Source: Pararhizobium sp.
GTDB taxonomy: Bacteria; Pseudomonadota; Alphaproteobacteria; Rhizobiales; Rhizobiaceae
Assembly: GCF_030655075.1 (NCBI RefSeq)
Contig: NZ_JAURWE010000061.1
Reading direction: 5' to 3' (one strand)
DNA length: 64,000 nucleotides
The notes beneath the pieces were generated by a model. The model did no database searches and was not told where the DNA came from. It saw nothing but the letters and a program-made list of their open reading frames with translations. Numbering within the stretch: the stretch's first letter is position 1; each line of letters opens with the position of its first letter. Positions 1-64,000 of this stretch are shown in pieces. The translations under genes were made by a program, and so were the position numbers.

Positions 1-1
1 T

Positions 2-376
2 GTCGACGCCAACGGCCTGACCCGCGAACGGCTCATGCGCCAGGATGGCGCCGTCCGCCGGCTGGCCCGCGTCGAGACGATCACTCTGGAAACTGCCGCT
101 CCGAAGGGGGCTGCACAGATTGTCATCGGCGAGGCGACCGTCTGCCTGCCGCTCGGCAGCCTGATCGACCTGTCGTCCGAAAAGGCCCGCCTCGAAAAGG
201 CGGCCGTGAAGATCGAGCAGGAGCGTGAGCGCATTCTGGGCAAGCTTTCCAACGAAAGGTTCGTGGCCAATGCCAAGCCGGAGGTCGTCGAGGCCGAACG
301 CGAACGCCTGGCCGAATTCGATTCGCAAAAAGCCTCGCTGGCAATCGCACTGCAGCGTGTTCTGGAAGCAGGCTGA
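2..376 (+). CDS. valS: valyl-tRNA synthetase, C-terminal fragment (gene starts upstream of the window)
   Basis: The frame is open from the window edge. The C-terminal coiled-coil tail (EKARLEKAAVKIEQERERILGKLSNERFVANAKPEVVEAERERL) is typical of the ValRS C-terminus, and a terminator follows. Confidence 0.8.
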   Translation, partial: VDANGLTRERLMRQDGAVRRLARVETITLETAAPKGAAQIVIGEATVCLPLGSLIDLSSEKARLEKAAVKIEQERERILGKLSNERFVANAKPEVVEAERERLAEFDSQKASLAIALQRVLEAG

Positions 377-411
377 CACGCAAGCGCACGTTATACAGGT
401 AGAAATCCTCC

Positions 412-446
412 AATCCGCGCGGCCATCCGGCGCGGATTTCGTTTGT
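412..446 (+). terminator. rho-independent terminator after valS
   Basis: Stem AATCCGCGC / GCGCGGATT (412-420 pairs with 430-438), followed by the T-rich run TTCGTTTGTG. Confidence 0.7.
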
Positions 447-734
447 GTCGGAAATGCGTCGTAAAGTGGGCGCCTGTGGTGGTATGGTAACACTTCCGTG
501 AAGTCAGGGTAAATTTGCCTATGCCAACATTCTCTGCAGCGATGTGATGAAAAAATATTCTCAGAATAAGCGGGATTCGCGGCGTTTGATGAAAACTTAC
601 GTCAATTTCTGACTGACTTTTGAGCAGTGCCACGACTTATCGGCATTTGCCAAGCGCCCCATTCCTGCCGATAGTGTTTCCCACGTACGGCAATTTGATC
701 GATTGCCGCTGATTTCAAGTCCGTGGGAGGGACA

Positions 735-2003
735 ATGAACAACAATAATCTCAAGATGGGCTTGGTCCTCGCTATCGCCGGCGCTGCTTTTGCAACGTCT
801 GCTGAGGCCGGTGGCCTTGAGCGTGGCGGCTACAATATCGACCTGCTCTTCGATCCGTCGACATACGCAATTGAATCGAGCGCGACCTATGTCAATCCGC
901 AGCGTGAACTCAACAACGTTCGCGACACGATTCCGATCAATCCGCCAACAGGCGATGGCAATCTGAACAATCGCCCCTCGAACGGCATTAGTGATTCCGA
1001 AGGCTATTGGGTTCCGCGCATCGGCATGAAGGCTGGTTTCGGAGATTCAGTTGACTGCATGTTCGATTATTCGCAGCCTTGGGGTGCCCATACCAATCCG
1101 GGTGCGAACTGGGCCGGTGCGAATGACAACGTCGAAACGAAGATCAAGAGCAGCAGCTACGCCACAACCTGCTCCTATCGCTTCGATGTAGGCCCTGGGC
1201 AGTTGCGCATCATCGGCGGTGGCTTCTACCAGGAAGTCAGCGGCTTTCAGGATCGTATGGCACTCGGCAATCTGCCGGCGATTGTAGGCACGGGTATTGG
1301 CCGCTTGAATCTTGAAGGTGACGGTTGGGGCTGGCGCGCCGGCGTTGGTTACGAAATTCCAGAATATGCCGTTCGTGCAAGCCTCGTTTACAACAGCGCT
1401 GTGAAGCTGGACGACATTTCGGGCACGCTTGATCTGCGCCAGGTTCCTGCCGGAGGTACTCTTGGTAGCCGCATAACGGATGTTTACGGCTCGACAAGCA
1501 TGCCCGACTCCCTGGAATTCAAGCTTCAGACAGGCATTGCGCCTGACTGGCTGGCATTCGGTTCCGTTAAGTGGACAGACTGGAGCCAGTTGCAGAGCAT
1601 TCCATTCTGCCCGGTCAGCACCCGCGGCGTTATCGCCTGCGTGACCAGCAGCGCTGCCGAGGCGACATCGCTCGATTTGTTGTATCGGGATGGCTGGACC
1701 GTCACGGGCGGTATTGGCCACAAGTTCAACGACAAGATCAGCGGCGCCGTCAACGTGACCTGGGATCGCGGAACTTCGACGGGTCGCGGCACGCAGACCG
1801 ACACGTGGACGTTTGGCGCCGGTGTATCTTATGCTGCCACGGAAAATGTTGAATTCCGTCTTGCTGGCGCTCTCGGTGTTCTCACCTCTGGATCGTCTGG
1901 TGTGGTAACCCAGAACGGCCGCCGGTTCGGAACACGCAGCTCTTATGACTTCGGAAATGATTTCGTCGGCGCGATTTCAACATCGGTGAAAGTCAAGTTC
2001 TGA
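735..2003 (+). CDS. outer-membrane beta-barrel transport protein, OmpP1/FadL/TodX-like
   Basis: GGGAGG SD precedes the ATG at 735. Signal peptide MNNNNLKMGLVLAIAGAAFATSAEA; glycine/aromatic-rich alternating beta pattern; C-terminal ...SVKVKF with a terminal Phe typical of OMPs. Confidence 0.7.
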   Translation: MNNNNLKMGLVLAIAGAAFATSAEAGGLERGGYNIDLLFDPSTYAIESSATYVNPQRELNNVRDTIPINPPTGDGNLNNRPSNGISDSEGYWVPRIGMKAGFGDSVDCMFDYSQPWGAHTNPGANWAGANDNVETKIKSSSYATTCSYRFDVGPGQLRIIGGGFYQEVSGFQDRMALGNLPAIVGTGIGRLNLEGDGWGWRAGVGYEIPEYAVRASLVYNSAVKLDDISGTLDLRQVPAGGTLGSRITDVYGSTSMPDSLEFKLQTGIAPDWLAFGSVKWTDWSQLQSIPFCPVSTRGVIACVTSSAAEATSLDLLYRDGWTVTGGIGHKFNDKISGAVNVTWDRGTSTGRGTQTDTWTFGAGVSYAATENVEFRLAGALGVLTSGSSGVVTQNGRRFGTRSSYDFGNDFVGAISTSVKVKF

Positions 2004-2021
2004 TCTCATCATCTAATGTCT

Positions 2022-2048
2022 AAAAGCCCGGGAAACCGGGCTTTTTTT
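2022..2048 (+). terminator. rho-independent terminator after the OMP gene
   Basis: GCCCGG-GAAA-CCGGGC hairpin followed by T7. Confidence 0.85.
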
Positions 2049-2468
2049 GTGACTGGTCCTCTGCGTAAAATTGCAACCCACCCCTGAGATTTGTGACGAT
2101 TCAGCAACACATTCGACTCTATAATTGTCCGGTGGAGAGAGCACTCGGAACTATGTCCATTTCCCGCCACAAAGGGAGCGCACCGGAGAGGCCAAGCAAG
2201 CGCGCATTCACGATGACCGGCGGCGTTTGAGGGAAAAATGAGTTTCTATACTGTTGAAAAGGCGAAGTTTCCGGATGATTCACATGTTGACTGGCCCGAT
2301 TGCATGAACGCCAGAACCTCCGGTCGTACTCTTGCCGAAAACAGGGACTACACCTTTGCCGACAGCGAGAGCGACGCCTCTCAGCGCCGGTCTCATGTCG
2401 GAAAGTTTGGCCGGTCGATTGCCAAGAGCGCGGCGCGAAGCAGCGTAGAGTGGAAGAAAAGCACTGCC

Positions 2469-3275
2469 ATGATTGCCCGCACAGAGTTCAACGCGTTGAA
2501 GGTTTCGCTGGTCGTCTTTTCGATTGCCCTCGGTGGCACGGTCGGGACCGCTTCCGCTTTCGACCCGCAGGCAGGCGTGACCCGCGAATCCGGCCCGTTC
2601 GATCTCTTCAAATTCGGTTTCTCGGCCTACAAGAAGGGCCGCAAGGACGAGGCCGTCGAGGCCTATCGCTATGCCGCCGAAAAGGGCCACACCGGTTCGC
2701 GCTGGGCGCTGGCCAACATGTACCAGACCGGCGACGGCGTCGCCGAGGATGACCTGGAAGCCTTCAAGATCTACAGCGAGATTGCCCAGCAGGGCGTCGA
2801 GCCGGGCTCGGAAGACACCGGCTACTTCGTCAATGCCCTGATGTCGCTCGCCAACTATTACCGCCGCGGCATTCCGCAGAGCCCGGTCAATGTCGACCTC
2901 AGCAGCGCGCGCCAGCTCTATTTCCAGGCCGCCTCGACCTTTGGCGTCGCCGAAGCGCAGTTTCAGCTCGCCCGGATGATCCTGGCAGGCGAGGGTGGCA
3001 GCGCCGACGTGCAGCAGGCCAAGAAATGGCTGAACCGCGCCCGCAAGAAGGGCCACGCCGGCGCCATGGGCGTCTTCGGCAGCGTGATCTTCGAAGAGGG
3101 CCAGCGTGTGCGCGGTCTCGCCTTCATGACGGCCGCCCTCGACCAGTGTGCACCGAAGGATCGTCCCTGGCTCCAGGATCTTCAGGAGCAGGCGTTCTCG
3201 CTCTCCAACGAGGATGACCGCCGCGTGGCAATCTCGCTCGCCCAGCAGATGCACACGGGCACCGCTGCCGAATAG
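2469..3275 (+). CDS. exoR: periplasmic Sel1-repeat regulator ExoR (inhibitor of ExoS/ChvG-ChvI signalling)
   Basis: 268 aa from the ATG at 2469. Signal peptide, then GVTRESGPFDLFKFGFSAYKKGRKDEAVEAYRYAAEKGHTGSRWALANMY...AKKWLNRARKKGHAGAM, close to my recollection of the rhizobial ExoR sequence. Sel1 repeats are present. Confidence 0.88.
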   Translation: MIARTEFNALKVSLVVFSIALGGTVGTASAFDPQAGVTRESGPFDLFKFGFSAYKKGRKDEAVEAYRYAAEKGHTGSRWALANMYQTGDGVAEDDLEAFKIYSEIAQQGVEPGSEDTGYFVNALMSLANYYRRGIPQSPVNVDLSSARQLYFQAASTFGVAEAQFQLARMILAGEGGSADVQQAKKWLNRARKKGHAGAMGVFGSVIFEEGQRVRGLAFMTAALDQCAPKDRPWLQDLQEQAFSLSNEDDRRVAISLAQQMHTGTAAE

Positions 3276-3286
3276 GCAATCAGCGT

Positions 3287-4078
3287 TCAGGCAGTGAAGG
3301 CGAAATGTGCCACGACCGGCACATGGTCCGACGGCTTTTCCCAGGCCCGCACGTGTTTCTCCACGTCGGCCGACACGAGCCTGTCGGCAGCCTCGGCCGA
3401 CAGCATCAAATGATCGATGCGAATGCCGAAGTTCTTCGGCCAGGCGCCACCCTGATAATCCCAGAACGTATAGCGCGGCGCCGCATCGGACGTCGCCCGG
3501 ATCGCATCGGTAAAGCCGAGGTTTTCCAAGAGCCGGAAGGCGTGGCGGGTCTGCGGCAGGAACAGCGCGTCGTGCTGCCAGACCTTCGGGTCCCAGCAAT
3601 CGTGTGGCTCGGGAATGACATTGTAGTCGCCGGCGAGGATCAGCGGCTCTTCCAGCGCCAGACGCGCCTCGGCAAAGGTCCGCAACCGTTCCATCCAGGC
3701 CAGCTTGTAGGGATATTTCACCGGATCGTCGGACGGGTTGCCGTTCGGCAGATAGAGCGAGCAGACCCGAATGACGCCGCTCTCGACCGAGAAGACACCC
3801 TCAATGAACCGCGACTGCTCGTCGACGTCATTGCCGGGCAGTCCGCGATTGACCTCGTCGGGCCTGATCTTCGACAGAAGTGCGACGCCGTTGAAACCCT
3901 TCTGGCCATGGGTCTCGATGTAATAGCCGAGCGCCTCGATCTCCTCGCGCGGAAACCCTTCGTCCACCGTCTTGATTTCTTGCAGGCAGACGATGTCCGG
4001 ATTGGATTCCTTCAGCCAGGCGACGAGGTTGTCGATGCGGGCCCTGACGCCGTTGATGTTCCAGGTGGCGATCTTCAT
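3287..4078 (-). CDS. xthA: exodeoxyribonuclease III
   Basis: MKIATWNINGVRARIDNLVAWLKESNPDIVCLQEIK...SDHVPV. This is the canonical EEP/ExoIII signature. Confidence 0.9.
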   Translation of the reverse strand: MKIATWNINGVRARIDNLVAWLKESNPDIVCLQEIKTVDEGFPREEIEALGYYIETHGQKGFNGVALLSKIRPDEVNRGLPGNDVDEQSRFIEGVFSVESGVIRVCSLYLPNGNPSDDPVKYPYKLAWMERLRTFAEARLALEEPLILAGDYNVIPEPHDCWDPKVWQHDALFLPQTRHAFRLLENLGFTDAIRATSDAAPRYTFWDYQGGAWPKNFGIRIDHLMLSAEAADRLVSADVEKHVRAWEKPSDHVPVVAHFAFTA

Positions 4079-4208
4079 CGGCGGTCCGTCCTTCGGGCAT
4101 GAATGTATAGAAATTCGGTTCTAGCCGCTTCCAAATGCGCCGTCAAAAACATAAAGCGCCGCCGGGCAGGGCCGGGCAGCGCTCTGAAGAAACGTGAATT
4201 TCTGGCGG

Positions 4209-4544
4209 TCAGACCGAGAAGCTGGTTCCGCAGCCGCAGCTGGCGATCGCGTTCGGATTCTTGATCTGGAACGACTGTCCGAGCAGGTTGTCGACGAAAT
4301 CGATTTCCGAGCCGCCCATATAGACCAGGGACATCTGGTCGATCAGCACCGTGGCCTCGCCCTTTTCCAGCACGATATCATCGGCCTCGGGGGCCGCGAC
4401 CAGATCGAATTTATAGGAAAAGCCCGAGCAGCCGCCGCCTTCGACGGACACGCGCATGGCTGTCTTGGCCGTGTCGGTGCTCAAAATGGCGGCGATCCGC
4501 TTGGCAGCGGAATCGGAAATGGTCACTGTCGTCTCGGTCATCAT
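4209..4544 (-). CDS. erpA: HesB/IscA/ErpA-family iron-sulfur cluster insertion protein
   Basis: AGGAGG SD before ATGATG at 4544. Motifs GGCSGFSY and C-terminal CGCGTSF. The longer ORF-track start (4604) has no SD. Confidence 0.8.
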   Translation of the reverse strand: MMTETTVTISDSAAKRIAAILSTDTAKTAMRVSVEGGGCSGFSYKFDLVAAPEADDIVLEKGEATVLIDQMSLVYMGGSEIDFVDNLLGQSFQIKNPNAIASCGCGTSFSV

Positions 4545-4755
4545 ACCTCCTGCCGGGTTCAAGAACCGGAGAGATTCGGGGTTTATTGTGCAAGCCCGGT
4601 GCACCGGACCTCAAAGCGGCGCGAGCGCCGAATGTCAAATCCCTGTTTTCATTGGGACTTAACCTGCGACGCGCGGTGCACTTTCCTGCACTGTCCACTA
4701 TAGGTATGAATGGTTTAAGGCTGCGTCAATGGGCAGCGTCAGGAACAGGCAGGCA

Positions 4756-5973
4756 ATGACTTTCGACAGACATGCATTGGGTTTCGGCTTTTCGGCGCGC
4801 GCCGTCTTCGCGTCTGATCCCTGGGCGACACGCGGACGGCTCTATCCGGAAACGGCAAGCCCGACCCGGTCGGATTTTCAGCGCGACCGCGACCGGATCG
4901 TCCACACGACAGCCTTTCGCCGCCTCAAACACAAGACCCAGGTGTTCATCGCCCATGAGGGCGACCATTACCGCACCCGCCTGACCCATACGATCGAGGT
5001 CGCCCAGATCGCCCGGGCGCTGGCCCGTGCTCTCCGGCTGGACGAGGATCTGGCCGAAGGCGTGGCGCTGGTGCATGATTTCGGCCACACGCCCTTCGGC
5101 CACACCGGCGAGGATGCGCTGCATGAGCTGCTGAAGCCCTATGGCGGTTTCGATCACAATGCCCAGTCGCTGCGCATCGTCACCAAGCTCGAGCGCCGCT
5201 ACGCCGAGTATGACGGCATCAACCTGACCTGGGAGAGCCTGGAAGGGCTCGTCAAGCACAATGGCCCGCTGCTGGACAAGGAAGGCAAGGGAACGCGCGG
5301 ACCGGTGCCGCAGCCAATTCTCGACTATTGCGCCGTCCATGACCTCGAGATCGGCACCTATGCCAGTTTGGAGGCGCAGGTCGCCGCCATTGCCGACGAC
5401 ATCGCCTATAACACCCATGACATTGATGACGGCCTGCGCTCGGGCTATCTCAATTTCGATATGCTGGAGGACATTCCGTTTCTGGCGGGCCTGATGAAAG
5501 AGGTGCGCGACCGCTATCCGGGCCTAGAGGCCGGCCGCTTCACCCATGAGATCATGCGCCGCCAGATCACCGCCATGGTCGAGGATGTGATATCAGTGGC
5601 GCAGGCGCGGCTGACCGAGGTCAAGCCCGAATGCGCCCAGGATATCCGCAATGCCGACCGGATGATCGCGACCTTCACGCAGGCGATGTCCGAAACCGAC
5701 CGGCTGATCAAAAAGATGCTGTTTACCCGCATCTACCGCCATCCGGATGTGATGACGATCCGCGCCAATGCCGCCTCCATCGTCGTCGATCTCTACAAGG
5801 CCTTCATGAGCGACCCGCAGCTGATGCAGGGGCACTACTGGGTGGACCACATCGCCGAGATGCCGGAACCGGTCAAGGCCCGCCATGTCGGCGACTATCT
5901 GGCTGGAATGACCGACACATTCGCCATCAGTGTGCACAAGCGCTTGTTTGACCACACTCCGGAATTGCGTTAG
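4756..5973 (+). CDS. dgt: dGTP triphosphohydrolase-like HD-domain protein
   Basis: [26 protein letters not shown]...[15 protein letters not shown]...[12 protein letters not shown] is the HD/dGTPase family signature. The start is chosen at [11 protein letters not shown]. Confidence 0.85.
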
Positions 5974-6042
5974 TCACCCGGCCAATCCACGTTAGCGCCG
6001 CAGTACGGCCCCCCACTCATCGCTTCCAGCGGGATGGACACT

Positions 6043-7803
6043 ATGAACCTGTTTACGGACTTCGCTTCCAGAATTAAAAAGACACTGGAAGAAATTGATA
6101 TCATAAAAGAAAAAAGAGCAGAGCTGGATTTCGACCGCATCACGCTCGAGCCGCCGCGCGACCAGAGCCATGGCGATATCGCCACCAATGCGGCGATGGT
6201 TCTGGCCAAGCCGCTCGGCACGAATCCGCGTGCGCTTGCCGATATCATTGCCGGAATGCTGAAGCGGGATCCCGATATCGAGGATGTCTCCGTTGCCGGT
6301 CCGGGCTTCATCAACGTCAAGCTGTCGGTTGCCTATTGGCAGCGTGTGCTGGTGTCGATCGTCGATGCGGGCACGGATTACGGCCGTGGAAATCTCGGCC
6401 GTGGCCGCAAGGCCAATGTCGAATATGTCTCCGCCAACCCGACCGGCCCGATGCATGTCGGCCATTGCCGTGGCGCCGTCGTTGGCGACACGCTGGCCAA
6501 TTTGCTTGCCTATGCCGGCTTTGCCGTGACCAAGGAATATTACATCAACGACGCCGGCTCGCAGATCGACGTGCTCGCGCGCTCTGTGTTCCTGCGCTAC
6601 CGCGAGGCACTCGGCGAAAAGATCGGCGAAATCCCGGCGGGTCTCTATCCGGGCGACTACCTCGTTCCTGTCGGCAAGCTGCTGGCCGATGAATATGGCA
6701 CGAGCCTGCGCGGCATGCCGGAGGAACGCTGGATGCCGATCATCAAGGATAAGGCGATCGCCGCCATGATGGACATGATCCGCGACGATCTCGCCGCGCT
6801 CAACGTCGTCCACGAGGTGTTTTATTCCGAGCGCACGCTGCATGAGAACGGCGCCGTGCCGATCCGGACTGCCATCAACGACCTGACCTTCAAGGGCCAC
6901 GTCTACAAGGGAACGCTGCCGCCGCCGAAGGGCCAGCTGCCCGAGGATTGGGAAGACCGCGAGCAGACGCTGTTCCGCTCGACCGAGGTCGGCGACGATA
7001 TCGACCGGCCGCTGATCAAGTCGGATGGCAGCTACACCTACTTTGCCGCCGACGTTGCCTATTTCAAGGACAAGTTCGATCGCGGTTTCGACGAGATGAT
7101 CTATGTGCTTGGCGCCGACCACGGCGGCTACGTCAAGCGGCTGGAAGCGGTCGCCCGGGCGGTGTCTGACGGCAAGTCGAAGCTGACCGTGCTTCTGTGC
7201 CAGCTGGTCAAGCTTTACCGCGATGGCGAGCCTGTGAAAATGTCGAAACGGTCGGGCGATTTCGTCACGCTGCGGGAAGTCGTCGATGAGGTCGGCCGCG
7301 ATTCGGTGCGCTTCATGATGATCTATCGTAAGAGTTCCGAACCGCTGGACTTCGATTTCGCCAAAGTAACGGAACAGTCGAAAGACAATCCGGTCTTCTA
7401 TGTCCAGTATGCGCACGCACGCTGCCAGTCGGTCTTCCGCCAGGCGCTGGAAGCCTTTCCGGATCTCGACCTGTCGCAGGTCAGCCTGTCGGCCGGTCTT
7501 GGCGCAAGAATTAGCGATTCTAACGAGTTGCAGCTTGTCGCCAAGCTGGCAGAATACCCGCGCCTGATCGAGGCTGCTGCCTTGGCGCAGGAGCCGCACC
7601 GGGTGGCATTCTACCTCTATGATCTTGCCAGCGCCTTCCATGGACACTGGAATAAGGGTAAAGAACTGACAGAGTTACGGTTTGTTAACGATAAAAACAG
7701 AGAATTGACCATTGCCAGACTTGGGTTGGTCTATGCCGTCGCCTCCGTTTTGAAGTCGGGCCTGTCGATTACAGGCACCGCCGCACCGGACGAAATGCGA
7801 TAG
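6043..7803 (+). CDS. argS: arginyl-tRNA synthetase
   Basis: Class I motifs [12 protein letters not shown] and MSKRSG (KMSKS-like); length about 586 aa. Confidence 0.95.
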
Positions 7804-7867
7804 TATTGTCACCATTTCCCCACATTGCACTGGCAAGAAGCGCCTTAGTAGTTGTGAGTGGAGAAGC

Positions 7868-10800
7868 ATGGCAGACAAACAATTCGCACGCAGCGGGACT
7901 TCGGATTTCGACATCTCCGTAGACGATCCACTTGCCGAACTGGCAAGGATTGTCGGGTATGAAGAAAAGCCGCCCGCAACGCAGCGCGACCTGGAGCCTG
8001 CCAGGACACCGGTCGCCGTCCGCCGCGAGCCCGTCTTCGCCCTCGAAGACGAACTCATGCAGGCTTTCGAAACCTACGAGGCGCCCCGTTTCGATCCGGT
8101 GAAGACCGTTTCGGCACGTCTTGCCGAAAGCGCTCCCGACATCGAGCCGGTTGCGGATGTCGAAGAGCCGCGTTTTGCCGCTGAACCGGAAGCTGAACCC
8201 GAAGAACTGGCCTACGAAGAGTTGGCCGAAGATTTCCCGGAAGACGTTGCTGTTGAGGCTGTAGAAGCCACGGCAGTGCCAGCCGTTGAGGCCGAGCCGG
8301 TTGAAGAAGCCGCGTTCGACGTGTCCGCCGATCTCGAACACGAACTCGAGCTGTCGATCGGTCATGCGCCTGAAGACGATATCGCCTGGGAAGCCTATGA
8401 GGCCTCTCAGGCTGCCGTTAGTGCTGCGGAGCCGGAACAGGCTGCCGAGCGCGTCCAGGACGAGCCTGTAGCCCAGGAAGACCTCTACGCTGCCCTGCCT
8501 GCCTTCGAAGTCTCTGCCGGGGAAGAGCCTCTGGCTGACGAACCTGTGGCCGTCCCTGCCTTTGTCGAGCCGGTAGAAGCTGCCGCGCAGGAGCGGGTTG
8601 AAACCCGGGCCGCCTGGTCGGATATTGATGAGCTGCTTGAAGAGGTCGAGCGGTTTCCGGTTCCTCCCACCAAGAACAACCCTGTGCTTGAGGTCGCCGT
8701 ACCTGCAGCACAGCCCGCCGAGCAGGCCCGAAAGATCAACTACCCGTTCACGCCGACCTTCGGCCGCGCCACACCGGTTGTCTCCGCTGCAGGTGGATCA
8801 AGCTCCGCATTTGCCACACCGATCCCGCAGCACACGCCGCGTGCCATCGAGCAGCCAGCGGTCGAGACTGTGGCAAACGTGCAAACAGGCTCCGTCGAGC
8901 CCGAATACAACGCCGAAGATGCAAGCTTCGTTTCTGACGGCCTGCCGCTGGAAACCGCAGTGCCGGACGAGCAGGAACCTTTGGACCTGCAGTCCGCTGC
9001 AGAAGAACCCGATTTCGATCTCGACAATTTCGAGCTTGAACTGTCCGACATCGAGCTTGATGTCGATGCCGGCGAATTCGAAATGAGTTCGGAAGAGGAT
9101 TTCTCCGAGCAGCCGGTGGTCTTGGCCGAACAGTCGGTCAACCGGCAGCCGGCAGCTGAAACGGTTTTTGATCCGCACGAATTCGGCGCCGCCAGCGAGC
9201 CCGCTGTTGTCGAGCCGCTGCCTTTCGATCCGACGATGATCACGACAACCGAAGAGGCGGTTCAGACAATCGCCGAGATGAATGTGCCGCAGCTGCCCGT
9301 TGCCGAGAAGGAACAGGCCTACCGTTCGGATTACGACCTCGATATCGATGCCGAAATCGGCCAGCTTTTCAAGGATACGGCGGCCGTCTCGGATGCTGTC
9401 GTTGTCCCGGCTGCCGCTGCCAGTGCTAACGACTATTTCCCGGATCCGGTCTGGGCTGCCGCCTCGCAGCGTGTCGAGCGCAAGCAGAGCCAGGATGCTG
9501 ATGCGCTGGATGATTTCGAGCGCGCTCTGGAAGAGGATTTCCGCCGGTCGCTCAGCGAGCCGCGCCAGCAGCGTCCGGTCGATGATTCGGCCGACTACGC
9601 CGACGTTGCGACTTTGCCCTCCGACGGACGTTACGATGGCCGCCGATGGATGCCTGCCGGCGTGATAGCGCTGGGCATCGTTGCCGTGCTGGCCCTCGGT
9701 GGCGGTGTCTATGCCTTCATGGGCAGCAGCGAAACCGCATCGAGCGACGGTCCGCAAATTATTCTCGCCGACAAGACGCCCACCAAGATCGTTCCGGAAG
9801 AAAAGGGCGGCAAGACCGTTCCGAACCAGGACAAGGCCGTTTACGACCGCGTCGCCGGCAACCAGAACGTCGATCCGTCGCAAAAGGCGCTGGTCTCGAG
9901 CGTCGAAGAGCCGGTCGACGTCGTTCAGCGCACGCTGACGCCGGAAGCCTTGCCGCTCGAAGGCGCCAATGACGATGCGGATGCGGGAGCTTCGGCCTTT
10001 GACAGCGAAGCCGGCGAGCGGCTTCTGCCGAATGCCGAAAATGCCGACACCAAGTTGGACGAGCAGAAGCCCGGCGTCGCACCCCGCAAGGTCCGCACCA
10101 TGGTGGTCAAGCCGGACGGCACGCTGGTTGCGCGCGAGGAAATCGTGACGCAGCCAGTGACCGAAGACGCAAAGCTTCCCGCTGAGACGGCCAATGCCAC
10201 ACGCGGGGTTGAACCCCTCGACACATCGGTCGCCGTTAGTGAGAAGCCGGTAACCGGAACGGTTGCGGCTGACAAGATTGCCGCTGACAAGCTTGCTGCC
10301 GATAAGGCTGCTGCGCAGAAAACCGCCGAAACGCCTGTCGTTGCCGAAGCTGAAACCGAACTGCGCCCGATCGAGGACACGCCCGCTGAGGCCACGGCGA
10401 AAGCTCTGGCGGAGGCCGCAGATACTACGGTCGAAGGCACCGCGCCGGTCCGCGCCGTTAAGACCACGACGATCAGCGAAAAGGCGCCGATTCCGGAAAC
10501 CCGCCCGGTCGATCAGCCTGTCACCGTCGTCGGCACCGTGACGGATCAGGGCAACGTTTCCAACAAGGTGACGACCACGCCGGTGGCCGACACGGAAGTG
10601 GCCACTGCCGCTGCCGAGACCCAACAGGTGGCTGCGGTGAGCCCCGGCGGCTACGTCATGCAGATCGCCTCGCTGCCGTCTGCAGGCGACGCCCAGGCAT
10701 CCTATAGCAACCTGTCGAAAAAATTCGGCAGCGTCATCGGCGGTCGTGGTGTTGATATCCGCGAAGCCAATATCCCGAACAAGGGTACATTCTATCGGGT

Positions 10801-10888
10801 CCGCATTCCGGCAGGCTCACGCGAAGAAGCCAATGCACTCTGCACACGCTACAAGAAAGCCGGCGGCAGTTGCCTCGTGACGAAATAA
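7868..10888 (+). CDS. large acidic membrane-anchored SPOR-domain protein
   Basis: 1006 aa: a very acidic, low-complexity N-terminal part, one TM segment (WMPAGVIALGIVAVLALGGGVYAF), and a C-terminal SPOR domain (GGYVMQIASLPSAGDAQASYSNLSKKFG...FYRVRIPAGSREEANALCTRYKKAGGSC). It may correspond to the rhizobial septation/growth SPOR protein class (unverified). Confidence 0.8.
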   Translation: MADKQFARSGTSDFDISVDDPLAELARIVGYEEKPPATQRDLEPARTPVAVRREPVFALEDELMQAFETYEAPRFDPVKTVSARLAESAPDIEPVADVEEPRFAAEPEAEPEELAYEELAEDFPEDVAVEAVEATAVPAVEAEPVEEAAFDVSADLEHELELSIGHAPEDDIAWEAYEASQAAVSAAEPEQAAERVQDEPVAQEDLYAALPAFEVSAGEEPLADEPVAVPAFVEPVEAAAQERVETRAAWSDIDELLEEVERFPVPPTKNNPVLEVAVPAAQPAEQARKINYPFTPTFGRATPVVSAAGGSSSAFATPIPQHTPRAIEQPAVETVANVQTGSVEPEYNAEDASFVSDGLPLETAVPDEQEPLDLQSAAEEPDFDLDNFELELSDIELDVDAGEFEMSSEEDFSEQPVVLAEQSVNRQPAAETVFDPHEFGAASEPAVVEPLPFDPTMITTTEEAVQTIAEMNVPQLPVAEKEQAYRSDYDLDIDAEIGQLFKDTAAVSDAVVVPAAAASANDYFPDPVWAAASQRVERKQSQDADALDDFERALEEDFRRSLSEPRQQRPVDDSADYADVATLPSDGRYDGRRWMPAGVIALGIVAVLALGGGVYAFMGSSETASSDGPQIILADKTPTKIVPEEKGGKTVPNQDKAVYDRVAGNQNVDPSQKALVSSVEEPVDVVQRTLTPEALPLEGANDDADAGASAFDSEAGERLLPNAENADTKLDEQKPGVAPRKVRTMVVKPDGTLVAREEIVTQPVTEDAKLPAETANATRGVEPLDTSVAVSEKPVTGTVAADKIAADKLAADKAAAQKTAETPVVAEAETELRPIEDTPAEATAKALAEAADTTVEGTAPVRAVKTTTISEKAPIPETRPVDQPVTVVGTVTDQGNVSNKVTTTPVADTEVATAAAETQQVAAVSPGGYVMQIASLPSAGDAQASYSNLSKKFGSVIGGRGVDIREANIPNKGTFYRVRIPAGSREEANALCTRYKKAGGSCLVTK

Positions 10889-10920
10889 TCGTCCGACGGC
10901 TTGGACGCACATAAACAAAC

Positions 10921-10957
10921 AAAGGCCCGAAGAGCGATCTTCGGGCCTTTTACTTTT
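10921..10957. terminator. bidirectional terminator between the SPOR gene and the patatin gene
   Basis: AAAGGCCCGAAG / CTTCGGGCCTTT 12-bp stem flanked by A and T runs. Confidence 0.8.
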
Positions 10958-10975
10958 AGGAAATTGCAGCGCTGT

Positions 10976-11953
10976 TCAGTAGCGGACGAGGACTTCCTGC
11001 ATGCGTTTGATTTCGCCGATCCGGGCCTTGGCTTCCTGATAGCCGCGATCGATCGCTTCGCCGGCCCGGTGGAATTCTGACAGGCCGATATCGGCCAGCC
11101 GTGGATGCAGCGCCAGATCCGGCGGGTCGCCGGCAAGCCGGGCCCGGGAAATTCGATCCTGGATGATGTTGAAGGCCTGGACCATGACGCCGGTCATACC
11201 CATGCGGGCCGCATTGGCATTCTGTGGTGTGGACTGCGGATCGATCGGCTGCATGCTGGCATTGTGCTTGATGACGGCCGAGCGGCCGTAGAGATCGTAA
11301 TGCAGGTTGACGGCAACGACGAGTGTCTGCTCGTAGGCGCGGCAGACCGAGACCGGAACCGGGTTGACGAGGGCGCCATCGACCAGCGTGCGGCCGTTGC
11401 ATTTGACCGGTTCGAAAATGCCGGGCAGGGCGTAGGAGGCCCTGAGTGCCGTGATCAGCGAACCGCTGCCGATCCAGACCTCATGGCCGCTGTTGACCTC
11501 GGTCGCCACGGCGATGAAGGTCCGGTCGAGATCCTCGATGGCGAGGTCTTCGAGATGTTCGCGCATGCGCTTGGTCAGCCGCATGCCGCCGAACAGTCCG
11601 CCGCCGCCGATGGTGAAATCGAGCAGGCCCGCGATCCGCCGCATGGTCAGCGATCGGGCAAAGGTTTCGAGTTCGTCGAGTTTGCCGGCGAGATAACAGC
11701 CGCCGACGAGCGCGCCGATCGAGGTGCCGGCGATCATGCCGACCTCGATGCCTTCCTCGTCCAGGGCCCGCAACACGCCGATATGGGCCCAGCCGCGCGC
11801 CGCACCGCCGCCGAGCGCCAGGGCGATGCGCGTCTTGGCTTTTTTCTCGTCAAGCGGGGGCGGAGAGGGCAACTGAAGGTCGTGGCTCGGCGGCCCCGCA
11901 GACACCGGCGTCTCCGATGTCATCGCACCTCGATTAAACGTCCAGTTCAGCAT
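10976..11953 (-). CDS. patatin-like phospholipase (RssA-type)
   Basis: GGGAARGWAHIGVLRAL (oxyanion GGGxxG) and GTSIGALVG (GxSxG), with DGA later. The start is chosen at MLNWTF (11953) because the longer ORF would overlap hisI. Confidence 0.8.
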   Translation of the reverse strand: MLNWTFNRGAMTSETPVSAGPPSHDLQLPSPPPLDEKKAKTRIALALGGGAARGWAHIGVLRALDEEGIEVGMIAGTSIGALVGGCYLAGKLDELETFARSLTMRRIAGLLDFTIGGGGLFGGMRLTKRMREHLEDLAIEDLDRTFIAVATEVNSGHEVWIGSGSLITALRASYALPGIFEPVKCNGRTLVDGALVNPVPVSVCRAYEQTLVVAVNLHYDLYGRSAVIKHNASMQPIDPQSTPQNANAARMGMTGVMVQAFNIIQDRISRARLAGDPPDLALHPRLADIGLSEFHRAGEAIDRGYQEAKARIGEIKRMQEVLVRY

Positions 11954-12059
11954 TCGCCGCTCCTCGGGGCCATCAGAAACCCGTGTCACGATTAAGCGCC
12001 CAGTCTGGTTGCAAAATCGTGAAGACGCCTGTTCGGCTGTCCCAAAAGCAAGCAGATGC

Positions 12060-12515
12060 CTATTTTTTACCGTACACGTCCTCTGGATGAAAATGCTGCG
12101 GTGAGCTGGTAATTTCAAGGCCTGCTTTGCCCTCTGCGGTCACGTTTATCGTGCGATAGAAACATGAGCGTCGGCCGGTGTGGCAGGTGGCGTCGTGGCC
12201 GGCGACGTGGACCTTCAGCCACACGGCATCCTGGTCGCAGTCGGTGCGGATCTCGACGACCGTTTGCAGGTTTCCCGACGTCTCGCCCTTCTTCCACAGG
12301 CTCTGGCGCGAGCGGCTGTAATAGTGGGCGATGCCGGTCTCAAGCGTGAGGCCGAGCGCCTCGGCATTCATGTGGGCGACCATCAGCAGTTCGCCGTCGC
12401 GGGCATCGGTGACGACGGCGGTGACGAGGCCGGCCGCATCGAAACGCGGCGTGAAGACCGGGCCTGTTTCCAGTTCGGCCGTGTCGGTGGAGGGCGGAGG
12501 AAAATCGATGCTCAT
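12060..12515 (-). CDS. hisI: phosphoribosyl-AMP cyclohydrolase
   Basis: [41 protein letters not shown]...[11 protein letters not shown]...[11 protein letters not shown]. Confidence 0.9.
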
Positions 12516-12546
12516 GCGGCCGGTCCCGTCTGCGGGGACCGGGTGT

Positions 12547-13164
12547 TTAGCCGCCGCCCCTGATCATGGTGATGAAGCGAACCTGCTCGGATGCCTCGCT
12601 CTTGAACTCACCGGTAAAGGTGGTGGTCAGCGTTGTCGAGCCCTGTTTCTGGACCCCGCGCATGGCCATGCACATATGCTCGGCCTCGATCATCACGGCG
12701 ACGCCGCGCGGCTGCAGCGTTTCGTCGATCGCCTTGGCGATCTGCGCCGTCATGGTTTCCTGCGTCTGCAGGCGGCGGCCGAAAATCTCGACGACCCGGG
12801 CGATCTTCGACAAGCCGAGAACCCGGCCCTTCGGCAGATAGGCCACATGCGCCTTGCCGATGATCGGCACCATATGATGTTCGCAATGGGAGAAGAACGG
12901 AATGTCCTTGACCAGAACCATGTCGTCGTAACCGGCGACTTCCTCGAACGTGCGGCCGAGCACGTCTTCGGCGGCGAGATCGTAGCCGGAAAACAGCTCT
13001 TTATAGGCTTTCGCGACGCGCGCCGGCGTATCCAGCAGGCCTTCGCGCTCCGGGTCGTCACCGGCCCAGCGCAGAAGCACGCGCACGGCGTCTTCCGCCT
13101 CTTTCTGGCTGGGGCGTCCGGTCCCATCTTCGATGCGGGGGAAATTTTTGACGATAGCGTCCAT
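12547..13164 (-). CDS. folE: GTP cyclohydrolase I
   Basis: [22 protein letters not shown]...[12 protein letters not shown] is the canonical FolE motif set. Confidence 0.92.
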
Positions 13165-13492
13165 AATCCTTCGAACCCTTTTGCAGGCTAACTGACGTGG
13201 TTATCGGACTCGCCACTGACCATTCGCCTAACCCTGCAGGCATGGGTTCCGTCGGCGGGCTCCGGGGCTTTCGGTTCTGCTTCGCAGTGCAGAGGCCGAA
13301 CAGCACGGTTTCCCAATCAACAGGTGCCAAATTGCGTCATTGCAAATCTGTCACCCCAACACGAGATATCATATAGTAATGCGGGATGATTGCAAAAGGG
13401 CGCGCTGCGTCGCAGCCGTGCTTTTTTCCGCCAGTTGCTAAAAAATCATGCCCCAATGAACGGCAAACAGGAAAAAACGGAACCAGGCCGCG

Positions 13493-13945
13493 ATGATGGA
13501 CGATATTTACAACGGCAAGATCCTTGAATTCGCTGGCAATATTCCGCTGACCGGAAGGCTGGAGAATGCCCAGGCCGAAGCCAGCGCCCATTCCAAACTC
13601 TGCGGCTCGCGGCTGAAGGTCTGGCTGAGCATGGACGGCGACACGATTTCGGGCTTTGCCCATGAGGTCAAGGCCTGCGCGCTCGGCCAGGCGTCCGCCT
13701 CGGTCATGGCCCGCCACGCCGTCGGCGCCACCGCCGCCGAAATCAGCACCGCCCGCGCCGACATGCTGGCCATGCTGAAGGCGGACGGCGAGGGCCCCAC
13801 CGGCCGCTTCGAGGACATGCGTTACCTGAAACCCGTGCGCGACTACAAGGCCCGCCACGCCTCCACCATGCTCACGTTTGATGCGGTGGTCGATGCGATC
13901 GGCCAGATCGAGGCGGCGCGGGAAGTTTTGGCGGCCGGGGAATGA
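13493..13945 (+). CDS. NifU/IscU N-terminal-like Fe-S scaffold family protein
   Basis: YNGKILEFAGNIP...HSKLCGSRLKVWL...GFAHEVKACALGQASASVM shows the conserved Cys pattern of the IscU-like fold. Confidence 0.7.
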   Translation: MMDDIYNGKILEFAGNIPLTGRLENAQAEASAHSKLCGSRLKVWLSMDGDTISGFAHEVKACALGQASASVMARHAVGATAAEISTARADMLAMLKADGEGPTGRFEDMRYLKPVRDYKARHASTMLTFDAVVDAIGQIEAAREVLAAGE

Positions 13946-13960
13946 GAGGGGTGGAGCACC

Positions 13961-14095
13961 TTTCCTCTTCTCCCCGGCGGGGAGAAGGTGGCCTGAAAGG
14001 CCGGATGAGGGGGAGCCACGGCCTGCGAGCGCGCAGCGAGGCCCCCTCATCGTCACGCTGCGCGCGACACTTCTCCCCGTTGGGGAGAAGAGGGA
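13961..14095. repeat. type-1 palindromic intergenic repeat element (GGGGAGAAG / GATGAGGGGG family), copy 1
   Basis: Hairpins CTTCTCCCC-GGC-GGGGAGAAG (13967-13987), GATGAGGGGG...CCCCCTCATC (about 14005-14051) and CTTCTCCCC-GTT-GGGGAGAAG (14070-14090). Related copies lie at 16301-16410 and 17081-17167. Confidence 0.85.
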
Positions 14096-14106
14096 GCGTG
14101 CGGCGC

Positions 14107-14153
14107 ACCCCCCTCTGTCCCTTCGGGACATCTCCCCCTCAAGGGGGGAGATT
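14107..14153 (+). repeat. type-2 double-hairpin repeat unit, copy A
   Basis: ACCCCCCTCTGTCCCTTCGGGACATCTCCCCCTCAAGGGGGGAGATT contains hairpins GTCCC-TTC-GGGAC and TCTCCCC-CTCAAG-GGGGAGA. Confidence 0.9.
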
Positions 14154-14280
14154 GGCTGGGGTTCGCCCCGCCGCCTCTTTCCGTCCATCCGTATCTTTGG
14201 CGGCCTCGTAAGATGTGCCGTCAGTGCAGGGCAACGCATACTAAAGCCGATGATGGAGTGACGGCAGCGCCGCAGCCTAC

Positions 14281-14327
14281 AATCTCCCCCCTTGAGGGGG
14301 AGATGTCCCGAAGGGACAGAGGGGGGT
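14281..14327 (-). repeat. type-2 double-hairpin repeat unit, copy B (exact reverse complement of copy A)
   Basis: A 47/47 reverse-complement match to 14107-14153, separated from it by 127 bp. Confidence 0.9.
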
Positions 14328-14671
14328 ATGCGCCACAGAATCGAACCCGCAACTGGCAAGGCCCCTTCGCCAAAACTCCCGGCCGGCTGCTCGGCATGGG
14401 CCTGATCCGCCTCTATCAACTGACGCTCTCCGGCTTTATCGGCAACTCCTGCCGTCATCTGCCGACGTGTTCGGAATATGGATATGAGGCCGTCGCCCGC
14501 CATGGGCTGTGGCCGGGCGGCTGGATGGCGCTGTTCCGGGTGGCGCGCTGCGGGCCGGGCGGCACCTCGGGGCTCGATCCGGTGGCAGAAAAACTTGACG
14601 CCCGCGTGCACTGGTGGACACCCTGGCGCTACTGGTCCGTGTCGCACCCGGACAAGGACCTGCTGCCCTGA
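14303..14671 (+). CDS. yidD: membrane protein insertion efficiency factor YidD
   Basis: LIRLYQLTLSGFIGNSCRHLPTCSEYGYEAVARHGLWPGGWMALFRVARCGPGG is the canonical YidD core. The start is uncertain: candidates are ATG 14303 (inside repeat copy B), 14213 or 14396. Confidence 0.8.
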   Translation: MSRRDRGGYAPQNRTRNWQGPFAKTPGRLLGMGLIRLYQLTLSGFIGNSCRHLPTCSEYGYEAVARHGLWPGGWMALFRVARCGPGGTSGLDPVAEKLDARVHWWTPWRYWSVSHPDKDLLP

Positions 14672-14684
14672 CGGAGTTTTGCCC

Positions 14685-15278
14685 ATGCTGTATGTCGCCC
14701 TGCTGCATTCGATCGTCCTTGGGCCCGGCAAGCGGCTGGTCATGGCCGACCTGAAGGCGGTGGCAGAAAACCTCGGGTACCGCAATGTCCGCACGCTGGT
14801 GGCAACCGGCAATCTCGTCTTCGAGGCAGACACGGCGCCGGCGGCGCAGCTGGAGCACGATCTGGAACAGGAATTTGCAGCAAAGCTCGGCAAACATGTC
14901 GATATCATCGTGCGCACCGGTCCCGCCTGGCTGAAACTGGCAAAGGCCAATCCCTTTGCGGACGGGCAGGGGTCTGAGGTCTGCGTGCGGGTGATGCGCA
15001 CAAAGCTCGACGACAGCGTCATCACAAAACTCGAGCCGTACCGGACCGGCGAAAAAATCGCCGTCGTCGGTGGCGATCTCTGGATCGATTTTTGCGGCAA
15101 GGCCAGCGAGACGCGGCTGCTGTCGCATCTCACAGTCAAAAAGCTGGGGCCCGGCACCATCCGCAACGCCAACACCGTCAACGGCATGAGCGCGATGCTG
15201 GAAGGCGGGCCGGGCGGCGGCCCCGCCGCGAAACGGCCTTCGAAGCAGGCGCCGAAGCAGACCCCGAAACAGACATAG
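14685..15278 (+). CDS. DUF1697-family protein
   Basis: MLYVALLHSI...MADLKAVAENLGYRNVRTLVATGNLVFEAD...IIVRT...TIRNANTV matches the DUF1697 pattern as I remember it. Confidence 0.7.
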   Translation: MLYVALLHSIVLGPGKRLVMADLKAVAENLGYRNVRTLVATGNLVFEADTAPAAQLEHDLEQEFAAKLGKHVDIIVRTGPAWLKLAKANPFADGQGSEVCVRVMRTKLDDSVITKLEPYRTGEKIAVVGGDLWIDFCGKASETRLLSHLTVKKLGPGTIRNANTVNGMSAMLEGGPGGGPAAKRPSKQAPKQTPKQT

Positions 15279-15663
15279 TGGTGGCCAGCGGATCGTCCGG
15301 CCAGTCCTCGTCCTCATCGAGGGCCCGGTGATTGTCCTTAGCCATCCGATCGATCTCTTCCGGACTGTAGCCCTTGGCCAGCAGCGCCCGCTCGGTCCGC
15401 TCTTCCACCTGCTGCAGCCCGCGGATGAGGGCGTGGTGCAGCTCCTGGCTGCGGACGCAGGGCGGAAACCGCTTGAAGTCCCCGCCGCCGATGATCTCGT
15501 CCGGATGGCGGCCGAGACACTGTTTCGCCCGGCGGCATTTCGGCAGGGTGCAGCCGGTAAAAAGCCCAACCTCCGTCGCCGCCTTGCGCAACTGCGGCTG
15601 CACCCGCCGCAGCATGCGCCGCCGGCGGTATTCGGCTTCTTCATAGTCGTTCCTGTCGCCCAT
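15178..15663 (-). CDS. hypothetical protein (Cys-containing, basic N-terminus, acidic C-terminal part)
   Basis: Strong SD AAGGAGG 8 nt before the ATG at 15663. High GC3 codon pattern. No family recognised. The 3' end overlaps the convergent DUF1697 gene by 101 nt. Confidence 0.5.
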   Translation of the reverse strand: MGDRNDYEEAEYRRRRMLRRVQPQLRKAATEVGLFTGCTLPKCRRAKQCLGRHPDEIIGGGDFKRFPPCVRSQELHHALIRGLQQVEERTERALLAKGYSPEEIDRMAKDNHRALDEDEDWPDDPLATTMSVSGSASAPASKAVSRRGRRPARLPASRSCR

Positions 15664-16300
15664 GGATCTCGCCTCCTTCGCGTCTCCTGCTGGTTCACTG
15701 TTTCGTCACGTCATCGCCCCAAATCCGGACAGACCAAAAATCCGGGCGCAGACAGGCGCCCCGCATGGACGCCCATCGGGTTTTCAAGAAAGTCAGTCCG
15801 GAGAACCGCGCGAAAGCGTTGCCTCTGGGAGTGGTTTGTATGCGGCTTCGCTCTCGCGCGGCCCCAAGATGTTCTTCGGAGGCGGTCCGGCCTCCTTCAG
15901 ACACGGAAACGGCTTCGCTGCATGGCTCTGCTGGCGCCGGTCCCCGAAACGCTTGCGCGCTTATAGGGTCCTGCGGACACAACCACTTGCATGGCGAACC
16001 CAAACCGACCCCGCAGACCCGGGGAAGGGGGAAGCCTGCCCGCTGCGGAGGGTTTCGCCCCCCGCAACCTTTCCACGTCTCTCCCGCCCTCTGCGGCACG
16101 TACCCGCAGACGCCGAAAGCACCTCCTGCCACCCGCATCGACACGTTACGCGATCCGTCCGGCGGCGGCAGGACATCAAGGATACGGCAGGTTTTGGGAG
16201 CGGGGATTTTAGCAGGCGGAACTATTTTATAAGATATTGAAAATGTTCTGAAGTTTTTTCAAGCTTGTCTGTTTGCGTCCCCATAAAATGTCGCATTTGG

Positions 16301-16410
16301 CCTCTTTTCCCCTACGGGAAAAAGGTGGCGCGCAGCGCCGGATAAGGGGGAGCCAGGAACTGGGGGAGCCAGGAACTCGGAGCTTGCGGGAAGGCCCCCT
16401 CATTGCCCCC
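16301..16410. repeat. type-1 palindromic repeat element, copy 2 (with internal 16-bp tandem duplication)
   Basis: CTTTTCCCC-TAC-GGGAAAAAG hairpin, then GGATAAGGGGGAGCC...GGCCCCCTCAT. The unit GGGGGAGCCAGGAACT is exactly duplicated in tandem (16346-16361 and 16362-16377). Confidence 0.8.
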
Positions 16411-16433
16411 TTTCATCAGTCACGTCTCCCCGG

Positions 16434-17054
16434 CTGCTGGCTGTTGCGCTTGAAGCTGGATGCGGCTTTTATGAGTCATTCACCCGCGCTTTTCGCGACG
16501 AGTTCGGGGTTACCCCGGCAAGCCTGCGTGCGGCGGCGCGCCTCGATCATCTCAACCTGTTGGAACCTCCGAAAATGACCATCGATACGTTTTCCAAACT
16601 TGCCGAACCGACGATCGAAAAACTCGCATCTATGCGTCTCACCGGGCTCAAGGCCTTTCACGCCGACCCGGGCAGCATTCCGGCGCAATGGGGACAGTTC
16701 GCACCCCATATCCCGGTGCTGCAGCCGAAGAACTGCGTCACTTACGGTATCTGCTGGATGAAATCCTCCGGCGGCGAGGACTATATGTGCGCCGGCGAAG
16801 CCGCAAACACCGCCGATCTGCTGCCGGACTTCACGGTCGAAACCCTGCCGCCGATGACCTGTGCGGTCTTCTTCCACGCCGGTCATGTCTCGGCTATCCA
16901 CGAAACGGTGGACGCGATCTTTACCCACTGGATGCCGGCCTCCGGCCGCAAGCCGCTGCCTGATGGCCCGACCCTGATCGAACGCTACGACCGGCGGCTC
17001 AACCCCGAAACGGGAACGGGCGGCTTCGATATCCTGATTCCGCTGGAAGAGTGA
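16434..17054 (+). pseudogene. 5'-truncated AraC-family regulator with GyrI-like effector-binding domain
   Basis: The frame is open from 16287. It reads ...LAVALEAGCGFYESFTRAFRDEFGVTPASLR (second helix-turn-helix of an AraC domain), then a GyrI-like domain (ORF 16560-17054). The first HTH and N-terminus are absent; the upstream reading frame runs straight out of repeat copy 2. The GyrI-like part could still be made from ATG 16575. Confidence 0.6.
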
Positions 17055-17080
17055 CGGGCAGGGCGGATAGGAGGGATGGC

Positions 17081-17167
17081 GGATGAGGGGGGCAAAAACT
17101 CGGAGCCAGTGGTGAGATCCCTCATCGCCTCGGTTCGTCAGGCCCTTCTCGCCGCTGGGGAGAAGGG
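17081..17167. repeat. type-1 palindromic repeat element, copy 3 (partial)
   Basis: GGATGAGGGGGGC...GATCCCTCATCGCC...CTTCTCGCC-GCT-GGGGAGAAG, corresponding to the right half of copy 1. Confidence 0.75.
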
Positions 17168-17370
17168 CATCGAGGCAGGCTTGGAACGATATGAGGCGTT
17201 TTGGTCAAATTCGCCCAAACCGGAAACAGTAGCGATGAAGGCCTGATCTTTGTCGGCATATGCACTCTGCGCGACTGCCAGCGATTGCCGCTGGGCCTCG
17301 GCCTTGAAGGACATCTACTGAGAACGCAGGCGTGAGTAGTGTTCACCAGATTTTATACGCGAGGGCTCAT
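17138..17370 (-). pseudogene. decayed MazE-type (DUF3018-like) antitoxin gene remnant
   Basis: The minus strand reads MSPRV(stop)..KSGEHYSRLRSQ(stop)MSFKAEAQRQSLAVAQSAYADKDQAFIATVSGLGEFDQNA. The C-terminal part matches my memory of the DUF3018 antitoxin pattern (...EARRQSLAVA.S.H..EDQAFIDAVSD...). The central GLRPxQIWVPD segment is missing and two stops interrupt the frame. No toxin gene follows; the reading frame runs into repeat copy 3. Confidence 0.45.
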
Positions 17371-17372
17371 TT

Positions 17373-18155
17373 TCACCCATTGTTGCCGACAATAACAAGC
17401 AGACCTGACTTTTCAACATGAGCCTGACCTGTGGGCAGAATTTGTAACATTCCGGTTTTCTCATCAAAATGGACCCACGCCTTCTTGTGTAGGTCTTTTA
17501 AGACTCTACGCTTGAAATCAGTCCCGTTTTTATACTCCACCCAAGCTTGGATTTGCGCGACGGATACAGATTTTCCTTCAGCATACAACAATATTAAAAC
17601 CTTCTGACCCGCCGTTTTTGCCGGTTCCAAAACTCGCCGAAAGTTTCCATTAGACCAAACCATATGAAAAGTTCGAGCGGTAACCGCTTCTACAACTGCG
17701 TGAGATTCGGAGAACGGAAGTTGCGAACAATTGCGAACGAACTCGCCCATAATCCATTTCATGCCACGTAGGAACATTTCAGCGTCCATGTGATTAGGGC
17801 TCACGTCGGCAGACACATGACCAATTGCTCGATTGTTCCGAAGTTCATATAGAGCCGCCGATACCTTAGGTACCTGTATGCACAGCGAGCGACCCTTGGT
17901 GCCGTTGTATTGCTCTAGATCTCGACATGACTGCGGAAAATTGCTGGGTTTTGCTGGCACCGCAGCATAAGCTCCGGTTGCGTGCCCGGCACAAACACAG
18001 TAGGCGATCTCGCAGAATTTTCCCGCCTTGAGCCCCACTTTCTCCCAATCAGCGGCGCGATATTCATCAAGGGCTTGTTCGAACTCCTCAATTAGGGGAT
18101 CGCGCAGTGGCGCAGGGATGGACTTGAGTGTATCTTGAAGACTGGGAAGGCTCAA
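17373..18155 (-). CDS. hypothetical protein: N-terminal HEPN-like helical domain (ELRNNRAIGH, Rx6H) plus C-terminal winged-helix-like domain
   Basis: 260 aa. A TTG start overlaps the upstream stop (TTGA), with AGGA 7 nt upstream. The first in-frame ATG is codon 123, so the TTG is needed for the N-terminal domain. Sampled stretches are 40-45% GC against about 65% in thrS. No family recognised. Confidence 0.7.
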   Translation of the reverse strand: MSLPSLQDTLKSIPAPLRDPLIEEFEQALDEYRAADWEKVGLKAGKFCEIAYCVCAGHATGAYAAVPAKPSNFPQSCRDLEQYNGTKGRSLCIQVPKVSAALYELRNNRAIGHVSADVSPNHMDAEMFLRGMKWIMGEFVRNCSQLPFSESHAVVEAVTARTFHMVWSNGNFRRVLEPAKTAGQKVLILLYAEGKSVSVAQIQAWVEYKNGTDFKRRVLKDLHKKAWVHFDEKTGMLQILPTGQAHVEKSGLLVIVGNNG

Positions 18156-18625
18156 GTGGCCGTCCTATCCCAATAATATTGCCAAGGCCCTTTGTTGTCT
18201 TTGGTCCGTTGAAGGCTGCCTTTGTTAAAGAGACTACTAGTGGCGGCGCCGACTTGATTTAGGTTGTGTGTCCAGCCCTTGATTCTTAACGCAAGTACTA
18301 TAGCTCCTGGCCCACGATGCTCTTTGAAAAAGCCCTCATCTTTCAAGATTTGAATGCGGGCCGGGCAAGATTGTCCAGCGGGTGGCTGTTTCATCGACTT
18401 ACGCACACGCTTTTTAGATACATCTGCATTTTCGTTTAAAGTGTTTTCCTCTGTAAACAGCGGTTCATCAACGACTTCGTTTATTTCAACACTTTGTGGA
18501 CGATTTCCAAAACCTGCCTTTTCTATAAGCGGGAATAGCTTCGTCAACATGCCTTCAACAAACTCCTTTTCGCCTTCGACGTCTATGACACCAGCGGGAG
18601 CGTCAATATGAATGCGGTCTGTCAT
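18152..18625 (-). CDS. hypothetical protein: small N-terminal domain, charged linker, C-terminal winged-helix-like domain
   Basis: 157 aa. GAAGAGG SD lies 4 nt before the ATG at 18625. AT-rich. The C-terminus ARIQILKDEGFF...IVLALRIKGW...NKGSLQRTKDNKGPWQYYW looks like an Mrr_N-type wHTH. Translationally coupled to the downstream gene. Confidence 0.7.
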   Translation of the reverse strand: MTDRIHIDAPAGVIDVEGEKEFVEGMLTKLFPLIEKAGFGNRPQSVEINEVVDEPLFTEENTLNENADVSKKRVRKSMKQPPAGQSCPARIQILKDEGFFKEHRGPGAIVLALRIKGWTHNLNQVGAATSSLFNKGSLQRTKDNKGPWQYYWDRTAT

Positions 18626-18897
18626 GCTACCTCTTCGATAATGGTTGCTTCGCTATATTCTCCGAAGTTGTAGACCGATCAAGGTGTTTTTTGTGCCAAA
18701 TACGTTGCCGACATTGATGTGGATTTTGGGTTTACCAACCACCTCGTAAAACTCCAAAGCAATCCAGTCTAAATCCTCCACCCCCTTCCCATCTCCCCCC
18801 AATCCCTTTATACCGCGCGGCGCACGCGCCGGCTCGTCCCGGCAATCGCTCACCCCACCCGCATTCGTTGGCGGGACTGGAAAATTGGAGAAGACCG

Positions 18898-20877
18898 ATG
18901 TCCGTTTCCCTGACTTTTCCCGATGGCTCTGTTCGCGACTACGCCGAAGGCACGTCCGGCCGCGAGGTTGCTGAATCGATTTCGAAATCGTTGGCCAAGA
19001 AGGCGGTCGCCATCGCCATCGACGGCAGCTTGCGCGATCTGTCCGATGCGGTCGTGACCGGCAGGCTCGAGATCGTCACCCGCGACGATCCGCGCGCGCT
19101 CGAACTGATCCGTCACGATGCCGCCCATGTGATGGCCGAAGCCGTGCAGGAGCTGTTTCCGGGAACGCAGGTGACCATCGGCCCGGTCATCGACAACGGC
19201 TTCTACTACGACTTCGCCAAGGCCGAACCTTTCACGCCGGACGATCTGCCGAAGATCGAAAAGAAGATGAAAGAGATCATCCTGCGCAACAAGCCCTTCA
19301 CGAAAGAGGTCTGGTCGCGCGACAAGGCGAAAGAAGTCTTTGCCGCCAAGGGCGAGGCCTACAAGCTCGAGCTGATCGACGCCATTCCCGAGGGCCAGAA
19401 CCTCAACATTTATGCGCAGGGCGACTGGTTCGACCTCTGCCGCGGCCCGCACATGGCCTCCACCGGCCAGATCGGCAATGCCTTCAAGCTGATGAAGGTG
19501 GCCGGTGCCTATTGGCGCGGCGATAGTAACAATGTCATGCTGACGCGCATCTACGGCACCGCCTGGCACAGCCAGGAAGAGCTCGACCAGTATCTGCATG
19601 TGCTGGCCGAGGCCGAAAAGCGCGATCACCGCAAGCTCGGCCGCGAGATGGACCTGTTCCTTTTCCAGGAAGTGGGCCCCGGCGTCGTCTTCTGGCACGG
19701 CAAGGGCTGGCGTGTCTTCCAGACGCTTGTCGCCTATATGCGCCGGCGCCTGGCCGGCACCTATCAGGAGGTCAACGCGCCGCAGGTGCTCGACAAGTCG
19801 CTGTGGGAAACGTCCGGCCACTGGGGCTGGTACCGCGACAACATGTTCAAGGTGACCGTGGCCGGCGACGAGACCGACGACGAGCGTGTCTTCGCGCTGA
19901 AACCGATGAACTGCCCGGGCCATGTGCAGATCTTCAAACATGGCCTCAAGAGCTACCGCGAGCTGCCCATTCGCCTCGCCGAATTCGGCAATGTCCACCG
20001 CTACGAGCCCTCGGGCGCGCTGCACGGGCTGATGCGCGTGCGCGGCTTCACCCAGGACGACGCCCATGTCTTCTGCACCGACGAGCAGATGGCGGCCGAG
20101 TGCCTCAGGATCAACGACCTGATCCTCTCGGTCTACAAGGATTTCGGTTTCGACGGCGAGATCACCATCAAGCTCTCGACCCGGCCGGAAAAGCGCGTCG
20201 GCGAGGATCACCTCTGGGACCGCGCCGAAAGCGTCATGACCGAGGTTCTCGGCACGATCCAGAAACAGGCCAACAACATCCGCACCGGCATCCTGCCGGG
20301 CGAGGGTGCGTTTTATGGGCCGAAGTTCGAATATACGTTGAAAGACGCCATCGGCCGCGAATGGCAGTGCGGCACGACGCAGGTCGACTTCAACCTGCCG
20401 GAACGGTTTGGCGCCTTCTACATCAACCAGAACTCGGAAAAGCAGCAGCCTGTGATGATCCACCGCGCCATCTGCGGCTCGATGGAACGGTTCCTCGGCA
20501 TTCTCATCGAGAACTTCGCCGGCCATTTCCCGCTGTGGCTGTCGCCGCTGCAGGTGGTGGTGGCGACGATCACGTCCGAGGCCGACGACTACGGCCGCGA
20601 GGTGGCCGAGCTTCTGCGCGAGGCGGGGTTGGAGGTCGAGACCGACTTCCGCAACGAGAAGATCAACTACAAGGTCCGCGAGCACTCGGTGACCAAGGTG
20701 CCGGTGATCATCGTCTGCGGCATGCGCGAGGCCGAGGAACGCTCGGTCAACATCCGCCGCCTCGGCAGCCAGGCGCAGACGCCGATGTCGCTCGACGATG
20801 CCATCGCCTCGCTGGTGGATGAAGCAACGCCGCCGGACCTGAAGCGCAAGGCGGCCGCCAAAGCTGCCCGGGCTTAA
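18898..20877 (+). CDS. thrS: threonyl-tRNA synthetase
   Basis: TGS domain start [15 protein letters not shown]; class II motifs (FRxE-like [11 protein letters not shown]; NCPGHVQIF; [13 protein letters not shown]). GGAG SD before the ATG at 18898. Confidence 0.95.
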
Positions 20878-20888
20878 AAATACGCACG

Positions 20889-20928
20889 AAAAAGGCCCGT
20901 CGCGAAAAATACGCGGCGGGCCTTTTTG
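20889..20928. terminator. bidirectional terminator between thrS and the small secreted-protein gene
   Basis: GGCCCGTCGCG / CGCGGCGGGCC 11-bp stem flanked by A5 and T5. Confidence 0.85.
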
Positions 20929-20973
20929 TGATCCAGGCTCAGAGCGACGGGTGCTCCGCGCCCGGAAGGTAAA

Positions 20974-21261
20974 TCAGCCTGGTTCCTTCATGGCTTCCAT
21001 GGCTTCGCCGATATGCTTGGTGCAGGCAGCCGTGTCGCCGGCAGCCATCGCCACCTTGGCTTCGCTGACCGCCTTGGCGATCATGTCGTTCTTTTCAGCG
21101 GTCGGGCTTTCGGCCGGATCCTTCTGGGTCGAGGTCAGCTTCGTGACATCGGTTTCCAGCTTGGTGATGGTCGCCTCGTCGCACATTACGGCGTCCTGGG
21201 CATACACGGGGCCGGCAATCAGAAAGGCGACGGTGGCGGCAGCCAGCATGGATTTGATCAT
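20974..21261 (-). CDS. small secreted hypothetical protein
   Basis: Signal peptide MIKSMLAAATVAFLIAGPVYAQ; GGAGGAAAC SD upstream; two Cys in the mature part. No family recognised. Confidence 0.6.
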   Translation of the reverse strand: MIKSMLAAATVAFLIAGPVYAQDAVMCDEATITKLETDVTKLTSTQKDPAESPTAEKNDMIAKAVSEAKVAMAAGDTAACTKHIGEAMEAMKEPG

Positions 21262-21440
21262 TGTTGTTTCCTCCTTGGGGCGCGCCAGTACATTACCGGT
21301 GCGATACAGCCAAGAAACTCGCGAGGTGAGGGGTTGTTCCTCAGGTAAAGAAAAATTAGCCTTAATTTAGCGAGTTATGAAATAATCCATACGCCAATAG
21401 GGCGATTCTGCGGAATGAAAATCCGGCAAGTGGCGGAGCC

Positions 21441-23162
21441 TCAGCTGTCTTTGCCGAAAATGGACTCCAGAGCGGCGTAGGTCGATGCGCCGAACTGGCC
21501 ATCGATCGCCCCATTGTAGAGGCCGGCCTTCTTCAACTGTTCCTGCAGAGCCTTTTTGAAAGGTCCATCCAGATAGGGGCGGCTGATCTTCATCTCGCTC
21601 AGCGCCTGTGCATTGCCGCGCCGGATCGCCACATAGGCAAGCTCGGCCGCCCGTTTGCTGTCCTCGGCCGTCTTTGCCTGGCTGGAGACGATCACCGCAA
21701 GCATATACAGGGAGCCGAGCTGGCCTTTCTCGACCGCGCGCTCGTGCCACTTCCTGGCTTCGGCGATGTTCTTCTCGACGCCGTCTCCCGTGTGATACAT
21801 CACCCCGAGAGCGCTGGCGGAATCGGCGTAGCCGAGGTCGGCTGCGCGCGTGAACCAGCGCAGGGCTTCGGACTTGTTCTGGACGGATTTGGGGCCGCTT
21901 AATCGGAGGATCCCGAGGTTGTTCATCGCCGCCAGCTCTTGCTTTTCAGCAGCCTTCGTCAACACGACGATGGCTTCGTCATAGCGTTTGGCCGTGTAGA
22001 GTGCGCGCCCGTACTGAAACTGGAACCGCACTTCGTCGGGATATTCGGCCAATGCTGCTTCGCAAGCCTTGATGGCTTCCGGCGCATTCATCTCCGTCGC
22101 TGCCACGCCTGGCACGCTCGATATGCGCATCGGGTCGTGCGGGTTGGCCGCCAACCGGTCACAGTCGTTGGCCTCGGCCGTGTTGACCGACAGAGCGTCG
22201 ATCTTCAGCCGGGCAAGCGTGGCAAAGCCGCAATTTGGAAACAGGCGGGCATGCTCCTGGTAGAGGTCGATATTGTCGAGATTCTCAATCGAGCTCCAGT
22301 TGGCGCCCGCATTGTTGCAGGCATCCGACGCCAGCGCATCGCCGGATGGCAGCGATGCGACCTCGGTGCCGTTGCCGGCAGGCTTCAGATAGATCGCCTC
22401 GTCCGGCAGGCTGCCGTAGTCGAACGGCGTCTGGCCGCCGGATGTCTGCTTCTTGACCGAGGCGGCGACGCTGCGGAACAGCATGTTGATCTCGAGGCCG
22501 GGCTTTTCGATATTGGCCAGAAGCGCTGTCGTGTAGGGGCTGTGTTCGCCTTCGCCGTCCTCGGCGATCGTCCCGGCGGCGGCCGAATAGCTGATCAGCA
22601 GCCCGGCGGTCGGCGCTTCGACCTTGGCAAGGCCGCGGCCGATCGACCGGCCCGCCTTGCGGCGCTCCATATCGGCGATGAACGGATTGTTGCGGCACGA
22701 ATCGAGCAGCACCAGCTTCAGCCCCTCGACACCCTCGATGGCGCCGAGCATGTCGTCGAGCGTTATCGTCTCGAACGGCACGCGCGTATCGGACTTCAAT
22801 GTGGCATCGGTCGGAATGAGATAGTTGGTGCCGTTCATCTCCATGGCATGACCGGCATAATAGATGAGCGCGATATCGGCGCCGTCGGACTTTTCCGAAA
22901 AATCGGCCAGCGCCGTCTCGAACGATGCCTTGGTCGCATCGGTGACAAGCGTAACGCCGAAATCGAGCCGCCCCAGCGCCTGCGAAACCGCCGTCGCATC
23001 GTTGATCGGATTGCCGAGCCGACCGACGCTCGTATAGTCGGAATTGCCGATCACCAGCGCCACACGGCCGGCGGCAGAGACGGGCGAGGCGGCAAGGAGC
23101 GCGACGACAACGAGGAGCGCCAACCGGCGGATCGGGGCGGCAGAGAGACCAGAGTGGTGCAT
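21441..23162 (-). CDS. secreted caspase-family (peptidase C14) protein with Sel1/TPR repeats and a C-terminal peptidoglycan-binding domain
   Basis: Signal peptide. C14 dyad context RVALVIGNSDY...IYYAGHAMEMNG...LDSCRNNPF. Sel1-like repeats (AMNNLGILRL, SALGVMYHTGDGVEKNIAEARKWHERA). PG_binding_1-like end (LQEQLKKAGLYNGAIDGQFGASTYAAL). Confidence 0.8.
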   Translation of the reverse strand: MHHSGLSAAPIRRLALLVVVALLAASPVSAAGRVALVIGNSDYTSVGRLGNPINDATAVSQALGRLDFGVTLVTDATKASFETALADFSEKSDGADIALIYYAGHAMEMNGTNYLIPTDATLKSDTRVPFETITLDDMLGAIEGVEGLKLVLLDSCRNNPFIADMERRKAGRSIGRGLAKVEAPTAGLLISYSAAAGTIAEDGEGEHSPYTTALLANIEKPGLEINMLFRSVAASVKKQTSGGQTPFDYGSLPDEAIYLKPAGNGTEVASLPSGDALASDACNNAGANWSSIENLDNIDLYQEHARLFPNCGFATLARLKIDALSVNTAEANDCDRLAANPHDPMRISSVPGVAATEMNAPEAIKACEAALAEYPDEVRFQFQYGRALYTAKRYDEAIVVLTKAAEKQELAAMNNLGILRLSGPKSVQNKSEALRWFTRAADLGYADSASALGVMYHTGDGVEKNIAEARKWHERAVEKGQLGSLYMLAVIVSSQAKTAEDSKRAAELAYVAIRRGNAQALSEMKISRPYLDGPFKKALQEQLKKAGLYNGAIDGQFGASTYAALESIFGKDS

Positions 23163-23260
23163 GTCATATCCTCGAATTCACGGAAACCGCGCATCGGCCG
23201 GGGCATTGAGACTGAAACGGCTGGCGAATGCAAGATATTCGCTTTGTTCGCCGGACGCGC

Positions 23261-24271
23261 TCAGTCCACCCGGCGGCAGGAGCCGCCCAGCACGAACCTT
23301 GGTGGCAAGATGACTTCCTGGGGCGGTTCGGTGGCGCCTTCCGGGGAGGTGATCCTGTGGAGGATCCGGGTTGCGACGGCCCGTCCCATGGCCATCGTGT
23401 CCTGGACGACCATGGTCAGTTTCGGGGTGATGACCTCACTCCACAGGACGTCGTCGATCATGGCGAGGGAGACGTCCTCCGGGCAACGAAATCCCAGTTC
23501 CTGCATCGCCATAAGCGCGGCCAGAGCCATGACATTGTTGGCGCCGATGATCGCCGTCGGCCGGTCGGCCCGTGTCAGGAGCCGCATCGCCTCGCCATAG
23601 GCGGCGCTTTTGACGTAGTTGCCATAGACCACCAGCGAGCGGTCGGGCTCGATACCTGCCCCCGCCATTGTTTGGGTAAAGCCTGTCAAGCGTTCTTGCG
23701 CTGTATAGAGATCGGTTGGTCCGCTGATGAAAGCGATGCGGCGATGGCCAAGCTTGAGCAGATGTTCCGTTAGCATGGCTGTCGCCAGCCGATTGTCGGA
23801 ACCGACGAAGTCACGCTCGATGCCGGCGACCTTCTGGTCGAAGCAAACCACCGGCGTCTTGAGGCGCTGAACGACATCGACATAGGTCTGGTCATAGCCG
23901 TTTGGTGCCAAAACAAGTCCGGCAACCTTCAAGCCGGCGAGATGCTCGATCAATTCGATCTCGCGGCCAGGCTTGCCGGATGAATCGGCGGCCAGGACGA
24001 AGTGACCGTGGTCGATCGCGTAGGTTTCCAGTTCCCGCCTGATATCGCCGAAAAAGGCGTTGCCGATATTGCCGGTTACCAGGCCGATCAGCTTGCTGCG
24101 GCCTTTCGCCAGCGTTTGCGCCAGCGGGTCTGCAGCATAGCCGGTCGCATCGACGGCAACCTGAATGCGCGCCCGTGTTTTCTGATGGACCCGCGCCGGG
24201 TCGCTGAAGGCCAGCGAGACCGTCGAAACGGACACCCCCGCCAGTTTTGCTACATCACGTATCGTTGCCAT
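23261..24271 (-). CDS. LacI-family transcriptional regulator
   Basis: MATIRDVAKLAGVSVSTVSLAF is the canonical LacI HTH, followed by a periplasmic-binding-protein-like fold. The start is chosen at this Met (24271). Confidence 0.9.
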   Translation of the reverse strand: MATIRDVAKLAGVSVSTVSLAFSDPARVHQKTRARIQVAVDATGYAADPLAQTLAKGRSKLIGLVTGNIGNAFFGDIRRELETYAIDHGHFVLAADSSGKPGREIELIEHLAGLKVAGLVLAPNGYDQTYVDVVQRLKTPVVCFDQKVAGIERDFVGSDNRLATAMLTEHLLKLGHRRIAFISGPTDLYTAQERLTGFTQTMAGAGIEPDRSLVVYGNYVKSAAYGEAMRLLTRADRPTAIIGANNVMALAALMAMQELGFRCPEDVSLAMIDDVLWSEVITPKLTMVVQDTMAMGRAVATRILHRITSPEGATEPPQEVILPPRFVLGGSCRRVD

Positions 24272-24438
24272 CTGCTCTTCGAACCGTTTCATAAGAAATT
24301 TGGCTGACGCGCCCTGATTCACTCCAGAAAATACGATACTTCGGTCCTTGTGGTCAATGTTTGCGGTTCTCACTCAATCTCGAGCGAATAATGCGATTAT
24401 TTTTCTAATATATTATCAACACAGCTGTTGACAACAAA

Positions 24439-24476
24439 TCGAACCGGTACGATCCTTGGCTATCGTACCGGTTCGA
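24439..24476. promoter_or_regulatory. perfect 15-bp inverted repeat (candidate LacI-type operator pair) in the lacI/fucosidase divergent region
   Basis: TCGAACCGGTACGAT - 8 nt - ATCGTACCGGTTCGA. Each arm is centred on CCGG. A perfect TTGACA lies at 24428-24433, just upstream. Confidence 0.45.
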
Positions 24477-24516
24477 CAATTCGAGCCTTTTCATTGATTA
24501 GGGGTGGAGTGATCAT

Positions 24517-25839
24517 ATGAACGAGAGGGTGTCGAAGACAGGATTGGCTGTGCCGGATGGCAAGGTGTGGTTCGATTGGGCCCGTTTCGGCATGTTCATC
24601 CATTTCGGCCTCTATGCACTGGGCGCCCGGCACGAGTGGTTGAAGAGCAAAGAGGAGATGACGACCGAAACCTATGCCAAGTATTTCGAGCATTTCGACC
24701 CCGATCTTTACGACCCGAAGGACTGGGCTCGCAAGGCCCGCGAATCGGGCATGAAATATGTGGTGTTGACGGCCAAGCACCATGATGGATTTTGTCTGTG
24801 GGACAGCAAGTTTACCGATTACAAGGCGACCAGGACGCCCTACGGCGCGGACCTGCTCGGCCCTTTCGTCGAGGCGTTCCGCGCCGAAGGTCTCAAGGTC
24901 GGCTTCTACTACTCGCTGCTGGACTGGCACCACCCCGATTTTACCATCGACAGACACCACCCGCAGCGCAATCATCCCGATGTCGCATCTCTGAATGCCG
25001 GACGCGATGGTGCGCGGTACGCGGCCTACATGCGCGATCAGGTCACGGAATTGCTGACCGGTTTCGGCAAAATCGATATCATCTGGTTCGATTTCAGTTA
25101 TCCGCACCGTCCGTACAAGGGGTTGCCGGGCAAGGGTCGCGACGACTGGGAGAGCGAAGAGCTGATTACGCTGGTGCGGCATTTGCAGTCCGATATCATC
25201 GTCGGCGACCGGCTGGACCTGCCGACGGACGGCAATCACCCCAAGGATCTGGCAACACCGGAGCAATATACGCCCCGCATCGCCCCAACGCTGGATGGCA
25301 AGCCGGTCCGGTGGGAGGTGTGCCACACCATGGGCGGCGCCTGGGGCTATCACCGCGATGAGGAGAGCTGGAAGGACGCCGCTCAACTCATCAATCTTTT
25401 GATCGACGCGGTCTCGCTCGGCGGCAATCTGCTGATGAATGTCGGTCCGAACGGACGGGGGGCCTTCGATGGGCGGGCTGAACGGGCGCTTGTCATCTAT
25501 CGAACCTGGATGGATCTGAATGCGCGCTCGATTCACGGTGCGGGTGCGTCGAGGTTTGTAGCCCCCAATGGCTGCAAATTTACCCAATCCCGCAACCGGC
25601 TGTATCTGCATATCCAGACCTGGCCGTTTCGCCACATCCATATCGAACGGCTCGCGGGCAAGGTGAAATACGCCCAGTTCCTGCACGATGCCAGTGAGGT
25701 GCAGTGGCTCGATCCGGTGCTGCAGAGCGAAGGCGACAACATGAGCGTTGTTGGCGGCGAGGGCATTCTGACGCTCGAACTGCCGGTGCGCAGGCCCGAA
25801 GTCGTCGTGCCGGTCATCGAACTCATCCTCGAAGCCTGA
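24517..25839 (+). CDS. alpha-L-fucosidase (GH29)
   Basis: WFDWARFGMFIHFGLYA...KYVVLTAKHHDGFCLWDS...GKIDIIWFDF is the GH29 signature. Confidence 0.85.
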   Translation: MNERVSKTGLAVPDGKVWFDWARFGMFIHFGLYALGARHEWLKSKEEMTTETYAKYFEHFDPDLYDPKDWARKARESGMKYVVLTAKHHDGFCLWDSKFTDYKATRTPYGADLLGPFVEAFRAEGLKVGFYYSLLDWHHPDFTIDRHHPQRNHPDVASLNAGRDGARYAAYMRDQVTELLTGFGKIDIIWFDFSYPHRPYKGLPGKGRDDWESEELITLVRHLQSDIIVGDRLDLPTDGNHPKDLATPEQYTPRIAPTLDGKPVRWEVCHTMGGAWGYHRDEESWKDAAQLINLLIDAVSLGGNLLMNVGPNGRGAFDGRAERALVIYRTWMDLNARSIHGAGASRFVAPNGCKFTQSRNRLYLHIQTWPFRHIHIERLAGKVKYAQFLHDASEVQWLDPVLQSEGDNMSVVGGEGILTLELPVRRPEVVVPVIELILEA

Positions 25840-25896
25840 CCGGGAAAGGGCATTCGCTGACAGGACGCGCCACAGGCAGACGAAGGAGGAGGAAAC

Positions 25897-26751
25897 ATGA
25901 ACAACCTATTTTTTGCGGCCGCTCCGGAAACCGGCGCTGTATCCTGCAGCAGCCATAGAGGCCCGAAAAGCATCGAACCGGACCTTTTTGCCGACATGGC
26001 GCCGGTTCTGGCAGATCTGGCCGAGACAGGGGCCGGGGCGGTATCCTTGGGCGGGTCCCGGGCCAAGAAGCGGTCGGACTCACAATCGGACTATGATTTT
26101 CGCGTCTATGCCAAGGCGTTCAAGGGGCCGGAGCTGGAGCAGACCAGCGCCTGGGGACGGTTTGAAGAGGTCTGGCGCCTCTGGGAAGCCAGAGGCTTGC
26201 GCATCGACGGAGTCTGGTGGCGCGAATATGGCAGCGTGCAGAGGAAGCTGGATGCCTGGATGTCCGGAACGGCCGTCGCCGATCCCTATGTATGGACGAT
26301 CTGGGGCTATCATCTGCCCACCGATCTTGCTCATCAGATCATCATCACGGATCCCGATGGAATTCTGACCGGTTGGAAGGCACAGCTATCGACCTATCCG
26401 GAGGCCTTGCGGAAATCGATCATCGCCAAGCATCTACCGGTGCTGAGATACTGGGCGGCGGACTACCACTATGCCAGCAAAGTGCAGTGTGGCGATGCCG
26501 TGTTTCTGGCCGGCCTGACCGCAAAGCTGGTGCAGGCCATCCTGCAGATCATTTTTGCCCTCAATCGCACCTACTATCCCGGTGACGGCTGGAACCTCGC
26601 AATCGCTGATGGTTTCGCAACGCTTCCGCGCTCTTTCGGAGCAAGGATGGCCGCAATCCTGCAACCCTGCAATGATTCAAACAGCGTCCAGCGACAACGG
26701 GCCGAGCTCATTGCCATCATTTCCGAACTGGAGGTGCTGGTCGTGGAATAG
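25897..26751 (+). CDS. nucleotidyltransferase-fold / DUF4037-like protein
   Basis: GGSRAKKRSDSQSDYDFRVY resembles the GS...DxD minimal NTase motif. The helical C-terminal half resembles DUF4037. Family assignment is tentative. Confidence 0.5.
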   Translation: MNNLFFAAAPETGAVSCSSHRGPKSIEPDLFADMAPVLADLAETGAGAVSLGGSRAKKRSDSQSDYDFRVYAKAFKGPELEQTSAWGRFEEVWRLWEARGLRIDGVWWREYGSVQRKLDAWMSGTAVADPYVWTIWGYHLPTDLAHQIIITDPDGILTGWKAQLSTYPEALRKSIIAKHLPVLRYWAADYHYASKVQCGDAVFLAGLTAKLVQAILQIIFALNRTYYPGDGWNLAIADGFATLPRSFGARMAAILQPCNDSNSVQRQRAELIAIISELEVLVVE

Positions 26752-26861
26752 TGCTGGCCGCAGCGCCAGTCGAGACAGTGCAAGGTACGCTTGGAGGAAG
26801 CGCCGGTCACACCAAACGACACTTTGACCAATCCCAACCAAACCCGATGGAGGAGAAGATC

Positions 26862-28079
26862 ATGACGTTCACTCGATTGTTGGCAACGGCCGCGCTAATC
26901 GGCCTTGCTGCCGCAAACCCCACGCTGGCAGACGACGCGCCGGTAACGCTGACATGGCAGATGTGGGGAACTGACAGTAACAAGCCGGTTCTCCAGGAAA
27001 TGGCGGATCTGGTTCATAAAGAATATCCGAATATCACGGTGAACGTGCAGATCAGTGGCTGGACCGACTACTGGACCAAGCTTCCGATCCAAGCATCGTC
27101 GGGCCAACTCGCCGATATCGTCAGTATGACGTCGTCGCGCGTTCCCAATTTCTATACGATACTCGAACCGCTCGATGCGCATTTTGCGACTGACGGTTTC
27201 GATACCAGCGTCTTTGAACCATCCATTCTTGCTGCCCTGTCCTTCGACAAGACCGTCTATTCCTTGCCGTATGACGTTGGTCCCTGGCTCATTTATTACA
27301 ACAAGGACAAGTTCGCCAAGGCGGGCGTGCCCGAGCCGAAACCAGGCTGGACAATGGCCGATCTGCGGGCGACAGCCAAAGCGCTGACAGGAGACGGTTC
27401 TTACGGGTATTCGATCCAGCTTGCCGATTTCATCACATTGCCGCGGGCGTTGGGCGCGGAATATGTCACCGACGACGGCCAGTTCGATCTTCTCAACGCA
27501 GCGAACGTGAAGGCAGTGACCGAACTGGTCGACATGGCCAGCAAGGATCACTCGACAACGCCGATTTCCGCCGGTGGCGGTGGTCAGGAAGGGCGTGGGG
27601 CTTTCACCTCGGGAGGCGGAGCAATGTTCAGCGATGGTCCCTGGTCGCTCATCGATCTGAGCAAGGAGGTAACATTCAAGCTGGGCGTGACCTCGCTGCC
27701 ACGCGGCGAAGGTCCTCTTCGTGCGATCACCGCCGGTTCCGGCTTCGGGGTTTCTGCTGCCAGCCCCAACAAGGAAGCCGCCTATAAGGCGCTGCAGGTT
27801 CTGACCGGTGCAAAGGTCGCTGAAATCCTCGGACGCACCGGTCGCGCTCTTCCCGCACGCATTGCCCAACAGCATTTTTGGATCGAGGTTGCGGCCAAGG
27901 ACGTTGCCGGTGCACGCGAGGCACTCGAATATTCCTTCGCCAATACCATTCAGTACAAGGTGACCAGCAACTGGACCGAGTTTGAAAACCAGTTCAGCCA
28001 GAACATTCCTCTGGCGGCCAATGGCGACGTTACGCCGGAAGAGATGTTGAGGACCGTGCAGGAGCTTGTTCAGCAGTAG
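26862..28079 (+). CDS. sugar ABC transporter substrate-binding protein (family 1)
   Basis: GGAGGAG SD. Signal peptide MTFTRLLATAALIGLAAANPTLA. Typical SBP_bac_1 pattern (LTWQMWG..., YYNKDKFAKAG). Confidence 0.85.
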   Translation: MTFTRLLATAALIGLAAANPTLADDAPVTLTWQMWGTDSNKPVLQEMADLVHKEYPNITVNVQISGWTDYWTKLPIQASSGQLADIVSMTSSRVPNFYTILEPLDAHFATDGFDTSVFEPSILAALSFDKTVYSLPYDVGPWLIYYNKDKFAKAGVPEPKPGWTMADLRATAKALTGDGSYGYSIQLADFITLPRALGAEYVTDDGQFDLLNAANVKAVTELVDMASKDHSTTPISAGGGGQEGRGAFTSGGGAMFSDGPWSLIDLSKEVTFKLGVTSLPRGEGPLRAITAGSGFGVSAASPNKEAAYKALQVLTGAKVAEILGRTGRALPARIAQQHFWIEVAAKDVAGAREALEYSFANTIQYKVTSNWTEFENQFSQNIPLAANGDVTPEEMLRTVQELVQQ

Positions 28080-28232
28080 ACCTGCATTGCCTGACAAGCG
28101 GCATCAGAGCCGCTTGTCAGCGACCTTTCGCCGGATCTTCGACTCTGTCCCGCGCCGTTGGACTGCCGGACACTGCACGGGATCTGCCCTATCGCGTCTT
28201 CGCCGATTTCACCCAGCACCTTGGGAGGCAGC

Positions 28233-29174
28233 ATGACACACGTTCTCGTTTCCAAAGACACTGCAACATCGAAAATTGCTCGACCACGGCGCAAGGATAT
28301 GCTCGCCGCAGCCGAGGCGCGCACGGCATTCATCTTTCTTTTGCCGAGCCTCATTGGCGTCACCCTCTTCCTTATCTTGCCCATCATTGCCTCGCTGGTG
28401 ATGAGCTTCACCAACTGGAAGCTGCTGACGACACCCGCGTTTGTGGGTTTTCAGAACTATACCCGCCTGTTCGGCCGCGATCCCCAGTTCTGGACGACGC
28501 TCGGCAACACGCTGTTCTTCACCCTTGAATATCTCGTGCTGAACATGATCATCTCGGTTGGACTGGCAGTCTGGATATCCAGTCTCAAGATCGGTCAGCG
28601 CTGGTTTCGGGTCATTTTCTTCATTCCGACCTTTACACCCGCCATCGCGGTGGCAGTGGTCTGGAAATTGATCTTTACGCCGAACGGATTTCTCGATTCC
28701 ATATTCCTCTCTCTGGGAATTGATCCGCCCAACATGCTGAACGACAGAACCCTTGCCATGCAGGCGGTCATCATCGTCTCGCTTTGGGCAGGCGTTGGCT
28801 ACAATACGGTGCTGTTCAATGCGGCACTGGAGATGGTTCCGGCCAGCTATCTCGAAGCCGCCAAGATCGATGGCGCCAGCGCCTGGCAGCGGTTCTGGAA
28901 AATTCGGCTGCCATTGATCTCGCCGACCCTGTTCTTCGGCGCGGTGATGACGGCCATCAGTTCCCTGCAGATCTTCGACCAGATCTATGCCCTGACCAGG
29001 GGCGGGCCCGGCGCGGCCACATCAACACTCGGCTATGCCATTTTCCAGCAGGGTTTTCAGAACTTCCAGATGGGCTACGCCTCCTCGATCGCCTGGGTCA
29101 TGTTCGCCATCATCCTGCTGCTGACAGCGCTGCAATTCTGGCTTCAAAAGAAATGGGTGCACTATGACGGCTAA
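28233..29174 (+). CDS. sugar ABC transporter permease (MalF/UgpA-like)
   Basis: GGGAGG SD. Six predicted TM segments. EAA loop EAAKIDGASAWQRFWKIRLPL. Confidence 0.85.
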   Translation: MTHVLVSKDTATSKIARPRRKDMLAAAEARTAFIFLLPSLIGVTLFLILPIIASLVMSFTNWKLLTTPAFVGFQNYTRLFGRDPQFWTTLGNTLFFTLEYLVLNMIISVGLAVWISSLKIGQRWFRVIFFIPTFTPAIAVAVVWKLIFTPNGFLDSIFLSLGIDPPNMLNDRTLAMQAVIIVSLWAGVGYNTVLFNAALEMVPASYLEAAKIDGASAWQRFWKIRLPLISPTLFFGAVMTAISSLQIFDQIYALTRGGPGAATSTLGYAIFQQGFQNFQMGYASSIAWVMFAIILLLTALQFWLQKKWVHYDG

Positions 29175-30021
29175 AAGCAAATCCAACAGCATCAAGACCA
29201 CTCTGGCGTTCGACATCTTCAATCACCTGGCGCTCGGCCTCATCGCGTTGGCGTTCCTGTTCCCCTTCTTCTGGATGGTCTCGAATGCCCTGCGCAGCAA
29301 CACCGAAGTGTTCGCCGTTCCGGTGCGGATCATTCCCAACGTCATCGAATGGGGCAACTTCGCCGAAGCCTGGACGCGGCTTCCGTTCGGGCGTTTCTTT
29401 CTGAACAGCGTCTTGTTCTCGGTGAGTGTCACGCTGATCACTCTCGTCGTCTCCGTTCTGGCCGGTTACGCCTTCGCCAGGCTGCGGTTTCGCGGGCGGG
29501 AGCAGTTGTTGCTCCTCTATGTCTCGACCCTGATGATCCCCGGGATGATGCTTGTTATTCCGCTATTCCTGATCATCAGCAAGATGGGACTGGTCAACAC
29601 CTTCGCCGGGCTGATTCTGCCCGTTTCCTTCGGGACCTTTGGCGTCTTTATGCTTCGGCAGTTTTTCCTCGGCATCCCCAAGGAGCTGGAAGAGGCGGCG
29701 CTGGTGGACGGGGCTTCGCGGCTGCGCATCGTCATCAGCCTCATCGTTCCGCTATCCATGCCGGCGATCGCGCTGTTGTCGCTTTTCACCTTCGTGGGGC
29801 AGTGGAACAACTTCCTGTGGCCGCTGATCATCATGAACGGGCCCGAAACCGCGACGCTGCCTTTGGGCCTGACGCTGTTCCAGACGCAGCAGGGCACGGC
29901 ATGGAACTACATCATGGCCGGTGCAACCTTCTCGATGGTGCCGGGCGTTGTTCTCGCCATCGCGCTTCAGAAGCTGATCTACAGCAGCATTTCGATGAGT
30001 TCGGGCATGGGCGGCCGCTGA
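29164..30021 (+). CDS. sugar ABC transporter permease (MalG/UgpE-like)
   Basis: Overlaps the upstream permease by 11 nt. EAA loop [21 protein letters not shown]. Confidence 0.85.
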
Positions 30022-30067
30022 AGGCTGCCGACCCGTCAAATTTTTCATCTTAGGAAGGAACGGCAAG

Positions 30068-31138
30068 ATGGCCAACGTCTCTATCAAGGAAGTTGTGAAA
30101 GCCTACGGGTCTCTGGAAGTCCTGCACAGCGTCGACGTCGATGTCCGCGACGGCGAATTCATGATTCTCGTCGGGCCGTCCGGCTGCGGCAAGTCGACCC
30201 TGCTGCGCATGATCGCCGGGCTGGAAACCATCACCGATGGCGAGATCGAAATCGGCGGCAGAGTTGTCAACGATCTGCCCCCCAAAGCGCGCGACATCGC
30301 CATGGTGTTTCAGAGTTACGCGCTTTATCCGCATATGACGGTCAAGCAGAACATGGCGTTTTCGCTGAAACTGGCCAAGAAGAGCACGGCGGAAATCGAC
30401 GAGATGATCGGCCATGCGGCCGGCATCCTTGATCTGTCGCACCTGCTCGATAGATATCCGAGACAACTGTCGGGCGGCCAACGCCAGCGCGTCGCCATGG
30501 GCCGCTCGATCGTGCGCAATCCGGCAGTTTTTCTCTTCGACGAACCGCTGAGCAACCTCGATGCCAAGCTGCGTGTGCAGATGCGCGGCGAGATCAAGGC
30601 GCTGCACCAGCGTCTGAAATCGACGATGGTCTACGTGACGCACGACCAGATGGAGGCCATGACCATGGCAGACCGCATCGTCGTCATGCGGGCGGGCTAT
30701 ATCGAACAGATTGGCACACCGCTTGAGCTCTACGACAAGCCGGTGAACAGCTTCATTGCCACCTTCATCGGCTCGCCGTCGATGAACCTCATAGACGGCG
30801 TGCTCGCCCGGCAAGACGGGTCCATCGTGCTGGAGGCGAAGGGGAACACGACCTGGCCTCTACCGGCAGGCATCAGCACGCCAGCCGGTACCGCCGTCCA
30901 GGTGGGAATCCGGCCGGAACACCTGCGACTGGACAAGGACGGTGTCGAGGCTGAAGCCATCATCATCGAGCCGACCGGGGCCGAGACACATGTCTTGATG
31001 GACGTCGGCGGCCAGAAGCTGACCGGCGTCTTTCGCGAGCGGCTGGACATTGGCGCCGGAGGAAAACTGCGCATCGCACCGGATCTGGACAGGGCGCACC
31101 TGTTCGACAAAGAAACAGGCAGAAGGCTCATTCAGTAA
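30068..31138 (+). CDS. sugar ABC transporter ATP-binding protein (MalK/UgpC-like)
   Basis: Walker [10 protein letters not shown], signature LSGGQRQRV, Walker [10 protein letters not shown], and a C-terminal TOBE-like domain. Confidence 0.9.
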
Positions 31139-31198
31139 CGCCCGGTCAAAAGACTGCGGCGATCCGTTGCAGGCAAACTCCCCTCCTATCGCCTGCAT

Positions 31199-31240
31199 CC
31201 CGGCCGGGAAGCGAGACCCCACGCTTCCCGGCCGACTTTG
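31199..31240 (+). terminator. strong GC hairpin after the ABC operon (terminator-like, weak T tract)
   Basis: CGGCCGGGAAGCG - AGACCCCA - CGCTTCCCGGCCG (13-bp perfect stem) followed by ACTTTG. Confidence 0.5.
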
Positions 31241-31409
31241 CAACAGACCAGCCGGCGCGTCCGATCTGATCCCCGCGACACCCTCCGCGCTTGTCTTTTT
31301 GCCCGATATGCTATGAGACAGGTGAGGATCAGCAATCCACCGGCTTTGTCAGAAAAGTGTAACGCTGGTGTAATAGGGCATACACAATCGAGATGCCCCG
31401 GGAGCGGCC

Positions 31410-32249
31410 GTGCAGTTCAAACAATTGTCCTACGCCAATGAGAACGACAAGCGGCTGAAGCGCTGGGTGATCCGTTCGATCGAGGGCCTGTCGGGACGCA
31501 ACCGCTATGCGCGGCTCTACACCATCTGGCGGCGGGATGTCGTCGGCCACAGCGACCGCATTTTTGGCCGCATGCTGGAACTGATCGACGTGCGCATGCG
31601 CGTCGTCGGCGAGTGGCCGCCGCGCGACCTGCCATCATCGCCTGTCGTCATCATCGCCAACCATCCCTTCGGCATCGGTGACGGCATTGCCATCCTGTCG
31701 CTGGCCGAACAGCTCGGCCGGCCGTTCCGCGTGCTGATCAACAGCGAGCTGCTGAAGGTGCCGGAAATGGAGCCCTTTGCCCTGCCGATCTCGTTTGAGG
31801 AAACCAAGGAAGCCCTGGCGCTGAACATGGCGACGCGGCATGAGGCGGTGCGGCTGTTGAAAGAAGGGGTCACGGTCATCGTCTTTCCGGCCGGCGGCGT
31901 GGCCACGGCGAAAAAGGCCTTTGGCCGCGCCGAGGACCTGCCCTGGAAGATGTTTCCGGCCAAGCTGATCCAGTCGGCCAAGGCGAGCGTCATCCCGGTC
32001 TATTTCGAAGGGCAGAACGGCCGGCTGTTTCACATCGCCAGCAAACTGTCGCTGACCCTGCGCCTGTCGCTGCTGATCCGCGAGTTCAGCCGCCTGTCCG
32101 GCAAGACAATCTCGTCGCGCATCGGCCAGATGATCGGCTGGGAGGAACTCAGCGCCATTCCTGACCGTAAGGACATGCTGACCAGGCTTTATGATGCCGT
32201 CTTCTCACTGGCACCGCCGAAGCGGCCGTTCCTGCGCCGGGCAGGGTGA
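31410..32249 (+). CDS. lysophospholipid/glycerolipid acyltransferase-family protein (PlsC-like)
   Basis: ANHPFGIGDG (HX-D box variant) and VIVFPAGG (the second acyltransferase block). GTG start as in the ORF track. Confidence 0.6.
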   Translation: MQFKQLSYANENDKRLKRWVIRSIEGLSGRNRYARLYTIWRRDVVGHSDRIFGRMLELIDVRMRVVGEWPPRDLPSSPVVIIANHPFGIGDGIAILSLAEQLGRPFRVLINSELLKVPEMEPFALPISFEETKEALALNMATRHEAVRLLKEGVTVIVFPAGGVATAKKAFGRAEDLPWKMFPAKLIQSAKASVIPVYFEGQNGRLFHIASKLSLTLRLSLLIREFSRLSGKTISSRIGQMIGWEELSAIPDRKDMLTRLYDAVFSLAPPKRPFLRRAG

Positions 32250-32253
32250 ACGC

Positions 32254-33216
32254 TCAATCCTTGAGAATGACCTCAATGTCGGTGTTGACGCCCGCAGCCA
32301 CCTTGAAGTCGCGCTGGTAGATCTTGTCCTTGTTGCGGGCGACGGCGGAATAGTCGCCTTCTGCCAGAACGATGGTCGGGAAGGCGCCGACGCTTTCGCT
32401 GACGACGTCGCCGGCGGCCGTCAGGATCGACCAGGCGGTGTCGGCGATGGCTTCGCCGCCGGGCTCGGCGACCAGTTTCAACGTCAGCTTGGCGGCCTTG
32501 TGCTGGATCGTCGCTTCGGTGAGTTTTCCGGCTTCCACCTGGATATCGGCGCGGATGACGGCGTTGACCTTGCCATAGTCGGATACGACGTGATAGGTGC
32601 CGGCATTCAGGCGCACCACCGTGCCGGGGCTGACATCGGCGACCACCAGACCGCGTTCGCCGTCCTCCTTGACGTCTTCCGAATAGATCGAAAAGCTGAG
32701 CTCGGCCGGAGGAATGCGCACATCGCTGCCGGAAACGGCGTTCAGCATGATGCCGCCGGCATCGAGAACCAGAACCTGCTTGTCGAGCTGCCCCTCAGAG
32801 GGAATGCTGACCTTCTTCGTCGCACCGGCACGGCCGAAGGCGACGTTGACGAAATAGTCGCCGGGCACGAGCTGGAAGGCCGACGAGCCGCCCTCGGCCG
32901 TTGCCAGCAGCGGCAGTTTGCCGTCGGAACCGGGAATGAGGCTGAAGACCCGCCAGGTCAGGCCCTGTTCGACAGCGCCGCCCTTTTCGGTCAGCCGCGC
33001 TTGAAACGACACTTCCTTGGCGGCCTCACCGGCCGCTTCGCCCGGCAGGATCGCGGTAAAACTGTTGAGCTTCGGCATCTTTTTCGGCGATGTGTTCAGC
33101 GGAAACGTGCTGAAAGCCTCGGCGGGTTCCTGCGCCGCAGCATGGTGCGAAAAGGACGCCCAGACCGCCAGCGCCATGGCGCCGATCTGCAGGACAGTTT
33201 TCATGGATATGCGCAT
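32254..33216 (-). CDS. secreted hypothetical protein with three internal beta-rich repeats
   Basis: Signal peptide ...AVWASFSHHAAAQ. Three modules of about 75 aa share the pattern W..(F/L)...G......(V/L).(P/A)G.Y.V......V...(I/F).V.AG. Confidence 0.6.
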   Translation of the reverse strand: MRISMKTVLQIGAMALAVWASFSHHAAAQEPAEAFSTFPLNTSPKKMPKLNSFTAILPGEAAGEAAKEVSFQARLTEKGGAVEQGLTWRVFSLIPGSDGKLPLLATAEGGSSAFQLVPGDYFVNVAFGRAGATKKVSIPSEGQLDKQVLVLDAGGIMLNAVSGSDVRIPPAELSFSIYSEDVKEDGERGLVVADVSPGTVVRLNAGTYHVVSDYGKVNAVIRADIQVEAGKLTEATIQHKAAKLTLKLVAEPGGEAIADTAWSILTAAGDVVSESVGAFPTIVLAEGDYSAVARNKDKIYQRDFKVAAGVNTDIEVILKD

Positions 33217-33316
33217 GGCGGCGGTTGACTTCCTGATTGTCCGGCTCCACTTGAAGGCCCGGTCGATGGCATTTTGATGGCCGTTTCGGGCTGCAAACTA
33301 TTGGAAGAACGACGCG

Positions 33317-33901
33317 ATGAAAACTGAAATCAAGCTTGCCGACTATCTTTCCACGCGGCGTTCCATCCCGGCCTTCCAGATGGCCGAACCGGGGCCTGGC
33401 AAGGACGAGATAGTAGACATGCTCAAGCTTGCCTCGCGCGTGCCGGACCACGGCAAGCTGGCGCCCTGGCGCTTCATCGTCTATCGCGGCGAGGAGAGGG
33501 CGCGCCTCAGCGCTGCACTGGCGACGATCGCCCTTGCCAACAAGCCCGACCTCTCCGACGAGATGATCAAGGTGGAAAACACCCGTTTCACCCGCGCGCC
33601 CGTTGTCATCGCCGTCGTCAGCAAGGCGGCACCGCACATGAAGGTGCCCGAATGGGAGCAGCTGATGTCGGCAGGCGCCGTCTGCCTCAACCTGCTGATG
33701 GCCGCCAATGCGCTCGGTTTTTCGTCCAACTGGCTGACCGAATGGTTCGCCTATGACGAAAAGGCCTATCCGCTTCTGGGCGTCGCGCCCGGCGAAAGGG
33801 TTGCGGGCTTCATCCACATCGGCACGGCAACGGTGCCGCCCTTCGAGCGCCCGCGTCCCGAGCTCGCCGATATCGTCACCTGGGCCGGCGGCGAGGCTTG
33901 A
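33317..33901 (+). CDS. nitroreductase-family protein
   Basis: [11 protein letters not shown]...[17 protein letters not shown]...NWLTEW is a typical nitroreductase fold signature. Confidence 0.8.
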
Positions 33902-33906
33902 CGTCC

Positions 33907-34524
33907 ATGTTCTACGAGACGGGCACGAACCGGCATGGCCTCAGCCACGATCCGTTCAAGGCGATCGTCTCGCCGCGGCCGATCGGCTGGATCGGCAGCA
34001 TCGATGCGGCCGGGCGCCACAATCTGGCGCCATACTCCTTCTTCAACGCCATCGGCGATACGCCGAAACTGGTGATGTTTTCGGCCGGTGGCGGCAAGGA
34101 TTCGGTGCCCAATATCGCCGAAACCGGCGTCTTTACCTGCAGCTTCGTCAGCCGCAATCTGTCGGATCAGATGAACCTGACCTCGATCGCCGCGCCCAAG
34201 GGCGAGAGCGAGTTCGCCCTTGCCGGGCTGACGCCGGTGACCGGCACGCTGGTGGCCGCACCCTTCGTCGCAGAAGCCTTCGCCGTGCTCGAATGCCGGG
34301 TGACCGAGATCTTTCGGCCCAAGGATATCGAGGGCGTGCCCAGCGACAACCACGTCGTCATCGGCCAGGTGATCGGCATCCATATCCGGCAAGAGGCGAT
34401 CCGCGACGGCCGTTTCGACGTCACGCTCGTGCGGCCGGTCGGGCGCATGGGGTACCGGGACTATTGCGATGCAGGCGAGGTTTTCGAGATGACCCGCCCG
34501 GGCCAGAGGCGGGTTATGGATTGA
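33907..34524 (+). CDS. flavin reductase-like FMN-binding domain protein
   Basis: FKAIVSPRPIGWIGSIDAAGRHNLAPYSFFNA...VLECRV. The start could instead be TTG 33898. Confidence 0.8.
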   Translation: MFYETGTNRHGLSHDPFKAIVSPRPIGWIGSIDAAGRHNLAPYSFFNAIGDTPKLVMFSAGGGKDSVPNIAETGVFTCSFVSRNLSDQMNLTSIAAPKGESEFALAGLTPVTGTLVAAPFVAEAFAVLECRVTEIFRPKDIEGVPSDNHVVIGQVIGIHIRQEAIRDGRFDVTLVRPVGRMGYRDYCDAGEVFEMTRPGQRRVMD

Positions 34525-34620
34525 GATCTGGAATGAAGCCGCCGAAAGCAACGCTGTAAACAGCGGTATTTAGCGATATATCCTCTCATAGGTCGGCGCA
34601 GTGAGTTCATTTCTAATTTG

Positions 34621-35076
34621 TTAGAAAAACCATGGTATGACTCGGTTCTCAAGGTCGAATAGGTTGGCAGGCTCCAGCTCTAATATCTTGGCACTATGTC
34701 GAGCCCTTTCAATCCACATATATGATTGATCAATTTCAAATATCTCAAGGATTGGCTCGTCTTTCTCTTTATCGTGATGTTTTAACCTGTTCCTTGTAGC
34801 GTTCCACTCCTTAAATGCCTCCTTTTTTGTTGTGGTTCCGGCCATGCGAATACCTAGCGATCGCAGCTGTTCAATTTCTGCCCAAGCCATATCGGCGGGA
34901 GCTTTTCCGCCGGATTCCTCAATAATCCCACAGAAAATCGCGTCTGCAGCCCCCGCCAGTGTTATCGCTGAAATATATCTTCTTTCCAAAAACAACCGAA
35001 TTGCGTCTTCGAATTGCAGCAGAGCTACATCACTTTTTGCTATCAGACGCACTGGATCATCGGTGAATTTGCCCAT
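34621..35076 (-). CDS. orphan hypothetical protein, HEPN-like (RNRLKH = Rx4H)
   Basis: 151 aa. GGAGGG SD lies 4 nt before the ATG at 35076. A sampled stretch is about 33% GC. Predicted all-helical, with motif WNATR95NRLKH100HD. No neighbouring partner ORF. Confidence 0.65.
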   Translation of the reverse strand: MGKFTDDPVRLIAKSDVALLQFEDAIRLFLERRYISAITLAGAADAIFCGIIEESGGKAPADMAWAEIEQLRSLGIRMAGTTTKKEAFKEWNATRNRLKHHDKEKDEPILEIFEIDQSYMWIERARHSAKILELEPANLFDLENRVIPWFF

Positions 35077-35127
35077 CCGTCCCTCCTATAAAATTTTGTA
35101 AGCGCTCGATAAATTGAGTGCTGTAAT

Positions 35128-35829
35128 TTAGATTTTTGTCAAAGACTCAAGTCGGCTCGCTGAGCTTTTAACCGCATCTAAATCGGCTACCGCCACCCCG
35201 GAAAACCCGTCCGCGCGGGCGCGGGCGCCATGCTCTGCGCCAGTGCCATGCAGCACCGCGATTGCCGCCACGCCTGCTTCCGAGGCGCGCAGGACCGCCA
35301 TGCTGCGGCCGAACCTGACGATATCGTGACCGGAGAGATCGTTATCCGGCGAAAGACCGAGGCTGCCCGCAAGCAGGGTCTCGTTCCACAAAAGCCCGCT
35401 CAGGCGCCGTGAGCGGTTGCCATAGCTGGAATTGGCGAGAAGGTTGCGCGCGGTGGTGCCGAATTCGGCGATGATCCCGGCCGGGGCGGCGCTCCGCCCA
35501 AGTTCGGCCTCGTGCACCGACATCAGCACGTCGAGTTTTTGCACCTCCGCACCGCTTTGGCAGTCTGCCAAAAGGATTCCATCGGGATGCGCTGTCATGA
35601 CCGCAGCCAGATCAGCCTCGGCAAGGCCGCTCGAAAATGCATGGATCCGGACATACAGCGCCGGGCAGGGGGCCGGTGTCTGGCAGGCCGTGATGAGGCT
35701 GACGGTCTGCGCCCTCGCCACGCCGTCCGTTGCCGCCAGATCGATGATGATCGCATCGGCGCCGCAGGCTCCGGCGATGGCGGGCGTCAGGCTGGCGGCG
35801 GTGGTCAGAAGGAAGATCGCAGGCGGCAT
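35128..35829 (-). CDS. HpcH/HpaI aldolase / citrate-lyase-beta (CitE)-like protein, divergent
   Basis: 233 aa from MPPAIFLL. GADAIIIDL...YVRI...PDGILLADC...GIIAEFGT resembles the CitE/HpcH TIM-barrel blocks, but with the usual acidic residues replaced (DLAATDG where I expect DLEDAV). Confidence 0.5.
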   Translation of the reverse strand: MPPAIFLLTTAASLTPAIAGACGADAIIIDLAATDGVARAQTVSLITACQTPAPCPALYVRIHAFSSGLAEADLAAVMTAHPDGILLADCQSGAEVQKLDVLMSVHEAELGRSAAPAGIIAEFGTTARNLLANSSYGNRSRRLSGLLWNETLLAGSLGLSPDNDLSGHDIVRFGRSMAVLRASEAGVAAIAVLHGTGAEHGARARADGFSGVAVADLDAVKSSASRLESLTKI

Positions 35830-35970
35830 GGGATGGTCCTGATGTCGGGGCCGGAAAGGGGCGGGTGCACGCTGTTCCTCGGGCCAAGGTGCTTTCATGT
35901 CTCTTAAGAAATATAGTGAACCAATCTTAAACACTTTGCCGCTAGCATCAGCTCTACGTCGAGTAACCGC

Positions 35971-37131
35971 GTGAAGAATTGGGGCGTCCGGGTGATTATA
36001 CAGGCATTTCTCCGTTGGGTCGAAACCGCCAAGGCCAGTGACCGCGCCCGTGCGGCCAGTGCGCTTGGGCGGGCATACGTTGCTTCTGCCATGAGCACAA
36101 TCGACCGGCAGGCGGCAGAGATGGCCATGACCTTCCTGCTCGACGATCCATCGCCCGCCGTGCGCCTGGCTCTCGCCGAAGCGCTGGGCAGTTCGGCTGC
36201 CGCACCGCGCCCGATCATCCTGTCGCTGGCCGAAGACCAGTCCGCCATTGCCGGTCATGTCATCGTCGCCTCGCCCGTGCTCGAAGACGCCGATCTGGTT
36301 GACCTGGCCGCCAAGGGCACGACTGAGACCCGCGCCATGATCGCGCTCAGAGCCCGCGTCTCGCGGCCGGTCTGTGCGGCTCTGGCCGAAATTGGCGGCG
36401 AAACCGAAATCCTGCTGCTGCTCGACAACGATGGCGCCTTGCTCTCCGGCCGCATGATCAAGCGCATCTGCGAGCGGCTCGGCCACTGCGCCGAGATTCG
36501 CGACCGCCTTTTCGACCGGCACGATCTGCCCTGCGATGCCCGTCACGCGCTGGTCGAGCATGTCGGCACAGCACTTGCAGGCTTCAACCTCGTCAAGGAC
36601 ATTGTCGGCCCGTCGCGCATTGCCCGCATCACCCGCGAGGCCTGCGACGTCGCCACGGTCAAGATTGCCGGCTCCGTCGAGCCGTTTGAAATCCCGGCGC
36701 TGGTCGAGCACCTGCGCGTCGAGGGCAAGCTGACGCCGGTGTTTTTGATGCATGCGCTGTGCTCGGGCAAAATCGATTTCTTCGCGGCCGCCATCGTCAA
36801 TCTGTCCGGCTGCACCGAAAAGCGCGTCCGCTCGATCATAGCCGATGGCCGCATGCACGCCATCCGCGCCCTGTTCGAATCGGCAGGCCTTGCCCGCGAT
36901 ATTTCCACGCTCTTCGTCGATGCGACACTGATGTGGCGCCGCCAGGCGACAGTCGAAAGCGGCGATGTCATCGCCTCGATCTCGGCCGGTCTGCTCGAAA
37001 AATTCCGGATGACGGAAAGCCCGCTCGCCGCCAGCGGCGGCCTGCTCGATCTGGTCGAAAAGCTCAACATCGCCGAACGCCGCCAGTCGGCCCGCAGTTA
37101 TGCGCTGTTGGCCGCCACTCAAGCCGCCTAG
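35971..37131 (+). CDS. DUF2336-family protein
   Basis: IIQAFLRWVETAKASDRARAASALGRAY...LLDDPSPAVRLALAEAL is a HEAT-like repeat protein common in alphaproteobacteria. An alternative GTG start lies at 35992. Confidence 0.7.
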   Translation: MKNWGVRVIIQAFLRWVETAKASDRARAASALGRAYVASAMSTIDRQAAEMAMTFLLDDPSPAVRLALAEALGSSAAAPRPIILSLAEDQSAIAGHVIVASPVLEDADLVDLAAKGTTETRAMIALRARVSRPVCAALAEIGGETEILLLLDNDGALLSGRMIKRICERLGHCAEIRDRLFDRHDLPCDARHALVEHVGTALAGFNLVKDIVGPSRIARITREACDVATVKIAGSVEPFEIPALVEHLRVEGKLTPVFLMHALCSGKIDFFAAAIVNLSGCTEKRVRSIIADGRMHAIRALFESAGLARDISTLFVDATLMWRRQATVESGDVIASISAGLLEKFRMTESPLAASGGLLDLVEKLNIAERRQSARSYALLAATQAA

Positions 37132-37541
37132 TTCTTGAATTTCCGGGCGACCCAGGAATAACCGTCCTCGATATAGTGCACCGGGCCTGTGACCACCGAT
37201 TTCAGCGTGTCGGTGCCGGGCACCGCGTTTCTGAACAGGGTGATGGCGCGGCTGGCAATGCCGGGCTTTTCGGCCGCACTCGTGTCGAACGTATCGGGCA
37301 TCGTGCCGGTCACCGGCGGGGTCTCGACCGCAGCCTCGGCCGTCATGTCCTTGCCGGAGGTTTCGCAGACCGCCACCATCATCGGATAGTTCTTGTCGGA
37401 AAAATTGTTCAGCTGTTTTTCCGATGCTGCATCGCAGACCGCCACCGATTGCCAGGTACGGTCCACCGTCGCCACATAATGGCACTGCGTGGCGCTGTCG
37501 TCGCAGCCAAGGATTGTCATGACGATCAAAGCGGCTTTCAT
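37128..37541 (-). CDS. hypothetical lipoprotein
   Basis: Lipobox MKAALIVMTILGC. 137 aa. The stop overlaps the DUF2336 stop region (convergent). Confidence 0.6.
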   Translation of the reverse strand: MKAALIVMTILGCDDSATQCHYVATVDRTWQSVAVCDAASEKQLNNFSDKNYPMMVAVCETSGKDMTAEAAVETPPVTGTMPDTFDTSAAEKPGIASRAITLFRNAVPGTDTLKSVVTGPVHYIEDGYSWVARKFKN

Positions 37542-37631
37542 GGCAGCGTTTCCTGATGTCCGAGGGTCTCAAGCTGTCCTTACATGCTTGCATTGCCGCG
37601 AAACTATGGCGATGCCCGGCGTGGCAGACCT

Positions 37632-39740
37632 TCAGATATCCAGGTTCTCCGCAAAGGCCGAGCGTTCCTGGATGAAGCGGAAGCGGGCGTCGGGGCGGGT
37701 TCCCATCAGATTGTCCACCGCTTCGCGCGTGCCTTCGAAATCGATCTCGTCGATGGCGACCTTCAGGAGCGTGCGTTTGCCCGGGTCCATCGTCGTTTCC
37801 TTGAGCTGCGCGGCCATCATTTCGCCCAGCCCCTTGAAGCGGCCGATCTCGACCTTGCCGCGGCCCTTGAACTCGGTCTCCATCAGCTCCTGCCGGTGGG
37901 CGTCGTTGCGGGCGTAGAGCGTCTTGGCGCCCTGGCTCATGCGGTAGAGCGGCGGCACGGCGAGAAAGAGGTGGCCGCCGCGGATGAGCTCCGGCATCTC
38001 CTGGTAGAAGAAGGTGATCAGCAGCGAAGCGATGTGGGCGCCGTCGACGTCGGCATCGGTCATGATGATGATGCGGCCGTAGCGCAAGTCCTCGTCGCGA
38101 TACTTGCTGCGTGTGCCGCAGCCGAGCGCCAGGATCAGGTCGGAAATCTGCTGGTTGGCGCTGAGCTTTTCGCGGCCGGCGCTGGCGACGTTGAGGATCT
38201 TGCCGCGCAAGGGCAGGATCGCCTGATTGGTCCGGTTGCGCGCCTGTTTGGCCGAGCCGCCGGCCGAATCGCCTTCGACGATGAACAGTTCGGTGCCCTC
38301 GGGCGAATTCTTCGAGCAGTCGGCAAGTTTGCCAGGCAGACGCAGGCGGCTGACGGCGGTCTTGCGGTTGACTTCCTTTTCCTTGCGCCGCCGCATGCGC
38401 TCTTCCGAGCGCTCGATCACCCAGTCGAGCAGCTTTGCCGCTTCCTGCGGATTGTCGGCGAGATAATGATCGAACGGATCGCGAAGGGCATTTTCGACCA
38501 GGCGCTGGGCCTCGACGGTCGCCAGGCGGTCCTTTGTCTGGCCGACGAACTCCGGCTCGCGGATGAAGACCGAGAGCATGCCGGCAGCCGAAATCATCAC
38601 GTCGTCGGTGGTGATGTTGGCGGCGCGTTTGTTCTGCGTCAGGTCCGCATAGGATTTCAGCCCCTTGGTCAGCGCGATGCGGAAACCGGCCTCATGCGTG
38701 CCGCCCTCGGGCGTCGGGATGGTGTTGCAATAGGAGTGGACCATCGTGTCGCCACCGTACCAGGTGACGGCCCATTCCATGGCCCCATGGCCGCCGGTCT
38801 TTTCCGTCTTGCCGGCGAAGATCTCGCGGGTGACGGTGAAATCCTTGCCGAGCTGGGCTTTCAGGTAGTCCTTGAGGCCGCCTGGGAAATGGAAGACGGC
38901 CTTTTCCGGAATGTCGGAACCTTCGACGATCAGCGCCGCATCGCAGCTCCAGCGGATCTCGACGCCGCCGAACAGATAGGCCTTCGAGCGCGCCATGCGC
39001 ATGATGCGCCCGGCGTCGAATTTCGCATGCGGGCCAAAGATATCCGGATCGGGATGGAAGCGGGTGCGGGTGCCGCGGCGGTTGTGCACGTCGCCCAATT
39101 CTTCCAGATCGCCAAGCGGCACGCCGCGCGAAAAGCGCTGGCGGTAGAGCTTGCGATTGCGCGCCACCTCGACCTCGAGCAGGTCCGACAGCGCATTGAC
39201 GACGGAGACGCCGACGCCGTGCAGACCGCCCGAGGTCTCATAGGCCTTGCCGTCGAACTTGCCGCCCGCATGCAGCTTGGTCATGATGACTTCGAGCGTC
39301 GATTTGCCCGGAACCTGCGGATGGTTTTCGACAGGAATGCCGCGTCCATTGTCGGTGACGGTGAGGAAGCCGGCCGTATCCAGATGCACCTCGATGAAGT
39401 CAGCGTGGCCAGCCACCGCTTCGTCCATCGAATTGTCGATGACTTCAGCAAACAGGTGATGCAGCGCTTTTTCGTCCGTGCCGCCGATATACATGCCCGG
39501 CCGCATGCGCACGGGCTCGAGCCCTTCGAGAACGCGGATGGCCGAGGCGTCGTAGCTGTTGCTGTCACTGCCGGCAGGGCCGCTGCGGTTCTGGCGCGGT
39601 GCCGGTTCGGCCTTGACTGCGGTCTCGGGCGTGGCCTGTGGCTCGGGCGCTAGCTTGAGCACGGGCGCAGCGCTCGGCTTGGCAACGGCGGGTACGGGCT
39701 CTGCGCCAGAAGTCGAAAAAAGATCGTTCGGTTCGTCCAT
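37632..39740 (-). CDS. parE: DNA topoisomerase IV subunit B
   Basis: GHKL ATPase block LEGLEPVRMRPGMYIGGT...HHLFAEVIDNSMDEA, and Toprim block ELFIVEGDSAGGSAKQARNR...PLRGKILNV. At about 700 aa the length fits ParE rather than GyrB. Confidence 0.88.
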   Translation of the reverse strand: MDEPNDLFSTSGAEPVPAVAKPSAAPVLKLAPEPQATPETAVKAEPAPRQNRSGPAGSDSNSYDASAIRVLEGLEPVRMRPGMYIGGTDEKALHHLFAEVIDNSMDEAVAGHADFIEVHLDTAGFLTVTDNGRGIPVENHPQVPGKSTLEVIMTKLHAGGKFDGKAYETSGGLHGVGVSVVNALSDLLEVEVARNRKLYRQRFSRGVPLGDLEELGDVHNRRGTRTRFHPDPDIFGPHAKFDAGRIMRMARSKAYLFGGVEIRWSCDAALIVEGSDIPEKAVFHFPGGLKDYLKAQLGKDFTVTREIFAGKTEKTGGHGAMEWAVTWYGGDTMVHSYCNTIPTPEGGTHEAGFRIALTKGLKSYADLTQNKRAANITTDDVMISAAGMLSVFIREPEFVGQTKDRLATVEAQRLVENALRDPFDHYLADNPQEAAKLLDWVIERSEERMRRRKEKEVNRKTAVSRLRLPGKLADCSKNSPEGTELFIVEGDSAGGSAKQARNRTNQAILPLRGKILNVASAGREKLSANQQISDLILALGCGTRSKYRDEDLRYGRIIIMTDADVDGAHIASLLITFFYQEMPELIRGGHLFLAVPPLYRMSQGAKTLYARNDAHRQELMETEFKGRGKVEIGRFKGLGEMMAAQLKETTMDPGKRTLLKVAIDEIDFEGTREAVDNLMGTRPDARFRFIQERSAFAENLDI

Positions 39741-39942
39741 GGTGCCAATCAAATGTAATGCCGGTGCGGCCTGCACGCGGAATGCGAATCACTGGAATCT
39801 TGCCAGATTGCCGGCGTCCGGGCGAGGGGTCGCCTGCCGGTGGAAACTCTGGCCGCCCCGGCTGTTCCGGTAATGTTCGGACGAAGGATTGCGTCCCGGC
39901 GGCGCCGATGGCAAGTGTTGCAGCCACAAGGAGCCGATCCGC

Positions 39943-40824
39943 ATGCACATGTCCACAGCTCATTTCCTGAAAACCACTGCTTTCGCTCTGGCGGCGATGG
40001 TTTGGCTGACCGGTGCTGCGGGTGCGCAGGGCCTCAAACCCTTCAAGGACGAGATGTTCTCCTACGGCGACATCAAGGAAACCGCCGATGGCGGCGATTA
40101 CCGCGTCGTCGGCTATGACGAGATGCGCGACATCAACGGCCGTGACCAGATCCCCGAGCGGCGGGTGAAATCCGCCTATGTTTCGACCGGCGTGAAACGC
40201 CAGCAGGTCAACGAGACCTTGCCGCTCGGCGATAGCGGCATCGACGTCACCCGGGTCGGGCCGGAGACCGGCGCGGCGTTTTCGGTGATTTTCATCCACG
40301 GCCGGGGCGGCGACCGTCGGTTGGGCAGCAACGACTATTCCTTCGGCGGCAATTTCAACCGCGTCAAGAACCTCGCGGTGGCCAATGGCGGAACCTATTA
40401 TGCGCCGAGCGTCACCAGCTTCGATGCTGAGGGCGTGGCGCGCATCGCCGGCCTGATCGCCATGGTGCAGCAGCGCTCGCCCGGAAGACCGGTCATCCTG
40501 TCCTGTGCCTCGATGGGCAGCTTCATCTGCTGGGGCATCAGCCGCAAGCCCGACACGGTGGCGCAGCTTGCCGGCATGATGGTGATGGGCGGCGCAGTCG
40601 ATCCGGATTTTCCGAAAAGCGCCGCATTCAAGGCCAAGCTGCCGATGTTTTTCAGCCATGGCAGCAGGGACAGTGTTTACCCGGCCGAACAGCAGGTGGC
40701 GCTCTACCGGCAACTGAAGGCAGCAAATTATCCGGCCCGCTTCGTGCTGTTCGACAGCGGCTCGCACGGCACGCCTGTGCGCATGACCGACTGGCGCGAC
40801 GCGTTGAACTGGCTGTTGCGTTAG
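39943..40824 (+). CDS. secreted alpha/beta-hydrolase (esterase-like)
   Basis: Signal peptide ...LTGAAGAQG. FIHGRGGD, SCASMGS (nucleophile elbow variant), FSHGSRDSV, DSGSHG. Confidence 0.6.
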   Translation: MHMSTAHFLKTTAFALAAMVWLTGAAGAQGLKPFKDEMFSYGDIKETADGGDYRVVGYDEMRDINGRDQIPERRVKSAYVSTGVKRQQVNETLPLGDSGIDVTRVGPETGAAFSVIFIHGRGGDRRLGSNDYSFGGNFNRVKNLAVANGGTYYAPSVTSFDAEGVARIAGLIAMVQQRSPGRPVILSCASMGSFICWGISRKPDTVAQLAGMMVMGGAVDPDFPKSAAFKAKLPMFFSHGSRDSVYPAEQQVALYRQLKAANYPARFVLFDSGSHGTPVRMTDWRDALNWLLR

Positions 40825-40939
40825 CACACCAGCCGCACACGCTACAGCTTCATTAACCACGGCACCAATTGCTGCAATCAGACGTTGGCCCGTTTGCTAT
40901 TTTGAAAGCCCTCCATGGGAATGTGACCGGCATATTTCG

Positions 40940-42388
40940 TTGGGACGGCACGTTATGGACACACGGACAGATATCAGCAACATCCCGCTCTGCGTCGACC
41001 TCGATGGCACGCTGCTGGCGACCGATACGCTGTGGGAAGGCGCTGCCGTGATCCTGCTGCGCAACCCGCTGCTGATCTTTCCGATGCTCATGTGGATGCT
41101 GAAGGGCAAGGCCGTGCTGAAGCACGAGGTCGCCAAGCGCAGCCGGCGCCTCGCCGAAGACTGGGTCTACCGCGATGCGGTGATTGCCCGCCTGCGCGTG
41201 GAAAAAGAAAATGGCCGCAAGATCTTCCTGGTGACCGGCGCTGCGGAAAGCGTGGCCCTCGGCGTGCTAACCCATCTCGATGTCTTTTCCGGCGTCATTC
41301 ACTCCTCCGCGACCCTGAACCTCACCGGCAGCCGCAAGCGCGACGCGCTGGTTTCCCGCTTCGGCGAAGGTGGCTTCGACTATATCGGCAACAGCCGCGA
41401 CGATATACCGGCCTTTGATTCCGCCCGTCACGCCATTGTCGTGGCGCCCGATTCGGCGGCATCGAAATGGCAGAAGGCCCACGACAGCGAATTGCTCGAC
41501 ACCGGCGCCTCCAGCAAACTGGCGGTGCTGAAATCGATCCGCGTGCACCAATGGGCCAAGAACGTGCTGATTGGCGTGCCTGTCGTGCTCAATCACGACA
41601 TTGCCAATGTCGAAGCGATCGTTCATGCGGCCACCGGCTTCTTCGCCTTCAGCTTCCTTGCCTCCGCCGTCTACATCATCAACGACCTCTCCGACCTCAC
41701 CAACGACCGCCGCCACCCCAAGAAGAAGAAGCGCCCGCTCGCCAGCGGCCAGATGTCCGTGCCGATCGCCGCCGCTCTGGCCTTGAGCCTGATCGCCGCG
41801 TCGCTGGCGCTGACGCTGCTGCTGCCGCTGTTCTTCGCCGGTGTCCTTGCCTTCTATGCGGTCGCGACAACGGCCTACACATTCGTCCTCAAGCGCAAGT
41901 TGCTGGTCGATGTCTTCACGCTGGCAGGCCTCTACACCGTGCGCATCGTCGCCGGTGCGGCCGCCACCGGCGCCGAGCTGTCCTTCTGGCTCCTGTCCTT
42001 CTCGATCTTCTTCTTCTTGAGCCTGGCGCTGGTGAAGCGTTATGTCGAGCTGAACGAATATGATGGAAGCCAAGGCGATCAGGTACCGGGCCGAGGCTAT
42101 GTCTCGGTCGACTACGAGATGGTCGGGCAGGCTGGTGTCGCCTCGGCCTTTACCTCCGCCATGGTTCTGGCGCTTTATATCCACAGCAAGGAAATGCAGG
42201 AAATGTACACGACGCCCTGGGCGCTGTGGCCGCTCTGCCCGCTGGTGCTCTACATGCTGCTGCGCATCTGGATGCTCGCCCGCCGTTCCCTGCTGCATGA
42301 AGACCCGGTCGTCTTCATCATGCGCGACTGGCGCAGCCAGGTGACCATGGTGATCGGCGCCGGTCTGGTGCTGCTGGGAACCTTTTGA
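40940..42388 (+). CDS. fusion protein: HAD-like phosphatase domain plus UbiA-family polyprenyl-phosphate phosphoribosyltransferase-like domain
   Basis: N-terminal CVDLDGTLLATD (HAD motif I). C-terminal multi-TM UbiA domain with NDLSDLTNDRRHPKKKKRPLASG, the pattern I associate with decaprenyl-phosphate 5-phosphoribosyltransferase-type enzymes. Confidence 0.75.
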   Translation: MGRHVMDTRTDISNIPLCVDLDGTLLATDTLWEGAAVILLRNPLLIFPMLMWMLKGKAVLKHEVAKRSRRLAEDWVYRDAVIARLRVEKENGRKIFLVTGAAESVALGVLTHLDVFSGVIHSSATLNLTGSRKRDALVSRFGEGGFDYIGNSRDDIPAFDSARHAIVVAPDSAASKWQKAHDSELLDTGASSKLAVLKSIRVHQWAKNVLIGVPVVLNHDIANVEAIVHAATGFFAFSFLASAVYIINDLSDLTNDRRHPKKKKRPLASGQMSVPIAAALALSLIAASLALTLLLPLFFAGVLAFYAVATTAYTFVLKRKLLVDVFTLAGLYTVRIVAGAAATGAELSFWLLSFSIFFFLSLALVKRYVELNEYDGSQGDQVPGRGYVSVDYEMVGQAGVASAFTSAMVLALYIHSKEMQEMYTTPWALWPLCPLVLYMLLRIWMLARRSLLHEDPVVFIMRDWRSQVTMVIGAGLVLLGTF

Positions 42389-42389
42389 C

Positions 42390-43721
42390 ATGACGGCAGG
42401 AAGTTTCGACAGCTGGGGCCGGCTCGATCGCCGCCCGCGCGCCTCCGTCGGCGTCGATGCCGTCGAGGATGCCGGTCTTCTGTCGGCAGGGCCATCGCTT
42501 CTGCCGTTCGGCAACGGCCGTTCCTATGGCGACAGCTGCCACAATGACCAGGGACTGCTGATCGACAACCGCGCCCATGCGCGCATCACCTCGTTTGATC
42601 CCGGCACCGGCATCATCATCTGTGAGGCAGGCGCGACGCTGCGTCAGGTGCTGGAAAAGGCCATCCCGCACTTCTTCTTCCTGCCGGTGACGCCCGGCAC
42701 CGCCTTTGCCACCATTGCCGGTGCCGTCGCCAACGATGTGCATGGCAAGAACCACCATCTGCGCGGCACCTTCGGCAATCATGTGCGCAGTCTCACGCTG
42801 CTGCGCTCGACCGGCGAGCGGGTCACCTGCTCGATGAGTGAGAACACGGCGCTGTTTGAGGCGACGATCGGCGGCATGGGCCTGACGGGACTGATCCTGT
42901 CAGTCGAGCTGCAGCTGATGAAGGTGCCGTCGGCCCATATCCAGCAGCACACGATCCGCTTCGAGAGCCTGGGCGAATATTTCGACATCGTCGACGGTGT
43001 CGACGAGGCGCACGAATATTCCGTCGCCTGGATCGACCAGCTCGCCGCAAACAAGAAGATGGGCCGGGGCATCCTGCTCGCCGGAGACCATGCCGATGGC
43101 TCCTGCGAGTTTCCCGACGTGCCGCGCACGCTGAAATTCACCATCCCGGTGTCGCCGCCGTTCAATGTGCTCAACAGGCCGTTTCTCAAGGTTTTCAACG
43201 AGTTCTATTTCCGCAAGGAGCGGGAAGGCGAGGTCGTCAAGACCGTGCGCTGGCCGGGCTACTTCTATCCGCTCGATGCCATCAGCCACTGGAACAGGCT
43301 CTACGGGCCAAAAGGCCTTTATCAGCACCAGAGCGTCTATCCGGCCGATAACGCCCGTGAGATCACTGCGCTGCTGATGGAAACGGCCCGCAAGGCCGGG
43401 CATGCATCATTCCTGACGGTGCTGAAGAAGTTCGGCGGCATCCGCTCGCGCGGGCTTCTGTCCTTCCCGCGCCCCGGCTTCACGCTGACGCTGGATTTCG
43501 CCAATCAGGGTAAAGAAACCGTGAGCCTGCTCGACAGGCTCGACGCCATCGTCACCGAGGCCGGTGGCGCCATCAATCCCTACAAGGATGCGCGCATGAG
43601 CCCGCAAACCTTCGCAAAGTCCTTTCCGGACTGGGAAAAGCTGGAGGCGCTGCGCGACCCGGCGCTCGTTTCGAATTTCTGGGCGCGCACGGCGCTGATG
43701 TCGAAAAACGGGACTGCATAA
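42390..43721 (+). CDS. FAD-binding oxidoreductase, DprE1-like
   Basis: LPFGNGRSYGDSCHN (compare GLGRSYGD in DprE1-type oxidases), an FAD_binding_4 pattern, and a start 1 nt after the upstream stop. Confidence 0.75.
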   Translation: MTAGSFDSWGRLDRRPRASVGVDAVEDAGLLSAGPSLLPFGNGRSYGDSCHNDQGLLIDNRAHARITSFDPGTGIIICEAGATLRQVLEKAIPHFFFLPVTPGTAFATIAGAVANDVHGKNHHLRGTFGNHVRSLTLLRSTGERVTCSMSENTALFEATIGGMGLTGLILSVELQLMKVPSAHIQQHTIRFESLGEYFDIVDGVDEAHEYSVAWIDQLAANKKMGRGILLAGDHADGSCEFPDVPRTLKFTIPVSPPFNVLNRPFLKVFNEFYFRKEREGEVVKTVRWPGYFYPLDAISHWNRLYGPKGLYQHQSVYPADNAREITALLMETARKAGHASFLTVLKKFGGIRSRGLLSFPRPGFTLTLDFANQGKETVSLLDRLDAIVTEAGGAINPYKDARMSPQTFAKSFPDWEKLEALRDPALVSNFWARTALMSKNGTA

Positions 43722-43806
43722 AATTTGAATAAATTAAACGGCCAAACTTCACGGAATGTAATGCTCTGATGTGTATTGGAAGTCACAGAGAACAGGGACA
43801 CAACAC

Positions 43807-44244
43807 ATGAAGTATATCATATTCATTCTATTTACCGTGGCGACCAATGCTGCAGCCCAGATCATGCTGAAACAGGGCATGATGTCGCTCGGTCCGCTGA
43901 GCTTTACCGCCGATACCATGATCAGCCGTATATTCCAGATCATTTTCAATCCCTGGGTCTTTGCCGGACTTGCGACCTTCGTCATTTCGATGGCCTCGCA
44001 TCTTTACGTCCTGTCGAAGGTCGAGCTTTCCTTTGCCTATCCGTTCCTCAGCCTCGCCTATGTCGCGGTCGCGGTCGTCGCCTATTTCGTCTTTCGTGAA
44101 GATCTCAATGCCTGGCGGATCGCCGGCATCGCCTTCATCTGCATTGGCACGGTCCTGATCGCCCAATCGGGCCGCACCACCCCATCCCATGATGCCGGCA
44201 GCATCACAGAAGCAAACATCGCAAAAAGCGGGAGCCACGCATGA
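43807..44244 (+). CDS. small 4-TM membrane protein, EamA/SMR (ArnE/ArnF-like) candidate lipid-linked sugar flippase
   Basis: MKYIIFILFTVATNAAAQIMLKQGM... with four hydrophobic segments. Lower GC than its neighbours. The stop overlaps the next start (ATGA). Confidence 0.65.
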   Translation: MKYIIFILFTVATNAAAQIMLKQGMMSLGPLSFTADTMISRIFQIIFNPWVFAGLATFVISMASHLYVLSKVELSFAYPFLSLAYVAVAVVAYFVFREDLNAWRIAGIAFICIGTVLIAQSGRTTPSHDAGSITEANIAKSGSHA

Positions 44245-45251
44245 AGCACGTTATTTTTGGAGGCGACGGTTTCGTCGGCCGTCATCTGGCCGAGCGCCTG
44301 GTCAAGGACGGCGAAGAGGTCGTCATCGCCGATATCGCCAAGTCGGACCTGCCGCACTATTCCCGCGCCCGCTTCGTGCGCACCGACGTGACCGATGCCG
44401 AATCCGTCTTCAATGTCGAGATTGGCGCCGATGACATGGTCTACAACATGGCCGCCAAGATGCTGTCGCCGCTGCAGGTACGCGCCAAGCGCTGGGAGTT
44501 CTTCTGGCCGGTCAACTATTACGGTGCCGAAAACATCATGAAGGCGACGGCGCGGGCCAACGCCAGCAAGATGGTGCAGTTCACCACCGACATGATCTAC
44601 GGCCACACGGTACAGTCGCCGCAGACCGAGGATCATCCGGCAAAGCCGCTCGGCGAATACGGCAAGTCCAAGTGGGCAACCGAGAAACTGGTACATGAAT
44701 GGCGCAAGGAGGGGATCAACATCTCGATCTTCCGCCCGCGCCTGATCATCGGCCCCGGCCGTCTCGGCATCCTGGAAAAGCTGTTCAAGCTCATCGACAT
44801 GAACCTGCCGGTTCCGATGATCGGCTCGGGCAAGAACCCCTACCAGTTCATCTCGGTGTTCGACTGCGCCGAAGCCGCCCGTCTTGCCTGGAAAGGCGGC
44901 GTTCCGAACGAGGAATACAATCTCGGCTCCGACAATCCGCCATCGGTGAAAAAGCTGCTCGGCGACCTGATCGTGCATGCCGGTTCGAGATCGTTCCTGC
45001 TGCCGACGCCGGCCTTCGCGGTCAAGGCGACGCTGGCCGCCTTCGACTACATCAACATGCCGATCATGGATCCGGAACAGTATCTCATCGCCGACGAGAT
45101 GTGCATCCGCGAAACCGGCAAGCTGAAGCGCGAACTCGGCTGGAAGGCCCAGTTCAACGACGGCGACATGCTGATCGCGGCCTATGACGAATACCGCGCC
45201 AAGAAGGCAGGCAAGAGCTTTGCCGCCACCACCGCCGTTCCGGCCGAATGA
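44241..45251 (+). CDS. NAD-dependent epimerase/dehydratase-family (extended SDR) protein
   Basis: MKHVIFGGDGFVGRHLAERL (GxxGxxG Rossmann) and YGKSKWATE (YxxxK). Confidence 0.8.
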   Translation: MKHVIFGGDGFVGRHLAERLVKDGEEVVIADIAKSDLPHYSRARFVRTDVTDAESVFNVEIGADDMVYNMAAKMLSPLQVRAKRWEFFWPVNYYGAENIMKATARANASKMVQFTTDMIYGHTVQSPQTEDHPAKPLGEYGKSKWATEKLVHEWRKEGINISIFRPRLIIGPGRLGILEKLFKLIDMNLPVPMIGSGKNPYQFISVFDCAEAARLAWKGGVPNEEYNLGSDNPPSVKKLLGDLIVHAGSRSFLLPTPAFAVKATLAAFDYINMPIMDPEQYLIADEMCIRETGKLKRELGWKAQFNDGDMLIAAYDEYRAKKAGKSFAATTAVPAE

Positions 45252-46720
45252 ACATAAGGGACCTGACCATGCTCGATAAGCCGAACCGCGTTGCCGTCGA
45301 CGCGCCCGCCCTTGATGGCGGCATCAAGAAGCCCAGCCTGGTGACCGTCGAACAGGCAAAGGCCATGAGCCTTGCCGACATGACGACCTTCTTCAAGGAC
45401 CATCTCAACCCCGGCCAGCTGCACTTCATGAAGCTTCTGGGCTTCAACAAGGTGAAGATCGAAAGCGCCGAAGGCATGTACTACACCGACCAGAACGGTC
45501 GGAAGATCCTCGACTTCTTCGGCGGTTTCGGCTCGCTCGCCTTCGGCCACAACCATCCGCGCATCATCGCCGCCCGCAAGGCCTTTCAGGACGAGAACCG
45601 GCACGAGATCGCCATTGCCTTCATGTCGCAATATGCGGCGGCCCTTGCCCGCAACCTGGCGCTGATTTCGCCCGGCGACCTCGACATGGTCTTCCTCGGC
45701 TCCTCGGGCTCCGAAGCCATGGAAGCCGCCATCAAGGTGGCCGAGCGTGCGGCCGGGCCGAAGCGCCCGCGCATCGTCTATGCGGAGAATTCGTTCCACG
45801 GCAAGACCAAGGGCGTGCTGTCGATCACCGACGGGCCGCTCTATCGCGGCGAATTCAAGCTGCTCGAAAACAACGTCAAGGTGCCGTTCGGCGACATCGA
45901 CGCCATCCGCAACGCCTTCGAGCGCGACCCGTCGATCGGCGTGCTGGTGCTCGAAACCATCCAGGGCGGCGGCGGCATCGTCTCGGCCCCGCCGGAATTC
46001 TGGCAGGACGTGCGCGCGCTCTGCGACAAACACGGCGTCATCTGGGTGGCCGACGAAGTCCAGTGCGGCATGGGCCGCTCCGGCCGCTTCTTCGCCTTTG
46101 AACATGCAGGCGTCGTGCCGGACGTGACGGCGCTTGCCAAGTCGCTCGGCGGCGGCAAGACGGCGATGGCGGCGATGATCGCCCGTCGCGACATCTACAT
46201 GAAGGCCTATGGCACGCCGAAGACGGCGCTGATCCACGGCCACGCCACCTTCGGCGGCATCGGCGAGGCCTGCATCACGGCGATCGAAGGCCTCAACATC
46301 ATGTATGACGAGGACCTGATCGAGAACGCTGCCGTGCAGGGCGACTATCTGCTCGAACGGCTGAAGGCGCTGCAGGAAAAATATCCGAAGATCATCAAGG
46401 ATGTGCGCGGGCAGGGGCTCATGGTCGGCCTGGAGTTCCAGGACTTCAGCCAGACGCTGCCGATGGTGCTGCGCCCGGTCGTGGCGATGCTCGACGACAA
46501 GCTCAAGGGCTCGCTCTCCGGCTTCATCGGCGCGCTGCTCCTGCGCGACTACAACACGCTGGTGGCGTTTACCGAGTATAACCGCAACGTCATCCGCCTC
46601 GAGCCGCCGCTGATCTGCGAACGCAGCCATGTCGACCAGTTCGTCGATGCCCTCGACAACCTGCTTGACCGCGGCATCGTCCGCATCGTCAAGGACTTCG
46701 TCGGCAGCCAGATCGGCTGA
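45248..46720 (+). CDS. class-III (omega-type) PLP-dependent aminotransferase
   Basis: [14 protein letters not shown]...[10 protein letters not shown]...[18 protein letters not shown]...LAKSLGGG (PLP Lys). ATGA overlap with the SDR gene. Confidence 0.85.
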
Positions 46721-46742
46721 GCGGAATTCGACAGCAACAGGC

Positions 46743-46775
46743 AAGCCGGCGGTCTCCGCCGGCTTTTGCGTTTTC
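46743..46775 (+). terminator. rho-independent terminator after the five-gene operon
   Basis: AAGCCGGCGG-TCT-CCGCCGGCTT followed by TTGCGTTTT. Confidence 0.8.
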
Positions 46776-46854
46776 AGGTGATGACGCTTCTCTTGGCCCG
46801 CTATATTTGTTAAGCGCTCTCCCGACCGAAATACACCAACCGCAGGAAAACGCG

Positions 46855-47625
46855 ATGACCCCCGATGTGCGCCCGCTTGTTGCCGGAAACTGGAAAATGA
46901 ATGGGGTGCGCGCTTCGCTCGACCAGATCAAGGCCATGGCCGAGGGTGTGAAAGGGGAGCTTTCGGCCAAGGTTGAGACGCTGATCTGCCCGCCCTCGAC
47001 GCTGCTCTATGTGGCAACTGCGCTCTGCGACGACAGCCCCTTAAAGATCGGCGGCCAGGATTGCCATCAGGATGCGTCCGGAGCCCACACCGGCGACGTC
47101 TCGGCCGAGATGATTGCCGACTGCTTCGGAACCCATGTCATCGTCGGCCATTCCGAGCGCCGCACCGACCATAAGGAAAGCGATGAGCTGGTGCGTGTGA
47201 AGGCCGGGCGCGCGTTCGAGGCCGATCTGGTCGCCATCATCTGCATCGGCGAGACCGGTGACGAGCGCAAGGCGGGCGCGACGCTCGAGGTGCTGAAGCG
47301 CCAGCTCGCCGGCTCCGTGCCGGACAGTGCCACGGCCGCTAGCACCGTCATTGCCTATGAGCCGGTCTGGGCGATCGGCACGGGGCTGACGCCGACGGCC
47401 AAGGATATCGAGGAGGCACATGCCTTCATGCGCGCCGAACTGGTGGCGCGTTTTGCCGGCGAGGGCGCCAAAATGCGCATTCTCTACGGCGGATCGGTCA
47501 AGCCCGGCAATGCCGCCGAGCTGATGGGTGTCGCCAATGTCGATGGCGCGCTGATCGGTGGCGCCAGCTTGAAAGCATCAGACTTCCTCGCCATCTATGG
47601 CGCATATGCCGCATTGACCGCCTGA
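46855..47625 (+). CDS. tpiA: triosephosphate isomerase
   Basis: [10 protein letters not shown]...VGHSERR...[11 protein letters not shown]...GGASL. Confidence 0.93.
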
Positions 47626-47723
47626 TCGCGTAAGAGCCGGCATCAGGGGCTTTTAAAGCGCGGTCGCTTGGTATATGCAGCCGCCAACACCGAAATTGTG
47701 CCACCACGGCAGGACTGGACCAA

Positions 47724-48245
47724 ATGCAGACCGTATTGCTTGTCATCTATCTCATGGTTGTTCTCGTGCTGATCGGCGTCGTGCTGATCCAGCGCTCCGA
47801 AGGTGGCGGCCTCGGCATCGGCGGCGGCTCCGGCTTCATGTCGGCACGCGGCACGGCCAACGCCCTGACGCGCACCACCGCGATCCTCGCGGCGCTGTTT
47901 TTCATCCTGGCGCTCGGCATGGGCATCCTTGCCCGCTACGACCGCCAGCCGACCGACATCCTCGACCGCATCCCGCAGACACAGGGCACCGGCAACGGCG
48001 TTCTCGACTCGCTCGGCGGCGAAACCCCTGCTGGTGAAACGCCTGCCGGCGGTGCCGATGGCGCCAACAATGCCGTGCCGAACGACGGCGGTGCTGCCGA
48101 CACGACCGGTGCGCAGCCGGCCACCACCACCACGGGCACGGACACCAAGACCGAGACCCCAGCGACAACCGACACCGGCAAGACCGACACGAAGACCACG
48201 CCGGACACGACGACGCCTGACACGGGCGTTCCAAGCGGCCAGTAA
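47724..48245 (+). CDS. secG: preprotein translocase subunit SecG with an extended Thr/Pro/Asp-rich tail
   Basis: MQTVLLVIYLMVVLVLIGVVLIQRSEGGGLG...TRTTAILAALFFILALGMGIL is the SecG core, followed by a low-complexity tail of about 75 aa (ETPAGETPAG, TDTKTETPATTDTGKTDTKTTPDTTTPDT). Confidence 0.85.
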   Translation: MQTVLLVIYLMVVLVLIGVVLIQRSEGGGLGIGGGSGFMSARGTANALTRTTAILAALFFILALGMGILARYDRQPTDILDRIPQTQGTGNGVLDSLGGETPAGETPAGGADGANNAVPNDGGAADTTGAQPATTTTGTDTKTETPATTDTGKTDTKTTPDTTTPDTGVPSGQ

Positions 48246-48268
48246 AAAGGCCCGGCCCAGACCATCAG

Positions 48269-48307
48269 CCGGCAGATGATCCTTTGCTCATCTGCCGGTT
48301 TTCTTTT
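48269..48307 (+). terminator. rho-independent terminator after secG
   Basis: CCGGCAGATGA - 8 nt - TCATCTGCCGG followed by TTTTCTTTT. Confidence 0.85.
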
Positions 48308-48309
48308 GA

Positions 48310-50025
<1,716 letters not shown>

Positions 50026-50049
50026 GGGTCTCGAAATCGCGGAGGGTTT

Positions 50050-50095
50050 ACCCCCCTCTGTCACTTCGTGACATCTCCCCCTCAAGGGGGGAGAT
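50050..50095 (+). repeat. type-2 double-hairpin repeat unit, copy C
   Basis: ACCCCCCTCTGTCACTTCGTGACATCTCCCCCTCAAGGGGGGAGAT. It is the same as copy A except for a compensatory change in hairpin 1 (GTCAC-TTC-GTGAC). Confidence 0.9.
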
Positions 50096-50162
50096 CGTTC
50101 TTTTCTATCGCGCTGTATGTCTAAAAGGCTAACTCCGTGAGGCGGACACAAGGGGTGCGACT

Positions 50163-50211
50163 AATCTCCCCCCTTGAGGGGGAGATGTCGGCGTCGCCGA
50201 CAGAGGGGGGT
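50163..50211 (-). repeat. type-2 double-hairpin repeat unit, copy D (inverted relative to copy C)
   Basis: AATCTCCCCCCTTGAGGGGGAGATGTCGGCGTCGCCGACAGAGGGGGGT. Hairpin 1 is replaced by GTCGGC-GTC-GCCGAC. It lies 67 bp from copy C. Confidence 0.9.
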
Positions 50212-50270
50212 GTCGCTCCGCGCACTCCGGGGCAAACCAATGCCTACGCACTACTCACCATTCGCCCCCC

Positions 50271-51986
50271 TTAAAGCCTCAACGCCCACACAGTCGCATG
50301 TGTCACCGTGCCCTGTGCCGCCATCAGCCTTGCCGAGCGCACCGGCTCGAACCCCTTGATCCGTTTGGTGCCGGTCCAGCGGCCGTCGTCGGCAAAGACC
50401 TCGATGGAGCCGTAGTCCACGAAGATGCGCAGGCGGCGGGGGCGGGCGCCGGCGGCGATGTAGTGGGGCGAGGGCGCGCCATCACCGGTGTCGTAGCGGA
50501 TGGCGAGGCCGGCCTCGTCGAGAACAACAGCCAGGTGCACTTCGGGATGCTGGAACTCCAGCGTGAAGGGCGCGCCCGGTGCGTCGAGCTCGAAGAAGAG
50601 CTCGACCGCGCCGTTGAGGAAGCTGACCGGATCGCCGGCGGCCAGCCTTGTGCGGTCGAGAATGTGGCTGCGCAGGCTTTCTGCCGCCCCGATCGGCGGC
50701 GTGTGCAGGTCGCCGTTCGACAGGTGCAGGCGGCGCGGCAGGGTCATCGCCGTGGGGAAATCGATGGTCGGGCCCGTATCGGCCCAGTTGGCGAGCCAGC
50801 CCATGCCGACGATCGTGTCGCCATCGACGAAGGCCTGGAAGGCATAATTGTCGGTGCCGAAATCCAGCTCTTTCTCGAACTCCTTGATGAAGGTTCTGCC
50901 GTCGAACCAGCCGACCGAGGCGATGGTGAGGTTCTTGCGGCCGGTCGCCGCGTCCTCGCTGGTCATAAGGCCATAGAGCAGCACCCAGCGGGTCGAGGGA
51001 TTGGTGGCGGGGCCGTCGATCGGCAGCAGGCAGGGGCACTCGATCGCCGTCGTCGTGTAGCGGTGCTCGACCAGCAGCTTGCCGATGAAGGTCCAGCCTG
51101 TGGCGGCGGTGCGGTCCTCGGTCTCGTAGAGCAGGATGACGCCGCCCGCATCGCTCTGACTGCCGAGCAGCATCTTCCACAGGCCGTCCGGCCCGCGAAA
51201 GACGTATGGGTCGCGGAAGTCGCTGGTCAGGCCCTGGTCGACCGGCCGGTGCGGCAGGATGACATCGGCCCTGCCGGCCATGATCAGGTCGCCGGATGTG
51301 GCGGTGAGCTGGATCTGCTGCTCGGGCTGGCGGTCCTGCACCTGTTCGGTGAAGAAGACGCGAATGCCCGGACCATCGGGTAGCGGCACGGCCGAGCCGG
51401 AAAAGGCACCGCCGCGCTTGTCGGGCCGTGCCGTCAGATCTTCGGATGGGAAAAGGAAGATCGGCAGGTGGCGCCAGCGCAGATAGTCCGGCGACACCGC
51501 ATGGCCCCAGTGCATCGTGTTCCAGGTGAGCCCATGCGAATAGTGCTGGTAGAACAGGTGCGGGCGGCCATCGAAACGGCCAAAGCCGTTCGGATCGTTC
51601 ATCCAGCCGAAGGGCGGGCGGAAATGGTAGCTGCCGGGAACGTTCGGCGGGGCGTTGCCGGGGTTGGTATGGAGCACCGTGATGCCCGTATCCAGCACAT
51701 CCGACGGCGTGAACCAGTAGGCGACGGAAACGGCAGTCTGGTCGATGTCATAGCTGAGATCGACGCCGCCGCCGCCGAAGACGTGGAAGATGCGGAATTC
51801 GTATTCCTCCGGATTGGTGACGAGCACCTCGCCGAACTTGCCGTTGACGTTCGAAAACGAGATCGAGCCCGGCCCCTCCGCCGAGGTCGCCTTCAGCCAC
51901 AGGTGCAGCGTGGCGTTGACGGGCAGTTCGACATAGAGCGTGCGCAATGTCCTGACGGTTGTGGGAGCTGGCTGGTTGACGTTCAT
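50271..51986 (-). CDS. glycoside hydrolase family 32 (beta-fructofuranosidase/levanase-like) with an N-terminal extension of about 130 aa
   Basis: GH32 catalytic motifs WMNDPNG, FRDPYVF (RDP) and AIECPC (EC). GGAGGA SD before the ATG at 51986. No signal peptide. Confidence 0.85.
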   Translation of the reverse strand: MNVNQPAPTTVRTLRTLYVELPVNATLHLWLKATSAEGPGSISFSNVNGKFGEVLVTNPEEYEFRIFHVFGGGGVDLSYDIDQTAVSVAYWFTPSDVLDTGITVLHTNPGNAPPNVPGSYHFRPPFGWMNDPNGFGRFDGRPHLFYQHYSHGLTWNTMHWGHAVSPDYLRWRHLPIFLFPSEDLTARPDKRGGAFSGSAVPLPDGPGIRVFFTEQVQDRQPEQQIQLTATSGDLIMAGRADVILPHRPVDQGLTSDFRDPYVFRGPDGLWKMLLGSQSDAGGVILLYETEDRTAATGWTFIGKLLVEHRYTTTAIECPCLLPIDGPATNPSTRWVLLYGLMTSEDAATGRKNLTIASVGWFDGRTFIKEFEKELDFGTDNYAFQAFVDGDTIVGMGWLANWADTGPTIDFPTAMTLPRRLHLSNGDLHTPPIGAAESLRSHILDRTRLAAGDPVSFLNGAVELFFELDAPGAPFTLEFQHPEVHLAVVLDEAGLAIRYDTGDGAPSPHYIAAGARPRRLRIFVDYGSIEVFADDGRWTGTKRIKGFEPVRSARLMAAQGTVTHATVWALRL

Positions 51987-52314
51987 GAACCCGATCCTCC
52001 GTTTTTTCTGCCCTGCGGGAATGACATAGGGGCCATCAGGCAAACGGAAAGACCGGCGGGCAGCATTGCTGCGCATGGAGCGCGCGCGGCCCGATCAGCC
52101 GTGCTGCCGCTTTTGTCCCGTTTTCTGGCCTGCCGGCGTCTTATCGCTTGATCTTGACGCCGTCAGGAGGCAAGTGCAGGGGGCGGCGGCCGTAGCCCGC
52201 CCCGAGCGTCCTGCCATTGGCGAACTCCGGATACCTGTCGTGGAACAATCCTATCAGATGCCGCTTACGGACAACAGCGATCTTGCCATCGAGGCGGAAG
52301 AGACCGGCGGCGTG

Positions 52315-53142
52315 ATGCCGGCGATTTTTGCCGCCATGCCGCAATCGGTCAGCTTCAACAAGCTGCGCAAGCGGCTGCTGCGCCAGACACGGCAGGCGAT
52401 CGACGATTTCGGCATGCTGGGTGGTGGCACCAGGCGCTGGCTGGTCGGCCTTTCGGGTGGCAAGGACAGCTACGCGCTGCTGGCGATCCTGATGGATCTG
52501 CAATGGCGCGGCCTGCTGCCGGTCGAACTCATCGCCTGCAACCTCGACCAGGGCCAGCCGAATTTTCCCAAACACGTCCTGCCGGACTATCTGACCTCGA
52601 TCGGCGTCAAGCACCGGATCGAATATCGCGACACCTATTCCATCGTGAAGGAGAAGGTGCCCGCCGGTGGCACCTATTGCGCCCTCTGTTCGCGCCTGCG
52701 CCGCGGCAATCTCTACCGCATTGCCCGCGAGGAGGGCTGTGACGCACTGGTGCTCGGCCATCACCGCGAGGACATTCTCGAAACCTTCTTCATGAATTTT
52801 TTCCACGGCGGGCGGCTGGCGACCATGCCTGCGAAGCTTTTGAACGACGATGGTGATGTCATGCTGCTGCGGCCGCTGGCCTACGCGGCGGAAGACGATC
52901 TGGCAAAGTTCGCCGCCGCCATGGAATTCCCGATCATTCCCTGCGATCTCTGCGGCTCGCAAGACGGGCTGGAACGCAATGCGATGAAGGCGATGCTGTC
53001 GGGCATCGAGGCGCGCATGCCGGGCCGCAAGGACACGATGCTGCGGGCGCTGGGACATGTGAACCCCTCGCATCTGCTCGATCCCAAGCTTTTCGATTTC
53101 AAATCCCTTCTGCCGGAGCCCAAAGATGACCAGGATCGTTGA
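52315..53142 (+). CDS. ttcA: tRNA 2-thiocytidine biosynthesis protein TtcA
   Basis: PP-loop [30 protein letters not shown], and the C-terminal CDLCGSQ. The start is chosen at 52315; 52336 is also possible. Confidence 0.85.
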
Positions 53143-53950
53143 TGTTGCCGCCCTCGCGGACCTGATGCACGAGGCGTCGCGCATCGAGATCATGCCGCGC
53201 TTCCGCAATCTCGGCGATGGCGATATCCGCATCAAGACCGAGGCGATCGATCTGGTGACGGAAGGCGACGAGGCGGCCGAGCGCTACATCAAGGCGCGCA
53301 TCGATGCGATTGCGCCGGGTGCGCTCTTCGTCGGCGAGGAGTCCGTCGCCAAGGACCCGGACCTGCTCTACAGGATCAAGGACGCCGATCTGTCCGTCAT
53401 CGTCGATCCGATCGACGGTACCTTCAACTTCGCTGCCGGCGTGCCGCTGTTCGGCGTCATGGCCGCTGTCGTGTCGAAGGGCGAGACCATTGCCGGGATC
53501 ATCTACGATCCGCTCGGCCAGGACTGGATGATTGCCGAAAAAGGCGCCGGCGCCTGGACGCACCGTGCTGACGGATCGAAGATCCGCATGACGGTGACCG
53601 AGCCGGTCCCGCTTGAAAATATGGTCGGCTGCGCCTCGACCGGTTTCTATCCGCCGGACGAGCGCCGAACCGTCATGAGCAATCTCGCCAAGGTGCGCGT
53701 TTCGGCCAGCTACCGCTGTGCCTGCCACGAATACCGCACGCTTGCCGCCGGTTACTTTCACTTCCTGATGTACAACAAGTTGATGCCCTGGGACCACCTG
53801 GCCGGAACCTTGATCTGCCAGGAAGCCGGCGCCCACGTCGCCCGCTTCGACGGCTCGCCCTATCTGCCGCACCATGTCGATGGCGGCCTGCTGGTGGCCA
53901 CCGACCGCGACAGCTGGCAGATACTGCGCGACGAGGTCTTTACGGTCTGA
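53126..53950 (+). CDS. inositol monophosphatase-family protein
   Basis: VTEGDEAAE..., [25 protein letters not shown]. Confidence 0.85.
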
Positions 53951-53971
53951 GCCAACAGCGCTTGCAATAAG

Positions 53972-54008
53972 AATGCCCGCGCGGGAGACCTGCGCGGGCA
54001 TTTTTGTT
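53972..54008. terminator. terminator between the convergent IMPase and MFS genes
   Basis: ATGCCCGCGC - 9 nt - GCGCGGGCAT followed by TTTTTG. Confidence 0.8.
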
Positions 54009-54023
54009 TGCGTAACTTGCGGA

Positions 54024-55328
54024 TTACATATGGCCGCCGCCGAGGCCCTCGGCCGGTTCGGCGCCGTCGCCCGGATGGGTGAAGAGCTTGCCGCCTTCGG
54101 CCCACAGCGTGGCGGCGATGGTCACCAGTCCGAAGATCATGAACGCAGCGAACAGCGGCTGCACCGTGCCATTGAACATCTGGCCCACAAGGCCGCCGAG
54201 CAGGGCGCCGCCGGTGGTCGAGACGAAGCCGGTGATCGCGGTCGCCGTTCCCGCCAGTTCCCCCATCGGCTCGAGGCTGATGGCGGTGAAATTGGTGGTG
54301 ATCACGGCAAACATGATCAGGAGAACCGAAAACAGGCCATAGGCGATGAGGAAGGGCGGCCTGCCCAGCAGCGACAGCGCAAAACCGGCGGCCGCAAGGA
54401 TTGTGAACAGGATCATCGCCACATGCGAAATGCTCCGCATGCCGAAACTGCGGACGAAATAGCCGTTGGCGAAATTGGCAATGGCGATGCCGCCGGCGGT
54501 TCCTGCAAAGGCGAGCGGCAACCAATCACCGAGACCGTAGACCTCGCCAAAAATCTGCTGGACCGTGACGATATAGGCGCAGATGACGGCCGTGAACAGC
54601 GTCGTGCCGATCATGTAGCCGCAGGTGATGCGGTTGCCGAGCACCGCACCGAAGCCCGAGGTCACCGACTTGACCGACAGCGGCCGCCGTTCGCCGGCAG
54701 GAAGCGATTCCTTGATGCGTGTCAGCGCCCAGATGAAGAGCACCGCACCGGCAAGGCCGAGCGCCAGAAAAATCCAGTGCCAGCTCGCATTGACGACGAT
54801 CAGCTGGCCGATCGACGGGGCGACGATGGGCACGATCATGAAGACGATGAAGACATAGGACATGACCCGCGCCATCTCGCGGCCGCCGAAACAGTCGCGC
54901 ACGATCGCCATGGTGGTGATGCGGATGGCGGCAGCGCCGACCCCTTGGGCGAAGCGCAGCACCAGCAGCGCCTCGAAGCTGGTGGTGAAGGCCGTGGCCA
55001 GCATGGTCAGCGTGAAGAAGGCGAGGCCGCTGAGCAGCAGCGTGCGGCGCCCGAACGCATCTGAAAGGCTGCCGAAGAAGATCTGCGACAGGCCGAAGCC
55101 GAAAAAGAACACGGCAATGATCAGCTGCGTGTCGTTGGTGTTGGCGACCTTGAGCGCCTGGCCGATGCTGGGCAGCGCCGGCAGCATAATGTCGATGGCC
55201 ATGGCGACGCTGGCCGTCATCAGGGCGATGGTGATGACGAATTCGAAAAAGCCGAGGCCGATGCGGGCCGAGCCGCCTGTCTCGGGTGTTGGAGCGGCTG
55301 TTGTTTCAATGGACGTCATGGAGGGCAT
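54024..55328 (-). CDS. MFS transporter, Bcr/CflA-type drug-resistance family (copy 2)
   Basis: 12-TM pattern. LSDAFGRRTLLL (MFS motif A region). Paralogous to the upstream gene. Confidence 0.8.
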   Translation of the reverse strand: MPSMTSIETTAAPTPETGGSARIGLGFFEFVITIALMTASVAMAIDIMLPALPSIGQALKVANTNDTQLIIAVFFFGFGLSQIFFGSLSDAFGRRTLLLSGLAFFTLTMLATAFTTSFEALLVLRFAQGVGAAAIRITTMAIVRDCFGGREMARVMSYVFIVFMIVPIVAPSIGQLIVVNASWHWIFLALGLAGAVLFIWALTRIKESLPAGERRPLSVKSVTSGFGAVLGNRITCGYMIGTTLFTAVICAYIVTVQQIFGEVYGLGDWLPLAFAGTAGGIAIANFANGYFVRSFGMRSISHVAMILFTILAAAGFALSLLGRPPFLIAYGLFSVLLIMFAVITTNFTAISLEPMGELAGTATAITGFVSTTGGALLGGLVGQMFNGTVQPLFAAFMIFGLVTIAATLWAEGGKLFTHPGDGAEPAEGLGGGHM

Positions 55329-56592
55329 TACCTTGTGCAGCGGTTCCGTCAGCGGAGCCCGTCTGTTCGTTGTGAGGTCTGAAGAGTTTGCCGTTTTCGG
55401 CGATGAACACGAAGATCAGGCCCAGCACCGAGACGATGAGGAAACCGACGGCAAGCGGCGTCACCGTGCCGTCGAAGGCCTGGCCGATGGCAGCACCTAT
55501 GAGGGCGCCGCCGATGGTCTGGCTGAAACCGAGAACGGATGAGGCGGTACCCGCCACCGCGCCGAGCGGCTCCATCGCCATCGAATTGAAGTTCGGCGCG
55601 ATGATGCCGAACTGCATCAGCGCCAGGCCGTAGATGATCGCGAACAGCCAGAAGGGCACTGAGCCCAGCAGGGCAGAACCGGCAAAAACCGCGCTGATCA
55701 GCGCGAAGAGAATGAGCGCCGTATGCGACAGCCGCCGCATGCCGAAGCGTTGCACCAGCCGCGAATTGGCGAACGAGGCAATCGCCATCATGCTGGCAAA
55801 GCCCGCAAAGGCGAGCGGAAACCAGACGCCGAGACCATAGATGCCGACGAGGATCTGCTGGGCGGAGTTGATGAAGCCGAACAGCGAGCCGAAGATGACG
55901 GAGGTGCCGATGTTGTAGAAAAGCGACGTGCGGTTGGTGAGCACGATGCGGAAGGCGCCGGACACCGACGCGATGCTGAGAGGGCGGCGGTGTTCGGGCG
56001 CCAGTGTTTCCGGGAGGCGGGTATAGACCATGACGGCGACGAACAGGCCGTAAAGGCCGATGAAGACGAAGATCATGTGCCACTCGGCAAACAGCATGAT
56101 GCCCTGGCCGATCGACGGCGCGATGACCGGGATGATCATGAACACCATCATGACCAGCGACATGATTTCGGCCATCTGACGGCCGCCGTAGATGTCGCGC
56201 ACGACGGAGACAGCAATGACGCGTGTCGCTGCGGCGCCGACGCCCTGCATGAGGCGCAACGCCAGAAGACCGGCAAAGCTCGGCACCAGCGCGATCGAAA
56301 AGGCGCAGACCACATAGATGCCGATACCCGCCAGCAGCGGCGCCTTGCGGCCATACCGGTCCGACAGCGGTCCGAAGGCGAGCTGCGCCACGCCCATGCC
56401 GATCAGATAGGCCGAAATGACATATTGGCGGTGGTTCTCGTCGGTGACGCCGAGGCTGGCACCGATCTGCTGCAGGCCCGGCAGCATGATGTCGATGGCC
56501 AGCGCATTGATGGCCATCAGCATGGCGGTCAGTGCGATGAATTCATATTTCGACGGCACGGCGATCGTGTGTCCCTGTGGCGATATAGTCAT
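55306..56592 (-). CDS. MFS transporter, Bcr/CflA-type drug-resistance family (copy 1)
   Basis: Start chosen at MTISPQGH (56592). LSDRYGRKAPLL. 12-TM pattern. The 3' end overlaps the start of the next MFS gene. Confidence 0.8.
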   Translation of the reverse strand: MTISPQGHTIAVPSKYEFIALTAMLMAINALAIDIMLPGLQQIGASLGVTDENHRQYVISAYLIGMGVAQLAFGPLSDRYGRKAPLLAGIGIYVVCAFSIALVPSFAGLLALRLMQGVGAAATRVIAVSVVRDIYGGRQMAEIMSLVMMVFMIIPVIAPSIGQGIMLFAEWHMIFVFIGLYGLFVAVMVYTRLPETLAPEHRRPLSIASVSGAFRIVLTNRTSLFYNIGTSVIFGSLFGFINSAQQILVGIYGLGVWFPLAFAGFASMMAIASFANSRLVQRFGMRRLSHTALILFALISAVFAGSALLGSVPFWLFAIIYGLALMQFGIIAPNFNSMAMEPLGAVAGTASSVLGFSQTIGGALIGAAIGQAFDGTVTPLAVGFLIVSVLGLIFVFIAENGKLFRPHNEQTGSADGTAAQGNALHDVH

Positions 56593-56840
56593 CTGATATC
56601 CTGCTGCGCCGGAAAAATTGGCGCCTGATAGGTGTCGAGCCGGAAATGCCCGGTTTTGATCGTCGGCGGGCAGGGGGCCGGCCGGCATGGAAGGGTATGG
56701 TCGTTTTGACGGCCAATCCCGGCGTGTCGCACCAAAGGCGATATCACTGGATTGCTGGCATACTGTGACAGGGCCGGCATGCACACGGACCCGTAATGGC
56801 TCGGGACCGTTGTGCTGAGGGCAGGAAATGCGGGAATCAA

Positions 56841-56863
56841 AAAAGGCGGGAGACCGCCTTTTC
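56841..56863 (-). terminator. terminator downstream of grxD
   Basis: AAAAGGCGG-GAGA-CCGCCTTTT, symmetric with A/T runs on both sides. Confidence 0.8.
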
Positions 56864-56887
56864 TAGGAAATGTGTCGGACCCAGGGA

Positions 56888-57223
56888 TCAGGAAGCAGCC
56901 TTGACGGCGATGCCCTGTTCTTCCATGTGCGACTGCAGTTCGCCAGCCTGGAACATCTCGCGGATAATGTCGCAGCCGCCGACAAACTCGCCCTTGACGT
57001 AGAGCTGCGGAATGGTCGGCCAGTTGGAATAATCCTTGATGCCTTGACGGATGTCCGCATCGGCCAGAACATTGATCGCCTTGTAATCGACGCCGACATA
57101 GTCGAGAATCTGCACGACCTGGCCGGAGAAGCCACACTGGGGAAACTGCGGTGTGCCCTTCATGAAAAGCACGACGTCGTTGGTTTTTACTTCATTGTCG
57201 ATGAAGTCGTTGATGCCGCTCAT
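56888..57223 (-). CDS. grxD: monothiol glutaredoxin (Grx4 family)
   Basis: [24 protein letters not shown]...[19 protein letters not shown] carries the CGFS active site. Confidence 0.93.
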
Positions 57224-57344
57224 GCGCTTGTCCTTTCACATCCGGGTTCAAGGCCCGATGTTGCGTTCACTGTTGAGTCCTTAAATAGCATGTCAAAACA
57301 GGATTTCCATAACGGAATGTCGCCCCTGTATCGATTGACGGCGA

Positions 57345-57578
57345 TCAGGTGCGGCTGCGTTTCGCCTTGGCCCGTGACGCTGCAGTGCGCCGGCGGCTGA
57401 CCTGTTTCTTGGCGGCAGGCTTGGTCCGGGTTGTCCTTGTCCGCTTGAACTGGCCAGTTGCGGTTCGCGTCTGCCGCTTCTTGCGTTTCGTCGCCGTGCG
57501 GGCACCAGTCTTCTTCAGAATTTCCTTGAGAACGTTTTCGACAACGCCGCTCACCAGTTCCTTGATCAGATCAACCAT
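57345..57578 (-). CDS. small, highly basic hypothetical protein
   Basis: 77 aa with a short hydrophobic/helical N-terminus and a Lys/Arg/Thr-rich tail. The codon pattern looks coding. Weak SD. No family recognised. Confidence 0.4.
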   Translation of the reverse strand: MVDLIKELVSGVVENVLKEILKKTGARTATKRKKRQTRTATGQFKRTRTTRTKPAAKKQVSRRRTAASRAKAKRSRT

Positions 57579-57799
57579 TGCAAGACCTTTGAAAGACGGG
57601 AGAAATTTAGCCCTATTGCATGGAAAATCGGCGCGCTTGCTTTCATTTCGCTCGTAGGTGAGTTAGCAAAGAGCTCCTTGAAATGCGAGATAATTTTCCC
57701 GCAAGACGGCGCCCGCCAGGCGTTTCCGTCTTGTTTGCAGGCGAATCAGCCGCCGGGGAAATGGCTGAAGACGCGACAATCCAGAACGGTAATTGCTCA

Positions 57800-58987
57800 A
57801 TGCCTTATGTCAGAAAAAGGGTGGTGGTGCACTTCCCGGGCTTCGAACCGCTGGATGCGCTGGCCCATCGCAGCCGCTACGAGCGCTCCGCCGACCAGAG
57901 TGCGGCAGCCTGGGATCACGCAATCGTGACCGGTCCGCTCGAAGGCGACCGGCAATCTCCGTCCTTTCTTGTCGAGGCAACAGGGCCCGACTGGCACACC
58001 AAGACACGCGTTCACATCCTCGACCACAACGATCTGATCGCCGGCCTTCACAGCAAACCGCTGATCCAGCGCATCCTCGATGGCTATATCAGTGCAGCGC
58101 ATGTCATCGTTCAGGGCGGGCTTCAGGGCTACTTTCGCCACGCCTGGCGCTTCGGTCTGTTCTTCCTGTTTCCCTTCCTGCTGGTGGCGATCGGCCTCGA
58201 GCTGGCGGTGACGCTGGCCGGTCTGCCGGTATTTTTCGGCCTCTCGGCTTTGCTTCTCATCCTCACCATTCCAGCCGGACTCCTGTTCTTCATCAGGATC
58301 TTCCTGCCGGCTGCAGAGCGGCTGTACACGCTGCATCTCTTCTCCGACTGGGAGCTTGCCCTGTCGCTGGCCAGGCTCGACAACGCCGACGCCAACCGCA
58401 GGCTGGACGTCTGTCTTGCGGCTTTTCGTGTGGCGCTGAGCGAGCCCGCCGACGAATATGTCATCACCTCGCACAGCATGGGCTCGTCGATGGCCGTGCA
58501 TGTCACCGGAATGCTGCTCAGCGACGAGCCTGAGTTTTTTGCGGGCAAAACCGTGGTTTTCGCCACGCTCGGCAGCGGTCTGCTGCAATGCGCGCTGCTG
58601 GGCTCGGCGCGCATCCTGCGTCAGCGCACAGGCCTCATCGCCCGCTGCAAGGAAATCTTCTGGATGGATGTGCAGTGCCTGACGGATTCGATCCACTTCT
58701 ACAAATCGAAGCCGGTCAGTGCGGCAGGCCACGCCGATGCGCCGCAGGCGACCGTGACCCGCATCCGCTTCAAATATATGTTGACGCCCCAGCGCTACCG
58801 CCGCATCCGGCGCGATTTTCTGCGCGTGCACCGCCAGTATGTGCTCGGCTCCGACCGGCGCTCGGCCTTCGATTTCTCGCTGATGACGTCAGGGCCCTTG
58901 CCGGCGCGGGACTTCGCCGGTTTTTCGCAGGAAAATCTGCCGCCGTTTCAGGCGGATGGCGCGATCGGCAGTCCAGCCAGCGCCTGA
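57800..58987 (+). CDS. membrane-associated hypothetical protein with a lipase-like GxSxG motif
   Basis: Start chosen at MPYVRKRVVVHFPGFEPLD. Two or three TM segments (FGLFFLFPFLLVAIGLELAV..., LLILTIPAGLLFFIRIFL). ITSHSMGSSMAV. Confidence 0.5.
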   Translation: MPYVRKRVVVHFPGFEPLDALAHRSRYERSADQSAAAWDHAIVTGPLEGDRQSPSFLVEATGPDWHTKTRVHILDHNDLIAGLHSKPLIQRILDGYISAAHVIVQGGLQGYFRHAWRFGLFFLFPFLLVAIGLELAVTLAGLPVFFGLSALLLILTIPAGLLFFIRIFLPAAERLYTLHLFSDWELALSLARLDNADANRRLDVCLAAFRVALSEPADEYVITSHSMGSSMAVHVTGMLLSDEPEFFAGKTVVFATLGSGLLQCALLGSARILRQRTGLIARCKEIFWMDVQCLTDSIHFYKSKPVSAAGHADAPQATVTRIRFKYMLTPQRYRRIRRDFLRVHRQYVLGSDRRSAFDFSLMTSGPLPARDFAGFSQENLPPFQADGAIGSPASA

Positions 58988-59005
58988 GACGCTGGCGGGT
59001 AACAC

Positions 59006-59239
59006 TTATTCCGGTGCGCTGGTCTGCAGGGCCAGCGCGTGCAGCACGCCGCCCATGTTGCCCTTTAGGGCATTGTAGACCATCTGGTGCTGCTGCACCC
59101 GGCTCTTGCCGCGAAACGCCTCGGCCACGACCTCGGCGGCATAGTGATCACCATCGCCTGCCAGATCGCGGATCGTCACCTTGGCGCCGGGAATGCCGGA
59201 TTTGATCATGTCTTCGATATCGCCGGGTGCCATGGGCAT
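59006..59239 (-). CDS. BolA/IbaG-family protein
   Basis: 77 aa. DLAGDGDHYAAEVVAEAFRGKSRVQQHQMVYNAL...LHALALQT. Confidence 0.85.
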   Translation of the reverse strand: MPMAPGDIEDMIKSGIPGAKVTIRDLAGDGDHYAAEVVAEAFRGKSRVQQHQMVYNALKGNMGGVLHALALQTSAPE

Positions 59240-59259
59240 AGGGGGTACTCCTGAATGTC

Positions 59260-61497
59260 TTATTCGGCGGCCGCGAGAGCCTTGCCGCCGTCCATGAAGT
59301 CAGGGAACCATGATTCATGGGCCAAGCGCAATTCCCGAATTGTCAGTGGACGGGCATTGCCCAGCGCCACGACCTGATCGCCGGTGTTGCCGATCCACGG
59401 GCAGAAGACGCCGGCGGCTTCGGCTCGCGCCATGATGGCATCGGTGGCTTCCGGATCGACCGTGACGACGTAGCGGGCCTGATCTTCGCCGAAGAAGACG
59501 CGGATCGGATCGGCGCCCTCGGGCTGGTTGACCGTAGCGCCGATATCCGACGCCATGGCCATTTCGGCCAGCGCCAGCGCCAGTCCGCCCGACGAGCAGT
59601 CATGCACGGCGGTGGCAATCCCGTCTTCGATCAGGCGGCGAACGAAATCCCCGACGCGGCGCTCATAAGCGAGGTCGACCGGCGGCGGCGGGCCGTCTGT
59701 GCGGCCGTGAATGTCGCGCATATAGACCGACTGGGCTATATGCGTGCCCCAGCTGGACGGAGCGCCGGCGAGGAAAATCGCCTCGCCATCGGCGGCAAAG
59801 CGGATGCGCGCCATTTTCGACCAGTTCTTCAACAGGCCGACGCCACCGATCGTCGGGGTCGGCAGGATGCCCTGGCCGTTGGTTTCGTTGTAGAGCGAGA
59901 CATTGCCCGAGACGATCGGGAAGTCGAGCGCCAGGCAGGCTTCGCCGATGCCCTTGATGGCATGCACCAGCTGGCTCATGATCTCAGGCCGTTCCGGATT
60001 GCCGAAATTGAGATTGTCGGTGGCGGCCAGAGGCAGGGCGCCCGTGGCGGTAATGTTGCGCCAGCATTCGGCCACGGCCTGCTTGCCGCCCTCGAACGCA
60101 TCGGCCTCGACATACCGCGGTGTCACGTCTGAGGAAAAGGCCAGCGCCTTCGTTGGGTGGCCCTCGACGCGCACGACACCGGCGTCGCCGCCCGGAAGCT
60201 GCAGCGAATTGCCCTGGATCAGCGTGTCATATTGCTCGTAGACCCAGCGGCGCGACGAATTGTTGGCGGAGTTCAAAAGCTTGAGCAGACTGCCGGCGAC
60301 ATCGGCCTGCGGCACGTCGTCTTCGGCCAGAGCAGCAACGGTCTTCGCCGGTGTCCATGGGCGGTCATATTCCGGCGCTTCGTCGCCCAGTTCCTTGATC
60401 GGCAGATTGGCGACTTCCTCGCCCTGATGGATGACGCGGAAACGCAGGTCGTCGGTGGTCTTGCCGACGATGGCGAAGTCGAGGCCCCACTTGACGAAGA
60501 TCGCCTTGGCGACCTCTTCCTTGGATGGTTCCAGCACCATGAGCATGCGCTCCTGGCTTTCCGACAGCATCATTTCATAGGCCGTCATGCGCTCTTCGCG
60601 CACGGGGACCTGATCGAGCAGCAGCTCGATGCCGAGGCCGCCCTTGGCACCCATCTCGACGGCCGAGCAGGTAAGGCCGGCAGCACCCATGTCCTGAATG
60701 GCGATGACCGCGCCGGTCTTCATCAGTTCCAGGCAGGCTTCCAGCAGGCACTTTTCGGTGAAGGGGTCGCCGACCTGCACGGTCGGGCGTTTTTCCTCGA
60801 TCGATTCGTCGAACTCCGCCGAGGCCATGGTGGCGCCGCCGACACCGTCACGGCCGGTCTTTGCGCCGAGATAGACGACCGGCAGGCCGACGCCCTTGGC
60901 TTCCGACAGGAAGATCGCATCCGACTTGGCCAGGCCGGCAGCAAAGGCATTGACCAGAATATTGCCATTGTAGCGCGCGTCGAATTCGACCTCGCCGCCG
61001 ACCGTCGGCACGCCGAAGGAATTGCCATAGCCGCCGACACCGGCGACAACGCCGGAGACGAGGTGGCGGGTCTTCGGATGATCGGGAGAGCCGAAACGCA
61101 GCGCGTTCATCGCCGCGATCGGCCGGGCGCCCATGGTGAAGACATCGCGCAGAATGCCGCCAACGCCGGTGGCAGCCCCCTGATAGGGCTCGATATAGGA
61201 CGGATGGTTGTGGCTCTCCATCTTGAAGACGACGACGTCGCCGTCATCAATGTCAACGACACCGGCATTTTCGCCCGGACCCTGGATGACGCGCGGACCG
61301 GTCGTCGGCAGCGTCTTCAGCCATTTCTTCGAGGATTTGTAGGAGCAGTGCTCGTTCCACATGGCCGAGAAGATGCCAAGCTCGGTAAAACTCGGCTCGC
61401 GCCCGATCAGGCCGAGAATGCGCTGGTATTCATCCGGCTTCAGGCCGTGGGCAGCAATGAGGGCGGGTGTGATGGGGGTCGAGTTGGAAATCGTCAT
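59260..61497 (-). CDS. purL: phosphoribosylformylglycinamidine synthase subunit PurL
   Basis: 745 aa. [14 protein letters not shown]...ESHNHPS...[11 protein letters not shown]. Confidence 0.95.
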
Positions 61498-61624
61498 CGT
61501 GTGCCGTCAAATCCGTTTGGGAGAGCGTTGCGGTTTCTTTACCGCAAGCCGCCAGCCGGTGCGACAGGAAAATGAGAGAGACCACAGGCGAGGGGCTTGC
61601 AGTTCCCGATTTTAGCGGCTGGAT

Positions 61625-63046
61625 TCACGCATAGCTGTCATAGCTCGACCGGCCGTTGTCGAGCAGCCGCCGCAGCTTCAACAGGCCGAGGCGGACATCG
61701 TCGCGCGCCGGCGGGGCCGAAAGGCCGATGCGGGCGCGGTGAAAGACCTTGTCAGGCCGGCCGGCCTTGAATTCGTCCTCGTCATCGACGAGCACGCCCT
61801 CATCAAGTGCAGCGTTGCGGAAGGTGCCCGAGAGCCAGGGTTCCGGCAGTTTCAGCCAGAGGAACGGAATGTTCGGATGCGTGTTGAAGTCGAGGCCGGA
61901 GAGAATGTCCCTCGCCAGTTGCTGGCGGGCATTGATTTCGGCGACGCATTTCTTGCGGATCTCGGCGGCTTGGCCGGACAGAACCAGCCGCGAGCACAAT
62001 TCGGCCAGAACGAAGGGAATGCCGCCCGTCACCATCTTGTGGGCGATGCGCACACGCTGGCTGTAGTGCGGCGGGCAGGCGACCCAGCCGCCGCGCACCC
62101 CGGCAGCCACGGACTTCGACAGGCCGCCGACCAGAAATGTGCGCTCCGGGGCGAGTTCAGCCAGGAGCGGCAGATCTTCCGATGTCATCGAACCATAGAG
62201 ATTGTCCTCGATCAGCCAGACGGAATGGGCGCGCGCAATGGCGACGATGGCCTTGCGCCGCTCCAGCGACAGCGTCACGACCGTCGGGTTCTGCGCCGTC
62301 GGCATCAGGAAGGCCATCTTTGGGTGCTGCTGGGCGCAAACCCGCTCGAAATCCTCCGGCAGCATGCCGTGTTCGTCGGATTCGACCAGCGCATTGCGGC
62401 GGCCGATGAGTGCTGCGCTGCGGCTGATCTGCGAATAGGTGAGGTTCTCGAAGGCGATCTTGTCGCCGGGCGCCGTTGCTGCCGAGATCACCGCCATGAC
62501 GCCCGCATGGGCGCCGAGCGTGGCGACGATGTTTTCAGCCCGGGGTGACCAGTCGCCGCGCGACAGCCATTGCCGGCCGGCATCGAACCAGTGCTGCGGG
62601 AAGTTGCGTGTGTAGCTCGCAACCTCGGACGGGTGATCCTGGCTGATGTCCGAAAACAGCTGGCCGAGAACGAGACCCTGGCCGACATCCGGCGCCGAGG
62701 TGCTGTCGAAGCGCGTCTTGCCCAAGGGCGCATTGACGGGGCGGGTGCCGGTCAGGCTGACGCTGACCGGGTCAAGCCCGGCAGCATCCGGTGCAGTCTC
62801 GGAGCGGTCGAGCACATAGGTGCCGCGCCCGACCTCGCCGCTGACCAGGCCCCGTTCGCGGATCAGCGAATAGGCGCGCCCGATCGTTCCGATGGTGACG
62901 CCGAGATCATAAGCGAGGTTGCGCTGCGGCGGCAGCTTGGCGCCAGCCGGCAGCTCACCCTCGACGATCGCGCCCTCGATCTGGTCGGCGATGCGGCTAT
63001 AGAGCGGACCGGAGCCCGATGTCAGGGTTGGCATCCAATTTGTCAT
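61625..63046 (-). CDS. MocR-type regulator (GntR wHTH fused to an aminotransferase class I/II-like domain)
   Basis: N-terminal LPPQRNLAYDLGVTIGTIGRAYSLIRERGLV (GntR HTH), followed by an AAT-fold domain of about 350 aa (GGLSKSVAAGVRGGW). Confidence 0.85.
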   Translation of the reverse strand: MTNWMPTLTSGSGPLYSRIADQIEGAIVEGELPAGAKLPPQRNLAYDLGVTIGTIGRAYSLIRERGLVSGEVGRGTYVLDRSETAPDAAGLDPVSVSLTGTRPVNAPLGKTRFDSTSAPDVGQGLVLGQLFSDISQDHPSEVASYTRNFPQHWFDAGRQWLSRGDWSPRAENIVATLGAHAGVMAVISAATAPGDKIAFENLTYSQISRSAALIGRRNALVESDEHGMLPEDFERVCAQQHPKMAFLMPTAQNPTVVTLSLERRKAIVAIARAHSVWLIEDNLYGSMTSEDLPLLAELAPERTFLVGGLSKSVAAGVRGGWVACPPHYSQRVRIAHKMVTGGIPFVLAELCSRLVLSGQAAEIRKKCVAEINARQQLARDILSGLDFNTHPNIPFLWLKLPEPWLSGTFRNAALDEGVLVDDEDEFKAGRPDKVFHRARIGLSAPPARDDVRLGLLKLRRLLDNGRSSYDSYA

Positions 63047-63124
63047 GGTAACAATTGACTATATTGTGCCCCTAGTTTTGTCAAGATACATGGATTGTAT
63101 CGCTGAAATGCCCCGTTCGAAAGA

Positions 63125-63373
63125 TTGGAAAAAGCAATGGGTACAATCGATACAATGTCCGCAATCGCGAGATCTGCCGCCTGTGATCCTGCTGAACCAC
63201 CGCGTTTGCGGCCCGGTTTCTGGCTCGTTCGTCTCTGGTATTGGTTCGATGGGCGGACCGACAAGGCCCGCAGTCGCTATGCGCTGTCGGAACTGACGGA
63301 TGATCAACTGCGTGACATTGGCGTCAGCCGCCGGGATGCGCAGCGCGAAGCGACGCAATCCTTCTGGAATTGA
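63125..63373 (+). CDS. DUF1127-domain small protein
   Basis: C-terminal LSELTDDQLRDIGVSRRDAQREA is the typical DUF1127 signature. Divergent from the MocR gene. An alternative start lies at 63137. Confidence 0.75.
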   Translation: MEKAMGTIDTMSAIARSAACDPAEPPRLRPGFWLVRLWYWFDGRTDKARSRYALSELTDDQLRDIGVSRRDAQREATQSFWN

Positions 63374-63411
63374 AGGCCTTCTGGAATTGAAGGCCCTTCT
63401 GGAATTGAGGG
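63360..63411. repeat. three tandem copies of a 17-18-bp unit spanning the DUF1127 stop codon
   Basis: CCTTCTGGAATTGAAGG (63360-63376), the identical unit at 63377-63393, and CCCTTCTGGAATTGAGGG (63394-63411). Confidence 0.9.
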
Positions 63412-63420
63412 CAGCAGGCG

Positions 63421-63783
63421 TCAGAGAATATCGAGCGCCTGCTCTTTCGGAAGACAGAGGCGAATGCCCTTTTCCGTGACCAGAATGGGCCCCCTGATCA
63501 GGGCGGGGTTCATAGAAAGCAGCGAGAGAAGCTCGTGGTCGCCCAGAGCCGGATCGGCGAGCGCGGGATTAGCGAGTGGCACAAGATCGTCAACGGCGGC
63601 GCTGCTAAGGATGTCGCGCGGTGTCATCTGCAGGCCGACCAGCAGCGCCACGAGCTGCGCCCGAGACGGCGCTTCGGCAACAAGGTCAACGATTACAGGC
63701 TCGTATCCGTGCTGGTCCAGAAGCATCAGAAGATCCGGTGAAATCTTGCAGTCAGGCTGTTGATAGACAGTCGCCTTCATCAA
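63421..63783 (-). CDS. ArsC/Spx-family (glutaredoxin-fold) protein
   Basis: 120 aa. ATVYQQPDCKIS (N-terminal Cys context) and LIRGPILV near the C-terminus are typical of the ArsC family. Assignment is tentative. Confidence 0.55.
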   Translation of the reverse strand: MMKATVYQQPDCKISPDLLMLLDQHGYEPVIVDLVAEAPSRAQLVALLVGLQMTPRDILSSAAVDDLVPLANPALADPALGDHELLSLLSMNPALIRGPILVTEKGIRLCLPKEQALDIL

Positions 63784-64000
63784 TACTGGTCCTCATGATT
63801 CTTCTGGTAAAATCAGCTCGGTATTTTTGGGTAGCATGCGGTCGCAGCGAAGCGCTGTGGCAGACGTCCCAATCTCCTAGATAAGCTGTGTGACGGCTCC
63901 AAGAACGCTTGTCCCCGACGGGCTGGCGGGCCTGCGGGGACGGGGCCACGACGGCTGGGCCAGTGTCGGCCAAACCGCCTGGAAAGAAAAGCGGCGAAAA

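Follow-up and report, generated by a model that had tools for sequence, protein, structure and literature searches.

What does a class-III aminotransferase do among genes for a lipid-linked pentose? The question is raised by five ORFs, all on the + strand at 40955-46720 of the window, that is, of the whole 64-kb stretch of Pararhizobium sp. DNA analyzed here. With a probability of roughly 0.55, we propose that this cluster is responsible for the cytoplasmic synthesis and the export of a polyprenyl-phosphate-linked, ribose-derived aminopentofuranose that would serve as a periplasmic donor for a surface glycan. The chemistry of this amino-sugar pathway is what we infer, and the placement of the amino group at position 2 is speculation. 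If the proposal is true, the cluster would represent a version of a known pentose-decoration pathway that includes an aminotransferase and has so far not been described, in which "three-component" pentofuranose glycosylation is extended by oxidation and transamination.

The five ORFs and their junctions are confirmed as first described from the sequence alone: the TGA of g1 ends at 42388 and the ATG of g2 begins at 42390, leaving a 1-nt gap; ATGA overlaps join g3 to g4 (44241-44244) and g4 to g5 (45248-45251); and a single strong intrinsic terminator marks the 3' end of the cluster (46743..46775, +), with a 10-bp stem (8 G-C) and a 3-nt loop, then TTGCGTTTTC, the stem occupying 46743-46765 and TTGCGTTTT lying 3' of it. 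The tight coupling claimed for the whole operon holds at these three junctions but not between g2 and g3, since the ATG of g3 (43807) is preceded by an 85-nt spacer.

The first gene, g1 (40955..42388, +; 477 aa), putatively encodes an N-terminal HAD phosphoribose-phosphatase fused to a UbiA polyprenyl-phosphate phosphoribosyltransferase, as judged from Pfam, NCBIfam, PDB relatives, and motifs. Its most likely start is the ATG at 40955, which yields the 477 aa of its homologues, rather than the TTG at 40940 from which the sequence-only reading had begun the gene and which is kept as an alternative. Pfam delineates the HAD and UbiA domains, NCBIfam NF006088/PRK08238 is matched at 569 bits (cut-off 351), and the next-best models are decaprenyl-phosphate phosphoribosyltransferases. 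The HAD motif DLDGT lies at nt 40997-41011, and the previously quoted motif NDLSDLTNDRRHPKKKKRPLASG was located at nt 41681-41749, with NDLSDLTND at nt 41681-41707. The best solved relative of the UbiA domain is Rv3806c (8j8j, E 2.5e-26), the next prenyltransferase scoring 0.0036, and the domain thus sides with phosphoribosyltransferases and not with aromatic prenyltransferases, in line with the initial proposal. That a HAD–UbiA fusion can make lipid-linked ribose, as had also been suggested, is supported by ORF15 of Citrobacter youngae, a protein of the same architecture that was experimentally shown to yield polyprenyl-P-ribofuranose (Pren-P-Ribf) from PRPP (Kelly et al. 2024, PMC11127046). 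The predicted architecture, motifs, and nearest relatives of g1 match this demonstrated synthase family. By homology, the UbiA domain would use PRPP to place 5-phosphoribose on polyprenyl phosphate, and the HAD portion of the fusion would strip the 5-phosphate.

The following gene, g2 (42390..43721, +; 443 aa; Pfam FAD_binding_4), is a predicted DprE1-family FAD-dependent oxidase. The earlier DprE1-like assignment is borne out by a match to the NCBIfam DprE1 model (333 bits, under the cut-off of 500) and by DprE1 structures being its best solved relatives (E 3e-66); the motif GNGRSYGD, already noticed, is found at nt 42510-42533. The lysine of the DprE1 motif YTAKDSR is retained at the aligned position (NPYKDAR), and g2 has a threonine in place of the NVCVDF cysteine; we take these DprE1 residues to be the catalytic Lys418 and Cys387, respectively. 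On the basis of its DprE1 homology, g2 would oxidize a ring hydroxyl to a ketone, presumably at the 2' position.

The usual partner of such an oxidase is missing here: neither the NCBIfam models nor a BLASTP comparison of g4 with a DprE2-like SDR revealed a DprE2 in the window cluster. Canonical proteobacterial clusters, as found on replicons of R. etli, Cereibacter, and Burkholderia, associate HAD–UbiA, GtrA, an FAD oxidase, and an SDR of ~245-250 aa, which in R. etli and Cereibacter matches the DprE2 model at 187-196 bits, and in an NJ tree g2 forms a clade distinct from the DprE2-partnered homologues. As for g4 (44241..45251, +; 336 aa), it is an extended GalE-like NAD(P) SDR, putatively an auxiliary epimerase/oxidoreductase, with a Pfam Epimerase match (E 2e-33), GalE-1 (3ehe, E 6e-20) as its best solved relative, and the motifs GGDGFVG and YGKSK. 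It had been cast as the DprE2-type 2' reductase, but it shows no similarity (BLASTP E 0.5) to the DprE2-like SDR of locus L083, which does match the DprE2 model; we therefore reject g4 as a DprE2 equivalent, unlike as it is to the short SDRs of canonical proteobacterial clusters. Moreover, the Hoeflea marina cluster comprises g1, g2, g3, and g5 without g4. Since g4 is not DprE2 and a species lacking it retains g5, the proposed assembly of an arabinofuranose donor by genes 1, 2, and 4 is not the best reading of the locus, and the oxidase and the aminotransferase emerge as its core pair.

This leads to g5 (45248..46720, +; 490 aa), a single-domain class-III (fold-type I) PLP aminotransferase of the PigE/YgjG clade. 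It matches Pfam Aminotran_3 (E 5e-85), its best NCBIfam models are PigE (360 bits) and putrescine aminotransferase, both below cut-off, its best solved relatives are PigE (4ppm, 2e-76) followed by YgjG (1e-67), and it carries the motifs DEVQCG and AKSLGGG, the latter with the expected PLP-lysine. Its relatives include PigE-type natural-product enzymes, the plasmid-borne ones being ~33-36 % identical to it. The sequence-only reading had called for a synteny check on whether this enzyme always travels with the operon, and it does so across families: of the 63 loci retaining g3, 62 also have g5, the exception being a contig end. All five genes occur in the same order and on the same strand in 61 of 80 related genome loci, and the arrangement extends to Neorhizobium, Aurantimonas, Roseibium, and Methylobacterium, which is far from chance. 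Against the proposal, g1 and g2 stand alone at this locus in a monophyletic Hoeflea subclade. Together with g4, the aminotransferase is the best-conserved member of the cluster (median identities of 84 % and 85 %), and identity varies least in g5 (79-91 %); in the four additional genera, g5 remains 74-77 % identical, versus ~50 % for g1/g2, and it is retained across at least five Hyphomicrobiales families. Its orthogroup is discrete, a single full-length representative of a 50 % cluster reaching 76 % identity and the next 46 %, and, among the sequences searched, is found solely in these clusters. The aminotransferase is a member of the cluster, not a chance neighbour.

These observations bear on the possibility that the product is a neutral pentofuranose donor (arabino-, xylo-, or lyxofuranose), g4 being a non-orthologous replacement of DprE2 and/or a C3 epimerase, and g5 an unrelated or loosely connected enzyme of, for example, polyamine or amino-acid metabolism. 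Formally, g1, g2, and an SDR suffice for a DprE1/DprE2-type epimerization, g5 resembles putrescine aminotransferase, a GalE-like SDR alone turns Pren-P-Ribf into Xylf in C. youngae O2, and the paper describing pentofuranose systems mentions no aminotransferase, supplement included (PMC11127046). We nonetheless deem this decidedly unlikely, given that g5 overlaps g4, is the most uniformly conserved gene, accompanies g3 in every complete locus of several families, has a discrete orthogroup confined to these clusters, and is kept where g4 is lost. In addition, the out-group relatives of g5 (37-46 % identity) are again and again linked to lipid-sugar genes. On two unrelated contigs, the aminotransferase gene lies directly 3' of a DprE1-family FAD oxidase gene with no SDR in between, in a cluster with a GT2, which in one case (L103) resembles the ArnC/PpgS polyprenyl-P sugar synthases; another out-group aminotransferase has g4-like SDRs and a fragment of a UbiA protein as cluster neighbours, and one precedes a PMT_2 GT-C.

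From this gene content and comparative context, g5 would, in place of DprE2, turn the keto intermediate into an amino sugar by transamination, and the auxiliary g4 would, tentatively, most likely epimerize another centre, such as C3' in the manner of C. youngae ORF13. The aminated position could nevertheless differ, because PigE and YgjG, the closest characterized enzymes to g5, have aldehydes or terminal amines as their substrates and not ring ketones. Along the same pathway, g4 (or g2, if it attacks another hydroxyl) could generate a 3'-keto or 5'-aldehyde group that g5 would aminate, giving a lipid-linked 3-amino-3-deoxy- or 5-amino-5-deoxy-pentofuranose and leaving g2 for another step, for example, 2'-oxidation before epimerization. 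That g4 could supply the carbonyl is suggested by the nearest out-group aminotransferase (46 %), which is translationally coupled not to a visible FAD oxidase but to a pair of extended SDRs, of which one shares 30 % identity with g4 (E 2e-45); a separate out-group aminotransferase situated 3' of a thioester-reductase-like SDR and the g4/g5 ATGA overlap point the same way. Yet g5 occurs without g4 in Hoeflea marina, the two independent oxidase-linked out-group clusters dispense with an intervening SDR, and a 2'-keto group formed for epimerization needs a reductase when no DprE2 is present, all of which makes amination elsewhere on the sugar unlikely in our view. Weighing against our own proposal, we found no literature report of an aminopentofuranose in bacterial glycans.

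If an aminopentofuranose is made on the lipid, its export would fall to g3 (43807..44244, +), a putative lipid-linked-sugar flippase of the SMR/EamA type with ~4 TM segments in a hydropathy scan and, from its ATG at 43807, the same 145 aa as its orthologues. Its likeness to ArnE/F, as first described, is upheld by matches to Pfam EamA (28.9 bits) and, as best NCBIfam models, to ArnF (E 1.5e-14) and ArnE (4e-9), both below cut-off, and SMR transporters figure among the flippases listed for pentofuranose systems (supplement, PMC11127046). A GT-C would then attach the exported sugar to an acceptor that is probably LPS or an exopolysaccharide. The operon had been said to lack such an enzyme, which is correct for the window, where no GT-C gene was found within the 64 kb. 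Orthologous clusters of five other genera have a candidate: a gene for a ~400-aa membrane protein, codirectional and 3' of g5 in four of them (Hoeflea, Nitratireductor, Aurantimonas, and Methylobacterium), adjoins the cluster in convergent orientation in Roseibium. The AF2 model of this sixth-gene protein (pLDDT 94) has Foldseek best matches that are nearly all GT-C (ALG9, STT3, ArnT, ALG12, EmbB, AftB, and PglB), albeit weak ones, none reaching E 1e-3 and TM-scores being 0.3-0.45. Its predicted fold is GT-C-like and makes it a candidate transferase, whose gene would be unlinked in this genome but next to the cluster in other genera. A polysaccharide neighbourhood is seen in Neorhizobium, where a gene of the Wzy_C/O-antigen-ligase type is found near the cluster.

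Alternatively, the product may be no glycosyl donor at all but an end-product membrane lipid (polyprenyl-phosphate-aminopentose or something derived from it) or an intermediate in small-molecule synthesis; it may also be that polyprenyl phosphate is not what the UbiA domain ribosylates. The GT-C-free window, the kinship of g5 with natural-product enzymes, and the adjacent membrane proteins of other genera, for which no family assignment was found, are compatible with this. It seems very improbable to us, however, as the SMR/ArnEF-like g3 is conserved, a GT-C-like protein adjoins the cluster in five genera, the Roseibium cluster sits inside an EPS locus, and every characterized member of the synthase family feeds GT-C glycosylation (PMC11127046).

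With regard to known systems, the proposed aminopentofuranose pathway is best compared with the three-component extracytoplasmic pentofuranose system of C. youngae O1/O2, formed by ORF15-ORF14-ORF12 with the auxiliary epimerase ORF13 (Kelly et al., PNAS 2024, PMC11127046). Both have a fused HAD phosphatase–UbiA phosphoribosyltransferase and a small membrane flippase (SMR-type in the supplement); in systems of this type, optional SDR/DprE1-type enzymes modify the lipid-linked sugar before export and a GT-C completes the set; a GT-C-like gene is adjacent to orthologues of the window cluster. The latter differs by its added class-III aminotransferase, its DprE1-like oxidase without DprE2, and the lack of a GT-C in the window, and the candidate GT-C of its relatives could be assigned to no known family, GT136 included. 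The mycobacterial decaprenyl-phospho-arabinose pathway (Rv3806c, Rv3807c, DprE1, and DprE2; proteobacterial homologues PsPA7_6245-6249 in P. aeruginosa and noeCHOP in Azorhizobium) shares PRPP-dependent ribosylation of polyprenyl phosphate, 5'-dephosphorylation, and DprE1-family oxidation. By contrast, the window cluster has no DprE2-type short SDR, a fused HAD phosphatase instead of a PAP2 enzyme, an SMR-like instead of a GtrA-like flippase, an extra aminotransferase and GalE-like SDR, and an oxidase of the separate clade mentioned above. The Arn pathway (ArnA, B, C, D, E/F, and T), which places 4-amino-4-deoxy-L-arabinose on lipid A, has the same end logic of a cationic aminopentose on polyprenyl phosphate, an ArnE/F-type SMR flip, and a GT-C. 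In Arn, a DegT-type aminotransferase installs the amino group on a UDP-sugar prior to lipid transfer, whereas here the sugar would be a furanose derived from PRPP and would receive its amino group from a class-III enzyme once on the lipid; Pfam and NCBIfam detected no ArnA, B, C, D, or T homologues in the window cluster. Finally, PigE (prodigiosin) and YgjG/PatA (putrescine) are the closest characterized and solved relatives of g5, which differs from them by its single domain, its sub-cut-off scores, and its location in a lipid-sugar operon rather than a pigment or polyamine locus.

The AT-rich g2–g3 spacer (43722..43806, +; 85 nt) contains the conserved motif TTCACGGAAT at 43748-43757. Spacer length is conserved in orthologous loci (median 94 nt), and the motif is present in 34 of 66 orthologous spacers, across genera; in 31 of these 34, it precedes the g3 ATG by 54-59 nt. 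Neither a conserved RNA structure nor an Rfam match was detected in the spacer. The kept length and the conserved motif make an internal promoter, or an operator, a possible prediction for this region. In one orthologous locus (L075), the spacer is interrupted by an IS66 element.

The five co-directional ORFs called within 40940–46720 (g1 to g5, all on the + strand) encode, in order, a HAD–UbiA fusion, a DprE1-like FAD oxidase, an SMR-like protein, a GalE-like SDR, and a class-III aminotransferase, which the sequence-only reading had taken for a tightly coupled operon making a lipid-linked pentose donor. The coupling was recovered between g1 and g2, where the TGA of g1 ends at 42388 and the ATG of g2 lies at 42390, leaving a 1-nt gap, and at the two ATGA overlaps (44241–44244 and 45248–45251); however, it does not extend to the g2–g3 junction, as g3 starts at the ATG at 43807, which gives a 145-aa product of the same length as its orthologues, and is therefore separated from g2 by an 85-nt AT-rich spacer. 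Likewise, the ORF of g1 stood but its start is most likely the ATG at 40955 and not position 40940, because the resulting 477-aa product matches a 477-aa entry at 100% identity and homologues of 477–483 aa. The terminator placed at 46743–46775 was found as a 10-bp hairpin with 8 G-C pairs and a T-rich tail, and no other terminator-like site on the + strand past the cluster is as well formed.

The first gene product combines a HAD and a UbiA domain in Pfam, scores 569 bits against the NCBIfam model PRK08238 (cut-off 351), and has decaprenyl-phosphate phosphoribosyltransferases as all of its next best NCBIfam models. Its closest solved relative in the PDB is Rv3806c of Mycobacterium tuberculosis (E 2.5e-26), the next prenyltransferase lying at 0.0036, which places the UbiA domain with the phosphoribosyltransferases, as had been proposed, rather than with the aromatic prenyltransferases. 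Both the HAD nucleophile (DLDGT) and the NDxxDxxxD loop (present as NDLSDLTND) are intact, and g1 is predicted to be a UbiA phosphoribosyltransferase with a fused phosphoribose phosphatase, that is, a synthase of the PPPRS type. The same N-terminal HAD/C-terminal UbiA architecture is found in ORF15 of Citrobacter youngae, which makes polyprenyl-phosphate-ribofuranose from PRPP, and synthases of this kind form three-component systems together with a GT-C transferase and a MATE or SMR flippase (Kelly et al. 2024; PMC11127046). With regard to the second of these components, g3 is a four-TM protein of EamA/SMR type according to Pfam, NCBIfam, and hydropathy, whose best matches are ArnF and ArnE, both below cut-off, in agreement with its initial description as ArnE/F-like; it is thus a putative flippase of the small SMR type.

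The second enzyme, g2, is by homology a DprE1-family flavoenzyme: DprE1 is its best NCBIfam model (333 bits, under the curated cut-off of 500) and it matches DprE1 in the PDB with an E value of 3e-66. In the alignment, the lysine position of the DprE1 motif YTAKDSR is conserved and a threonine stands in place of the cysteine of NVCVDF, two DprE1 positions that we take to be the catalytic Lys418 and the benzothiazinone-target Cys387. The cluster contains no short SDR of the DprE2 type (~250 aa), its only SDR being g4, to which the DprE2 step had initially been assigned. This assignment had to be abandoned: g4 is a 336-aa extended SDR that resembles GalE (Pfam and best solved relative), the DprE2 model is not among its listed NCBIfam matches, its BLASTP E value against the DprE2-like SDR of Rhizobium etli is 0.5, and it is the short SDRs of R. 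etli and Cereibacter that match the DprE2 model instead (187–196 bits). In a neighbor-joining (NJ) tree, the g2 proteins of aminotransferase-type clusters also form their own clade, apart from the oxidases partnered with DprE2. A DprE1-type oxidase deprived of DprE2 implies that its keto product needs another fate.

In this regard, g5 is a class-III aminotransferase whose nearest characterised relatives are PigE and the putrescine aminotransferase YgjG. Equivalence to YgjG/PatA or to PigE was dismissed in view of its context in a lipid-sugar operon and of its NCBIfam scores, both under cut-off (300 bits against 612 for the putrescine aminotransferase model, 360 against 850 for PigE, of which only the C-terminal domain is matched), and the PigE-like plasmid relatives of Ralstonia and Thioclava, which sit in prodiginine-type clusters, are uninformative as clues to the substrate. 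In a search of 1.84 billion 50%-identity representatives, g5 stood out as a discrete orthogroup, with a single full-length representative reaching 76% identity, a second one 46%, and the others ≤42%.

The host organism belongs to the Rhizobiaceae, and the closest homologues of g1 (74–79% identity) come from Pararhizobium, Ensifer, and Rhizobium. When one genome per species was scanned, 80 loci were obtained, among which 61 harbor all five genes in the same order and on the same strand, 17 harbor g1 and g2 only, and one is cut by a contig end; g3 is kept in 63. The 11 sampled among the 17 reduced loci form one monophyletic Hoeflea subclade nested among five-gene clusters in the NJ tree of g2, which points to a single event of loss or relocation. 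Compared with the window, the median identity is 74% for g1, 72% for g2, 79% for g3, 85% for g4, and 84% for g5, the latter having the narrowest range of the five (79–91%). All five genes also recur in distant clusters, on a Neorhizobium chromid, in Aurantimonas, in Roseibium, and in a Methylobacterium MAG, at about 48–50%, 51–55%, 62–76%, 66–72%, and 74–77% identity for g1 to g5, respectively. With g5 retained in 62 of the 80 loci and in these four distant clusters, the aminotransferase does belong to the orthologous operons, and a neutral-sugar pathway in which it would be a bystander is unlikely because of these conservation data. The clusters outside the parE site, including that of Methylobacterium, have immediately upstream of g1 a gene for a mechanosensitive channel of MscK type, of ~830 aa (comparison loci L057, L070, L073–L075, L077, and L078, at about 7350–9850, and L090 at 1304–3736), and both L088 and L090 have a DUF1194 gene downstream.

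As for the substrate of g5, its gene is translationally coupled to g4 and strictly co-conserved with g3. Only in the Hoeflea marina locus, among the 80, is g4 missing while g1, g2, g3, and g5 are kept, with a 79-nt gap between g3 and g5; this argues that g2 rather than g4 supplies the carbonyl substrate of g5 and that g4 would be auxiliary. An optional g4 has a parallel in the SDR epimerase that is present in C. youngae O2 and absent in O1 (PMC11127046).

Homologues of g5 outside the orthogroup bear on the same question. On one contig (L103, 1626–5260), a 40% homologue comes directly after a DprE1-like oxidase that shares 37% identity with g2 and scores 397 bits with the DprE1 model; this oxidase is itself preceded by a GT2 resembling ArnC, PpgS, and dolichyl-phosphate hexose transferases. 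On another, unrelated contig (L105, 8598–15299), a 39% homologue directly follows a distant FAD_binding_4 oxidase (26% identical to g2), and a methyltransferase, a GT2, a second methyltransferase, and a 614-aa 10-TM protein come downstream, all within a polysaccharide locus. The GT2 is upstream in the first and downstream in the second; these loci suggest a hexose-based counterpart of amination at the lipid level. Two extended SDRs, one of which shows 30% identity to g4, are coupled to the 46% homologue, which is followed by a methyltransferase and then by a contig-truncated UbiA-like gene with NDYYDAEQD; another 40% homologue precedes a GT-C of the PMT_2 family, and two further out-group contexts were uninformative. 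As the 46% homologue, the closest out-group aminotransferase, is SDR-coupled and as PigE and YgjG use aldehydes or terminal amines, it is possible that the amino group is borne at 3' or 5' and made through g4, and its position is the main uncertainty. For oxidation and transamination on the carrier lipid, the strongest support, albeit indirect, comes from the recurrent association, within unrelated architectures, of a Pren-P-sugar synthase (Pren-P, polyprenyl phosphate), a DprE1-family oxidase, and a member of the g5 clade.

The best-supported model couples oxidation to transamination in six steps. In this model, g1 would convert PRPP and polyprenyl phosphate into Pren-P-ribofuranose (Pren-P-Ribf), g2 would oxidise a ring hydroxyl, at 2' by homology to DprE1, g5 would transaminate the keto intermediate, g4 would optionally epimerise another centre, g3 would flip the product to the periplasm, and an unlinked GT-C would transfer the sugar to its acceptor. 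No obvious N-terminal signal peptide was seen when the translations of g2, g4, and g5 were read by eye, so that their chemistry is probably cytoplasmic and precedes flipping. Experimental precedent exists only for the activity of the g1 architecture, steps 2 to 6 being what we infer from the evidence at hand; an end product that is not a donor is the least likely of the readings considered.

Amino sugars usually arise through the amination of nucleotide sugars by DegT-type enzymes. Here, we consider, with a probability of roughly 0.4, that a DprE1-family oxidase and a dedicated class-III clade constitute a general and previously unrecognised route to amino sugars on Pren-P, which in this cluster would yield a 2-amino-2-deoxy-pentofuranose from Pren-P-ribofuranose, would operate elsewhere in GT2 clusters, and would deliver a cationic side chain to a surface polysaccharide via new GT-C families. 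Among the oxidase–aminotransferase clusters with a GT2, one GT2 is Pren-P-hexose-synthase-like, and methyltransferases often stand alongside. The system is real and conserved. A form of the Pren-P-pentofuranose pathway that includes an aminotransferase would bring cationic amino-pentofuranoses into the bacterial sugar repertoire, and would show amination to be possible on a lipid carrier through the joint action of a class-III enzyme and an oxidase of DprE1 type. Surface substituents that carry a positive charge (L-Ara4N, GalN, and GlcN, for example) typically change how a bacterium resists cationic peptides and interacts with its host, a point of relevance to plant-associated Rhizobiaceae. 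In the literature, we found no report of an aminopentofuranose in any glycan, nor of a 2-amino-2-deoxy-pentofuranose in any natural one, and no description of the aminotransferase variant in work on Pren-P-pentose pathways, noeCHOP, or the 2024 PPPRS follow-ups.

Periplasmic side-chain glycosylation from Pren-P-pentofuranoses was itself established only in 2024, so far with neutral sugars only (Ribf, xylofuranose [Xylf], and arabinofuranose [Araf]), and its auxiliary enzymes include a GalE-like SDR leading to Xylf and DprE1/DprE2 homologues that accompany Araf-containing glycans (PMC11127046). In contrast with our cluster, canonical proteobacterial clusters of the Araf type, as on R. etli pRetIE4771d, a Cereibacter plasmid, and a Burkholderia stagnalis replicon, comprise a HAD–UbiA protein, a GtrA, an FAD oxidase, and an SDR of ~245–250 aa, and those of R. 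etli and Cereibacter also encode 500–540-aa polytopic proteins that look like GT-Cs, to which R. etli adds a GT87. With the Arn (L-Ara4N) pathway, whose aminotransferase is the DegT-type ArnB and not a class-III enzyme, the window shares only the ArnE/F-like g3, itself below cut-off, and no GT2, ArnA, ArnD, or ArnT homologue is found in the cluster or the window. The HAD–UbiA pathway is modular, as can be seen from other clusters, for instance in Roseomonas, Jannaschia, Azospirillum, Vibrio, Rhizobium sp. CCGE531, and S. garamanticum. Flippases of EamA/SMR or GtrA type occur there, together with GMC oxidoreductases, additional SDRs, and hypothetical membrane proteins of large size; an aminotransferase is present in none of the ten inspected. 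Elaborate variants lie on two rhizobial plasmids, of S. garamanticum (L086, 7045–14962) and Rhizobium sp. CCGE531 (L087, 8989–16931), where HAD–UbiA is accompanied by a pair of extended SDRs, a GMC oxidoreductase, a transporter of SMR type, and a hypothetical membrane protein of 659 aa. On an Azospirillum ramasamyi plasmid (L097, 6384–9308), a 975-aa "UbiA family prenyltransferase" of about twice the usual length, which may be a synthase fused to another membrane domain, is followed by an EamA gene. Azospirillum B510 (L085, 7247–11602) has no UbiA gene in the vicinity of its 44% homologue of g4, whose neighbours are a GMC oxidoreductase and a membrane protein of 580 aa.

Regarding the last component, the operon had been described as devoid of a GT-C, and this extends to the whole 64-kb window, where a hydropathy screen and Pfam returned only the MFS transporters at 54024–56784 and where HMMs of two membrane-protein families, of ~400 and ~600 aa, found no match. 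The first of these families comes from clusters outside the parE–tpiA site. In several Hoeflea and in Nitratireductor, Aurantimonas, Roseibium, and Methylobacterium, a membrane protein of ~395–405 aa adjoins g5 (L078, 15831–17015; L088, 10001–11203; L089, 10001–11191; L090, 10001–11212; and L070, L073, L077, L054, L057, and L062), and its gene points in the same direction as g5 in all of these but Roseibium, in which the two converge. For this orphan family only 48 homologues were found. Conserved in the ~400-aa protein are acidic residues of the first loop (PEHNWD) as well as RPDG and PDDR motifs. Its AlphaFold (AF2) model (pLDDT 94, pTM 0.92) gave Foldseek top matches that are almost all GT-Cs (ALG9, STT3/PglB, ArnT, ALG12, ALG3, EmbB, and AftB), with weak scores (best E 8e-3, TM-scores 0.3–0.45), making it a candidate new GT-C family. 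A 31% relative occurs in another polysaccharide locus that has no UbiA gene (L091). The second protein, polytopic and of about 530–625 aa, is encoded convergently to g5 in Lentilitoribacter, H. marina, one Hoeflea MAG, and two Rhizobiaceae MAGs (L066, 15767–17590, and L064, 15089–16966, both on the − strand; L053, L058, L063, and L068); its first TM helix is followed by an MYWDSYIYFDA motif and its C-terminal domain is soluble. It is unrelated to the ~400-aa family according to hhalign and may be an alternative transferase. The cluster neighbours provide two candidate new GT-C families. Neither protein is assigned to a family by Pfam (to E 10) or by a PDB profile search. Two other large membrane proteins, near the cluster in other loci, were rejected as GT-Cs, the 830-aa one being the MscK-type channel and a 637-aa one a Kup transporter.

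Between g5 and tpiA, the Ensifer and Pararhizobium loci contain small ORFs and no homologue of either family; the transferase of the window's lineage must be encoded elsewhere in the genome. As to the acceptor, it is probably a surface polysaccharide, given that the Roseibium cluster lies inside an EPS locus (Wzz, GT4s, a Wzx-type flippase, GumK_N, and GT2) and that a Wzy_C-type gene is found close to the Neorhizobium cluster.

The g2–g3 spacer (43722–43806) is AT-rich and its length is kept across genera (median 94 nt). It holds a conserved DNA motif, TTCACGGAAT, at 43748–43757, 54–59 nt upstream of g3, with CAATTT..AAATAA before it and, some 15 nt after it, CGTA, GGTA, or GCTA; an RNA fold check found no conserved secondary structure in the spacer, and 39000–48500 has no Rfam match. 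The spacer may be an internal promoter or operator dividing a g1–g2 module from a g3–g5 module. In a Hoeflea MAG (L075, 12955–15336), an IS66-family transposase and a PRiA4_ORF3-like gene sit exactly in this spacer and divide the cluster into its two modules.

The cluster is flanked by housekeeping genes, parE (37632–39776, − strand) on one side and tpiA, secG, and pyrG downstream. The secreted alpha/beta hydrolase immediately upstream (39889–40824) was rejected as a part of the system and considered a neighbour, being syntenic only alongside parE and missing from non-syntenic clusters. Further along the window, a GH32 glycoside hydrolase (50271–52076, − strand) lies a few kb from the two tandem MFS transporters (54024–55328 and 55306–56784, both on the − strand). 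Neither of these MFS proteins is a GT-C, and they are unrelated to the finding.
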